From positions 1,762,485 to 1,826,484 of the forward strand of contig MU053431.1 in NCBI GenBank assembly GCA_013239625.1: 64,000 nt of DNA, in the 5' to 3' direction. This DNA comes from Lama guanicoe. Lineage: Eukaryota. The notes under the pieces are model-generated. The model worked only from the letters and a program-made list of their open reading frames with translations, was not told the origin of the DNA and did not search any database. The translations under genes were made by a program, and so were the position numbers. This document shows, piece after piece, positions 1 through 64,000 of this stretch; the first letter of the stretch is position 1; every line of letters starts with the position of its first letter.

Positions 1-79
1 TGGCTCGGCCTCGTGATGGCCCAGAGATCACGGAGATGGCCCAACAGCCACGTGGGACAGTGCGCCATAGTGCGCTTGG

Positions 80-195
80 TCAGTCAACAAACATGCTGAG
101 TATCTCCTAGATGTCAGGCCCTGAGCTGCTGCTGAGGACACAGCCGTGAGCAACACAGTGAAGCCCCAGGCCTCTCATGCTCCTCCACCTACACA
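80..195 (-). mobile_element. L2 3' end remnant
   Basis: tcaacaaacatgctgag...tgtcaggccctg...ggacacagccgtgagc...ctcatg pattern. Confidence 0.65.
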
Positions 196-3100
196 AGGGT
201 GCATGCTGACATCGATCCAGCAGGTGGGGGCCGAGCCCTGGGGAGGAGGCAGCGGGTGCAGGGGAGCAAAGACGGCATGATGGCCGTGCAGGGCCAGGAT
301 GCAGCAATGTAGACAGAGGTCCCTCAGCATCCACAGAGGGGTCTCACCAAGAGCCAGGCCGGGTAGGTGAGGAGGCAGCACAGAAGCAAGGAGACCCCCC
401 CCAACCGTGGCCCTCTGCCACCCCCTCTCTGGGACCCTGGGTGCATGGCCACCTCTCAGCCACCCTCTGCACCCCAAGGTTCAGGGCAGGGCCGAGACTA
501 AGCCACACCCCGGGCCGCACGCCCCTGGGAGGACACAGAGGGTGACGCCCACCTCCCTGCACCTCCCCCGGGCCCAGCCCACCTACAGAGAATCAGTGGA
601 GCTGCTCAGTGGGGCCCGGACTGGGGGATCGACATATCCCAGAGCCGGAGCAGCCATGTGGAGGGACCTCCCCTCGCGAATCCCCGGCATTCTGAGCGGA
701 AGTGCCAAAGGGAGGGAGAAGTAACTTCCAGGGTCTCGGCGAGGGGGCCAGCGCCAGGCTGGCAGGGAGGGAGGGTTAGCATTTCCTGAGAAACCCATTA
801 ATTTCTTCAAATAAACCGAATGAGCACGTATCTCAGCATGAAAGCACATCTGGATAGAGTTTGAGAATCAGATTCATCATGAAAGCTCACTAAGAGTTCA
901 TTTTCCATTCTGACTCCTCTTCCCTCTTGCAGTTGGTCCTTCAAGCCAGCAGGTGGGCTGCAGGGGCCCCACTCTTCCCGTAGGTGCACAGAGCCAGCTG
1001 CTCACAGAGCCAAACTCTGGCTCTCCAAACCTCCCGCCCCTTCCTCCCTGAACCACGGACCAGCTTTGATCTGTGCCTCCCACAGGGGTCACCTGGGCTT
1101 CAAGGACACATGCCACGTCTTCCTTTTCCTTTCTTCGTTTCATCACAGGGGGTTTGTGAAGAAGCTGGAACAGAGCAGATGCCATCCCAGGCACTGAGGA
1201 CACCAGCTGTGTAGACAGATGGACAGACACGGCCTCCCAGGGTGGACGAGTGGAGGGTCAGAGTGCAGTATGTGGTGGAGGGGACCAGACGAGCCAGCTA
1301 GTGGTCACTCTCCAGGCCCGTCTCCATCCTACACTCTCCCCTCCCAGGGTCTAGGTCCTTTCTAAAGACCCCGAGGGGCTCCAGGGATCCATCTCCAAGC
1401 CGTGGGAAGTTGCAGAGGCTGGGGCAGTTACTGAAGTCCCCAGTCAACCAGCTGTGGGACCCCCTGTCATGGGGGTCCTGCACCATGGGCCCCTCAGCCT
1501 GTGTCCAGCAACCCAGCCCTCACTGGTCCCACCCCTCACTGGGGGTGATGGCACCTTGCAGGACGAGGAGGGTGGGCTCCTCTGGGCACCAACTGGGGTG
1601 TCCTGTCCTGTGGCCGAGGTGGGGTTCACAGGCCCCAGTCCTGCCTGCACTTTGCCCAGATACCAGAGAGGATGCTTGGCTGCCTCCCTGCCCGACCCTG
1701 CTTCCCTCCCCCCAGCGCTGCCTCCAGGCCTCCTCCCAGTGAACGGCCTGCACGTGACTCCCTGGCCCACGTCGGTTTGGGGAGACTCCTGGGAGATGGG
1801 GGCATCCACCAGCTCCCGGCCGCTCCAGTAACTCACCAGTTCCCACCACGGCCACGTGTAGCTGGCCCACTTTCCGGGGGACCGTGTAACCTGCTGATGG
1901 TCTCCACCACCTGGGGACAGCCAGGCACTGACCCCAGGCCATTGACATGGCCACAGCTTCTGCTCAGGGAAGGTTTGGAGGGGCAGTGTGGGGGAAATGC
2001 CATCCATTCCCTTCCAGATAGGCCCCAGGGCAACCCTGGGGAGCCCTGTCCCCAGCTCCACCTCTAATACACATGCTGTGGGTTTACCACCGGCTTTTCT
2101 GTGGGAGGCCCTCCAAGGGCGCGAGGTACGTGGATGGACTCATGCGGAGACCGACTGTTCACAGTGAGGGGAAACGCCTCCTGGCCTCAGTCAGAGAGCT
2201 GAGACCCAATACACACACTTTCACTGAACCCAGGCTTCATCTTGTTAACTTTGCCGAGAAACTGCCGGACGTGCTGAGCCAGAGGGAGACTGGTGTGCCC
2301 TTCCCCGGCTTCTGGCTTTGTCCACCATCAACCCGGCGTCTCCACCGCAGCATTTCCATTTTAACATTATTTGACAAAGTCAAAACCCCTCAACCATCCA
2401 CGGGTGAGTGAAGAATGGATGAAATGTGGGCGTCAGTGAAATGTCCCTTACTTTAAAGAAACCCCCCAGAAGAGCTGAAGGCACCCGGGGCCCCAAACCC
2501 AAATGAGGTGACCACAGGAACCCCCCGCCCCGACGATCTGGGGGTCCGGGCGGGACGGCAGCCGACTCCGGCTGCTCGGGGAGGCTCGGACCAGAGAGAT
2601 GCCGGGCGGAGCTTCTGAGACGTTTCAAAAGCAGCATGAAGGCCCTAGAATGATGTTTTCTCAAAAACCTGTTTTCCTAAGTGACTGACTGTGTGGGCAG
2701 ATCAGTCTGAGGCAGCGACGTGCTGTCACGAAGCTAATCGTTGGCTGTCACAGGAAGGAGCAAATTGCCTCCCCTCGGTTCCCATCAGACTGCAGCGTCT
2801 CAGGAACCGCTGTCGTCACGGCCCAGCCCTGAGACTTCAGGGGAAGCCAGGGCTCTGTTCGTGCGTGCGCCGCCATCACTGTCCAACTGATCACAGGAAA
2901 ACGGAACCCTGGGTGCCTCTCGATGCTTCTCTCTGTCTTCACACACGAAGGATTCGTCACTCAAGTGGCTCTGGGCCCCGTGAGTGGTGTCTGAAGTGCT
3001 CGCGTCGGGCTGCGTGTGCCTGTTTCCGCTCAAGCGCCCAGTCACCCCACTGAGTGCAGGTGATGGAAACTCTAGTCCAGGCAGCTCAAGGACGAGGGGC

Positions 3101-3713
3101 GGGGGGGCAGGCCTCGGGCACCCGGGGCGTCAGGCTCAGAGCGGGGCCACCAGGGCTCTAAGACTGTCCTCCCTCAGCTCTGCTGGAGCCAGCCTGGCAC
3201 CCAGGACAGGGCCCTTCCCCACAAGCAGGAAGGATTCTGAGGGCCCCGGGGCGTCCCGGGGCCGTGGGCTGGGGCCTCTGGGGCCGGGGCAGGGAGGACA
3301 GGGCCAGCCCCCTGCCCAGGCCGTGCAGGGCGCTCTCGGGAGCACGGCCCCTGGGTCCCCGCAGAAGGGCAGGCCGGGCGGGGGCGCCGCGGGTCTGGAC
3401 AACGATGCCCCCTCCTGCGTCAGCGCCAGCGTCAGGGCAGAGCAGCACTGTTAGCCCCTGGTGGAGCCTGACAGGGAGCGACAGGCTTCCCAGCCACAAG
3501 ACAGTCCTGTTCCGCGAAAATGGCATCGGAAAAAGAAATGGCAGAAGCCAGACTGCAATTCGAGGGCCGTGAAGAATGTCGACAGCAAGATCGCTCACTT
3601 GGCGACACCCAGCAGACACAGCCTGTCTTAAAAGAGAAACAGAGTAACACATCGTCTTTCTCAGCCATCACACCCCTTACATTCGAGTGTGTGTTTCACG
3701 TACGCTCTACGGC

Positions 3714-3763
3714 TGTGTGTGTGTGCGCGCACACGTGTGCGTGCGTGTGCGTGTGTGTGCATG
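3714..3763. repeat. Alternating purine-pyrimidine (TG/CG/CA)n tract
   Basis: 50 bp of unbroken RY alternation. Confidence 0.85.
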
Positions 3764-6700
3764 GGGGGGTGGGGAGCATGCAGGCTCAGGGAGACGGTGC
3801 CCGTAGGGAGCCCAGAGCAAGGCGGCAGCAGACCTCGGCTCTGACGGCTTGAGGAGACGCGTGTGCGCAGGCGAGAGCGGTATTTATGGACACGGGAGAG
3901 CTTGCTCGCATGCATAATCTCACTACTTCTCAGCTGCTGGTTTACACCAGAACACATTTCCCTCAAACGTGCTAAATGCTCGTTCTCCCCCCGCAACGAT
4001 GATATTTTTAAAAACCAGATTGCAGAGCGGCACTGGTGAAGATTTCCGAGGCGAAAACAACCAGCCCTCCGTGTGTGGACATCACACTCCCCCCGGGAGT
4101 CACATCCATGATGGGGGACAGAGCGTCGGCCCTGCCGCAGGAAGGCGCTTTCTCAGGAGGGGGCCCCACCGCAGGCCCTCACCCTCAACAGCCGGGTCAG
4201 CCCCGAGTGCCCGCGGGGGTGCCGGCAAGCAGGGCCGAGAGTGGCCGTGTGTCACTGCCGCCTGCGTCGAGCTGCTGGAGAAGGGGGGCTTTGTGCACAC
4301 CCTGCACTTGCCCACAGAGAGGCTGCAGCCCCCAGGCCGTGGTCGTTGGTGGCCCAAAGAGGAGCTCCAACCGCCACGAGCAAGCAGCTCCAAAAGAAGG
4401 AGGTCCCCGTGGAAGTCCCCGTGAGCGTCCTGGGCCGGCGCCGGCCAGCCCTGCCCACCCGACCCCTCCGCTGCTCTGAGTGTCGGGGAGGCGTCTGCAT
4501 TTGGGTCTGGCTCAGCCGAGGGGGCCTTGGAATCTTCCAGCCCTTCAGACATTTTGGTTCCATCCAACAAAACAGCATCATCCTCACCATCCTGTTGCCA
4601 CCGCAAGGACCAGGGTGCCCCTCGCCCACCCTGAGCAAGGCCGCCTGGCAGCTTCTGAAAGGCTGCTGTGTCAGCGCCGGTCCCAGAGTCAGACCCTGTG
4701 CAAGCCGGGCCACAACCCCACGGGAAGCTCTGGAGTGCACTTTGCATCTCAGGGTCAAGGGACCCCCACCGGTGGGGCGGCGGAGGCAGTCTGCCCAGGG
4801 GCTGCAGCCCCAGGCACTTCCGTCCGGCTGGCGCAGTGGGCCGGGAAGGGGAGAGTCCAGGGTCAGATCTTTGAAGAAGCTCTCAGCTGAAACCCCCAGT
4901 CCCAGCCTTGGTCCCTGAACTGTGGTTTGTCATGAACCGCAGCAAAGAGGACTTCGCCGATACTATTAGTGGGTGGTCCGGTCTCGTCGCGGGTCCTCGA
5001 GAGCAGAGACGGTGCTCTGACCAACAGCAGGCCTGGAGGCACGGAGCGGGGAGCCGGGCAGTAGGAAGCAAGAGAAGTTTCCAGAGTGCCATTGCTGGCT
5101 GGACGGGGGCCTCTAGGAGCCGGGGCAGCCCCGCTCGCTGACCGCCAAACAGGACACGATCTCAGTCCTACGGCCACAGGGGCCTGGGGGGGCCAAAGGG
5201 ATTCTCCCCAGAGCCCTGGCAAGAGCCTGGCAGGTGACATCTTGGCCAGCCCACTGCACCTCTGGCCCAAGAGCTGGTCACCTGGAGGCCCCAGTGTGTG
5301 GTAACTGCTCAGCCAGCTCTGCCTGCTCCGTCCCAGACCTCCAGGCCGCCTCGTCCGGTGGGTGAATAAATGATGGAGGCGTCTGATAAGATCACAGGCG
5401 ACTGTCCCAGGTCACTTCGGGGGCAAGTGGCAAAGACCCAAGTCTCACCAGCTTGAGGGCAGAAAGGGCTCATGGGACCAAAATGTCCAGAGGAAGAGCT
5501 GGGGCAGATCCAGGGCCTCAGACCTTGGCGTCCAGAGCTGCGGGCTCCAGTTCACTCCAGAGATGGTCTCAGGGGAACGGGGCCTCCCAGGGAGGGGGGT
5601 CCAGGGAGGTGGGGTTCCTAGAGGGGCAAAGGTCCCAGGGAGGCAGGGGCCCTGGGGGCACCGCCGGCACAAGGCAGTGGCTCCCTCTCTTGTTGCTGGT
5701 GTCTCCCCACCCCCACCCCCGCAGCGGTAGAAGCCAGAGGAGGACCCGGGCCTGATGGGAGGGGCACCCCTTCTCCACACACCTGGACTGTGCACCAGAA
5801 CTTACTCCCAAGACATACCTGCCTGCAAGGTGGAGAGGAGAGGGGACAAGGGGTGGTGACTGACTCCACTTGGCCCAGCCCCGGCCTGGTCATTCCTCAC
5901 CAGAGCCCCGGACTTGCCACGAGGACTGCACCTTGAATCCAAGGGCCACCAGGCCTGCTGGGCGCCTCTGCAGGACCCCTTCCTCCTGCTAAGGCCCCGT
6001 GTGTCACAGAGCAGGGCGGTTCTGGGAGAGCGGGTGGCCCGCCCTCAGCCCTCCTGGCCCCGGCTTGCTTCCCAGGGTGTCCGCTGACCAGCCGTGGGGG
6101 CAGCAAGGCAGGAACCACTAAGGAGGCTCCCACTCAGGTTGCTTTTCTGGAACTCACATGGAGTCACTAGGAAATGGGAGGCGCGTTTCCTAGTTAAATA
6201 TTTCCAGGCAACTACAACTGCTGATTGCAGACAAAGGGAGCAGCCCCTGATCTCGGCAGAGGAGCTGGAGCCTACAGGAGTCATGTTTATGCAAACGCCA
6301 GCTCCCCCCAGGGGAGAGCCCAGGAGAGAGGTGTGGACACACGGCTGCCGCCCCATCCCGCCTCAACAGAGGGGCCGCTGGGCAAAGCCACGGGCGCCCA
6401 AGGGCCAGGAGGGCGTGGGGCGGGGTCCTGGCGGCTGCGGGTCCCCTCCCGGCCCCCACGCCCCCAGCACCGGCTCCCAGAGCCTGCGGCCCATGGCCAG
6501 CAGTCAAGAGAGGTCATTCTGTCAAATCCAGGAACTTCCCATCCCCACGCCTCCTGACAATAAATGGAGACAGATATCGGCCGAATGTGACCCTTTCCAC
6601 TTAAGTCACAAGAGCGTTCATGAGCACGCCTGGGAAATTTACCCACAAATCGGTAAATTTATAAGAGGCACAAACTCAGCTTCCCAGGGTGAGAGCTGAC

Positions 6701-7529
6701 AAAACACTGCTTTCTCTGCGAACTGAGCAGATGGGACTGCTTGTCCTTCTGCAGTGGATGTGCTGTTCGCAGGTTGTCTTTCTGCCCAAGAGTAAATTTC
6801 AAAGAGAAAATGCCTTTCCTGGAGGCAGGAAGTGAGGGGCCCTCCTTCCTGCCTGACCTGGGTATTCTGTCAGCTTCAAACCCAGTCCGCAAAGTCAGGG
6901 TGCAGCTTTGAAGTTCCCATCAGCATCCCTCGTGTTGACCAACTGAAGCGAACGCTAAGCAAGGCCTTCCCTAGAGCCGTGTTCAGGAAGCTGGGCGGCG
7001 CTGGAGCGGCCTCGGAGAGCGGATTTTCTCTTTCTCCTTAGGAGACGGGCTGTCTAACGTGCCCCGTTTCCTCTAAAACGTCACCTCCCGTGGCACGTCT
7101 CTTTGCTGAAACCGTCAACGTCCCAAGCGGCGTCCACAGTCACCAGGCTCCACCAAGCCCTCCTCTGCCGGGACTGTCGGGGGCGGTCGCTCTTACCAGA
7201 GGTTCTGCTCAAGCAAATCCGAGACAGTGCACAGCAAGACCGTCTGGATCGCTTAGGAGAAGGGGCAGCGGTTCTGCAGCAGGCGAAATGACAGTTGTGA
7301 CAACGGTGTCCCCAGGGCCCGCCCCCGCCCCCACCTTCTCCCTGCCTGTTTTGGGGGTGGGGCTCCAGAAGGACCAGCCCCTGACCCTGAACTCAGCCTT
7401 CCGTGTGCGTTCCCCACCGGACCCTGCAACTTGCCGGAAAAAGAACCCATGCCTGCACTCGCCGGGTCCTGGGGGCTGAGCTCCTCTGGTCCTCCATGCT
7501 CGTCCCAGACCCCCAACTTGCACACGTCC

Positions 7530-7830
7530 CCCTGGGCTAAAACCCAGGTGTGGGCAGAGCTGCTTCCTTCTGGAGGCTCCAGGGGAGAATCCGTTTCCTG
7601 GCCCTTCCAGCTTTCAGAGGTACCCAAATCCCCGGTGCGTGGCCCCTGCCTCATCTCCAGCGCCCACAGTGGCCTACCAGGTCTTCTCCCACTGTGGTCT
7701 CTCCACCCTCCTTCCCCATCTGAGGGCCTGTGTCACCCCTGAAACTTTGGACACCCACGGAGAATCCGGGGTCATCCCCCTCCTTTAAGATCGGCCTGCC
7801 ACATAGCCAGGTGGACTCCGGGTTCTGGAG
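7530..7830 (-). mobile_element. MaLR LTR (MLT1D/E-like)
   Basis: gggctaaaacccaggtgt...ttccttctggaggctccaggggagaatccgtttcct matches remembered MLT1D-type text. Confidence 0.8.
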
Positions 7831-8689
7831 GCAGGGCATGGTCATGGCTCTGGGGCATGAGAAATTCAGGGACAAGGCTGCTTTTGCCTGCCCTTGGCAA
7901 AGCGCTCCTGGCTGGTGGAGGGAGAGACGGTGCCTCTGTGGGTTCCAGGCAGACAGCAAAGATACACATAGTGGTAACTGATCGGTGGCTCCTTGAGTCA
8001 GACCACTGAGCAGAATCAGAGCTTGGAGGAGACACGTGGGTTACACGTGGGCCCTCAGGCAGAGCAGCCCCTCTCCTCTGAGCTAGTGTCAGGGTTTGAA
8101 TTAGAAGATTCTTGGCATTTAAGCCACAGGAGGTGAAGGAACCCCCGGTGACTGAGGATTTGGAAGGAGGGGGGGAAACGGTCCCCCAGGGGACCCGCCC
8201 GACCTGGGGGCAGGCGGTGGAGGCAGGACAGCAGACCTGCGCAGGAGCTGGCTTGAGAAGAGGCAGAGGCGGTCCTCAGGCCCAGGACCCCCCGCCAGCA
8301 CACGGGGCCGCCTCCTGCAGCCTGGGACCGAGGGGCTCCAAGTCTCACATCTAAAACCGAGAGAATTCCAGGAAACCCAGGATGGTCACTGTACCCTGAC
8401 CCTCCCAGCCCAGCACCCTGCTCACTTTGGGCTGGGGCAGGACCGCCCTAGTGTCTGTGCAGCTGGACAGGGCCTCCCTGTCCCTCTGGTGGCTAACCTT
8501 CCGTCCCTGGCCACGTGCTCGCCACAGTCAGGCACTGTGCTGGGGACCTGTGTGCCCCATGCTGGGCCAGCCTCCTCCCTGAGCAGCCTCTGGCCCAGGA
8601 TGGGGTGCGCCCAGCAGCTATGAAGCTAGTGTTTATGGCGCAGGGACCTCCACGTGGCAGGAGGCCACGCACCCTCACATGGTGCCCAC

Positions 8690-8830
8690 AGCAACCCAGT
8701 GATGTGGTCTCACTTCACAGGTAAGGAAACCGAGGCCGGGTCGGTTGATTTACCTTCTCCTAGAGCACGTGGTCAGGGCCTGGTGGGCCCAGGACTCAAA
8801 GCCACTCCTTCCTACACAGCCTGACACCCC
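8690..8830 (-). mobile_element. MIR
   Basis: cacttcacaggtaaggaaaccgaggc core, then ccaggactcaaagcc. Confidence 0.7.
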
Positions 8831-9234
8831 AGGCCGCAGGAGGCCCTCCCGGCAGCCACACTCTCCCTTCTTCCGGCTCTTCCCTGTGAACACAGCTCCC
8901 GTTTCCAGAAAGCTGGCCAGGGGCTAAGGGTCGAGGACGATCTGGGCACGTGAGGGACAAGGATGTGATGGTAGAGGCTGGTTCCCAGGCTGGAAGGAGG
9001 CCCCAGGGCTGCTGCTCAGCTGGTGACACTCGCACAAGCATTGCTCTGTTTTTAAATCCTCCCTGAGATGCTGTACGTTCTGACGTGTGCAATCTCCATG
9101 CTGTGAGTGGGAAAAGCCATGGCTAAGCTCTACAAACTATGCATATTACGTGTTCCCAATGACTCTAAATAAACGTACACTTCTCCCCACCCACCTGTAG
9201 CCTCATAGGAGAAAAAACAGTAATAATAGTAACA

Positions 9235-9316
9235 CTAAAATGCTTGTTTTGCTGCTAAGTCGCTAAGTTTGGGCTTCTTTGTTATGCAGCAATAGGTAAA
9301 TAGATAACTGATACAG
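9235..9316 (+). mobile_element. MaLR LTR 3' end (MLT1-like)
   Basis: ctaagtttggg...tttgttatgcagcaatag...ataactgataca terminus. Confidence 0.65.
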
Positions 9317-11029
9317 GTATTGCTGTGAACTTATTTATTTTTTAATTTGGGAAGAAGCCTTCTTCTTCTCTAGCAAGAGTGGCCTGACAGTGGTATGGGG
9401 ACCACAGGAAAGAGAGGAACCATGTCCTAAGGACACATCTCCAAGAGGGGAGGGACCCCATGACATGTGACTCCAAGGACTGAATTCTTGTAGCCAGGAA
9501 AGCAAAGCCCTTTTCACAGCGGCTGCCTCTCTTCCTGGCCAACCGTTCTCCTGAGATGATTAAAGGCCCCTAGTCCTCCCACAGCTCTAGGCCTGGGGGT
9601 GCAGCCCAGAGGGGTCTGTCCTGGGCTCCTCAGCGACACCCTCATGCATTTGGAAGCTTGTTGGAAAAAGACAAAGGCCGTTGCACATTCCTGTCTCACT
9701 GTCTACTAGTTCAGCAAAGGTCCATGGAGCACCAACTCCCTACTAGGCAGCCTTGCAGGGGCTTGGGAGTTGTTAGCAAGTAAAGCAAAGCAGGACCCCT
9801 ACCGCCCTCGCCGTGGCGGTGGACATCCAGGCATCATCCTTCCTCTGGTGTCTCAGCGATCTTCATCCGGGGCCCAGGTGATCACCCTGGTCAGCAGCCA
9901 TCCCGCCTGCATCACAGGGAGTCCCTGGAAGCCGGAGCCACCCAGGTGCCTGCCATCCTCTCAGCCGTCACACCTGCTTCCCCCAGAAACGCAGGCACCT
10001 CGTTGACGGATCTCAGCCCCTGACCTGCAGGGACGGGCCAGCTCCCCGCTGACATGCGGCATTTGGAGTGGCGGGAGCGGGGCAGCAGGCCCCCAGCCTC
10101 TCGGGCCGGCCTGGGGCAGCTCCCGCGCAGGGCCCGGCCAAGGGTGCGGTCCTTTCCCTGGTGGACACAGCCGGACAAGCTCGGCCTGTCTCCAGCGCCT
10201 CACTGGAGCTTTCCTTAAAGGGTCCCAGCTGTTTGGGAAGCACCCGTGTCTCGGGAAATCAGAAGAGAAAGGAGCAAACGTCTCGGAGCTGGAAGGTTCC
10301 GGCTGCCGCGTCGCCTGGGCTCCTCTGTGCACAGAGGGGTTCAAAGCCACCGGGAACCCTGGACGAGGGCCTGCTGCCCACTTTGTAAAGTAAGGCCTTC
10401 TGAGTGACTTTTCCTATGTGGTTTTAAGCAAATGCCTTGTCATAATATTTGCACTAAGTTGCCTTTTATGATTTTTTAAAGCTCCTAGGCTGTCTCAAAA
10501 TCTTTGAAAAGAAGGCCAGCTTAGTGGAAAGGTCAAGGGGCTGGAAACCAAACAGCGGGCTTAAAGCGCTCCAGGGGGAGCACGTTTCCGCTGGCGGCGT
10601 CCTAAGTGGCTTCTGCGGCTGGTCGGCAAAGAGGCCCCGGGGGCCGCTAGCTGCTGCCTCCCCCTGCTGCTCCGCGCGGAGGCGAGCACATGGCATGGTC
10701 CGTGGTGGGACCCGCCGTTCCTGTGGGTGCAAGGATGAGCCCCTGAGGGTCCAACACAGTCCAGAGCCATCATCACTTCCTTCTGCGACCTGGACACTCA
10801 GGTCCCAGTCCCAAGACCTGTTCACTGAACTGGTGGGCTTGTCTTCCAGAGAGCAAACCTGGGCTAATTTGGTGGATTTAAAGCAACTTTTGTTGCCCTG
10901 GGCTCTTGACCCCTCACCCTCTGAAGTCCCCGCACAACCCACTCAACAGCCTTCACCGCCCAAGGGCCTGCGGCTGCAGCACTGACAGCGTCCGGAGCAG
11001 CCTGGCCCCTGGGAGCATCCATTCTACCT

Positions 11030-11130
11030 ATGTTCCCATTTTACAGACGACTCAATCAAGTACAGAGAAGCTAAAACACTCTCCCAGATATTAGCAGCAG
11101 GTTCAAACCATGCGTGTCGCTCTGAGCCCG
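11030..11130 (-). mobile_element. MIR
   Basis: cccattttacagacga...cagagaagctaa...ggttcaaacc. Confidence 0.65.
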
Positions 11131-11164
11131 CGTGCTGGCTTCCAGCAAAGGGACGTTGGTGTTT

Positions 11165-11174
11165 CCTTTGAAAG
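11165..11174 (+). promoter_or_regulatory. Candidate TCF/LEF site (CCTTTGAAAG)
   Basis: Matches CTTTGWW about 1.4 kb upstream of the ATG. Human NTSR1 is a reported TCF/beta-catenin target. The motif is short and could be chance. Confidence 0.3.
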
Positions 11175-11929
11175 CTAAATTTTTAAGCACATACTTTCTC
11201 TGCAAGACTCCATGCGTGGTGAGAACGTGAGGTTTGGGGAGCAGGCAAGCCCAGAGTCAGCCGGGAACAGAAGAGATTAAGAAGTACTGAGCCTGAACTT
11301 CTCCCCCTGGGTGGGGCCGGGGTCTGGGCAGGGCTCCTCACTCCCCACAGCAGGCTCCGGCTTCTGATGTCCCAGTATACCCCTGCAGCCAGCCAGATCC
11401 ACGGCAGAGACAGGCACAGACCCTGGGGCTATGACCCCAGGGCCATCCCTCCCAAACCCTGAGAACTGGGCTCTGCGGGTGATGTCTGATGACCACGTCC
11501 AGGAGGTGATGAGGGAGCCGGAGCGTATCACACGTGTCCACAGTGGCACAAGCCACCCCCGGATGCCAGGCACAGGACCCAGCCTGCACGGGGTCGGGCA
11601 CTGCTTTGTTCTCTGCTTTCTGCTCCCCTTATCCCCCCTCCCCCCACACTCAGTTGTGCTTCCAGCAGCCTGTGGGCACCCCAGGAATGAGAGGCGACCC
11701 AGCCATCCCGCGGGAAGCCTCCTCTTTGGGCCCTGCCCTCCATAACCTCTTCTCCCCCACCAGAGGGGACCTGGGGGCAGCTCCCCTTGAAGGAGTGGGT
11801 AAGAAGTTGAGAAGACCCGGGAAAGGAGGCTGTGCTGCCTGAGGGTACCTGGAAAGGGCCAACTGGATTCCCAGTTCCCCGGGGCGCTCACCCCAGCCTG
11901 GATTGCTCCCCTCCCCACCCCAACCCGGG

Positions 11930-13330
11930 AGCGCACGAGGGCGACCGGCCAGCCCTGCTCTCTCGTGGGGCGGGGACAGCGGCAGGGGCCGCCTCCCGTC
12001 CCCTCCACCGCCCCCCACGGCTGGGCGCGCCCGCCGCCGCTGGCTCAGTGGAGGCGCGGAGCCCGGGAGGGCGCGGGCGCGGCGGGCGGTGTGCGGGGCG
12101 GGTGTGCGCCGAGAGCGCGGGGAGGAGTGAGCGCGCCGGGCACCGGGCGTGCGCTCCGCGCGGCGCCGCAGGCTCGCCCCGCACAGCCGAGCCGGCGGTC
12201 GCTCTCCGGGGGAGACGGCGCTGTCGCCCCGGAGCCCGAGGAACCGCGGGGTCTGGTGTTCGGAGGCAGCCCGGCGAGCGCGCCGCCCGGAGCCGCGAGT
12301 CCGGCGGAGGAGCGGAGCCCGGAGCCCGGAGGAGCCCGGAGGGACCCGGCATCCCCGGTGAGCGCGAGCCCCAAGCGCCGCAGGTGTCACGGTCCGCGTC
12401 GGGCGCTTGCTGGCTGGACGGCGCGCCCACCGCCCTCTCACGCCCTCCCCGCGGGCTCCCGCTACGCTGCCCCTGCCCGAGACGCGCCCACTCTTCGCCC
12501 GGCTCCCAGCCGCGGAGGCGCCGGACGCAGCCTCGGACCCCGGGGAGCGAGGCACCCCGCCCGCCCGGCGCCTCCACCATGCGCCTCAACAGCTCGGCGC
12601 CGGGCCCCCGGGTCGCACAGGGCAGCGACGCCTTCTCGCTGCTGCCGCTGCTGTCGTCGGGGCCGGAGGGGGCGCCCCTGACCTCGGGCTCCGGCAACAG
12701 CTCGGGCAACGTGTCGGAGCCCGTCCAAGCAGCGCCCAGCAGCGACCTGGATGTGAACACGGACATTTACTCCAAGGTGCTGGTGACCACCGTGTACCTG
12801 GCGCTCTTCGTGGTGGGCACAGCGGGCAACTCTGTGACGGCGTTCACGCTGGCGCGCAAGAGGTCCCTGCAGAACCTGCAGAGCACGGTGCACTACCACC
12901 TGGGCAGCCTGGCGCTCTCCGACCTGCTCATCCTCCTGCTGGCCATGCCTGTCGAGCTGTACAACTTCATCTGGGTACACCACCCCTGGGCCTTCGGCGA
13001 CTCCGTGTGCCGCGGCTACTACTTCCTGCGTGACGCCTGCACCCACGCCACGGCCCTCAACGTGGCCAGCCTGAGTGTGGAGCGCTACCTGGCTCTCTGC
13101 CACCCCTTCAAGGCCAAGACCCTCATGTCCCGCAGCCGCACCAAGAAGTTCATCAGTGCCATCTGGCTGGCCTCCGGCCTGCTAGCCGTGCCCATGCTCT
13201 TCACCATGGGCCAGCAGAACCGCAGCACCGACGGCCAGCACCCCGGCGGCCTGGTGTGCACGCCCATCGTGGGCACCGCCACCATCAAGGTCGTCATCCA
13301 GGTGAGCAGCCTCTTCAGGGGCGCGGGGCG
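11930..13330. promoter_or_regulatory. CpG island: TATA-less NTSR1 promoter, 5' UTR and exon 1
   Basis: Very high GC and CpG density. GC boxes (GGGCGG) near 11967 and 12096, CACCC boxes near 11889 and 11915. No TATA box, and no ATG between about 11940 and 12579. Confidence 0.9.
12579..13301 (+). CDS. NTSR1: NTSR1 coding exon 1 (N-terminus, TM1-TM4, ECL2, start of TM5), 241 codons
   Basis: ATG in context tccaccATGc. Translates MRLNSSAPG...[15 protein letters not shown]...[10 protein letters not shown]...[10 protein letters not shown]...[11 protein letters not shown]...SVERYL...GGLVCTP...KVVIQ, recognisably NTSR1. Ends at donor CAG|GTGAGC, phase 0. Confidence 0.98.
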
Positions 13331-13942
13331 GGGATGGGGGCGGGAGTGTGAGGGCACCAGGCTGGAGTCTGGCCTGGGGGCGAGGGTTGAAGGCACACCC
13401 CGGGAGGCCTCGGTGCTTCTCTTCCCCTCTCCCCAAAAGTAGTTTCTGGTCTGTATACACCCTGAGTGCGGGAAGTTGGGAAAAGGTCACAAAGAAATTT
13501 TACTCCTGGGAAGCTGAAAGGGGCCGGGGGCAGGGGAGGAGGGGCGAGGGGCTTGAGAACAGCCTGAGCCCCACTTCTTCCCTCCTTCCGCTTCAGGGCT
13601 GCCAGGTCTCAGCTCCCCCCACCCCCGTCTCATCCCCTTCTGCCATCAGAGTGGACTGGAACCCAGATCAGTGACTTCTCCAGGGGTGGGTGGGGGTCCA
13701 TGGACAGGCCTCAGGTATGTCCACTCCCTGAGCTGGAAGGGAAATGTGTGCTGGCACCAGCCTCCTTCTGAAGAGAATCCCTTCCGTCAGCATCTCAGAA
13801 GGCACGTGGTCCCCGAGGCCAGGTCCCTGTCCTCTGCAGCAGGGCTGCCCCCAGGCCGCTCCCCAGAGCCTCCTGGCTGCCTGCCCCAGCCCACATATGG
13901 GAAGTGGAGCTCGACCTGAAGCTGTCTCCGGCCAGGTCCTAC

Positions 13943-14090
13943 ACTGAGTTTAGTCTCCCATTTTCCCGTCTGTGAACTGTGGTCATCAGAGCTCCAACCT
14001 CAGAAGGCAGAAGTTCAAGAGAGAGTGTTGGGGAAGGGCCCTCGCGGTTCCCCGCTTGCAGAAGCACTCAAGGTGTTCTTATTGGTGATG
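13943..14090 (+). mobile_element. MIR
   Basis: ttttcccgtctgtgaa...acctcagaagg...cagaagcactcaa. Confidence 0.55.
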
Positions 14091-16234
14091 GTGGTGACGA
14101 CATTGTTCCTGCTGGGAGATTCCGAGGTATTTGGGCATGGTGGCTGGCGGTGGGCCCGTGTGAGGTGAACGACCCTGGAGCCGGGTGACCAATGGCTCTC
14201 CGAGGGTCTGGTGGGAACCCAGGTGGGAGCCCTCCCTGGGAATCGGCTTGGCTGAGGCAGCCTGGCAGGGTAGGGGGCTTCTGGTCCTGGAGAGAAAGAG
14301 GTCTTATCAGGCAGGGCCCTGAAGTGGGAGGAGGGTGTCCACCGAAGCTAGTGCTGGAAGAGATACCACTTTGAATGGCATCGTGGCCGAGGATGTGGGC
14401 AGAGGTGGAGGTGAAGGGGCTTCCTCCATCCCAGGGTGAGAGAGGGAAGGAGCGTCTGGGCGGGACCTCCACACCCCTGCGTGGTAGGGGCGGGGTGTGC
14501 CAGAGCGGCTGGCTGTCCCCGCTGGCTGTCCTTTCATACCCCAGCCGCCAGCAGCCTCCCAGCGCAGAACTTGTGCCGCTGCCTCGGAAGCCCAAGTCTG
14601 ACAGCGGTGCTGGGAAAGGAGGGGCTGGTGAGCCGGGGTGGGCGGGCCGGGGTGGGCGGAGCTGTCGTCCGCACGACCACCCTGGGCTGCAGCTGACCCT
14701 GCACAGGCCACCACCAGTGTAGACCGAGCGGGCAGAATTAGGCTCCAGGCCTCCCTTGCCTGCACTGGAAACTCGTGCCTACAGGTGTCCCCGCGTGGAG
14801 TGGTCCTGGCAGCCACACGCAGCAGGGAGCTGGAGGCCGTGCCTCTGCGCTGACGCCTTCCCTGCCCTGGAGGTGAAGGCAAACAGGGTGTGTGCGGTAA
14901 ACAGTGAGAATTACCTTCTTGCTTCCTTTGAGTGCTTGATGGGCTGTGCCCTGGTTGGGGGCCAGCAACCACTCCTTCAAAGGAGTGACGTGGCAGGTCC
15001 AGGTCAGTGGCTCGGGGCCGGGGCACTCGCTGCCCACCCCGGAGACCCCGCTGTGGGCTCAGCCAGGAGCAGCCTGGGTTGGGATCAAGGACAACAGTGG
15101 CCGCAGAGGGGCATGACCCCTCCACAGCACCCTTGGCCTCGACCCCGTGGCCGCCCCGCTGGTGCCGCAGACTCAGGCACCACCGTGACGCGGTCTGAGT
15201 CCTCTTGGTCAGAGGCTGTGACACCGGTACGGTCCAGGGCGCATCCTGGTCATTTGTCCACTTGGCAGATGTCTTTTGAGCGTGCGCTGCAGAAGGTCGG
15301 CTTCTGCGCCCGCGGCTAGGGCCGCCTGAGCGTTTGCTGAGTGCTCGCTGGCTTCCGGGCGCCCTCGGAGAGCGGAGGTGCCATTTTTCTTTGAAGGTCA
15401 CGGCCCGTGCTTGGGAGACACACTTGGGAGAGACGGATGGGCTGATTATGAGAGACGCTCTTTGCTCTGTGAACCGGCTGCTCCGTGTGCCTGCAAGAAC
15501 ATTCCTTTTGGGCCAGCTAGGCCCCGGCCTTGCTGCCCCCCTCCCTTCTGCACCGCCATCCACCATCTGCCATCCGCCATCCCAGGAGAGGGTTCCCAGG
15601 GGATTTTTCCTTCCCTACCCGGGCTTCTGGGCCACTTGGCAGACCTGGGCCCACTTCCACTGGTTTTGAACAGTGACATCTGTCCAGACAGGGGCTGGGT
15701 GCCTGTATCTGTGTGTCTCCCTCTCGTGGACCATGTGTGGGAGGGTAGAGATGTTGGCCAATCAAAATGGCTGTCACTCAGGAGACGCTCGTGTCCATGG
15801 GCACATGGACCCCAGGCAGTGTCCTGGACGCCCAGGCCATTAAAGTCTGACGTGCTTCCACGGAGGCAGAGGCAACTGAGACCTGTCTCTGCAAAGTGCA
15901 AGAAAATTGGTTCCAATAAAATCAGGACACGGATCATTTCCCCAGAGTTTCTGCCCCTGTCACCAGCCAAGCCCGGTGACCTCCTCCGCCCATCCGTCCA
16001 CCTGCCCACTCCCCATTCGCTGTTCCTCTTTTCCTTCCCGAGCCGGCTCAGCCTCAGTGATGCTGACACTCAGGGCTGAAGTTTAAGTCACAGGGTCCCC
16101 ACAAGAGCGCTGTTACGTCGGGGAGACGTGGCAGACCCTGGAGCAGACACCCCCAGGGCTTGTGCCACCATGTGGCTCCTGCTGTATGCACCGAGGTCCT
16201 GCACCCCTGCCCACCAGGTCGTAAGGCGGAGACA

Positions 16235-16505
16235 GGGCGGGGCTGTTCTGTATTAACGGGGATTAAAGAGCCGCAGCTGAGCGCAGGTGTGGTTTCCCAG
16301 CAGACCCTGGGCCGGAAAGGAGAACCACTGTGAGGACGTGGTCGAGACAGTGGCCGGGTTCAGCCCAAGGGTTACGTGGTGACGCTGTACCGACGCCCAG
16401 TGGGACGCCCTGATGTGGGCGCCCGTGCTGCGGTTCTGTGGGAGAACGTCCTGTCCGAGGACGGAGTCCGTCCTGAGGCTTCTAGGGCGGTGAGTAGGGA
16501 AGGGA
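16235..16505 (+). mobile_element. L1MC-like 3' UTR fragment, strongly GC-shifted
   Basis: Collinear with the remembered L1MC4-type consensus: ctgttctgtattaacggggattaaagag and cgtgctgcggttctgtgggagaacgtcct versus tgtactgtggttatgtaagagaatgtcct. Confidence 0.6.
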
Positions 16506-17939
16506 CCCCCACGAGTGGCCATCCCAGGTGACGCCCATGGGCTCGGGGACGCAGCCGTCAGCTGAGTCTAGAGCCTCTGCTGTGGGAAGAGGAGGACTTC
16601 GGCCATGAGCTTTGGTGCCAGCACAGGACGCTCGCCCTCGGGCACCAGAGGAAAGAGAGGCCGGGGCGGGGGCCTGCGAGGGGAGCGGGGCCAACCTGCT
16701 CGCAGTGCTGGGGCCCTCGTCCCCTCCTCCCGAGAAGCACGGCCAGACTTCCCGCCTGGTTTCCTAGTGGTTTGTGTTTCGAGGGAGGAAGGAATCGCAA
16801 GCCTTTCTTTGCTGCATTATGATGAGACAGATACAAAATGTACCACTTCCGCCGTCTTGATGTGGACCACCACCCCGCCCGTCTCCAGAACGCTCCTGTC
16901 GTTCCCACTGAACACCAGCTGCCCCTCCCCCCAGCCTCGGCTTTCTGTCTCATCTTTCCATGTTTCCGTCTGAGGGGCTGTCAGGCCTTCCTTGGTCGGG
17001 GGGACGCGGTGCTCACGAGTGAATGCTCTCCGCCTGGAGAAAGAAGCCAGCCCCCGAAGGCCTCCAACCGTGCGACTGCAGTGACAAGGTGTTCTGGGAA
17101 AGGAGCGTGACGGGAACAGGGGACCAGCGGCGGCCGGGCGGGAGGGTGGGGTGGGCGGTGGGTGACGGATGCTCTGCGCTTGGCCGTGGGCTGGTTGCAC
17201 GACTGAGCGTGTATCAGGACTCCCGGAACTTAGACCGAGGGTGATTTCAGGGAGTGTGAACTGTGTCTCCCTGAGTCTCAGCCGCGAAGGAGCAGGAGCC
17301 TGTGAGGCTGTGGGGTGCCAGGTCCTCCCCCTGGGGGGCTCCGGGCAGGAAAGGACCAGGGGGGTCCTGGGGATGTTCCTGGGGAGCGCAAAGGCCCTGG
17401 GCAGCCCCTGAACGCCCCTCCCTGCCCCCCGACCGCTCCCACCTTGCCACCGCCGCTGGGAACCAGGCAGGTGCTCAGCAGCCAGGAGGCGGGTGGGGAG
17501 GGCCTGAGCCCGCACCTGGTTGGGGACAGTGCTGCTGAGCTCACAGCTGTGGGGACCGCCTGGCCCCCGAGGCCTCTGCTTTAACCCGGCAACACCCTGG
17601 CATTTGACCTACCAACTGCTGTCCCTGGTGAAGGCATAGCCCCTGAGAGGAACCCGCCAGGGTCCTCAGGTCTGAAGAGGAAACCAAGGCCCAGAGAGGA
17701 TGGGGACACCCGAGCCAGCCCACACCCGCCTGTCTGTCCAGTCTGTCTGTCTGTCGCTGCTCCAGCAAGGGGCTGGGATGGAGCCGCCCACCTGCCCTGC
17801 GCCCTGCCCCCTTCGGAGACTTCTCCCCCACAGGAGAAGTCTTGTCCCCCCAGGGCCAGTGCTGGAGAGGGAAGGAAGGCCTGGGAGCTGGGCAGAGACG
17901 GGCAGTCAGTCTGGAGTTTCCTGACGGTGGCAGCCCCAG

Positions 17940-18085
17940 GACCCCAAATCAAATCCCAGCCTCACCACTGGCCAGCTATGGGGCCCGGGCAAGTGATGTG
18001 ACCTTCTGTGCCCCAGTTTCCTCACCTGCCAGGTGGAGGTAACAATTCCTCTGTGGTCCACTGGCCAGGAGCCTGGAAGGTCTCA
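17940..18085 (+). mobile_element. MIR
   Basis: tcaaatcccagcctcaccact...gggcaagtga...ctgtgccccagtttcctcacctg. Confidence 0.8.
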
Positions 18086-18449
18086 GTTACCCACACAGAT
18101 CAATGGCGATTCAAGGAGAGACGGGCCCTGATCTGTTGTTTTAGGGTAACAAGAGCTGGCGCCTCCCAACAGGGCCCCCCTCCAGAGCCGGGAGCCGTTC
18201 CTGCCGCCCACGGCCCTGCCCGCTCCGGGGGTCCGCGCGACCGCGGTGGGGCCCTGCGGGAACCCCCGAGCCTGGCGCTGTTCCCACGCCTGTGGAGACG
18301 GGGGCCGCCCACAGCTGGGCAGCATCTGTCCAGCTCCTCTGAGAAACGTTTGCTGCCCAAAGGCGAGGTCTCCCCAGCACCGTGTGTGTGACGAACCCTC
18401 TTCCAGTGTGATGACGCCCCTCCCTTCCGCCCTCCTCGCTGACCGAGCA

Positions 18450-19015
18450 CCACGTGCCAGGTGCAGTAGCACAGCAGGACAGGGCTGGCAAAGGCTTCCA
18501 CCCCACGAAGCGCACATCCCAGCAGAGAAGTCCGACAATCAGCAAAACAAACACGTGCAACACACGCTTGGCCTGTGGTGACAAGGGCGACAGAGTCCAC
18601 GGGAGGGGGCGGGGACGCAGTCTCCGGCAGGTCCCTGAGGGTCTCTCGGAGGCAGTTAAGAGGCAGGTGTGCCAGGTCTGGGGGAAGAAGATTCCAGGAG
18701 AGGGATGGCCGGGGGAACTGGACACACGGGGCAGAGCGAGCGTGGCCGGGTGAGCACCGGGCGTGCGAGGAGTAACAGGAGGGCCTCAGAGAATGCGCGG
18801 CATCTCGTCCTGGAGGAAAATGGGCACCATGGGAGGCTCTGTGCAAGAGGCCACATGGCTTACTTTGAAGGGGTCCTGCCTGCCTTGTTGAGAGTGCATT
18901 GCTGGGGGCAGGCCGGAGAGGGTGGCTGGGGAGGCGCCATCGTGCTCCAGGTGCACGATCGAGGTGACCCAGACTTGTGCTTATGGGGACGGTGGAAGGA
19001 TGACTGGAGACTAGA
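18450..19015 (-). mobile_element. L2 remnant
   Basis: tctgggggaagaagattccaggagaggga...aatgggcaccatgggagg...tccaggtg, a typical antisense L2 purine-rich body. Confidence 0.65.
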
Positions 19016-19019
19016 TACA

Positions 19020-20955
19020 CACTTTTCTTTTTCCTTAGGTTTATTTTTAAGTTTCCATCCAGTAAAAGTCACTCTCCATGTGACTTTTGTTTGCATCCAT
19101 GAGCTTTGACAAATCCGCAGTCCTGTAACCACCACCTCCAAAGACACAGCCCCGTCCTGTCGCCCGGTGGAGTCAGTGCGTACCCCCCACCCCCGCCCCG
19201 GCCCCTAGCAGCCGTGCTCTGCTCCCCCCACCACCGCCAGCCCTGGGCCTGACTCAGGGCCACGTAAGAGGGCCCTGGCATCCTTCGCTTATGTAATGCC
19301 TTGAGGCTCATCCGTGCCGTGCCCGGGCCAGCAGCTCCTTTTCTGCGTGGAGCAGGAGTCCGTTGCACCGATGGCCCGCCATGTGTTTATCCATTCACTG
19401 GCTGAAGGACACTTGGGTTGCTTCCAGTTTAGAGCGATTACGAACAAAGTAGCTGCCAGTGTTCACGCGCGGGACTGCGTGTGAGCGCACGCTTTCGTTC
19501 CTCTCGCGTGACCACTTAGGAGTCGGATCGCTGGGTCGTCCTAGAGTGTATTTAACTCGGGGGGAAATTCCAAAGTGGGTGTGCCCTTTTGACGGCCCGC
19601 CAGCGACGCGGAAGGGCCTGTTCTCTGCCTCCCGGCCAGCGCCGGGGCTTCAGTTCCTGGTCAGGTTTTTTGTTTTCATTTACCCGTCCTGGTGGGTGTG
19701 CAGTGGTGTCTCGTTGTGGTTTGAGTTTGCATTTCCTGGATGGCTCATGACGAAGTGTCTTTTCAGGCGCTTACTTGACACCTGTGTATCTTCTTCGGCA
19801 AAGCTGCCTGTTCCGGAGGTTTGCGTGTTTTTTACACTGGGTTGTTTTCATACTGTTGACTCTGGGGAGTTCTTAGATTCTGCACACAAACCCTTTGCCG
19901 GATAGGTGATCAGCAAGTGCCTTCTCCCCTCGATGGCTCTCCTTTGCGTTTTCCTAACACTGCGTGTCACAGAGCAAAAGTGGGAACTTTGATGACATCC
20001 GGCTCATCAAAAAAGCCGTGGGCCATGCTTTTGGAGTTGTGCCTAACCCCAGGGCACAGGGCTGTTTTCCTCTCTCCTGCTCTAGAACCGCTATAGTTCT
20101 ATGCTGTATACTCAGGCTTACGACCTGTTTTGAGTCACTTTGTGATGGGGTGTGAGAGACGGGCGCTTTCTCTGCATAAACATGTCCAAAGGATCAAAGC
20201 CACTTGTGGAAAGATGGTCTTCTCTCCTTTGAAGTTTGTTTGCATCTTAATCAGAAGCCGCCTGACCGCGTGTGCGGGGCTGCATCCAGACTCTCACCGG
20301 CCCCTTTGGCCCCCGTGCCTCTGCCGTCCCCAGTCCCCGCTCCTTGATTTCTGTAGATTTGTAGGAAGTCTTCCAAGTACCATGAGTCCTTCGATTTTGT
20401 CCTTCTTTTCCAAAATCGCTTTGGCCACTCTAGGTCCTCCGCTTTCTGTGTGGATTTTGGAATTAGCTTTCCAGTATCGACAGAAGAGCCTGCGTGGGTT
20501 TTGATTGGGATTGTGTTCATCTGTAGATCAACGCGGGGAGACCAAGGTGGCGTCTCAACACCGAGCCTTCCAACCCACGCAGACACTGCGTCTCTCCGCT
20601 TACGCAAGTCTCTGGTTTCTCCCATCCGTGGTAGTCTTCTGTGTGCAGACCCTACACCATGTGTTTTGATACATCTGTATCTAAGCATTTGTATTTGGGG
20701 AGTTACTGTGCGTGCACTTCGAAAATTCTTTTCTGTTCCCAGTTTCTCACGGCAGCTTGTCTAGCCCTGATCGATGTTTAGTTACTGACCTGGTAGCTTA
20801 CAACCATGACACACACACTTACTCACTCTAGAGCTTCCCTTGTGGGTTCCCTGGGATTTTTTTACGTAGACAGTGATGTTGTCTGTGAATAGAGGAAGTT
20901 TTATTTTATCCCTTCCACGCTGCATACCTTTAATTTCCTTTTACTGTCTTATTGT
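19020..20955 (-). mobile_element. Old L1 (L1M-type), 3' end and ORF2 remnant
   Basis: T-rich start and typical antisense L1 text (tttatccattca...ggacacttgggttgcttccagttt). ORF2-like peptide remnants NTIPIK, GKLIPK and PKRFWKRRTK. Confidence 0.88.
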
Positions 20956-21700
20956 ATTTTTTAAAAAATGTTAATCAGCTGTATTTCAACTTTAAAAATA
21001 GTTGATTTACAATGTTGTGTTAGTTTTTGTTGTCCAGCGTAGTGATTCAGCTATATACATGGATATTCCTCTTCATGTTCTTTTTCATCATAGGCTGTTG
21101 CAAGGCACTGAATAGGGTTCCCTGTGCTGTACAGTGGGTCCCTGTTGTTTATCTATTTTACGTATAATAGTGTCTGCAAATCTCAAACTCCCAAGTCATC
21201 CCTCCCCACCCCTTTCCCCCCGGTAACCATAAGTTTGTTTTCTATGTCAGTGAGTCTGTTTCTGTTTTGTAAATAAGTTCATTTGTATCATTTCTGAGAG
21301 TCCACATATAAAAGATATCATGTGGTATTTGGCTTTCTCTGTCTGACTTCACTTAGTATGATCATCTCTAGTTCCATCCATGTTACTGCAAATGGCATTA
21401 TTTCAGTCTTTTTCATGGCTGAGTAGTATTCCATCATATAAATATACGCCGCAGCTTCTTTACCCAGCCATCTGTTGATGGGCCCTCAGGTTGCTGCCAT
21501 GTCTTGGCTGTTGTAAACAGCGCTGCTGTGAGCACTGAGGTGCATGTGTCTTTTTGAATTAGAGTTTTCATCTTTTCCGGATGTATGCCCAGGAGTGGGG
21601 CTGCTGGATCATGTGGTAACTCTAGTTTTAGTATTTTAGGGACCCTCCGTACCGCTCTCCGTAGCGGCTGCCCCAGTGGACACGCCCACCAATACTCACA
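20956..21700 (-). mobile_element. Younger artiodactyl-type L1, 5'-truncated 3' end, nested in the older L1
   Basis: Well preserved and AT-rich (tagttgatttacaatgttgtgttagttt...gttccctgtgctgtacagt). ORF2 C-terminal peptide LKLELPHDPAAPLLGIHP...CTSVLTAALFTTAKTWQQP. Confidence 0.92.
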
Positions 21701-21739
21701 CACCTGACGCTTCTCTTGCTCGCTGCCCACCTCGAGGCC

Positions 21740-22695
21740 GACTTCCCGTGTCTTTTTTTCTTATCGGCGGGTCTCATCCTAGCTCTCTGCCTCCCTAGTG
21801 CTTTTTCACTTACACCGGACCCTGTGGACGACACACTGAAGAGACTGGACACTCTTACCCGCCTTTGAAGGGTGTCAGCTCTTACTTTAGCAGGCTGCTC
21901 AGTTGCAGACTGACAACCTTTTGTGGGGGGGTAAGTGTGTTTTTCTTTATTTTTAGTAGAGGTCCTGCGGGTTGAACCCAGGACCTTGTGCAGGCTGGGT
22001 GCACACTCAACCGCTGAGCTGTACCCTCCCCGCAAGACAGATCATCTTGAACCTGTGCAGGCCCGGTTTTCACACCCCAGCCGTCCTACCCTAGAAGGAC
22101 CCGCGTCTGGGCTGAGCCTCCTGCGGGGCTTTTGTCCGTTTGCGGTTGGTCTTAGTGAGGGCGGGCCTAGGCTCAGCCTCCCTCTAGGGCGTGGCCCTCA
22201 CGCCTCAGGTGTGGGCTCGCGGGCGCCTCGGCGGGTGCTCAGTGTGTCACGGAAGCCCCTCCTCCCCCCTCCAGCTCTGCCGGAGTGCCAGCTGCCCTCC
22301 CACAAGCCCGTCAAGGGTCCGGTCTGCGCACACGGCCCAGGCGGCCCAGGGAGGGTCCCTTGCCGGCGTCTGAGGCCCCACCAGGCGGGCCCCCCTCCCC
22401 AGTGCCTTGTTCTGCAGCTGGAAGCCCCTCCTGCAGCTCCAGGCTCTGACTTCTGCCTCTTTAGCTGGAGTAGCCACGCTCCACCCAGACCCCAGCTCCT
22501 AATGTCACGATCAGGATGGTGTCCCCAAGAAGAAAGCTGGGTGACAGTGGGGCTCAGCTCGCGACTTCCTGTCTCTCAGAGACGGCAGTCGCCCTGTGGC
22601 TTGTCCAGTGTCTGAAAACAATGGCCTGATAAATTGTGCCCAGTTCTATGGTTGTTTATGACAAGAGAGCTAGTCCAGGACCCCAAGTGGAAGTC
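21740..22695 (-). mobile_element. Old L1M 5'-region remnant, interrupted by a SINE
   Basis: Resembles the remembered L1M4/L1MC 5' end in antisense (gtccagtgtctgaaaac...ccagttctatggttgtttatg...ggaagtc). Confidence 0.6.
21919..22031 (-). mobile_element. Camelid-type tRNA-derived SINE, more diverged copy
   Basis: Minus strand GGGGAGGGTACAGCTCAGCGGTTGAG...CAAGGTCCTGGGTTCAACCC...TTACCCCCCCACAAAA. Aligns by eye with the copy at 62997. Confidence 0.85.
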
Positions 22696-24519
22696 AGCAG
22701 TGGATTTTAAACACTGCCTACTTTCAAAAATATCTGAAGCAGCTTATGACAAAGGACTTGGTTCAAAGGGATTATTAAAACAATGTTGCAAAAGAATACA
22801 TAAAAACAAACACAGCTATCCTAGAAACAAAGTTGAAGACAGCCGCCGTGTTTGAGTAAATCTCGTGCCAGCGCTTAGGAAAAAGTGCCACGTTATTTGC
22901 ACTTAAACATTTTTAGCTTACTGTCTGCTACAAGGTGGGTCTATCGTAAACTTCAATAGCTCTCCCCTGACATATTTAAAGGTTAAGAGCATTCTTCAGC
23001 CAGTTCTGTGCTCTTGTAACTCAAAAGCAGTTCTATTAAAAAACAAAACAAAACAAAATCACGCCACTTCCAACTTCCTGAAGTTCGGAGAGTCTTGGGG
23101 TTATCTGGGAATATTTAAACTGTAAACCTTTTTCACACTCTTGCACACAGAAAGTCCTGTTTAGGGATTATTAAGCTGCAACTGCCCAGCGCGGGCTGCA
23201 GGGCGTGTTATCTGGAGTGTAATGTCCCAGTTGTTCGGCAGGACCACAGACCTCCAGCTCCCAAGGGTCAGGAGGGAGGGCCGGTGCATCTGGGCCGTGT
23301 CACTTGGGAGCTCCGCACGTCGAGCCATCCAGGACATGCTGGTCTGGAGCCAAAGACTCGCTCATCTGTGAACCGGTCAGCTTCGGGCCCTGTGCCCGAC
23401 AGGATGTGCACCGTCGGAAGCGCCTGTCGAGGGTCACTATTTATTGCCCGGGGATGAGGCAGAAGCCGTTGCATCTGTGCTGACCCCGTCTCCTGATCTT
23501 GGCCCCGAGCCGCTCCCGTCACTACCGGTCCCTCCCAGGAACCCCTAAAAGGAAGATGCACAAGTTGGGGCAGAAGTCCTTCCCTCCCAGGGACCCTCTT
23601 GGACATACAGTCCAGAGACAGCTCCCCCGAAGACTGTCCACAGTGCGGGAAGCCCGTCACACCACCCCTTCGCTTTCCCCACCCCAGTGATGGGCGGGGG
23701 GGAGGCAGGTCCAAGGCTCAGCAAAGCGCTCTCTCCGGTGGCCTCCGTGTCTGCCCGTCTCCCCATCACAGCAGGTCAGGAGCACGGGCACCACCGGCCA
23801 GGGCAGGAGGTAGAATGGAGAGGCCCGTGAGCCTGGGTCAAGCAGCTGAGTCATGGCAGGTCCCGTGCTGACGTCTGCGGTGTTGCCCACGTGGACTCTG
23901 CAGGAGGTGGGAGGGAGAGCGGCCAGCCCTGAGGCCCTTCTGTCCGCAGAGGCTGGCAGTATGCCTGGGTCCCCAGTTCCGCCCAGCCCCAAGGCCCATT
24001 TTGCCAAGGTGGACCTGAGCCACACCCGGGGAGACATCTGCTCTGCCCGAGGCTGGACGGTGTTTGAGGGCCTGGAAGGGGCAGGTCTCCTGGGGGCTCT
24101 GAGGACAGCAGGCTCTTCACACCCTCACAGACCCGGAAGATTGGGAGCAAACACCAGCCAGCCACAGCGAGCTGCCGAAACAGTCAGGCACCCCAGCCCA
24201 GGGAAGCTTTCTAAACGGCAAGGCGCCTCCGAGGCCCCCACCCTGTCACACTCGCCTGCAGACTCGACGCGGATAATTGCAGGGCACTTAGACAGGGTAA
24301 CACCCGTTAGACTTCCTGCAGTTCATTTGCCTGACAGCTTGTTTAAGAGACGCCGTGTAACGTATTAAAAATACCTACGTCTGTGTCAGATCTGGAGGTC
24401 GGCTGGAAGCCGCCCAGAAGGCTTCCCGTTAAAACCCCCAGGAGCAGGTGCTCGTGTTTGGAAAAGCTCTAACCCCAAACACCTCTTGTACTTCTGTTTG
24501 TCACAAAGGCCATGGGTCT

Positions 24520-24945
24520 CGTGGACAGATGAATCCTGGGGTCATGGCAACAGAGGACCACAGACCAGGCCACTCAAAATGACAGAAGTCTATTCTCTCT
24601 CAGCTCTGGAGGCCAGACTGCAAAGGCAGGATGTGAGCAGGGCCAGGCTCTCTCTGGAGGCACGGGGGACAGTGCTTCCTGCCTCTCCCAGCTTATGGGG
24701 CCCCAGGCATCTCTGTCTGGTGGCCACCTGCCTCCCTCCTCTGCCTCTGTTGTCACATGGCTTCTCCCCTCTTTGGGTCTTCCTAAGGGCACTGTCATTG
24801 GATGCGGGGCCACCCCAGTCCAGGACGGCCTCGTCTTAAGAGCCTTAACTGCATCCACAGAGACCCTTTTTCCAAATAAGGTCATGTTCACAGGTTCTGA
24901 GGGTTAGACTGGACGTATCTCTTGGGGACCTCCAGCAACCCCGGT
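24520..24945 (-). mobile_element. MaLR LTR (MLT1B/C-like)
   Basis: tctcagctctggaggccaga, gtcacatggcttctcc, gaccctttttccaaataaggtcatgttcacagg. Confidence 0.88.
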
Positions 24946-27898
24946 AGTCCATGCTGCAAGGGACCAGGGCCGGCTCTCCCCGACAGAAGGCTGCCCCTGG
25001 CGAGCTGCCTGCCTGGGCCGTCTCGCCCCGGGCACAGACACTGAGCTCTCTCCTGAGCACTAGCCGGTTCCCCGGTTCCAGGCAGGAGCCAGCGCGGGGG
25101 CCCCTGGAAATGCTGGAGGAGGAGCAGAAAGGGGCCGGATGCAGACCTCGCAGCCTCCAGCGAGACTGCACGGGACAGCCTCAGGGCCGGCCAAGACGAG
25201 GCCTTCCGTGTCCTCAGTCCAGGAAACGCCCCTGAACCTGCTGCCAGGATGCGGCCCGGGTAGGGGTGGGGCTGGGGGAGGAAGGGGGACGCGGCCAGGC
25301 AGGCTGAGGAGCCCCTTTCCCACATAATCCCACTTGACCCTGTGGTGACCCTGTGAGGCAGGAACAATGAGCCCATCTTTGCGCCGAGGCGCAGAGGGGC
25401 TGGTGTTAGGCGGCAGCTTTCTGTCCCCTCTCCCAGATCCCCTCCGCCCTCTCTGTCCTGCCGGAGACGCCGAGCCCAGCTGTCCACGTTGCTGGCCCTG
25501 CCCCAGCCAGGCGAAGCCCATGGGAGGCGCCGGAGGGGCAGAGGGCGGGGGTGAACTCGGGGCCCGTGCTGCCCCGTCTCGGCCCTGCTGCGCGGCGGCG
25601 CCGTCGCCCTGCACGGCCGTGGGTTCCATCCCTGCAGCTCCCTCTGCCCCTCGGGCTCCCCAGGGTGACCCTCAGAATCCTGCCTCGCCCTGGCCAGCTG
25701 TCCCCTGGCCCACACCTGGTCAGGCTGTCCCTTGGCTGGAAGCTCTCCAGTTGCCTGTGGGAGTGTGCTGGCTGGTTCCTGCTGGCTGGTTCCTGCTGGG
25801 TCCTGCCCAACGCTGTGATGAGCCAAAGTTGAGCTCAGGTGGATGTGCTGACCACACATGAGCCCCCTGTAGGGGGACAGGTGCCTGTGACAGTCAAGGG
25901 GGGTGAGAGGGGGGAGCAGCTGCGGCAGGGATGGTGTGGCGAGGTCTGTGGCTCCCGGGGCCATGTTTTCTACTCCCAGCCAGAAACCTTAAGCACACCC
26001 GTGGGGTCTCTGAGCCTGGGCCAGGGTCCACGAAGGTGGCCCCTAGTGCCCCGGGAAGGCCGAGGGGACTCGTGTGCAGAACAGGCCTGGACTTCCTCCT
26101 GGGACCCGGCAGCTGAGATGGCTCTGATCTGAGTGGCTGGTGTGGATGCGGGACCCTGGTCAAGAGGCTGCACTGGCCGCAGGATGGGCCGGGAAGGGGG
26201 TGACGGGCAGGGAGGCTGGGCTGCAGGCAATTCCCAGGCGCATGGGTGCCCTGGCCCCTGACTGGAGCTCCTTGGCCCAGGCGCAGGAGGGCTCCTGGTG
26301 GCTCTGCCTTAAGACCCCAAATCCCTGCTCCGTCTGCCAGAACCCTGGTGGTTCCGGAAAGAACCAGGAGCTCCCCTCCCTGTCCTGCCCCCAGACAGGG
26401 GCCCAGAGGAGCTGCTGGGCAGCCGCCCAGGGGCTGGGGTCACCGGCAGCCTCGTGGCAGCCCAACGGGGAGCGTCTGGTTGACATTTAAAGCATTTAGA
26501 GCCGACCCCTGCCCTGCCTGGGCCGGCTTCTGCTGAGTTTTAATGGAATCCTTCCCTGACCTTTTTAACTAATTCACAAAACAGATGGGGCACCCCTGGG
26601 TCGACTCCCCGACATTCTTCCAGATGCTGTGAGCTGGGGTCATGGTGCAGGAACCACAGGTAAAACCCAAGCACCTTTGTGCCAGGAATCAGACAGAAGC
26701 GGATCTCCAGGGAGGCCTGGTCTCCAGGAGTGGCCACTCAGGCCACAGTTGCCTGGGAACTTCCACTTCTACTGCCAATAAATTAAACTTATTTTCGTTC
26801 CTGCTGCTCTGGACAAACAGCCACTGTCAGAGAGTGGAGCCCAGGAGGGCGGGCTGTTCAGGAAGGAAACCACAGGGGTGCCGGAATTCGGCAGGCCCCA
26901 GGCGCCCCCTTTCTCCACACTCTGTGGCCCTCCCGTGAGATGCAGCCGGCAGCCCCCACCGCTGCACGGGGGCCTGGGGGGACCCCTGACAGTCCCCTGA
27001 GGTGCTGGCTTTTAAAGCAAAGGGGAACACTGTACGAACATTGAGGAGTTTGTTTACTGATTCGGGGCTCAAGTGGGGCTGTCTCCACAAATAAGGGGGG
27101 ACCACCTACAGTGCAAAGCCGGATGTCTGCTCGTCCCTTAACCACTGAATGAGGTGACAGACGCTGGAACCTAACTACTCCCAACCCCGTATGATGCTCG
27201 TGACCCGCATGCATCCCTGCCAGGGCTCAAGGGCCACGCCATCAGCTCTGGGATTGCTTTGAAGGCCAGATGCTGTGTCCAGTCGGGAGGCTGGGTCCAT
27301 CAGCGGGGCTGGAGGCGTGGGCTCCAGTTCGTCAGGAGTGCCTGGTAGTGAGGAGAGGATTTCGGTGTCACCTGTGTTCATTGGTCCCAAAGGCTCCAGG
27401 TGCTCCTGGAGTCCTGGAGAGACCATTGAGTTCAATGGGGAAACATTATTTCATGAAGCCAGGTCAGGTCACGTTGGTCCCCTCCCAGGAGTCGTGCAGG
27501 CCCCGTCAGCCCATGGTCAGGTGCAGGGCCTCCGTGTACACACACTGCCCCACAGACTTGTCACCGTGGGCAACCGTGCATGTTGTGGACCCTCTCTGCA
27601 GCTGAAACCAGGGCTAGGAGAGAGGGGGACCCTGGGGAGTCCCAGCCAGGCATTTGCTAGGAACAGGTGAGTCCACGTGCTGGAGCGCAGTGAGGCACAA
27701 ACAGCTTGCCTCTGCCCCCGAAAATAAACAAGGCTGTCACTGCCTGGAACCGCGGCTTCCTTCCCTGTGACCGGGCCCGTCCAGCAGGCTGGGTTGGAGC
27801 CAGCTTCTGCGCTAAGCAGGGCTGCCACGCTCAGCAGAAGCGGCTCTGATGAGCATCCCTGAGGCTGGCCACTGAGCAGTGGCCTGGAGCCCCGGCTG

Positions 27899-27949
27899 GC
27901 AGCAGAGCGACTGTGGCAGGCAGCACAGCGACTGTGGCAGGCAGCACAG
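27899..27949. repeat. 21-bp tandem duplication, about 2.4 copies
   Basis: gcagcagagcgactgtggcag / gcagcacagcgactgtggcag / gcagcacag. Confidence 0.9.
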
Positions 27950-28774
27950 ACGGGGCAGCTGGACGTGGGTTTCCTCAAGGACATGTGTCCAGGGTGGCTG
28001 GAGGGAGCACCTCGGGTGGGAAGAAGTGGACCTTGGACCAGTGGTCATCTCTGGCTGAAAGCTTTTATGGAAAATGGCTCCTGGACCTCGGGAATCCAGG
28101 CCAACCGCCCAGGGCAGACCCCAGTCTGCAGGAGCTTCCAGAGGGCCAGCGGGGAGCTGAGGCACTGCCCCAGGGTGGGCAGGCATGGGTGCCCAAAAGC
28201 TGTCCCGAGGTACCGCTCAGTGCACCTGAGTGCTTCCCAGGAGTCTGAGGGGAGAGGCTCCTGGGCAAGGGCCAGCAGAGCGGGCCACGGGACAGAACAG
28301 CTGTGTCCTGGGCGGGACCAACCCAGCTCCCAGCTTCCTGCGTGGCTCACCTCGTGTCACAGCAGACAGTGCCAGGCGCAGCACGGCCTCAGATTGCCCA
28401 AAGCCCACGGTGACGTGGGGCCAAAATAGGGCCAATCCGACTCCTGGCATCCCTGCCAGGGCCCCCTGTGAGGACAAGGAGGAGCGACATTGCCTTACGA
28501 GCAGCTCAGGCTTCCTGAAGCAGCGAAGGCTTCCTGGAGGAGGGGCTGAGAGGCTTTTCAGTCCGGGGGAGGGGCTGGTTTGCTCTTCCCCAGGCTCTCC
28601 AAGCACCTGAGCTTTGATCCCATAGGAGGGAGGCCTGGGCTTCTTGGCTTTGATGCTCTCACTTCCCCGCCATGACCACAGTCCCCTCCTGCTCCGTTGG
28701 GGCCCAGGGTTGCCTCCTCCATGAAGCCCTCCATCCCGCAACCTCATGGCTCCCACGCAGGTATTTCCTCCCAG

Positions 28775-29480
28775 CCTGTCGCTTCTCATTCTCTTGGCAG
28801 TGCCTTTGCAGAGCAGAAGCTCTAATTCTGATCAAGCCAACTCATCTGCTTTTTTTCTTTTATGGATCATGAAAGATCCAAAAACTCGTCACCAAACTCA
28901 GGGGCACCTGGATTTTTCTCGTGTGTTATTATGTAGAAGTTTCCGGCCATTCTGAGTTAATTTTTTTAAGATTTAAGCCCCGGCTGTTCCCGCACCGTTT
29001 GTTGAAAGGCTGTCCTCTCTGCGCTGAGCCGCTGTGCGCCTCCGCCAAAGGCCGGCGGCTGTGCGCGCAAGGGCCTGGTCCTGCGCTCCCGGTCTGCTCC
29101 GCCCGCCTGTCGCCGCCTCCTTCGCCATCACGCGCTGGACTGCGCGCTACGGCGCCGTAGGTCCTGGCGTCAGCTGGCGGTCCTCCAGCTCCCTTCACCC
29201 TCAGGGCTGTGTTGGCCATTCTGGTCTTCGGCCTCCTCTCCGTGTAAATCTTAGAATCAGCTTGTCGGTATCTGCGAAGTAGCTTGTGGCGATTTTGACT
29301 GCGAGCAAGTTGAACCTGTAAGTGAACTTGAAGAGAATGAAGTCATAGCGACATCGAGTCTCCCGGCCCAGGAGCGCGGGCTCCCTCTCCGCTCGCTCGC
29401 CCTTTTATTTTTCCGCTAGAGCTGTGTGGCCTGCCCCCTGTGCACCCTGTGTGTTCTTTGTTAGAGTTACACCTGAAGGA
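28775..29480 (-). mobile_element. Old L1 ORF2 fragment with a GC-shifted core
   Basis: L1 anchors gcaccgtttgttgaaag, ttggccattctggtc and gtaaatcttagaatcagcttgtc. Collinear with the copies at about 20190-20560 and 47890-48300. Confidence 0.8.
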
Positions 29481-31739
29481 CTTCATCTGTGCTGCTGGCT
29501 GCACGTGGGGCCGGGCAGGGCGGCCGGATGCATGCTCCCCCCTGCACTTGCTTTGCCTCGCTTCCTGTCGGGGCCGGGTGCGCGGACGTCTGGAGGACAG
29601 GGGAAGACCCTGTGTCGGGATTTGGAAGTAAAGACCGTGGCCCCCAGCTCTTCACGCCGAAAATTTCCAAACTTCCTTCTTCGACTGGCGTTAGCAGTTA
29701 GACCGTTTAAACAGGAAGTCTGCCTGGGGCCCATCACGGGGCGGGTCACGCAAGGGCCGGCCAGGCCATTCAGCTGCCACAGAACTCCAGACGCCCCTCC
29801 CGGTGTGGACCCCAGGCTCCCTCCGATGGTCCAGCTCACAGACAGGCCACCGAGGCCCTCCGTCAGTGCCCGGGGCCCGTGGGGAGAGCTCCCGGTGCCC
29901 CCGCTCCGTGTCGGGTGATGGGCAGGTGGCGGGTGTGTGTGAGGTGTCCCGGGGGCCCGGGGCCTCGTCCTGCTCCCACGGCCCGGCCGAGGCCAAGGAA
30001 GCCCTCGGTCTGGGTCCGAGCCGCACGCAGCCACCTTTGGCTCAGGAGGAGTAGGGCAATCAGACAGGACGTGGGCGGCCCTGCTCCTCCCTGTCCCCGC
30101 TCTGCCAGAGTTCTCCAGCAGCTTCTCCCCTCCTCCCCGCCCGCCCGCTGGGATCACGGGGGTGGGGGCGGGGTGGCGGCCGGGGTCCCTGGCTGCTGAC
30201 GTCTGGGCTCGTGGGCGTCTGCTGGCCCTGCCAGGTCCCTGAAAGAGACGTGGTGGCCCAGCCGGGCTGTGTCCCGGGAGCCGTGGAAAGGACAGCCTGC
30301 AGGGGAGTCACGTGCTGTGAGTATTCATGCCAGCATGTGACTTGCAAATCCCAAGTCATTTAAATGTCATCAACAGTGTGTGGATGTCTTTTCGGGATAA
30401 GATCTGTCAGAGAAAATGAATCTTGATTACCAGTCACAACAGGGAAACAGCCCCCACGTCCTGGTCCGCATCCCTGTCCTCGCAAGGCGGCCGCCTGGAG
30501 GCACATCGTGTGACCATCCTTCAAAGGCTCAGCCTGGGGGGCGGGGGCTGGAAATTAGTGCTGATCTGCAGAGGGGAAGCTGTGAGTTCCCGCAGGAGCC
30601 GTGGGCTCACACGCTTGCCCACACTCCTCCCCGCGGGCTGTGAGCACCCTGTGGGGGCAGTGGTATCTCTCGGGCAGGGACACTCCAGGCTCCCCGCGTA
30701 GGGCCAGCCAGCGTCCACTCCAGTGCCCCAGGCTGGGAAGAGAAGTCCTAGAGCACGTGGCTGCTGCTGACCGGCCCAGAGCCTCTGCCCGGTGATGCGG
30801 GCGCTGGGGGAGGCTTGGGGAGGGCTCAGCGTGGTGGTCTAGCCTTTGAGACAGAGGGGCACGCCACCCTCCAATGGCTGCTCTTGATCTGGGGATCTCA
30901 GCTGATGAGGGAGAAGGTTCTGGGCTGGGTGAGCAGGCCTCACACGCTGGGCTAGTACCGAAGACGTAATTGCTGTGTGGGCCGAGTGACGCGTGGTGAC
31001 AGCCCAGACGTGCTTGCCCATGTCCCTAAGGACAGTGTTGAGAGCCAGCTCTGACCCCCACAGCCACCTTCTGGGCTGGGGACCCTCTACCGTCCCCGTT
31101 TGTGGGTGAGAAGACAGGTTCGGGTGGGGAGGCCACCAGCTCAGCACGCCCCTCCTGGCAGCCATGGGACCCTGTCCACCTCTTGTCCTGGCTGCCCCCA
31201 CCCATCCCGGCATCTCGTCCTCGGGGCTTAGCTGCTTGGGGTGACTGGTTCACTTCTGAGTCCTGGCAGGTGACAGAGCAAGAGAGGAGGGGGCCTTCCC
31301 TGGAGCCTTCCCTGCGGGGCAGCGGATCTGTTCACTCACATCTCGGTGCACCAGCATGCTTCGCGGGGATGCCGAGAAGGGGAAGGTCTGCTTCCGGAAG
31401 CTGTGACCCCAAGCGCAGGCTGCCCGGGGGCCCTGGCACTCCTGCGGCGTTCTCGGAGGGGCCTCCTGCATTAATCAGCCCAGCTGTTCTCGCAGCTTGT
31501 TTTATTAGGAAAGACCCCTCCTTGACCTCGTGCAGATTCTCATGCACCCTGTCTGGGCGACGACCTGGGGGCCCGGGGGCTGCTGACCCCTGCTGACCAG
31601 AGTGGCTACCAGGGAGCCAGCCCGATGCCTCCACACGGGCTGTGGGATGGACGCCACCTGGAAACCATTCTGCAGGGCTTCTCCTTAGAACTCCGGCTGC
31701 CCTGTGCGTGCGGGGGCCGGGCCGAATCCACGGGATCTT

Positions 31740-31945
31740 GAACCACGCACCTGTGATTCAAGAGTGCTCGTAGGAAGGGACGCAGGCCCAGTCTCTCCTG
31801 AATGCTTTTTATACTGGCTGCATGTTGGAGCGACAATATTTTGCACAGATTGAGCTCAACAAAATACATTAATGATGTTATGTTCACCTGTTTCTGCTGT
31901 TCTCCGGTGGCTAGAAGAGTTTCTCTCACCACTGGCGCAAACTGC
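31740..31945. mobile_element. hAT-Charlie DNA transposon remnant (MER33-like)
   Basis: catgttggagcgacaatattttg...aaaatacatt...ttcacctgtttct...gtggcta is collinear with remembered MER33. Confidence 0.65.
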
Positions 31946-32079
31946 ACCGCCTCCGGGGAGGCTGGGCCTGTCTGTGCGCGCAGTTCTTTTGTGCATTGGG
32001 GCCGTTCTCCAGTGCCCCCCGAGTTTTCCCCCAGGTTGGGGGCCCCTATACTGGGACAGCGCATCTGTCGGTTTGCCAG

Positions 32080-32360
32080 CTGTTCTGGACGGAAATGTGC
32101 CCCCCATTTATGTGTTGAACACCCCCGAGGCGACGGTATTAAGAGGTGGGGCCTTTGTGGGGGGTTGGGTCAGGAGGGTGGACCCGCTTTGGGATTAGTC
32201 CTCTTGTAGGAAGAGGCCAGAGGGCCCCGCAGCCTCTTTCAGCTGCGTGAGGACAGAGGCGGCCTCAGCAGAGCCCATCCACGCCTGGCCCGCCGACCCT
32301 CAGCGTCCAGAGCTGTGAGAAACAGGTGCTACCGTTTACCCGCCGCTCAGTCCACTCAGC
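32080..32360 (+). mobile_element. MaLR LTR (MLT1A/MST-like)
   Basis: tatgtgttgaa...ggtattaagaggtggggccttt...gggattagt...tccagagctgtgagaaa. Confidence 0.8.
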
Positions 32361-32369
32361 TGGATGTCC

Positions 32370-32500
32370 CTTCACTCGCTCATTCACACAGTCAGCATGT
32401 GAGTGAGTGGGGGGCACCAGGCTCTGCTCCCAGGCAGCCCACGGGGTGAGGGGTGGTGGTTGGGGACAGCAACCAAGAGACAAACACACCATCACGTGTG
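32370..32500 (-). mobile_element. L2 3' end remnant
   Basis: ttcactcgctcattcac...caccaggctctgct. Confidence 0.45.
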
Positions 32501-33089
32501 CCAGCGGAAGGGAACCCAGGACCGGGAGCTCTCCCTCCGGCCCCTCCGGCTGCGCTGGGCCCCCGGGGGTGGGGGGCAGAGGGCAGCACGGCTCTAGGGG
32601 GGAGGGGGAGGGGAGGAGGGCGGCCTGCTCCCATGAGGTGCACCTGGCGCCCAGACTGGCCCCATTCACAGTTATGCAAATCACCGTCACTGCCATTACT
32701 GGGGTGGGGCCGTCGGAAGCCGGGTGGCGGGAGGGGACCGGCGCCTCCTTGGCTCCGCGCAGGCTGCTCGTGGTTCAGCGGGATCCCACTTCTGCAGCGA
32801 AAGCCCGGCGTCGGCGGCTCCACACACTCCCGGTCTAACAAATGAACACATTACGTCTTTGTGACAAACACAGTGTCAGGAAGGAGATTAAGTTCCTTTC
32901 GTGGGTGGAAAAATGATGCAGAGGAAGTGGCCCAGGACCAGATGCCCGCTGCAGGGAACGGCCCCCTCCCTCCTTTATGCCGGATGGTGGCCACCGGTCC
33001 AGGTGCCTCCCCAGGTGGGCGGCCACTCTGCCCATGGCTCCCTGGGGGCGGATAACCCCCAGGAGCTGTCTCCGTTCCCCAACTCCTGC

Positions 33090-33337
33090 CCTGGATGCTC
33101 TGGACAACCAAGCTGGGGGCATCTCACAGCCCTGGGCGGGAAGTCCAAGATCCAGGCACCAGCAATGACCGTGTCCTCACGTGCCTTGGGGGGTGGGGCA
33201 GGCTCTCCCTGGGGCCTCTGATCCCATCCTGAGACCCCACCCTCAAGACCTGATCACCTCCCAGAGGCCCCACCTCCTAACACCTCGTCTTGCCGTTAGG
33301 ATTCGACACGTGACTTTGGGGACACACATTCCGTGCA
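33090..33337 (-). mobile_element. MaLR LTR (MLT1A-like)
   Basis: gggaagtccaagatccaggcaccagca...tcacctcccagaggccccacctcctaacac...tttggggacacacattc. Confidence 0.8.
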
Positions 33338-33920
33338 GGAGAGTCGCCCCCTCTGTGTAATGTGAGGCAAGTCCCCCTCCTCAGGGGGAGTGAGGGTAAA
33401 AGAAGTGACATGAGGTAAATGCATGGTGACAGGGAGCTTCGCCCGGAGCCGGCGAGCCTGTGAGGCTGGGGGGGCGGGGGGCTGGGAGCCCAGTTGATCT
33501 CTGTTTCTGGTTCGGAGCTTTTTTCAGAGGGGTCTGGTCTGAACGCCAAATTTGCGCTGTGTTCAACCACGCTTCCTTCAGAGTCTAACTTTCCAGGCTG
33601 TAACTGTCGTCTGAGCCTGCTAACGTTCATCCCAGCACAGAGACCAGTGCGTAGTGGCCACGAAGCCTGGGTGTCAGCTGAGGGGCAGTTGTGCAGAAAC
33701 ACGACCCTCGGTGGCAGCAGACCCATCAGGAGGCATGGGGTCTGCTCTGAATCTGGGGTGTGGCAGCGGGACAGCCCAGATCCCAGCAGCCTCCTCACTG
33801 GCCACTTTGTGGGAGGCTGAGGCCCCCAGGCCTCTCTCCACCGTGAGGCCCTTCCCTCGTTCAAGTGACCGCCCGGGTTCTCTGTGAGCCAAGAGCAAAC
33901 GGACGGGACCCGGCGCCAAG

Positions 33921-34011
33921 CGCGTACACACGTGGCCAGGCGCGCTCACACACAAACACACATAGACCCTCGGGCACACGCACACAGAGACACACAAACA
34001 CACGCGCACAG
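33921..34011. repeat. Degenerate (CA)n-rich simple repeat
   Basis: acacacaaacacacata...cacacgcacacagagacacacaaacacacgcgcac. Confidence 0.7.
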
Positions 34012-34143
34012 TAAGCCAGCCGCAGCACGGCCGACGTCTGGGGGCTCGAGGGAGGGCCCCCAGACACGTCAAACCGCAGGCCCCGTGAAGGACGCCAGGC
34101 CCCGCCTGCACCTGGGCTCGGCTGCCCAGGGCCCACTTGCGTT

Positions 34144-34151
34144 TGACGTCA
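34144..34151. promoter_or_regulatory. Full palindromic CRE (TGACGTCA)
   Basis: Exact 8-bp palindrome with intact CpG, followed by CACCC, in non-repeat intron sequence. Confidence 0.3.
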
Positions 34152-34671
34152 CACCCACCTGAGTCTGAGCCAGCGGCGCAGAGCCAGCTCTTCTCTTTCC
34201 AGGTGTAACCGCACGCTGCTGGTTTTTCAAGGAGTTAGACTCACAGGTCAGACTCTCTGATGGGACTCTCTTTACAGGAAATAAAAAATAACACCGCCCG
34301 CCCCCTCCCCGTGCTCCTTACCCTGCTCTGCCGTCTGGAGGGAGGGGTGGGCCACCAAAGTGGTGCCCAGCTGCCTTTATGACACCAGTCCCCACCCCCC
34401 ACAGCCAGCCACAGCAAACTGCCCCTAGAACCAGAGTCTATAAAGAGGTGAAGAAAAACAGTCCCCAAGTTCCAGGGGCAGGATAGCCCAGCCAGCCACA
34501 CAGACCACCCCTCCCCGCCACCCCCACTGCGCCCTCCTGCCCCCTCAGGGCTTCTTGTCAGTGCTTGCAGTGGGGGGGGGTGTATTTTATTTAAGCAAGA
34601 GGTGTTCCCCTCCAAAAAGAAAATGTAATAGGGGGGCAGTTAAATTAAAAAATACAGTGCTCCATAAGACA

Positions 34672-35100
34672 GTGTATCAGCTAGACTCTGCCACATAACA
34701 GAACAGCCCCAAACTAACTGGCTTAAAACAACAGCTATTTATTTGCTCGTGATCCATTGGATTGCAACTTGGGCTGGCTCAGCCAGTCTCAGCTGGAGTC
34801 ACTCATGTGGCTTTGGTCATCCTGTGGCTTCACCGGTCCTGGATGGGTCTGAGATGGCCTCATTCACCTGTGTGGAGGGTGGGGCTGGGCCTCTCTCTCC
34901 AGGCTAATCAAGGTTTCCTCACGTTGGGGCAGCCACATCCGAGAGTGAGGGCAGCAGGGCTGGGGCCTGGCCTGGGAGGCACACATCGACTCTTCCACTG
35001 CGTTTCACCGGTCAGAGCCAGCCCAGGCGGTGGGGGGGGGGCAGGCCCCACCGCTTTTTGAGAGGAGCAGCCAAGTCTTGTTCAGGAGAGTTCTGGAAGG
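34672..35100 (-). mobile_element. MaLR LTR (MLT1F/G/H-like)
   Basis: tgtatcagcta...ccccaaact...tggcttaaaacaacagctatttatttgctc...gatggcctcattcac. Confidence 0.78.
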
Positions 35101-35588
35101 AGTTGCACCGCAATCTGGGATGTCTGGGGTTAGCACCTCGGCCCTCAGATTACACCGCACGGCTCCGGGGCTCTCCATGCTGATTAGACAGGCTCAGCCC
35201 CTGGGAGGTCCTGGTGACTGCGGGTCATCACGGTTCTGTCCGAGGGCAAGCATGCCACTTAGTGGCATGTGGTGGCCGGTGGTAGCTGAGCCAGGGACAG
35301 AGCAGGCACAAGGGGCCAGAGCCTAGCGCGGCCTCAGGGGAAAGCGGCCACATCGATCAGATGTCTCCCGGCCCAAGGGGTGACCTGGAAGCTGCTTTTC
35401 CCATCACAGGAAAGCTCCATCCCCGCTCAGTCCGCGGCAGCGCTGTGGGCCTCACCCTGGAGCCTCTGCGTTGCTGAGAACTTGTCTCCTTGTTGCTGAG
35501 TTTGCGGGGAGGACGGCAGACGGGCCAGAAGAACCAGAGACCTCCCGGCACCGACCGAGACACCACCAACCACACTGGAGCCTCCGAG

Positions 35589-36338
35589 CGGTGGACGGCT
35601 GCGTCCAGCGCGGCTCGGGACCGTGTCTGAGGACAGGAGACGCGAGGCTTAAGAAACAAAGAGACAAAGTAAAGAGCAAAGATGGGGCCAGGGGACTCGA
35701 GAGCTCGTGGATCGAGAGTGCCGGAAGCCTGGTCGGCATCATGTTTATTAGGAGTATACGGCTCAGAAAAGCTTGGGGGGGGGGCTTTAGATGTTCCCTG
35801 CGGCAAGCACTGAGCTCTGCTTGCGAAGGGGTTGGTTAAATCCAAGCTGATCCCCTCCAGGAACTGTCGCCCTCCCCGGGTATGTAAGATTTATGAGCGC
35901 ATCGTGTTACTGCCTCCGGGACACCACGCGATAGCAAACATCTCCTCTGGGTCAAACCGCGTGCTTTCACGCCAGAACAAAGTTCTGTCAATGGATGACC
36001 CGGCTTTCCAGGACCGTGCATCGTGTGCCCTCCCTCGTGCCCTGATGGTCAGTCTCAGGGCAGCTCTCCACAGATTGTCTTTAGCGTGGTCCGTGCTGTA
36101 GGTCATTTCCTGCGTAAAGCATTAAAACAGAGCAAGCATGTGCGTTTGAAGCAAGCAAGTGTGAACATAATATTTTAAGCGCACGGAAGTTTAGGTGCGG
36201 CTTGTTTCCCAGCAGCGGACCCGCCCGCTGGCTCGGTGCCGGCTCGGCCACGCAGGGACCGGGCCCACACAGGGCGGCCGAGGCCCGTGTGCCTGCAAGC
36301 GCCCACTGCAAAACCGTCAGAAGACTCTTCTCGCCGCA
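35589..36338 (-). mobile_element. Probable ERV2 (betaretrovirus-like) solo LTR
   Basis: Minus strand begins TGCGGCGAGAAG. AATAAA on the minus strand at 35744-35749, followed by a pyrimidine-rich U5-like tract (plus strand aaacaaagagacaaagtaaagagcaaag) and a terminal hairpin TGGACG-gctg-CGTCCA. No clean target-site duplication. Confidence 0.5.
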
Positions 36339-37189
36339 GAGAGAGGGTATTGACAGGAGGAGGGGACAGAGTTAGGCTGAATGAGCCTCGGTCAGTGAAG
36401 TCACATCATCACACACCTGGGACTGTCCAGACGCAGTGATTAGCGCCCAGGCTGACGGTGGGAGACACATGTTAGCACCACAGGAAGAAAGGACTGGCCT
36501 CCAGCATGGCCAGAGCTGACAGGTGACCCCAGTTTGCGGGGACTCACGCACCCACCTCAAGGGGGAATGGGGGCCCCGAGTTCCCGCCCACCCCCGCAGC
36601 AACTCCCCACAGGTCTGCATTTGGCTGGGAGGGCAGCCCGGAGATGCCCCCACCTGAGTTCACCCTGTGATTCTGCTGCAGGGGAAAAGCCCCATTTCAG
36701 GGATGCCCCATACGTGCTCCACAGGGAGTCACTGTGGGTGGGGAGGGGCTGGCAACTCACGGTGGCTCCGGCGGAAATCAGGGTGCTGGTGACCCCAGGC
36801 AGATGGACTTGTCCAATGACTCAGGAAAGCCTCTCTGCGCAGGACATTTCCAGCGAAAAGAGCCTCAGTTGTTGGAGGAAAGACACAAGGAGGACCCTCT
36901 GACCCAGGGGGTCATTAGCAGCAAAGACAGCCATGTGGGGCTCCCAGGGACAGGAGCCGCGCCGCGGCCAAGAGCCGCCCGCACAGCCGAGGGTCCGGGG
37001 CACCTCCTCTAGGTGTCACCCTCGCCGCCTTCTGCCTGCCCTCGCCCCCACATCCTCCTATTCCCAGGCCCCCCCAGGCCCTCCCAACCCTCCACATGTC
37101 CATCCCCGCAGGCACCATCCTAGTACAGACTGCTTCACGTCTCCCCTGGGCCTGGGCCTCCCTGGTCCCCCTGCCCCCAGGGCCTGCCC

Positions 37190-37510
37190 ACTGCACCAGC
37201 AGAGCTCTCCCTAAATGCAAATGTGCAACCCTTCCTGTTTCACCCCTGCCCCGCTTCCAAGACCAGGAGGAAACTGCCTGCCCTGTGATCTGAACCTGCC
37301 CGGGCTCCCCTCCCTTCTCAGGCCCGTGGGTGCCCCTCAGCCCTCAGGTCTCCACATAGAGGCCCCTCCTCCAGGAAACGGCCCCTTTCCCCCACAGGCT
37401 GCACCTCGCGCTCACCTCGGTGCCGCGTTGGCGCACCTGTCCTGTACACTCAGCTCAGTGCCTGTGCAGGGAGCCCTGCACACAGCAGGTGCTCGGTAAA
37501 TGCTTATGAA
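37190..37510 (+). mobile_element. L2 3' end remnant
   Basis: Ends ctgcacacagcaggtgctcggtaaatgcttatgaa, the L2 terminus. Confidence 0.65.
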
Positions 37511-40408
37511 GTTTAGGCGAGGAGGGTCGGTGCCTGGTGCAGGCAGCGGATGGAGCGTGGAGGCTGGTGGGCCAGTGGCAGTGGGGATAAGCAGAAGGGA
37601 AGGTGCAGCCAGTAAGTGCAGGAACATTCCAGAAGGGACGCAGAGCCTGTCCGTGCTCAAGTCTGAGGCTCCCCGGCTGTGCGGGGAGGAAGCCGGCTGC
37701 CCTGGGCCTGTCTCCAGGGCCTGAGTCACAGGAGGCCTGCGCAGCGCAGCCTCATTTCTGGAATTGCCTGGGCTGCCCCCAAGTTCCCGCAGGACAGGAA
37801 GGGCTAGTGAGCCTTGAGTGGAGCCGCCGTCCTGGCTCTCAAGACAGCGAGGCCTCCCCGGGCCCGTCAGCCCCCTCTGGCCCTCAGCTCAGGCTGTCAC
37901 AGCGCGCCAGGCGCCCAGGGCCCTCCGGTGGGGGAGCAGGCAGGGCGGAACCGGGCTGGGGGCCAGGAGCACGTCTGCCTCGGCCTCGCGAGGCCCCGGG
38001 GGTCGGGCCTTCAAGGTGGCCCAGCCCACCCCCGCGCTGTAGGCAGGAGACAGGCCCAGCATGAGGCGAGGACACACCCTGGTCACGTGGCAAGACCCCA
38101 GCCCGGGCTGCTCTGCTCTTCTCTCCAGTTCTAGAAACAGAGGTCAGCCCACATGGCCCGCCTCTCACGCGTGTGTGGAGAACGGCAAGCCTCGCAGACC
38201 CCGTGCCGTTCATAACACGTGCAGACCGCCCTCTCCTGCAGAGGCCCCTGCGCGGCCGGACAAGAGCGGAGGGGAGCGCCGCTGGCCGCGCTGAGGCCCG
38301 CGGTCTCGGGACAGGGGATGGATGGTCTTGAATAGATCCGGTCACTGGGGAGTGGGTTTGGGAGACGCGGGGCAGCCACCAGCGTGCCCTCTTTACTGAT
38401 TGACTTTGTCTGAGAGAGAAGGGCAGCCTGGCCCCCCTCACTGGCGGGGGCTGAGCGGGGGCGGTCGTGCAGGACCCGCCCTCTCTCTAAGGCACACTTG
38501 CCCATAAGCACAGCCATTCTGGGCGGAAGCCCCAGGAGGCCCAGCCGGAGGAGCACCAAGTGTCACTTCCCAGGCTCAGCCTAGAGCACAGGGTCCCCTC
38601 CAAACACAGGGGCTGGTCAGCTTGGGAAGAAACTAGAGCCAAACGCTGGCCGAGCGGAATGAGTCCCATCCTGCTTGGGGGCCTGGGGCACAAGGGTGGC
38701 CGCTCCCAGCCCCCTTCCCTCTCACCGGCCGCTTGGCTCTGGGGCAGCCGTAATCAGATTCGCCTAAAGCAGGCAAGGAGCTCTAAGTCTGTGTCCAGAG
38801 CCAGAGGTCCTCAGGAGCACGGGGACCACCTGCCAATGGACGGCCATTTGAAATCGGCAGGGAACAGGATATTTGCTTAGCCGCCCACACGACATGGCAA
38901 GAAAACGCTGAAAATTGTGGGGCTGGAGATTCATCTTCCAGGGGTGACAGGAACATGCGATGGGGCTGCCCCCTGCCACCCCTGGAGGTGCGGGACAGGC
39001 CCCCGGACTTCAAGCTGTGGCCGGAGGCACAGTTCTTTTCCAAGCACTTTCTGAATCGCAGTCAACACTGGCTTAGACCTCTCGATCCCAAAGCATGTGG
39101 GGTCCAGTCTTGCAAGTCTCACTCTGGGGTACGGCAGGGATTCGCACAGTTCCCTGGAAATCCACACCCAATCCGCGGCCCTGGGGCCCTTGATTAAGAC
39201 CAGGTCCCCAGGTTTACCTGGCACGGAACAGAGAACATTCTTTGATGGCTTGAATTCCGGGGCACAGGCAGAGCCTCCAGAACCCTGTGGTGAGTCGGCA
39301 CCAGTTTTAATCCTGACTCAAATCAGCACCTACATGTTAGAAAAACAGAAACAGGAGTCGGCGACCTGACCACACGGGCTCAGGTTTGGACAGTGGGATA
39401 AGCAGTGGCCAGTTCCTACCAACCCGAAGCTGCCCTGCAAGGCAGGCTTGGCCACAAGCAAGAAGGCAGCCACTGTCGCCATGTGAGGGGCAGTTGGGGT
39501 GAGAACTGGGGGCATCGCCTGCGGGCTGTGGTCTCCACGCTAGGTGACCACTCAGGGGGCTTCCTGCCCCAATTCTACGGGGCCAGAGGTGGGGCCCACG
39601 CCCGGGATCGGACTTCCGCCCCCATCCTGTGCCTGTCCTTGCCAAGGGTTTTTAAAACCCCATTTATTGTGACTGAGCAGATGTCCCACTGATTTGAAAG
39701 TTCTCATGGGCTTTTTAGCCAGAAGATACTTGGAAACACGGCAAACAGGCCTTCAGCCCATACCCTGAGGCTTCTGTGCCGCACAGATGGCTTCAGTGCA
39801 GTTCTGAGAGGGGCTGGCACGCCTGAAACATGACTCACCACCCCAGTTGCCGTGCCCAGGGCAGTTAACTAGCCCTCCACCTCCAGCTCACGCCGAGGTC
39901 AGGCCCCCCGCACTTGCCCTGTGTGCTGCCGAGGGAGGGGTCGCATCCTGTCCCTCGAGGAGGACAGAACCCCAGCACAGGTGGAGGGGCAGGCGCGTTG
40001 GGAAGGCCATTTCCCTAATCCAATTGAGGGTCTCCCAGCAGCCTGGCTGGTGCCAGGGCTGCAGCAGAGCCGGGAGCAGACAGGATGTGGCTGCGGGGAC
40101 TGGGGGGGGCTTCTGTTTCACCAAGTTCATGCTCAGACTGCGGCCTCTGTGGCTCCAGCAGGGAAGAGGCTCCCGCGTACAGGGCTGCTGGCTGCACGGG
40201 CAGTGGGGCTGTGGGCAGGGTCCTCCTGCTGAGGCTACAAGCTGCTCACCTGCCCCTCATCAGAGGACAAGAGGGGTCTGGGGAAGAATGGAGTATTCAT
40301 GATGGCCCCTGCCCCCACCTGGCTGGGGGGGTCCCCACCCCACTCCCCAACCCCCGTTCTTCCCGAGCCCAGGCCCTCTCCCCATCGGGGCAGCCCTTCC
40401 CTTCGCCG

Positions 40409-40429
40409 GATACTGTCCGTGGTGCTGAA
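40409..40429 (-). promoter_or_regulatory. RE1/NRSE (REST binding site) in intron 1
   Basis: Minus strand reads TTCAGCACCACGGACAGtatC against the consensus TTCAGCACCACGGACAGCGCC. The first 17 positions are identical and the 2-nt spacer is canonical. Confidence 0.88.
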
Positions 40430-42734
40430 CTCCAGGCGCCCTGGGGCTCGCGGCTTCTCTCCACCCTGAAAGTCCCTGGTCCGTCCTCTCCCAGAAATTC
40501 CAAGCCAGAAGAGGAGCTCGGGGACCGGGGGGGCAGAAGGGAGATCAAAAGAAGGAGAGCGAGATGGACAGACGTTCGGTCTTGGGAGATCACCAAGGAG
40601 TCGTGGACTTTGGATTAGAAGTCGTTCTCATGAATTTGCAGTCACCCAAAGTGTCCCCTCTGGGAAGCTGTGGGTGGGGCACGCACCCACCGAAGCTTCA
40701 CCGGTGAGGACAAGGTCCCCCTGCTCTCGCCCACAGTCAGCGGGTGCCCCACTCGTCTGCTGTCTGCTCGCAGAGCGGCCTCACGACACGGGAAGCGGGT
40801 GCCGGGCTGTGGTCAGACCGGATCTGGACTTTTCCCCCTGTAGAGCGAGAACAGCCACTACGTCATAGATCTGACGCAGGGATTCCATGAGGTGACAAGT
40901 GCAGAGCGCTGCCCGCAGAACGTGCTCTGCCAAGAGTCAGCTAAAGTTGCGTCAACTAGAGAGTGGAAGTTAGGGGGACTTAAAATGCCCTTTTCCGTAT
41001 TGAGCCAAGACCCAGCACTAACGCCACCTAATGGTGGGATGGGCTGCGTTGTGAGGAGCGGAGACTGTGTCCCAGGGCAGCAGGCTGGGCCCCCAGCTGC
41101 ACACAGTCCATGGAGCCCCCTCCCCGTGGTGACCTTGCAGGCACTAAGGTGACTCACGAGGTGCCTCAGAAATGCAGGCAGTTCTGGGGGAAGTTTGGGG
41201 CCCCTCCCGGAGACACACGCTGGGTGGGCTTCTCCGCACATGCTCGGGTCTGCAGTCAGGGCTGACCCACAGCCCCCGGGGTCCTCGACGCTGGTCTGTC
41301 CTCTTTCCCAGGTGCCTGTCCGCCCTGGACCACGTGTACCCTGCTGGGTGGCCGAGCTTTGAATGCTAGACCCCAGCAGCATCCAGAGGGTTGAGGTTCT
41401 CATGAGATGGGGGTGCTGGAGGACAGAGGGTCCTCCGGACGATGTCAGCCCTGGGGAATTCTGGGACCTGTCACCTTGAAGGACCTTTCCTGCCTCCCAG
41501 CCCTGGTGTTCCACCTCTGAAACGAGGGTGGATGCACTGAACTCTGGTCCCAGGGCGGCAGGGTGGGGCGTGTGGCCCTCCTGTAACCGTGGGGGCAGGG
41601 ACTTGGGCACTTGTCAGAGGACGCACATGTGTTCCATTCAGGTGCTCTGGCTTCAGGAGGACGCGCCAGGAGCCTCCCAGCCCCCCAGCCTCTCCCTGAG
41701 TCGGCCTGTGCCGGCCTCAGCTAGGCTTCTCTTCAGAGGGCCGCCCTGGGCATAGAGCTGTCTCCTTGCTTCACGGACCTGCCAGCTGCTCTCTGCTTGT
41801 TCTTTTCACTAGACCATGACCTTGGCCTGCCTTTTGGTCATTCTCCATGTGTGGATGCGTTGTAACTTATAAACCAGCCCGAGGGGTGAGTGTCAGAGCC
41901 GTTACTGGAGTTCTGCTTTTTGAGCAAGTCTGCAAAGAGTGACGGCGACACTCAGGGGCTCTGGAGTGACTCACATTGCTGCTCTGTCACCAGTAGTGGC
42001 CAGGAGGGAGGGGGCTTTTCAGCTGGGGGTTAGAGGGAGGTGGCCCCTAAGGCCTGGGCCTGGCTGGGGTTGGTGGTCTTCTGGGGGCCCTGGCCAGCGG
42101 GGCTGTCCCAGTGGCTCCACAGGGGAGAGTTTGGACAGGAAGCCCCTCCTCTCCGCTACCCCCGCCCCCGGAAGCCTCTGGAGCTACTGTATAAGCCTCT
42201 GGGTTTTGCGAACACCCTGAGCGGTGTTTTGATATTTTGCACCTTCCCACTCACCGGGGGCTGATTGTTGAGCCGAGATGCTCAGCGAGCCCGGGGGCCG
42301 TCTCTTCTCTTAAACACAATGGGATCAATTAGAGAGACAGGCCAGTACAAAACAAGCGATCGCTCCTCAGAGGAAGGGTAGATGGGACGACAGCCGTGAA
42401 GGAAGGAGGCGGCAGAGCGTTATCCAGGCATGAGGACCCCCACCCCCGGCTGCGGGCCGGGGCTGGGCCAGCTGTGTGCATCCCACTGGCACCCGCACCT
42501 GTCTGCAGACACAGTCGAGGCCAGCCCTCCCTCCCAGGCACACCTGTGTCCCTGTCCACTCTTTTTGTTGTTCAATCATTTCACTTTCTCTCCTTCGAAA
42601 CATTACAAATACTGGAGGGCAGAGACCAGGCCCTGAGTCTCCAGCAGGACTGGCCACTGGCAGTGCCCTCAGAGCACCACCCCAGCTCCCAGGCCGAAGT
42701 ACTGATCCTGTGTGCCAGCAGGCATGAACCCTTC

Positions 42735-42870
42735 TGTCAGCACCATCATCGTCCCCCTGTTAGTGATGAGAACGCTGAGGCCAACAGGCCCCTCTGGAAC
42801 TGCCTGAGGGCACAGCTGGTCAGCAGACAGGCCAGGGCTCCCGTCTGTGTGAAGCCAAAGTCCCCAGCCC
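42735..42870 (-). mobile_element. MIR
   Basis: gatgagaacgctgaggc...actgcctgagggcacagctggt...gccaaagtcc. Confidence 0.65.
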
Positions 42871-43554
42871 CCAGGCGCTAAAAGCCCCAGGTTCCTCAAC
42901 CCACAGACACCCTCACCCCCAGGTTCCCCAACCCCAGGCATCCTGGAACTTCCTGGTGGTCCTACCCATCTCAGAAGTTTTCAGCTCAGGTCAGGGAGAG
43001 GGAGGGAGGCAGGGAGGCATCTAAACATGTCACCTGGCCCTCAGAAGACCTATCCTCCCCCAGGCAGGCTGCCTGGTACGGTCAGACCTTGCTGAGTGGT
43101 CAGTCCAGACAGAGATGGAGCATGCCTGGCCACTGTCTCAGGGACAGAAAGATGGGCTCTGAGGTGAGATCTGTATCTGCCCAATGCCAGGACCTGGATT
43201 CTCGAGGCTCCAGCTCTGGGATCTGTGTCCCCCTGGGCAACCTGGGGCCCAGGGCTGGGTCCCTGCCCTCGACATCCTACAGTCTGAGTGAATGAGACAG
43301 GAGGGCCCAGGGTCATAGTTACAGGTATGTTTGGAGGGCAAGGTGGGACAGGAATTCCTCCCAGGATAGAAAGAATTTATTTTTTTCCATCAATTAGTTT
43401 TATAGCAAACATTTACAGCAATGCCTAAGCCATTTCATCTTTTAAATTCCAACATACATAGCGAAAAGCAAAAGTTCTATGATTTCTTCTAGCAGTCTTA
43501 GAGCTTTTATTTCTATGTTTTCATCTTTGCTCCATTTTTTCAGTGTGAGATCTC

Positions 43555-43900
43555 TGTGAGTTAGGGGTAAAAGTTCCAGGAACTCACTCAGATTGTCTTA
43601 AGGGGAATAAAGGAATATTTATTTTGCTCAAGAAAAACTTCAAGTCTAGAAGTGATGGCTGCAGGCATAGCTGGATCCAGGAGCTCGAATGATGTCATCA
43701 GGGAGCTGTCCTTTAGGCTGTGCTGGCTCCATTATTAAGCAGGCCCTTGGGAAAATGGCACTAATGGACACAGAAACAGTTTTCCAGCTCAGCGGCACCC
43801 TCCCCCCTTCCAAAGGTGGTTCTCTTTCCTGGGGCTGACCCTCACACGACAAACATGATTGGTGCAGGGTTGAACACGTGGCCAGCATTTGTCCAATGAG
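43555..43900 (-). mobile_element. Old MaLR LTR (MLT1J/K-like)
   Basis: aaggaatatttatt...caggcatagctggatccaggagctcgaatgatgtcatcagg. Confidence 0.65.
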
Positions 43901-46503
43901 AGCCCACTTGGTCCTTTTGGAATGTGCTCATTGGCCAGGTCTGCAAGGGGGCGGACAGTCCCGGGGAAGCACAAGGGAGGTCCTGGGAAGGGGCGGTGGG
44001 TGCTGGGCGCACAGAGACAGCAGGTCCTGAGTGTCCAGGCCCCGGGCTGTGCCGGCCGTCGCCCACCTTCTCCCGCTGGCTCAGACGCCACCCCTACCAT
44101 GTTCCGCGTTTGCCTCATCGGGAGCGATTTCTGGCCTCTCTCCTGCTCCTCTGATTTCTTCGTGCCAAACTGTTCTCATTAACGTCTTTCTGGTAGCTGG
44201 TAAGGCCGATGCCACCCCGTCCCCTACTGACCTGTCACCCTTCCTTTCCAGAAGTTTCCTGGCTAGTCTTAGATTGTTTTTTTCCACTTGAATTTTAGAG
44301 TCAGCCTGTCTGTTCACAAGTGTTCTCACCTGTAACTGGAGCAGACGCACAGAGGCAGCACAGCTAGTCCGCGTCCACGTGTCTATGTCCCAGGAGGGCC
44401 CTGGCTGCCCTCCTAACCCTTCTGTCTCTCCTGCGACGACACTTGCCGTGTCTCCTGGGGACTTTGCGCAGGGGTGGGCTCCTCCCCTGTTCCCAGAAGC
44501 AGGGGGCAGAGAGCGGAAAGAGGGCACAGGCTCCCTCCTCCGAGCTGTGAGCCTTGGCGAGAGAAGGCGGACCCCAGGAGAGGGGTGGGCCCCTGGCACC
44601 CCTACAGTCCAGATTCACTCCTCGTCTCCAGGCCAGAAGGCACAGGGTGACCAAGGGAAGTCACCCCCACTCTGGAAGCCAGTGCTGGCCCGAGCCTCTT
44701 CGGGGGGCCGTCTCCCTGCTCTGGGACCACAGGATCCAGGGCCTGGACTTCTAACTGGAGGAGCCACTGGGGGCCTCAGACCAGACCCCACAACCTGCCA
44801 GCCTGGTCCACTGCTCACGGCCCCCAGAGGTGACTGTTTTTGCTGCCTGTGCACGGCGAAGTATGGTATTTCAAATGTTTTGACATTTAAAATCTGTGTT
44901 GGAGACACTCGTTCTGTTTAAATTATATCCAGCAGTGGTGACTCACAAGGAATCAGTTTGTCTCCTGGGCCGGGGCCCGGCGTCCCCTGCACCCCTGCCC
45001 AGCCCCTGGCCCAGAGCTGCCCCTCGGCCGCGCCAGCCCCTCAGTGTCCCTCAGAAGGTGGACTCCAAGCGGGGAGTGGAGAAACCGAGGAAGGTGGGGT
45101 GGGCCCCCGTCTCTGGACCTGTAGACACAGGAGAGAAGGGTGCCTGGCAGAGATGCTCCCGGGACCCAGTAGGGTCCCAGCTGTGGAAAAGGCCCCACTC
45201 GAGGGCCCGGCGGCCCATCTCCGGAGTGTTTGTCCTCTAGTTCAGCGGAGTCTTTTTCAAAGGGAGCTGCCGGCAACCCCAGCCGCTCTCTCCCGGAGGC
45301 CTGGCGTCCTCCCAAGCGGGCTCTGGAGCGCCACAGGGCGGGCAGGATCTGCGGAGGCCTCGGCCAGCGTCCCAGAGAGAGCGGGTATGAGCTGCTGGAC
45401 AGACACCTGACCTCAGGGGGTCCAGGGAGCAAACCCACCCACCTGCCAGAACCTCCGGCCCTTCTTGGCTGCCTTGTCCTCCATGGCCGCTGCCCGTATT
45501 AGCAGGACCCAGCTGGACTGTCCTCACCCTGGTGAGACCATCACAGCTGTACCATCGAGGGGGCCTCTGCGCAGGACCCGCAGCTCTGCTCTCAGGGCTG
45601 CAGGCAAGCCCGGGGGAGGAGGCATCGCGAGGAGTCAGCGTAGGGCCCAGGGAGCCCCCAGGGCAGCACCTGAGACCTTGTAAGGAACCGCAGCTGCCAG
45701 GCCAGGCCAGCGCAGGTGTCTGCCCAGGAGCAGCCTAAAGCCTCCTCCAGTCTGAAGTTCAGAGAGTGTCAAGGGCAGCGCGGCAGGGACAGAGAAGCTC
45801 CGGGCTGCGGCAGGAAGCCTCAGGCTGTGAGCGCCTGAAAGCACAGGCCTCGGAATACGCGGTGAGGACCCACGTGCCCAGCAGACGCCGCGAGGCTGTT
45901 ATCACACGGCCTGTCCTGAGCCGCGGCGCCAGCTGGAGGAGGCCGTGGCCGCTCAGGCTGAGCACAAAGGGCCAGGCTCTGGCTCAAGTCCAGGTCCAGC
46001 CATCTCTGAGCCGGTGACTTTGGCAGGCCCCACAGTGCCCCGAGACTCAGCTTCCCTGGAGGCAGACTGCTGCCCCAGCTAGAGGTGCCAAAGGGAAGCA
46101 CTTTTCAACGCTCTGAGAGGCTGTGCCGTGAGGTGGGGCGGGGAAAGGAGCTTCCCTTTGACTCCTAACTGTCCGCGTGCGGGGTGAGGGATGCTGGCCC
46201 GGCCTGGCGGTCCTGGAGAGCAGTCAGGTGGAGCCACATCCACGTCCAGACCTGGGAACATGGAGCCCCAGCCCTTCACTGCAGCCAGGACGCCTCAAGG
46301 TCTCTCTCCACCCCATCTACAGGCTGGACCCCGCACCCAGGGGCTCCCCAAGGTGGCGGAGAGTCTGCGAACCTCCTCAGAGCTAGGGTGGGAGAGCAGG
46401 CAGAGAGTCGGTCGGGTGAGGGGCGGGCCAAACGCCACCCACACTCCAGGCCCTCGACCCCCGCTGGCAAGTGTCCGATGCGCCCTTCCCCGTCCATCTG
46501 CAG

Positions 46504-46705
46504 ATCAACACCTTCATGTCCTTCATCTTCCCCATGGTGGTCATCTCCATCTTGAACACCATCATCGCCAACAAGCTGACTGTGATGGTCCGCCAGGCGG
46601 CCGAGCAGGGCCGGGTGTGCACGGCTGCGGACCAGCACAGCAACTTCAGCATGTCCATCGAGCCCGGCAGGGCCCAGGCCCTGCGGCACGGCGTCCAGGT
46701 CTTAC
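46504..46705 (+). CDS. NTSR1: NTSR1 coding exon 2 (TM5, ICL3), 202 nt
   Basis: Acceptor ccatctgcag|ATC. Translates [36 protein letters not shown]...[15 protein letters not shown]. Donor TAC|GTACGT, phase 1. Confidence 0.97.
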
Positions 46706-46842
46706 GTACGTAACAGCTGGGCCCCACAGGGGTGGGTGGTGGCCAGGGGCCGGCAACGCAGTGAGCTCCCCACCAACAAACCAGGGAGGCTTAGAGATCC
46801 GGGTAGTGGAGCATGTCGGGGCCAAGGCCACTAGACCGCGAG

Positions 46843-48310
46843 TCCCCTCCCCACCGCCAGCCCCTGGTAACCATCGTTCTACTTCCTGAGCCTACGAATT
46901 TGACAACGCTCAGTGCCGACTGTAGGCGGAATCCCACGGTATTTGTGCTGTTTCTGACTGTTTATTCACGTGAGTAACAACGTCCTCAAGTCTCATCCAT
47001 GCGGTCGCAGGTGTCAGGATGCCCTTCCTTTTCAAGACTGAATAGCATTCCACGGTAGGGAGGGGCCGCGTTTTGTTTCTCCATCATCCGCCGGTGGACG
47101 CCTGGGCTGCGTCCACCGTGTGGCCTCTGTGCCAGGAGCTGCTGTGCTGAGGCGCTGGAGCCCGTCTGCGCTCCGGCTTTCCGTTCTTTGGGGGCATTTG
47201 CCCGGGAGTAGAGTTGCTGAATCATATGCTAATTCCATTTTTGACTTTTTGAATTAAAAAATATTTTTAAACAGCCACACAGGTTTCTGAAGTGGCTGCA
47301 CCATTTTACATTCCCACCAACAGTGCACAAGTGTTCCAGTGTTTCCATGCCTTCCCCCAAATTGCTGTTTTCTGTTCTGCTTTTGTTCTCTTGGCGGTTG
47401 CCTTCCTACTGTGTGCGAGGCGGTATCCTGCTGCAGCTTTGACTGGCCTTTCCCTGGTGATCAGCCACGCCGAGCACCTTTTCAGGTGCTTTTAGGCCAT
47501 TTGCAGATCTTCAGAGAAACGACTGCTCATTGCCCACTTTTGAACAGGGCTGTTGCTTTTTGTTGCTGCGTTTAGCGCACTGCCAACCCAGGATGCTAAC
47601 CCCTTGTCTGAGATGTGATGCGAATGTGCTGCCTTTTCAGTCTGTTAACTGTGTCCTTTAATACACGGGTTCTCATTTTCGTGCAGCCCAGATTATTTAC
47701 TTGTTCTTTCATCTGTACGTTTGGTGCACTAAGAAGTCACTTTCAAATTAAATATTGTGAAAATTTTGTGCTGTGTTTTCTTCTGAGTGTTTCATATGCT
47801 TAGCTATTATGTCTGGATCTTCGATCCATTTTGAGTTCATTTTTGCACATGGTGTGAGGTAAGGGTCCAGCTCCATTCTTTTGCTTGTCAGTGTCCGGTT
47901 TTCCTAGCACATTTGTTGAAAAGACAGCCTTCCCCAGTGAATGGCCTTGGTGTCCTGCAGGAGGTCATCTGACCATATGTGTCAGGGCGTCATTCCAGGT
48001 CCTCTGTTCTAGGCCGTTGGTCTGCATGTCTGTCCTGATGCCAGCACCGCACTGTTTTGATGACTGTAGCTTAGTGGTAGGTTTGAAGTCGGGAGGTGTG
48101 ATTCCTCCAGCTTTGTTCTTCTTTCTCAAGATGTTTTGGCTGTTCAGGGTCCCTTGAGATTCCAAGTGAATTCTCCTACTTCTGCCCAAGATGTCATCAG
48201 CATTTCAATCGATATTGCATTGAATCCGTAGATCGCTTTGGGCAGCCTTGTCATCCTAACCGGATTAAGTCTTTCAACCCATGGACACAGGACGTGTCCG
48301 TCCACCTCCC
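46843..48310 (-). mobile_element. L1 (L1MB-like) 3' portion filling NTSR1 intron 2
   Basis: cagcccctggtaaccatcgttctactt 3' UTR motif. ORF2 remnants [30 protein letters not shown] and [13 protein letters not shown]. Confidence 0.9.
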
Positions 48311-48333
48311 TGAGGCCCGTGTCTGTGTCGCAG

Positions 48334-48424
48334 GTGCCGTGGTCATCGCCTTCGTGGTCTGCTGGCTGCCTTACCACGTGCGGCGCCTTATGTTCTGCTA
48401 CATCTCGGACGAGCAGTGGACCCC
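48334..48424 (+). CDS. NTSR1: NTSR1 coding exon 3 (TM6, ECL3), 91 nt
   Basis: Acceptor gtgtcgcag|GT. Translates (R)[29 protein letters not shown](P) with the CWxP motif. Donor CCC|GTGAGT, phase 2. Confidence 0.97.
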
Positions 48425-49539
48425 GTGAGTACCGGGAGGCTGGGGCGGGGCGTGCCCCCCAGAGCAGGAGGGTGCAGGGGGGACGCTGGGAGGAGCGGCT
48501 CAGCCGCGGGTCAGGTGTCCCCCAGTGGGCCCCCAGGTGGGACTGTGACTGGGCTGGGGGCAGAAGGCGGTGGAGACACAGACTCTCAAGGAAGCTGCTG
48601 CCAGAGAACAGAAGCAGATGGTAAGACAGTCCCCGAATGAGACAGGCTTGGGGCGCCTGGAGAGTGACAAGGCAAGGATGGCTCTGCTGTGTGGGAGAAG
48701 GGACGGTGCCTGCCAGGGCTCCAAGGCCACCCTCAGCCTGGAGGAGCTGCTCAGAGGACCCCCAGGCTCCAAGAGCATCACGCCCATGCTGTGACGTGTG
48801 CCGGTGAGGCCATATGACACGTGGACACCAGCGAGGCCGGCCTGGCCAGTGGGGCCTCCCTGAGACGGCAGCCTTTCTGGATCCCACTGTGTGAGCTCTT
48901 CTGCACAGCAAGGCTGCCAGATCCAAGGGTCATGGGTTCTTCCAAGTGATGGGGAGCCCCTGGGGAGAGCAAGTCTGGGAAGGAAGAGAAGTTACAGGGT
49001 GTGGAGCACAAGTTAAAATGAAGGATTTCAGAAGCTCAGGGCAGCCTGGTGGTGAAGGGAGCTGCCTGGTGAGGGAGTGAGGTCCCTGTGGGTGGAGGCA
49101 AGCAAGCCGGGGATGAGGTGCACAGCTGCTGGGAGGTTTGGACTGGGTTCCTGCCCTGGCTATTCAGTTGAGGGCAGGCTCCAGCCTAGCCCTGCAGCCC
49201 TGGCTGGGACTCTGCACAAGGAAGGGCAGGCCAGGCGGGCTGCAGCGAGAGGTGGAGACTGCAGCAGAGTGGAGAGGCCCACCCTGCCCCAGGAGGCGGC
49301 TGCAACTCGGCTCAGCAGCTCAGCTGACTGGTGCCAGGCAGGAGTGTGGTCAGGACTTCCAGCTCCTCAAGAGAAGCCAGAACCCTGGAATTTATTAGGA
49401 AATACCCCACATCAGAAAATGTACCAGTGCCTTTGCATTATTGCCCCACACCCCCATGCCTGCAGCCGCCATCAGCCAGGGGCTGCCGCTCGCGGGCCCC
49501 GCGGCCCCGGCGGGTTCTGAGCACCCTCTCCGGCCACAG

Positions 49540-49789
49540 GTTCCTCTACGACTTCTACCACTACTTCTACATGCTGACCAATGCCCTCTTCTACGTCAGC
49601 TCCACCATCAACCCCATCCTCTACAACCTCGTCTCCGCCAGCTTCCGCCAGACCTTCCTGTCCACCCTGGCCTGCCTCTGTCCCCCGTGGGGGCGCAGGA
49701 GGAAGAGGCCGACCTTCTCGAGGAAGGCTGACAGCGTGTCCAGCAACCACACCTTCTCCAGCAACGTCACCCGGGAAGCGCTGTACTAG
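49540..49789 (+). CDS. NTSR1: NTSR1 coding exon 4 (TM7, helix 8, C-tail) to TAG stop, 250 nt
   Basis: Acceptor ccggccacag|G. Translates [32 protein letters not shown]...LACLCP...NVTREALY*, with NPxxY and the CLC palmitoylation pair. The four exons sum to 1266 nt, in frame. Confidence 0.98.
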
Positions 49790-52760
49790 GGCGGCAGGGC
49801 TGGGACGGGCGGGAGGGGCTGCCACTCAGCCTCCGCCCCTGACTCAGCAAGGGGGTGGCCCACGTGGGCGCTGCTGCTGGGGGGGCCGCACTCCAGGGGC
49901 CCCCGCTTCTTCTCCACACCTCCTCTCTCCCGTTCCCTCTCCCCCGCCTCCTCTCTTCTTTGAAAGCCAGAGAGGGGTTGATCCAGATCCAAAAAGGGCC
50001 TTGAATGAAGAGAAATTAGTGTTGGGTGGAAGGCAGGCTTCTTTGTTCTCGGACTAATGGATGTCGGGAGAGAAAGAAAGGAGCAGTTGGGGCCAGGCTC
50101 CCCGGCAGCCAGGCCGGCGTGGGGAGGGCGGTGACCCCGAGAGCTGGCGCTGGAAGGAGCCCTGCCGGCAGGACCACCACTGTCCTGGTGCCGCAGAGAA
50201 GACCCCCATTGCGCCTCCTCAGCTCAGAAGCGAGTCAGCCCCACACGCCGCAGGCACCTGTCCCCACACCTCTCCGAGGACGAGTCCCAGAAGGCTTTGA
50301 CATCTCAAGAGGACAATGAAGGGGCCAGCCTGGTATTACCCCGACCCAGCCCTCCCCGTCTCGCCTGTGGTCAGAGGACGCGAGGCTCTGCAGGGACACC
50401 GCAGGGCAGCTCGGCCTCAAGCCCCTCCATCCCGGCTCTGCAGAATCAAGGCCGGGTCAGTGCAGTCCCAGTGGCCCAGGCCATGACAGGGACGTCCCCG
50501 TGCCCTCTCACAGCCGCTGTCAAGCTGAGCTCCTGCAGCCTGGCTCCGAGCTGCCTCCGGGTGTTCGTCCCAAGGCAGAGGGGAGTCTCAGCTGGGCTCC
50601 AAGAGATGCCAGCCCTGGGGACTGGGCCGCAGGTGAGGAGGAGGAGCCATGGGTACAGGCAGCCCGCTGGCCAGCAGCCAGGCTGAGGCCCAGACCTGTC
50701 TGTCACGGCCACCAGGCAGGCCCAGCCCCAGCTTCGGGTGCCCAGCAGCACAGGCACCTCCTTGGTGTCTGGGAGCCAGTCTCCAGACAGAATGGCCTGG
50801 CCCCAGGAAGGTGCCCTGCGCCAGGGGAAAGCGGATCCCAGGGAAGCTGCCCTGGACCAGCTGGGACCTCGAGTGGCAGAAAGGCCCTGAGAGTGACACG
50901 CAGGCCCTTTGAAGCAGGTTCTCCCTGGGCCTGGGAGCAGGCAGACGGTTGGACAGGCAGACAACCCACGGGGTCAGCCCTGACTTGGGATCAGAGTCAG
51001 GGTCAGCCAGGACTCAGCCTCCCCACCCACAAGCACGGCGAGTTGGAGGCTGCATTGTCCAGTGTCACTTCGGATCTGGACACTCTGCTGTGAATCAATG
51101 TATGACTTGAGCCCCACAAAATCCTCCTCCGAGCTATTCACCAAGAACAGGGCCACCAGCTGGTCCCCAGGCCAGGCAGCCCTCCCATGACTCAGTGGCC
51201 ACTGAGTGTCGCCGGGGGAGCCCAGCGGACAGGCCCAAGGTCATTGCAGCCCCCAGCCCGGCCCGGCAAGTGGGCATCTGAGTTCAGCAAAGATCAAGTC
51301 CAGGCCCGGGCATCAGACTCCAAGAGGAGGGCCTGGGTTCTGTGAACAGGTCCCCAGGCCGCCCCGACATCCCTGGGCCTCGGGCCCCCTTCAGACCCAG
51401 CGAGTCCCCTGAGCCCTGGGCGTGGGCGCGCTCTTCCCACCCACCCAGCCACGGCTGGATGTGACGGCCCCGGAGGCCCCAGCCTGGAGTGGACGGAGGG
51501 GACGGTTCCCTGAGGTGGGAGCGGAGTGGACGCGGGATGAGGTGCCCACAGCCCCAGGCGCCGTGGGGGGCAAGTGGGTGGGGCCTGCAGCTGAGCCCCG
51601 AGCCCCCTTTGCTGTGCCCACTTCACGGCACAGGAGGGGACCCGTGTCTGCCCCAGTTCTGGCCACATCTCCTTTCAACCTCAGAGGCCGGCTCTGTGTG
51701 CCGTGCACGTGGTCTCAGAGCCCAGTGCCCACGTGACCGGTCAACAGTGATGGCAAACCCCCACGGTACGCGCTGGCCCCGCCGCATCACACGTCCTGCA
51801 GCGACAGGGACAACCCCTGCCTCTCAGGAAAGGAGTAAAGGAGACTGTGGACCCCGCGACCTGCCCCCTGAGGGGGCCAGCACTCACTCATTCCTCATCA
51901 GACGTTCACTGGTGCGCAGACGGCCCTGCGCTGGGCTCTTTCACCGAAAACATCTTGGCTCTGGGCCCATCTCTCAAAGGCTGGGGGCTGGGGACCGGGT
52001 CCCCCAGCTCGGGTCCTGCCCCCACCCAGAGCTTTAAGAAGCCACTTGTGCAGGGGCAGGCCCCTCCTGAGCCACGGGGTCCCGTGGGGCCTGGAGCTGG
52101 GGAGACCTGGATCCACACTGGCCACGTGGCAACACCCTGCCTCTCAGTGTCCTGATCTGTGGCCTGGGCACAGGGGAGGCCCAATGGAGAGGGGGTGCAG
52201 GGTCCTGTGACTGTTTTACTCTGGTCTCCAAGGCCCCTCAACCAGCCCAGGGACCTGAGGGACCAAGGCAGCTTCTCCCCGGGGGCCAGCAGGTGGGGAC
52301 GCGGGGCAGGGCAGCACTAAGCCTGCCCCCTGGCTCAGCCACCCCGCCTGGACCCTCCCACCCGGAGATGCCTTCTGCATCGGGGAGTGCCCCTCCGCTC
52401 TGCTCTTCCCCTGCTCCACCTTCAGCCCCCACAGCAGGGCTCCTGATGGCCCCCAGCCTGGGGGATGAGGAGGGAAGCGTCCTTCTAGACTGCAGGCCCC
52501 CGTCCTCCCCCCGTGAGCCTCCTTGGCAGTCTTCCCCGCGGTCCCCCTTCACTCATTCATTCACCTGCCAGGTGCCCCTTCATCAAGTGACTCGACGTCC
52601 CATTCTGATGGGCACGGGGCGAGGGCTGAGGCTCCCGGCCTCTGCACTTACGAGTCACCGGCCTCATCAGCAAGGAAGTCCCAGGACTCCCACTCCAGTA
52701 GGTGCACTGACATTTTACAAGAATATCCAAAGAAATAAAACTCTAACACAGGAATTTCAG
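49790..52760 (+). other. NTSR1: Probable NTSR1 3' UTR (about 3 kb)
   Basis: Runs from the stop codon to just past the first downstream AATAAA I found. Mammalian NTSR1 mRNAs have long 3' UTRs. The end is inferred. Confidence 0.6.
52734..52739 (+). terminator. Polyadenylation signal AATAAA
   Basis: First canonical hexamer I found after the stop codon, in a locally AT-rich patch (cattttacaagaatatccaaagaAATAAAa). Confidence 0.6.
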
Positions 52761-53317
52761 GCTCATCATGGAGAAAGAAATTTGGGGCAGTGGCAGGCAG
52801 TCCCAGACCCTAGTCGCACCTCAGTGCCACAGTCCCATGAGGCCAGAGCTCTGGATAAGCCCCTCCGGCCTCCTGCAGGTTTTCTGAGCTCCGGGCCCTG
52901 TTCCAGCAGCACAGGGACAGGAGAGGAATCCACTCTCCTACAGGAAGGCACCTCTGGCCCCATCGCTGTCGCTAGGCAACAGGGGGAGGACTTGGGAGAG
53001 AATTCCATACATTTTAAAATACATTTGAAGAAAGAAAAAAAAAGCCAGTAGCTGGCTCCGGAGCCTGAGTATAGAAAAAACCCCTCCTTCCCTCCCTCCC
53101 TCTCCCCTCCCCACCCCACCTTCCTCTCACTGCCCCCCACTGCTTCCCACAATTATGATTTGAATTCCAGTTTTTATCAGAACACCATGGAAACCACGTC
53201 CAGGCTGAATTCACGAAGGGAATGACTCCGCGTGGAGAGAACGGGGCAAGGCGGGGCGAGGAGCCACTGGGGAAGGGGAGACGCAGAGCTGGGGCCCGCG
53301 GACACGCCCAGCCTGCA

Positions 53318-53387
53318 CCCTGACCCTAACCCTAACCCTAACCCTAACCCTCACCCTAACCCTAATCCTCACCCTCACCCTAACCCT
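53318..53387. repeat. Interstitial telomeric repeat (CCCTAA)n with variant units
   Basis: 11 in-register hexamers: 7 CCCTAA, 1 CCCTGA, 2 CCCTCA, 1 TCCTCA. Confidence 0.93.
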
Positions 53388-56300
53388 CCCGGCCCGCCGG
53401 CCTGCTCCCCGGGTCAGAGAGGGCGCCAGTTCTCAGCCTGCGGGCCAGCTCACGAGGGGGTCAGCCAGCCCCTGGACGCCCAGACACCGCCCTCCTATCT
53501 GCCTGGGCCCCGCCCCGTCCCACCTCCCCTCCTCCCTCTGGGGTGAAGAGAGAGATGTGGGGGACTCATCCTGCTCCCAGAACCCCCCCCCTGGGAGCCC
53601 CAGCCAGGCCCAGAATCAGGGCCCAAAGCAAGAGCCCCTCCCCTCAGTTCCTGCCATCCCCGACCTGTTTCAAGAATGACGGGGTTCCTTGCGGGAGGGC
53701 TGTAGCACAGACTGGGGCTCAGGCCCCACTCTGCACCCCAGGGCCTTGGGTTTGGAGCCTGCCGGCAGTGGCCAGGTCAGGGACCCTGCAGAGAGGGGCC
53801 TGCCTCCCTCCGCCCTGAGGGCCCCCTGCCCCGGGCGCCAGGCTCCGCCAGCTCATCCAGTTCCCCACACAGGGCTCCGCTCCCCAGCCCGGGGGCGGCT
53901 GAGCTGCTGACACTGGACTGCCTGTCACGGTGCCAGTGGAACGGGGTGCAGTGAGAAGACGAGCCCCCTGACGGCTACTTCCGAGGACCAGCCAGCCGAG
54001 CAGTCGCCCCCCGTGACCCCGCAATCTGCTCGATTTGACTGCACGGGGCCCGGCATTGAAAAGGCACTCAAAACTCTAGCGAACAAGCTGACACATGTCC
54101 ACCGCCCTAGCCAGTTCTTGCTGGAGACGCGGCAGGGCCCCTGTCCTGGGGCGCACGTGGAGCTGGGCCCCAAACAGGTGACCAGGATGCTCTGGCCTAG
54201 GGCAGGCCTGCCGGCTGGTCACTGCTGCAGCAGGACGCCTGGAGAGCCGGCCAGCCTGTGGTGTCCCCTGGGATGACACTGATGTCCTTAAATTTGAGGC
54301 CACCTGCGCTGCTCAGCAGAGGGAGAGCTGACGGCAGCGCCACTGCCTGAGGGCACAGCCCGGGGCCAGGTGACCATGCCTGGCTTTCTGTGAGGAAGCG
54401 GCCCTGAGGGTTGGGATGGACGGAGCCCCAGAGGGAAGCGGCAGGTGTGGGTGCATCTCGGAGCGGGACCAACGCCAGGAAAGGGGGGCATGAGACCACC
54501 TGTCCTCCTCCCCCAGGGGTCTCCCCCAAGAAGTGGCACCATTTCATCGCCCCCCCGGCCCCGCCGCCACCGCTCAGGGGGCCCCGCAAGGTGGATGAAG
54601 GCCCGATGGGCTCCCAGGCCCCCTGTCTCTTGGGAGGATGGGCGTGTTCCTGGGCTCTGCCTCCTAGTGTACAATCTGAACAGAACTTCCAGAGGGACAT
54701 CCTGCTCGAGCCGTGTTGCCAGCTGTTCCATCAGTTTAAAGACCCAAGCCCCACCACCTCTGCCCCCGCAGGACCCACAGACGTACCTTATAAGTCACGT
54801 CACACTGGCCACTCCGGGGCTGCCGGGCAGACATCCCGGGGGGCGGCTGTGACGGGGGAGCCGGGGTGTCTGCAGGCTCCACCTGCAGTCACCGAGCTGG
54901 GAGCACGTGTTGTGGGGACTGATGCTTCCCCTAGACCTGCCCTCCACCCCCTCACAAGGGTTGGAGGATCGATCCCCTGCCCGGCAGCTGTGGGCAACCC
55001 CGAGAGAGTGTCCTGCCCTGACCGTGTCCCCAGACACCAGGCCAAAACTGTCCTGGCCCTTCCAGGGACCACCTCCCAGAGAGTTGACCAGGACTCAAGT
55101 CCTCATCTCAGGGTGGTCCTGGGAAATAGCCCCCCCGGGGTGGGATATGGGGATGAGTCCCAAGGGCCCAGTTGCTGATTGTAAGTGGGGGTCCGAGCCA
55201 GAGAATAAAGAAAGACATTAACCCAGAAGCCCATACTGGCCGTTTTGGTTGTCCTTCAAGTTTTAACTTCCCTCCGAATCCACCTGCTAGGTTGTTCAGG
55301 GAGGGAATTGGGACCAGGGGTGGATGGAAAGGGAACGAGGCCCCAGGGTGGGCGGGGCTGCGGAAGGAGCGCCCGGACCTGGTCCCCCACCCGGGGTCCC
55401 CGCCTGTCTAGCTTGCTGTGTGCGCATTCATCTTCAAAATGCAAAACCTTCATCTTTTATTATAAAAGTGATTCATTCCCTTGTGAAAAATTTAAATAAC
55501 ATGAAAGAGTACAAAGCGCAGGGCGGAGTCTCGGCGTCGTGCCTGGCCCCCCCCCAGGTGAGAGCTGCTGGCAGGCGGGCGAGCAGCCTGCCCGGGGCTG
55601 TGGGCACCGCCAGCTGCTGCCATGAAAACACTCCAGCCTCGAGCGGCACACGAGCTCACGCTGGCACACACTTACACGTGCACACACGCACACACGTCTG
55701 AGGCCGTCAGTGCACACAGGATTCCCCACTTCCTTTGTGTGCACCTGGAAAGCCGTGTTTTAGACACAAAGTTAAATTCCTGGCATCCCGGTATTTCCAA
55801 AAGCAAACACCTGTCCTATGCAGTGTGAGGTCCCTGTCCCCAGAGCAGCCAAGCAGAGGATGTATCGTGTCTCAACAGGCCTCAGCTGACCCCCTGGGAG
55901 CCCAGAGATGGCCCTTCAGGGGGCCTGGGGTGCGGGGCCCCTTGCTCCCCTCCCCCTTCCTTTATTCAGCTTCACAAAATGCAGCCCAGGGGAGGCGGGG
56001 GAGGGGCGCCAAAGAGGGGGCGGGGACAGGGAGGAGGGGGATGGCAGGGAAGGGACGCGGAACCCCCTCTGCTGCCCTCTCTCGGGTTGTGCGACCTCAC
56101 AGCAGCCCCTGGGCCCCTGGGCCCCAAACAGGGCAGGGGATGGCTCCTTTCCTGATGAGGAAACTGGGGCCTGGGGGAGGCTCTGCCCGGCGGCAAGGCA
56201 GAGGACACGTGGGTCTCGCAGCTCCGGCCCAGCCCTCTTTCCACCAGGACTCCGTCCCCGACTGTACCCCTGGCCACAGGACTACCGGCCCCTGGGCAGT

Positions 56301-59300
56301 CGCTCAGCCCACCTGCCCCCACACCAAGAGTCCCTTTACTGTCCCTTATTCCTCCAAATGGGCTTTTCCCCAGAAGACTAACGAGCACATGGGTCACAGC
56401 CTCTGCAGCCTGCGGGGCCGCATCGAGGAGCCGGGGCCAGCTGAGGGCCAGCGTCATCTGAGGAGCCTGATGAAGGCGTGAAAACTTATTTCAAAGTCGC
56501 CAGCACCACCTGTGGTGCCTCAGTGGCCGCAGGGAAGGAGCCCCCCAAAAAAGCGTTAGACTCTGCCCACCTCCTGCCCAAGAAGCAGCGGATTCCCCAC
56601 CCTCCAGGCCCAACGTGGCCGCACTCCCGGGAGGCTGCTCGGAGGAGGCAGCGAGGGGCAGCCTTGACTGCTCTCCCCCAGAGCCCACCGAGCGGGTGGA
56701 GATTCCCACAGCAGGTGTACCTGAGCCCCCCGTGAGTGCCAGGCCTGGGCTGTTCAGGGCCCCGTGGTGAGCAGGGCGGGGCCCTGGGGCTGGAGGGATG
56801 GGCAGGACAGACGAGAATGAGGAAAACAGTCACAAAGGGGCTCTTGGGGGGCAGATGGAGACAGTGGCTGGGAGGAGCAGGCGTCTCTCGGGGGCTGGGA
56901 TGGTGACACCCGTGTGGTCGGAGCCGGGGTGCCAAGGGCAGTAGGAGGACAGGTGGCAGGGCTGGACCTCAGACCTGGCTTTATTCCCAGCTCCTTGGGG
57001 ACGTGAGGGTACACATTACAGACCCCCGAGAGTCACCCCCATCCCGGAGCTGGCCCAGCCCAGCAGTTGGGACCCTGGGGCCCGGCAGAGCCGTGCCAGC
57101 AGGGAGCCAGCACTGCTGGCTCTGTTGGTCCACATCAGTCACCTCTCCTGGACCCAGACTGCCCTTAATCACCTAGTTCCTTCCCTGGGCAGTCAGTCCG
57201 GCTCCTCTGCGTGACCTCGTCATTCATCCACATTACAAAGTGACGCTTCCAGCAGGGACTGGGAGAGGCGGCACCAACCAGTAACGCTGCAAAGCAGGGC
57301 CCTACCTCCCGTCTGCCGGCACGGACCCCACCCACCAGAGGTGACCCCAGGGCTGAAGGAGGCCGGGAGCTGTCCACACAGTCCCCCACATCCGTCTGCA
57401 GTCCCTGTGGGCCTTCCACTCATCTGCATCTGTCTCCATCACTCAGCAGGTTTAATGAGCACCTGCTGTATGCACCCAGCCAGGGGGCAGCGGCTCATCT
57501 CGTGTTCAGGGGGAGAGCACTCCACAGCCCCGTCCAGGCCCCCTCAGCGCAGCCCCCTGTGGACTGAGAATGTCGCCTGCCACGTCAGTAAACGGGGGAT
57601 GCTGTGGCACCAAGCCCTCAGCCACTGCAGCCGCCCACAGGGTGTGCCAGAGGGGCGCCGGGAAGGAAAGAGCAGACACAGCCCCCCAGGGCTCGGGTGC
57701 TCATCGCAGGAGGGATTCCAGCGAGCCTGGGCGTCGCCCTTCCCAAGCCCGGGCCCGTACCAGTCGACAGACTCCGAAAACAGAACAAGACTCTCCCCTG
57801 GTGCGAAGAGGAAAAGAGCCCCCTCCCTTTCTCTTTCAGGGTTTAGGCTAGAAAGCATGGATTACACGTCCCTTCGAGAGGAACATACATCTTTTTAAAG
57901 CCTAATAAGCCTCCAGCCGGCTTCCAGCCCAGGCCTGTCTTTCTCAGGGACCTGGGAACTGCAGCCACCGGGGAGACGGCGCCGCCTCCCAGCCCCTGCA
58001 GGGGCAGGAGTCTGACCCCGAGCCCCTCCTGTCATTAGGGACGTGGGGGGAGATTTTTCCTTCGGGTAAAGCCGATCGGCTAACACAGATGGTCATCCCC
58101 ATTGGCAGGTGGCTTTAGGATGAAATATGTGTGACAAATGGTGCCGCCAAGCCCCGAGACGTGAGGACGAGCATGTGTGCACCTGGAAGACATGTGGGCA
58201 GTGGGTGTGTCTCCTTGGCTCTGGAAAAGGTGTGATTTCCTCCTGTCTTTGCGCCTCTTAGCAGATGGCCCGGGATGCACGTCCCGTCCCGGTTTGTGCT
58301 CACTCGAGAGGAACCTGTTTTCTTTCTTCTCTACCTTTGTGGAGAGTTTTCTCGGGTTGGCAGATTCCCTCTACTTCTTTCTCCCCAACACCCCAGCTCC
58401 GCGTGACCCTACGTGACTCCGCCTGACTCCAAGGGCCACCGTGCTCCCGCTGCCATGTCCCCTTCACGTTACATGGCTATTTTCCAGTTTGAAGCTGCTT
58501 GACTTTCATACCCAGAGACGTGGCTTCTTCTCAAAGAAGAGCCCACGTGCCGGGAGAGAATGGAGCACACTGCCGAGATGCTGGCACTCCTGAGGAGAGA
58601 AGGCAAACCCGGCCCGACCCCTGCCTCCTCCAGGACGCACTCAGCCCAGCTCAGCAGACACCCTGCCGTCTGGGGCAGTGGGAGGCTCGAGCCGGCTGAG
58701 CTGGGGTGCAATTGCTTTGTCATCCAACCAGAAAGCCAACCCCGCATCTAACACAAGGAGCAGCTCCGACAGCCCTGCTGCTGCTGGCCGCAAACACGGG
58801 GCTGAGCTCGGGGCTCCGTGGCAGGGCATGCCGGTGGGCGGCTTTAAATGACTTTCCACTCATCGCTTTCCAAACGTACAAGTCTCTGTGCGAGCCCTGA
58901 CCCAGGCCTGATTCTGCACCTTGTCTTTTTATCGTTTTTTTTTTAAATACATCATTTTCATGCACATATGTACAATTTTTCAGATGGGGAATATCAGCAC
59001 ACAGGGCAGCACAAAGGAGGCGCGAAACTGATGCAGAGAAGCCCCACTGCCCCTGCCCCTCCGCCCCCTGGTCCTCCCCAGAGGCAGCCCCCCAGGACGT
59101 CTCTGCTCTCCCCGAGGGAGAAGTCGCAGCACAGGGACACGGCTGGCGGGGCCCTTCTGTTAGCACCAAGCCCTCCCCCTGTAACTGTGGTTGTGGGTCC
59201 TTCCACATCAGACTCACACACAGGTCTGCCTTGCCCTCGGGAGCAGAATGCCCGCCCCAAGCCCCAGAGCCGTGTCGTGTGACAGGGCAGAGGGACCTGG

Positions 59301-60047
59301 CAGATGTGACTCAGGAAGGGAGCGCATCCTGGATTCGCAGGTGGGCCCAACGTGGCTGCACGAGCACCACCTGGGCGAACAAGCAGCAGCCCCCCCCGCG
59401 GAGCCTCCAGAAGGAGCAGAGGACAGGGGGCGGCCCAGCCCCGCCCAGGGGTCTCGTCTGCTTTGCACCGTGAGAGTCGAGTCGGCGAATGGTGCTGCTG
59501 GCCGCGGCTATACCGGTGATGTGTTGTGGCCCCTCAGGGAAGCTACACCCGGCCGCCCGTGCCCTGTTGGTGCCAGCCTGCCTCCTTTTCAGTCTTGCCG
59601 TAAGAAAGCTTCGCGGTAACCACCCCTGCAGGTCCGTCTGGGGCGCATGCTGGGGAGGTAAACCCGCCTGTGAGCCCTGAGTTCACCCTCTCCCCTGGGC
59701 TGTGCCGAGGCGGCGCCTGCGTGGACCCGGCTCACCTGCAAGCCCCTCCAGGTGTGAGCAGGCCTGGCCACCAAAAGACTCAGCAAGTATTTGTCAAATG
59801 AGGTGAATCTGTGTGGCTGAAATGGAGTCTCTAACGCTGTCATGTTGAAAACAAAGCGAAGAACCTGCAGCAGGCAGAGTGGGCTTCCCTTTTTTTTAAT
59901 TAGGTGAATTACAGATGGCAAACCACGCTTCTGGGCACAGGGCCTGGTGGACTGTTTGTAGCCAGAATGCTCTCTACCATGCAGTGACCACTCGTTCAGG
60001 TTTCATAATAACCATCTTCATCAGCACAGAGACAGTGTTTACATTCT

Positions 60048-60146
60048 TCAATTTTTTATTATGAAAAGTGTCAAACATACAGAAAAGCTGAGTGAACAGG
60101 ACAGTGGGCACCTGGCTGTCAACCTTCTAGCCTCAACGATCGTTAA
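60048..60146 (-). mobile_element. Old L1 (L1ME-like) extreme 3' end
   Basis: ttttattatgaaaagtgtcaaacatacagaaaag...ctagcctcaacgatcgttaa. Confidence 0.7.
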
Positions 60147-62996
60147 GGAAGAAAACCTACATTTTCTTTTGGGCTTTCCAGGAGGTCAAAGATGAGGGCA
60201 CAGCCTGGACAGCAGGAGAGGAACCTGGGTCTGGGTTGGGTGGAGGAGACAGGGGTGAGCGGGGGTGGGAGGGAGGACTGGTGCGGGTGGAAGGGGGGTG
60301 ACTGGGGTGGGACAGGGTGGGCGGCAGCCCCCCACACTCCGGCCTGGGGCCAGGTGAGGAGGCAGGAGGGGGCAGCTCCCTGTCCAGTGCAGCCACACCC
60401 AGCCCTGGGCAGCGGGCAGACCCCAGGTTGGCCCCTTCCTCGCTGCTGCTTCTCTGGAGCAGCTCCTAACTCAGGAAACAGAGGCGCCTCCCCGCAGCCC
60501 GCAGAGGCGCCTGGGGGTGAGGACGTCTGTTGATTTCACGAGTCAGTTGCAACGTGTCGAGTTCGGTGAAACGTGCTAAGTGCTGTGATCTCATCCCAGA
60601 GGAGGGGCAGCAGGTGCACGGGACACGGCAGAGGGAAGGGGCTCGGTGTCCTCACGCGCTGGGAATTTCAGGATCAGGGAGGGGGGTCCAGAGGGTCTCA
60701 GAGCGCCAAGCCCAGGAGAGCAGCCGGCCAGGAATGGTTGGCTTCTTCCCTGAGCCCTCCCCTCTGGCCCCGTGCACCACAGGGGGACTAGGAGAGGCTC
60801 CTTTGGGCTTTGGTCCGACCCGGAGACCACCCTGTCACCAGGCTTGGACCGTGGTGGGAGCACCAAGGGTCCTCTGCCCACCGAGGCCCTGCACATAAAC
60901 TCCCAGCAGCCCTCCCGGGGCCTCACACAGCAGCAAAACCGGCTCAATTACCGGGAAATAGATTCTCCTTAATCACCTGGATGTTTCGGACGAAGGCAGC
61001 GCCCGCCCTTCCACAGCACCCCGGCGAGCACAGTCATCCGGACGGACGAGGGAGACTGGGTCCTGCTCCCAGCACACAGGAAACAGCTCATGTCACCGTC
61101 GGGGGAGCAGACTGTGCAGCCCTCCACCCGGCCTGGAACCCAGGGGACTGAGGAGAGCTCTCGACCTTGCCCGCCTGAGGCTCTGAGTGCAGTTCCAACA
61201 GCTAGGGGACGAGAGGGGTCTTTGACAGGCAGGATGGCCCGGCTCGAACAGATGGACGCCTAGAGTCACAGTGCTCCAAGCCCAGCCCTCACCTCAGCCC
61301 CAGGAAAGGCCATCACCGCCATCTGTTCCACCTTAACCCCATTACGCACAAGCGGCCGCCACAGTGCAGCCTGACCATGTGGACCTCCGGGCATGTGCGG
61401 GCATCTCCAAGACCCAGTGACAGAATCGGAGCCCAGGCCCGAGGGCTCTTAGACAGGAGCCGCGTAGCGTGGCTTGTCTGGGTCGGGGTCCCCAAAACCA
61501 CCATCTCCCCTGCCCCGTGAGCCAGCACGAAGGCAGCAGGGAGACCCTCTCCCATCAACCTGCAGTCCTGTAGGTGCAGTGGGGCCCAGCGGGCGTGCCT
61601 CTTCCTGGCAGCATCTCAGCCTTCCTCGAGGGCCGCCCTCCCACCCACTGAGGCCCATCCAGCTGGGTGACAATCAGCGTGAACCCCCCCTTCCCAGCAT
61701 GCGGGCCGGGACTGGAGGAGCAGTCAGAGAACGGGCACCTCGTCTACCCCAGCCCTCCGGGGTTCCTGCTGCAGGCCCCGCCTCCCGGCGTCCCTACACC
61801 CTGTCAGCTCTGCAGGCCCCACCCCCGGAGCCAGCCAGGGTCCCTTCTGCCACTCGCTTGCCACCCAGACCCCACTGACACAGAACGAGGGAGAACCCTC
61901 CGGAAGCAAGGAAATCCCGTGGGGAGAATGCGCCTTCCAGCAGGACAGGAGTGAGGCCTCACACTGAGGACTTTCAAAGAAGCGACTGCCATCCTTGAAA
62001 ATCTATGGTCAAGTCCTGCATCGGGTCTCCCCCGGTGTCCCCAGCCTGCCCTGGGTAAGAGCCTCCCTGGCAGATGCCCATGGGAGCTGAGCACCCAGAG
62101 GCGGGTGGAAGTCACAGCCAGGGCCCCGGATGTGGCAGACGATGCGTGAGCATTTCCGGACAGCTCCAGCCAAACACTCCATCCCAGGACAGACCGTGAC
62201 CAGGACTGTGCGTCCTGGGGGACCGGTGGCCCAGGATCACATGGGGGTTTCTGCTCGTGCCAGGAGCCCTGGGGTCCTCAGCTGTGCCCAGGACAAGGCT
62301 CAGGGCTCCTTCCCCTCCTATGCAAAACCTAGGGACAGGTGGGTCTTCATGACTGGGTTTCCTTCAACCAGTGCTGGAACAGTCCAGAAGCACCAGAACC
62401 TGTTTCTACATGAGTTCCCAGGAACCTGGAGTGGCCCCTACCCCCAGGAACCCCTACTCCATCTTTGGAGCTATGCAGTCTCGTGGTCTTGTCAGATACC
62501 CCATTGTGCAAGGGTGACCCCGTGAGATCTTTCCGAGGTTGGCCCTGAAAGCCATCCCCTCGCCACATGTACACTGACCACTCCCATCCCTGGACGCTGT
62601 GGACTTAGAGTGAAATAGAAACGATTTCATTTTCTGAAGCAGGTTCGGGTAATTAGTTTAATCAGAAACGCCTGCTCTGGGGCACAGAGTAAGGCCAGGA
62701 TTTGGGAATCGACCGTGTATGAAATGCTACCTTAAAAAACCCACTGCTGTGGTAGGAGTTCTTGCCACATCTTTTTTTTTTCCTCTCCAATCTCTCTATG
62801 TTTTTAAATTTTATTTTGGAATAACTTCAAATGGAACCAGAAAGGACTCACACGGGAGCCCCTCTCACCTCCCAGACCCCACAGCTCGCCTCGTCTTCTG
62901 TGTTTGCTCTGCAGTTCCTTTCTCTCTGGATCCTCTTCCTGGACCACCAGAGATAATTGCTTTTGTGTCTTTTCATTTTTTTAAAATAAAAATAGC

Positions 62997-63151
62997 GGGG
63001 AGAGTGTAGCTCAGTGGTAGAGCACATGCTTAGCATGCACAAGGTCCTGGCTCAATCCCCAGTGCCTCCATTTAAAAATAAATAATATAAAAAAATAAAT
63101 AAACCTAATTACTTGCCCCCTCCAAAAACAAAAACAAACAAAAACAGAAAA
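62997..63151 (+). mobile_element. Camelid-type tRNA-derived SINE (Vic-1-like)
   Basis: GGGGAGAGTG head, A box TAGCTCAGTGG at 63007-63017, B-box-like GGCTCAATCCC at 63049-63059, then an AT-rich AATAAACCTAATTAC segment, a C-run and an (AAAAC)n tail. Confidence 0.85.
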
Positions 63152-63389
63152 GTAGAAAGAGAGTTGCTGGTGGGAGAAAGTTTAGACAGTACAGAGGGCG
63201 CAGAGCAGAGGGTGACATGGTGACAGCCCCTCCTGGCAGCACCTGGCTCTGTGCCAGGCTCCATCCTGGGCAGCATATCCTCACAGCAGCACGGGATGCC
63301 GGTGGTCCAGGCCCTGCTCGGGTCCTCCGTTGCCCTGGCCCACTCCCCAGGGGGCTCTGTCTCAGAGCTTCCTCCTAGTTCTTCTGGGG

Positions 63390-63724
63390 TGCTATGGTCT
63401 GAGTGCTGTGTGTCCCCCAGAATTCATGTGCTGAAAACCTAATGCCCAAGGTGGTATGTTAGGAAGTGGGGGCTCTGGGAGGTGAGGAGGTCGTGAGGGT
63501 GGGGCCCCCATGGTGGGATTAGTGCCCTGATACAAGGGACCATGAACAGCTCTGTGGCCCGGTCTGCCTTGTGAGGACACACGGGAGAAGACCGCTGTCT
63601 ACACCCGGGAGAGGCTCCCCAGGCCCCGACTGTGCCGGCGCCAGGATCTCAGTCCTCGGCTTCCAGAGCTGTGAGGCGTTAGCCCGCAGTCTGGGGTCTT
63701 TGTTCTGCAGTGCAAGCTAAGACA
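63390..63724 (+). mobile_element. MaLR solo LTR (MLT1A0-like), near complete
   Basis: Starts TGCTATGGTCTGA and ends CTAAGACA. Internal tgggattagtgccct, gtgaggacac and ccagagctgtgag. Confidence 0.9.
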
Positions 63725-64000
63725 CAGGGTGACTGTGAGACCCTTGGATCAGCTGACACCTTTGCTTCTTGATGTTTCAACACCCCCAGGCTCTGAAAGA
63801 TGGGAGACCTGGGGCGTCTGTGCTCCCTCCCGAACCCCCCCCCCCGATTCCCCTCGGCTGCAGCACTGTCTGCCGTCTTTCAGTGGATGCCTTGCTCACT
63901 TTCCAGAACACGGTGAAACCTGTTTCTTGGCCGTCCGCTCCGCCTGCCCCCACTGAGGATGGTGTGACCCCCCTTCCCTGCCTGTCATTTCATCCCTACG

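Follow-up and report, generated by a model that had tools for sequence, protein, structure and literature searches.

An exact RE1/NRSE core in intron 1 of NTSR1, a predicted REST site of ordinary type

Intron 1 of the neurotensin receptor gene NTSR1 in this Lama guanicoe genome carries an exact RE1/NRSE core, located in the 64-kb stretch of DNA analysed here (hereafter the window). Such cores are recognized by REST, a repressor of neuronal genes in tissues other than nerve. Our reading, which we consider reasonably probable when taken as a whole, is that REST likely occupies this element in stem cells and non-neuronal cells, that the element is probably orthologous to a strong REST peak in intron 1 of human NTSR1, and that it would only damp NTSR1 from a distance of 28 kb. 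Predicted from the motif class, the CpG footprint around the core and the human peak, REST occupancy of the site is highly likely. Judged by its sequence, the RE1 in NTSR1 intron 1 is well supported as a genuine yet ordinary REST-type site. What is new here is the perfect RE1 in NTSR1 intron 1 of this genome; the human REST peak in NTSR1 was already known.

On the minus strand, TTCAGCACCACGGACAG matches the core without a single mismatch at 40413-40429 (Table 1), as the initial annotation of this DNA had described. Both half sites are exact, share the same orientation and lie 2 bp apart, which is the canonical RE1/NRSE spacing. Even with three mismatches allowed, this was the sole match to the 17-mer core in the window, and the exact 17-mer was found in none of 100 shuffles. 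The number of exact matches expected in 128 kb ranged from 1e-5 to 3.5e-5 under Markov models of orders 0 to 5, in agreement with the earlier estimate of about 1e-5. Neither a second canonical, half or atypically spaced RE1 in the 64 kb nor a second site within approximately 100 bp, as in a tandem RE1 cluster, was observed.

Table 1. Coordinates of the RE1 and of the NTSR1 exons in the window
Feature	Position	Strand	Remarks
RE1/NRSE core, 17 bp, exact	40413..40429	-	left half TTCAGCACC, 2-bp spacer AC, right half GGACAG
Weak 3' tail of the 21-bp motif, TATC	40409..40412	-	1/4 match to CGCC
5' flank, 12 bp, GGGCGCCTGGAG	40430..40441	-	same in register as flank of a duplicated RE1 pair on another contig
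Site and 25-bp flanks holding 6 CpG	40384..40454	.	likely footprint of long-term low methylation
NTSR1 exon 1, coding part	12579..13301	+	matches solved NTSR1 chains
NTSR1 intron 1, 33.2 kb	13302..46503	+	RE1 27.1 kb after donor, 6.1 kb before exon 2
NTSR1 exon 2	46504..46705	+	
NTSR1 exon 3	48334..48424	+	
NTSR1 exon 4, coding part up to stop codon	49540..49789	+	

The host gene is an intact NTSR1, whose four exons have GT/AG ends and join into a 421-aa frame. Compared with solved NTSR1 chains, exon 1 gave an E value of 2e-124, far above motilin or ghrelin receptors. The ATG at 12579 puts the RE1 27.8 kb downstream, and the exon structure agrees with the location in intron 1 that was first annotated.

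The 3' end of the 21-bp motif is weaker than its core. The TATC tail agrees with CGCC at one of four positions, leaving three positions off consensus as previously noted, and ranks fourth lowest among the 51 perfect cores of this genome, for which the majority tail is C, G, C, C. With the genome's own frequencies, TATC falls approximately 6.4 bits under consensus. Because 8 of the 51 perfect cores match as poorly, a CGCC tail is a preference and no requirement. The label 'high-quality' that had been given to the site therefore suits the exact core and is too generous for the tail. Like the canonical 21-bp RE1/NRSE (JASPAR MA0138.2, as used in PMC9903721), the site has exact half sites, a 2-bp spacer and, as with many targets, an intronic location, but it differs from it in the tail. 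In the available part of that study, the cut-off for silencing is a FIMO score above 20.86 with MA0138.2 and one strong RE1 scores 34.1 (PMC9903721); with a tail costing about 6.4 bits, the estimated matrix score of the NTSR1 site probably passes this cut-off.

The 21-mer at 40409-40429 was unchanged in all eight assemblies compared, which come from five organisms (one possibly the source of this DNA), and it is therefore no assembly error. Across these eight assemblies, all of them from near-identical relatives, 12 places varied in 1,001 bp and none of them fell in the 21-mer. As such invariance is expected with a probability of 0.78, it carries no weight for conservation. At position 40404, 5 bp past the 3' end of the motif, a flanking CpG shows a C>T change in one of the eight assemblies (X9), and the G run behind 40526 is longer by one to three bases in all eight.

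Genome-wide, we found 53 exact 17-bp cores, or one per approximately 600 windows of 64 kb, against none for a reversed control pattern and a chance expectation of 0.24 per genome. Of these, L022, L076 and L077 appear to be duplicates, which leaves 50. With a degenerate RE1 motif there were 1,710 genome matches compared with 212 for the control, and the canonical RE1/NRSE class is thus over-represented with either pattern. The CpG form of the core was also commoner than its TpG variant (53 vs 25 copies), the reverse of neutral decay, indicating selection or protection from methylation. Hence, the low chance figure reflects membership of a selected class and does not make the site unusual inside it. 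It adds one to a class of well over a thousand sites per mammalian genome.

The surroundings of such cores are also marked by their CpG content. Pooled over 49 other independent perfect cores, CpG o/e was 0.58 up to 25 bp away and fell to 0.26-0.32 at more than 300 bp, a gradient also shown by the TpG-class cores (from 0.45 to 0.17). The site in the NTSR1 intron has 6 CpG in its 25-bp flanks, a count reached by 3.2% of intron positions, and 7 CpG in its 50-bp flanks, reached by 18%; its own CpG excess is modest and varies with the flank width chosen. According to the available part of PMC4499139, REST peaks are hypomethylated and gain methylation upon REST knockout. The CpG excess around the site may be read as a mild hint, independent of the other evidence, of long occupancy. 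Over the whole set (L001-L082), CpG retention was about twofold higher within 25-50 bp of perfect cores. Together with the 53 vs 25 ratio, this CpG-retention footprint might be used to rank REST sites where a species lacks ChIP data.

With regard to a repeat-borne or duplicated origin, the 351 bp around the site had a single genome match, in a search that skips very common words. No tandem array runs over the site and no Rfam family was found at it, the four Rfam hits lying far under their cut-offs. Its flanks gave no BLAST match in an all-against-all comparison of 30 RE1 loci, and their local alignment scores against the other loci were at background. As far as tested, the sequence is thus non-repeat, as it had been called, and we rejected a repeat-borne or duplicated origin on these genome, BLAST, tandem-repeat and Rfam comparisons, which would be compatible with an old LINE2 or MIR remnant. 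Repeats, LINE2 above all, have spread RE1s, as described in the available part of PMC1557810. The NTSR1 site resembles the LINE2- and Alu-associated duplicated RE1s of that study in sharing a short flank with another genomic RE1, but the sharing ends at 12 bp and the NTSR1 surroundings are single-copy, which leaves a repeat origin unsupported (PMC1557810).

This shared 12-bp 5' flank is identical, and in register, to the flanks of a duplicated RE1 pair on contig C3322 (L021 and L022), and similarity between the site and the C3322 RE1 stops after it. When the L021/L022 duplicate pair is left aside, the shared runs in the remaining 432 pairs that can be formed from the 30 loci reach at most 4 bp. 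An 11-bp part of the flank recurs inverted beside L008. A 9-mer of the flank was present no more than 20 bp upstream at 3 of 76 sites and in 0 of 1,784 background windows, a comparison in which the 9-mer was chosen after seeing the sites and in which CpG words are enriched near all RE1s. The 20-mer made of flank and left half had three genome matches with one mismatch allowed, and gapped searches yielded 6 matches vs 1 and 7 vs 0 for the reversed controls, which are richer in CpG, so that chance is understated. Among the eight gapped matches beyond the known full sites, only L083 runs on into something like the right half. These searches show no family, and we rejected a family of extended motifs that would include the 5' flank. 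The shared flank may be an extended footprint, a partner site, a trace of an old common origin or a coincidence.

The two RE1s on C3322 (at 2525874 and 2739318) are perfect and belong to a 93%-identical inverted duplication, 213 kb apart. At the L021 locus there is, in addition, an exon for an immunoglobulin domain (Pfam Ig_3, E 0.0014, below cut-off). We take this exon to resemble those of LILR/KIR-type receptors. A strong predicted REST site lies in an apparent immune receptor cluster; among the matches listed in the literature, none dealt with RE1s of the leukocyte receptor cluster.

Whether the site had already been catalogued, a question raised by the initial annotation, is largely answered by a REST-bound site tabulated in human NTSR1 (PMC4499139). 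In Table S2 of that study, which comprises 8,199 human ESC REST peaks and was available in part, a single peak is assigned to NTSR1, at hg19 chr20:61,372,799-61,373,124 with a score of 2243. It is flagged as alignable to mouse and unbound in mouse ESC, and by hand count it is 7th by score among the 138 rows on its table page, all of them in the non-conserved class (PMC4499139). The peak falls in NTSR1 intron 1, within which 60,821-60,846 kb of build 35 lies, once a presumed offset to hg19 is applied. It presumably lies about 13 kb before NTSR1 exon 2, compared with 6.1 kb for the site described here. Apart from this difference in spacing, the two are alike in gene, intron and strength, one being the sole peak there and the other the sole RE1 in the window, and they are likened by position and signal, from a table that gives no motif sequence (PMC4499139). 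As for mouse, the available part of the mouse sheet of PMC4499139 holds no Ntsr1 row, and the supplementary tables of PMC2573930 (mouse ESC) have no entry for Ntsr1, though Ntsr2 exon 1 is listed. The Ntsr2 site is also a case of REST binding in a neurotensin receptor gene, but in a paralogue, in a first exon and in mouse (PMC2573930, available part). A region of variable blood methylation in human NTSR1 (chr20:61371016-61371809; PMC7670623) lies approximately 1 kb from the human REST peak, assuming the same build.

HAR1A and mir-124 were both identified by Rfam on contig C866, which carries the site at 1,802,893-1,802,913. By gene names given to translations, we take this contig to be collinear with human 20q13.33 (CDH4, TAF4, GID8, NKAIN4, COL20A1, CHRNA4, KCNQ2). 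The RE1 of mir-124 on this contig agrees with the published human one in its 17-bp core and in spacing (approximately -2,424 vs -2,437 in human). Two RE1s flank mir-124 (L119; C866:2,091,396 and 2,094,341), of which the upstream one matches the published human site. Each of the other three human peaks scoring above 2000 in 60.5-62.1 Mb on that table page has an RE1 in the matching C866 interval, either between CDH4 and TAF4, as a pair 12 kb before HAR1A, or upstream of CHRNA4, when presumed human exon and gene coordinates and a presumed hg18-hg19 offset are used (PMC4499139, available part). The CHRNA4 match is poor in spacing (4.9 kb vs approximately 17 kb), and the interval matches are loose because RE1s are dense in this block, with at least 11 near-perfect ones between 1.94 and 2.25 Mb of C866. 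HAR1A is followed at 6.4 kb by a near-consensus RE1 with a full CGCC tail and preceded at 12 kb by a tandem pair whose members lie 51 bp apart (L094, L120, L125; C866:2,033,034-2,051,876).

Seven sites on the 2.88-Mb contig C866 are perfect at positions 2-9 and 12-17, so an unrelated site of this kind would fall in a 33-kb intron with a chance of approximately 0.08. From this figure, the synteny and the shared intron, we judge it very probable that the site is the orthologue of the human NTSR1 REST peak. If this orthology is right, the label 'non-conserved' would stand for a site that mouse has lost or does not use, and not for a primate innovation. The modest value of the site would then be evolutionary, as its perfect state in another mammal that is not a rodent suggests that mouse lost the element rather than that primates gained it.

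Whether REST controls NTSR1 through this site is a separate matter, and the data lean against a strong effect. In the strongest version, site-bound REST would loop to the NTSR1 promoter and largely account for the silence of the gene outside neurons, with REST loss de-repressing it in tumours. The perfect core, the strong human peak in NTSR1 and a 64-kb window without any other RE1 are in favor of this version. In the available part of PMC9903721, strong canonical motifs silenced when sites were assayed genome-wide with a reporter (though only 31% of the canonical sites in human did so), EHMT2 and MIER1 marked the silencing sites, and deletion of five strong, distal RE1s raised a nearby gene at three of the five loci. 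However, NTSR1 is absent from a 1,480-row list of genes changed by REST loss (PMC4499139 Table S7), which covers REST knockdown in HEK293 (two sets), MCF10a and T47D and knockout in mouse ESC, mostly with microarrays of limited coverage, so that a real NTSR1 effect could be missed. Neither of the two mouse ESC data sets has an Ntsr1 peak. Moreover, most bound genes are not de-repressed, as only a small minority of them responded to dominant-negative REST in mouse stem cells, and REST potency falls within 2-3 kb of the start site (PMC2573930, available part). Tumour NTSR1 has been attributed to TCF/beta-catenin acting at the promoter and to promoter methylation or acetylation in a review of neurotensin in digestive cancers, the available part of which does not mention REST (PMC7710720). 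In the full-text literature covered, mostly outside subscription journals, no stated REST-NTSR1 link was found among the matches listed, and a paper naming both mentions the two separately. NTSR1 or its coordinates were also absent from the supplements of PMC4055426 (perhaps without full peak lists) and PMC11025195; their absence from those of PMC11071216 is uninformative, as the positive control SCG3 was absent too. Strong direct silencing is thus unlikely. In the interpretation of the initial annotation, the real REST site holds, given the 53 vs 0 count, the CpG footprint and the human peak, whereas direct repression of NTSR1 is not borne out by the knockdown and knockout list, the unbound state in mouse ESC or the distance from the start. 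The same applies to the proposed role in neuronal restriction or tumour de-repression, for which documented promoter-level explanations of tumour NTSR1 are at hand.

REST could also bind and silence at the site with another transcript as target, such as that of a gene nearby, a long non-coding RNA or the product of a cryptic promoter in the intron. This is what happened at intronic RE1s deleted by CRISPR in DLGAP4, SLC5A5 and EPHA10, which share with the NTSR1 site a strong intronic motif: in two of the three validated deletions the RE1 controlled a neighbour and not its host, and only the EPHA10 site, approximately 500 bp from the promoter, controlled the host (PMC9903721, available part). 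Unlike the latter, the NTSR1 site is 28 kb from the start. The methylation-variable region near the human peak (PMC7670623) would also fit another target. Nevertheless, no Rfam family was found at the site and a crude filter passed no coding exon over the 20 kb preceding the window and the 10 kb following it, so that the NTSR1 start is the nearest identifiable gene start; we find a different target quite improbable. A recent chance or repeat-borne motif, functionless and unrelated to the human peak, seems to us very improbable. Such a motif could arise, given about 0.24 chance cores per genome, the spread of RE1s by LINE2 and other repeats (PMC1557810, available part) and the 12-bp flank common to the site on the other contig, but 53 cores were seen, the flank is single-copy, the similarity to the other-contig site does not go beyond 12 bp, and the human intron holds a strong peak.

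We therefore return to a site that is likely bound by REST and would only damp NTSR1. With its zinc fingers REST recognizes the two half sites, and SIN3/HDAC, CoREST and EHMT2 complexes are recruited to it. In the NTSR1 intron, REST would bind both half sites and bring in co-repressors, and it would keep the spot low in methylation, with preservation of the flanking CpGs as a result. Bound REST would lower the activity of the intron and perhaps that of the promoter. The site would be one layer beneath promoter-level control and alone would not keep NTSR1 off; in mouse it would be lost or unused. Any measurable effect of the site on the NTSR1 level is the least certain point, possible in our view but somewhat doubtful. 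A more far-reaching proposal, which we regard as rather unlikely, is that REST targets NTSR1 directly, by way of an ancient silencer in the intron that humans and this lineage have kept and mouse has lost or leaves unused. Mouse models would then miss a REST-loss route to a druggable tumour receptor, and the CpG-bearing 5' flank beside 3 of 76 perfect cores may mark the site of a partner factor. If deletion of the site raised NTSR1, this would tie REST loss to a target for imaging and drugs in digestive and neuroendocrine tumours.

Other features of the gene were observed in the window. A short element at approximately 21930-22035 on the minus strand presumably resembles a tRNA-derived camelid SINE; ARAGORN predicted no tRNA at this element. 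CpG o/e was raised inside the intron at 19001-20000 (0.70) and at 29001-30000 (0.75), which may reflect repeats or CpG-rich intragenic elements. The N-terminal tail of NTSR1 (12579-12740) is approximately three residues longer than that of the best-matching solved chain (421 vs 418 aa).
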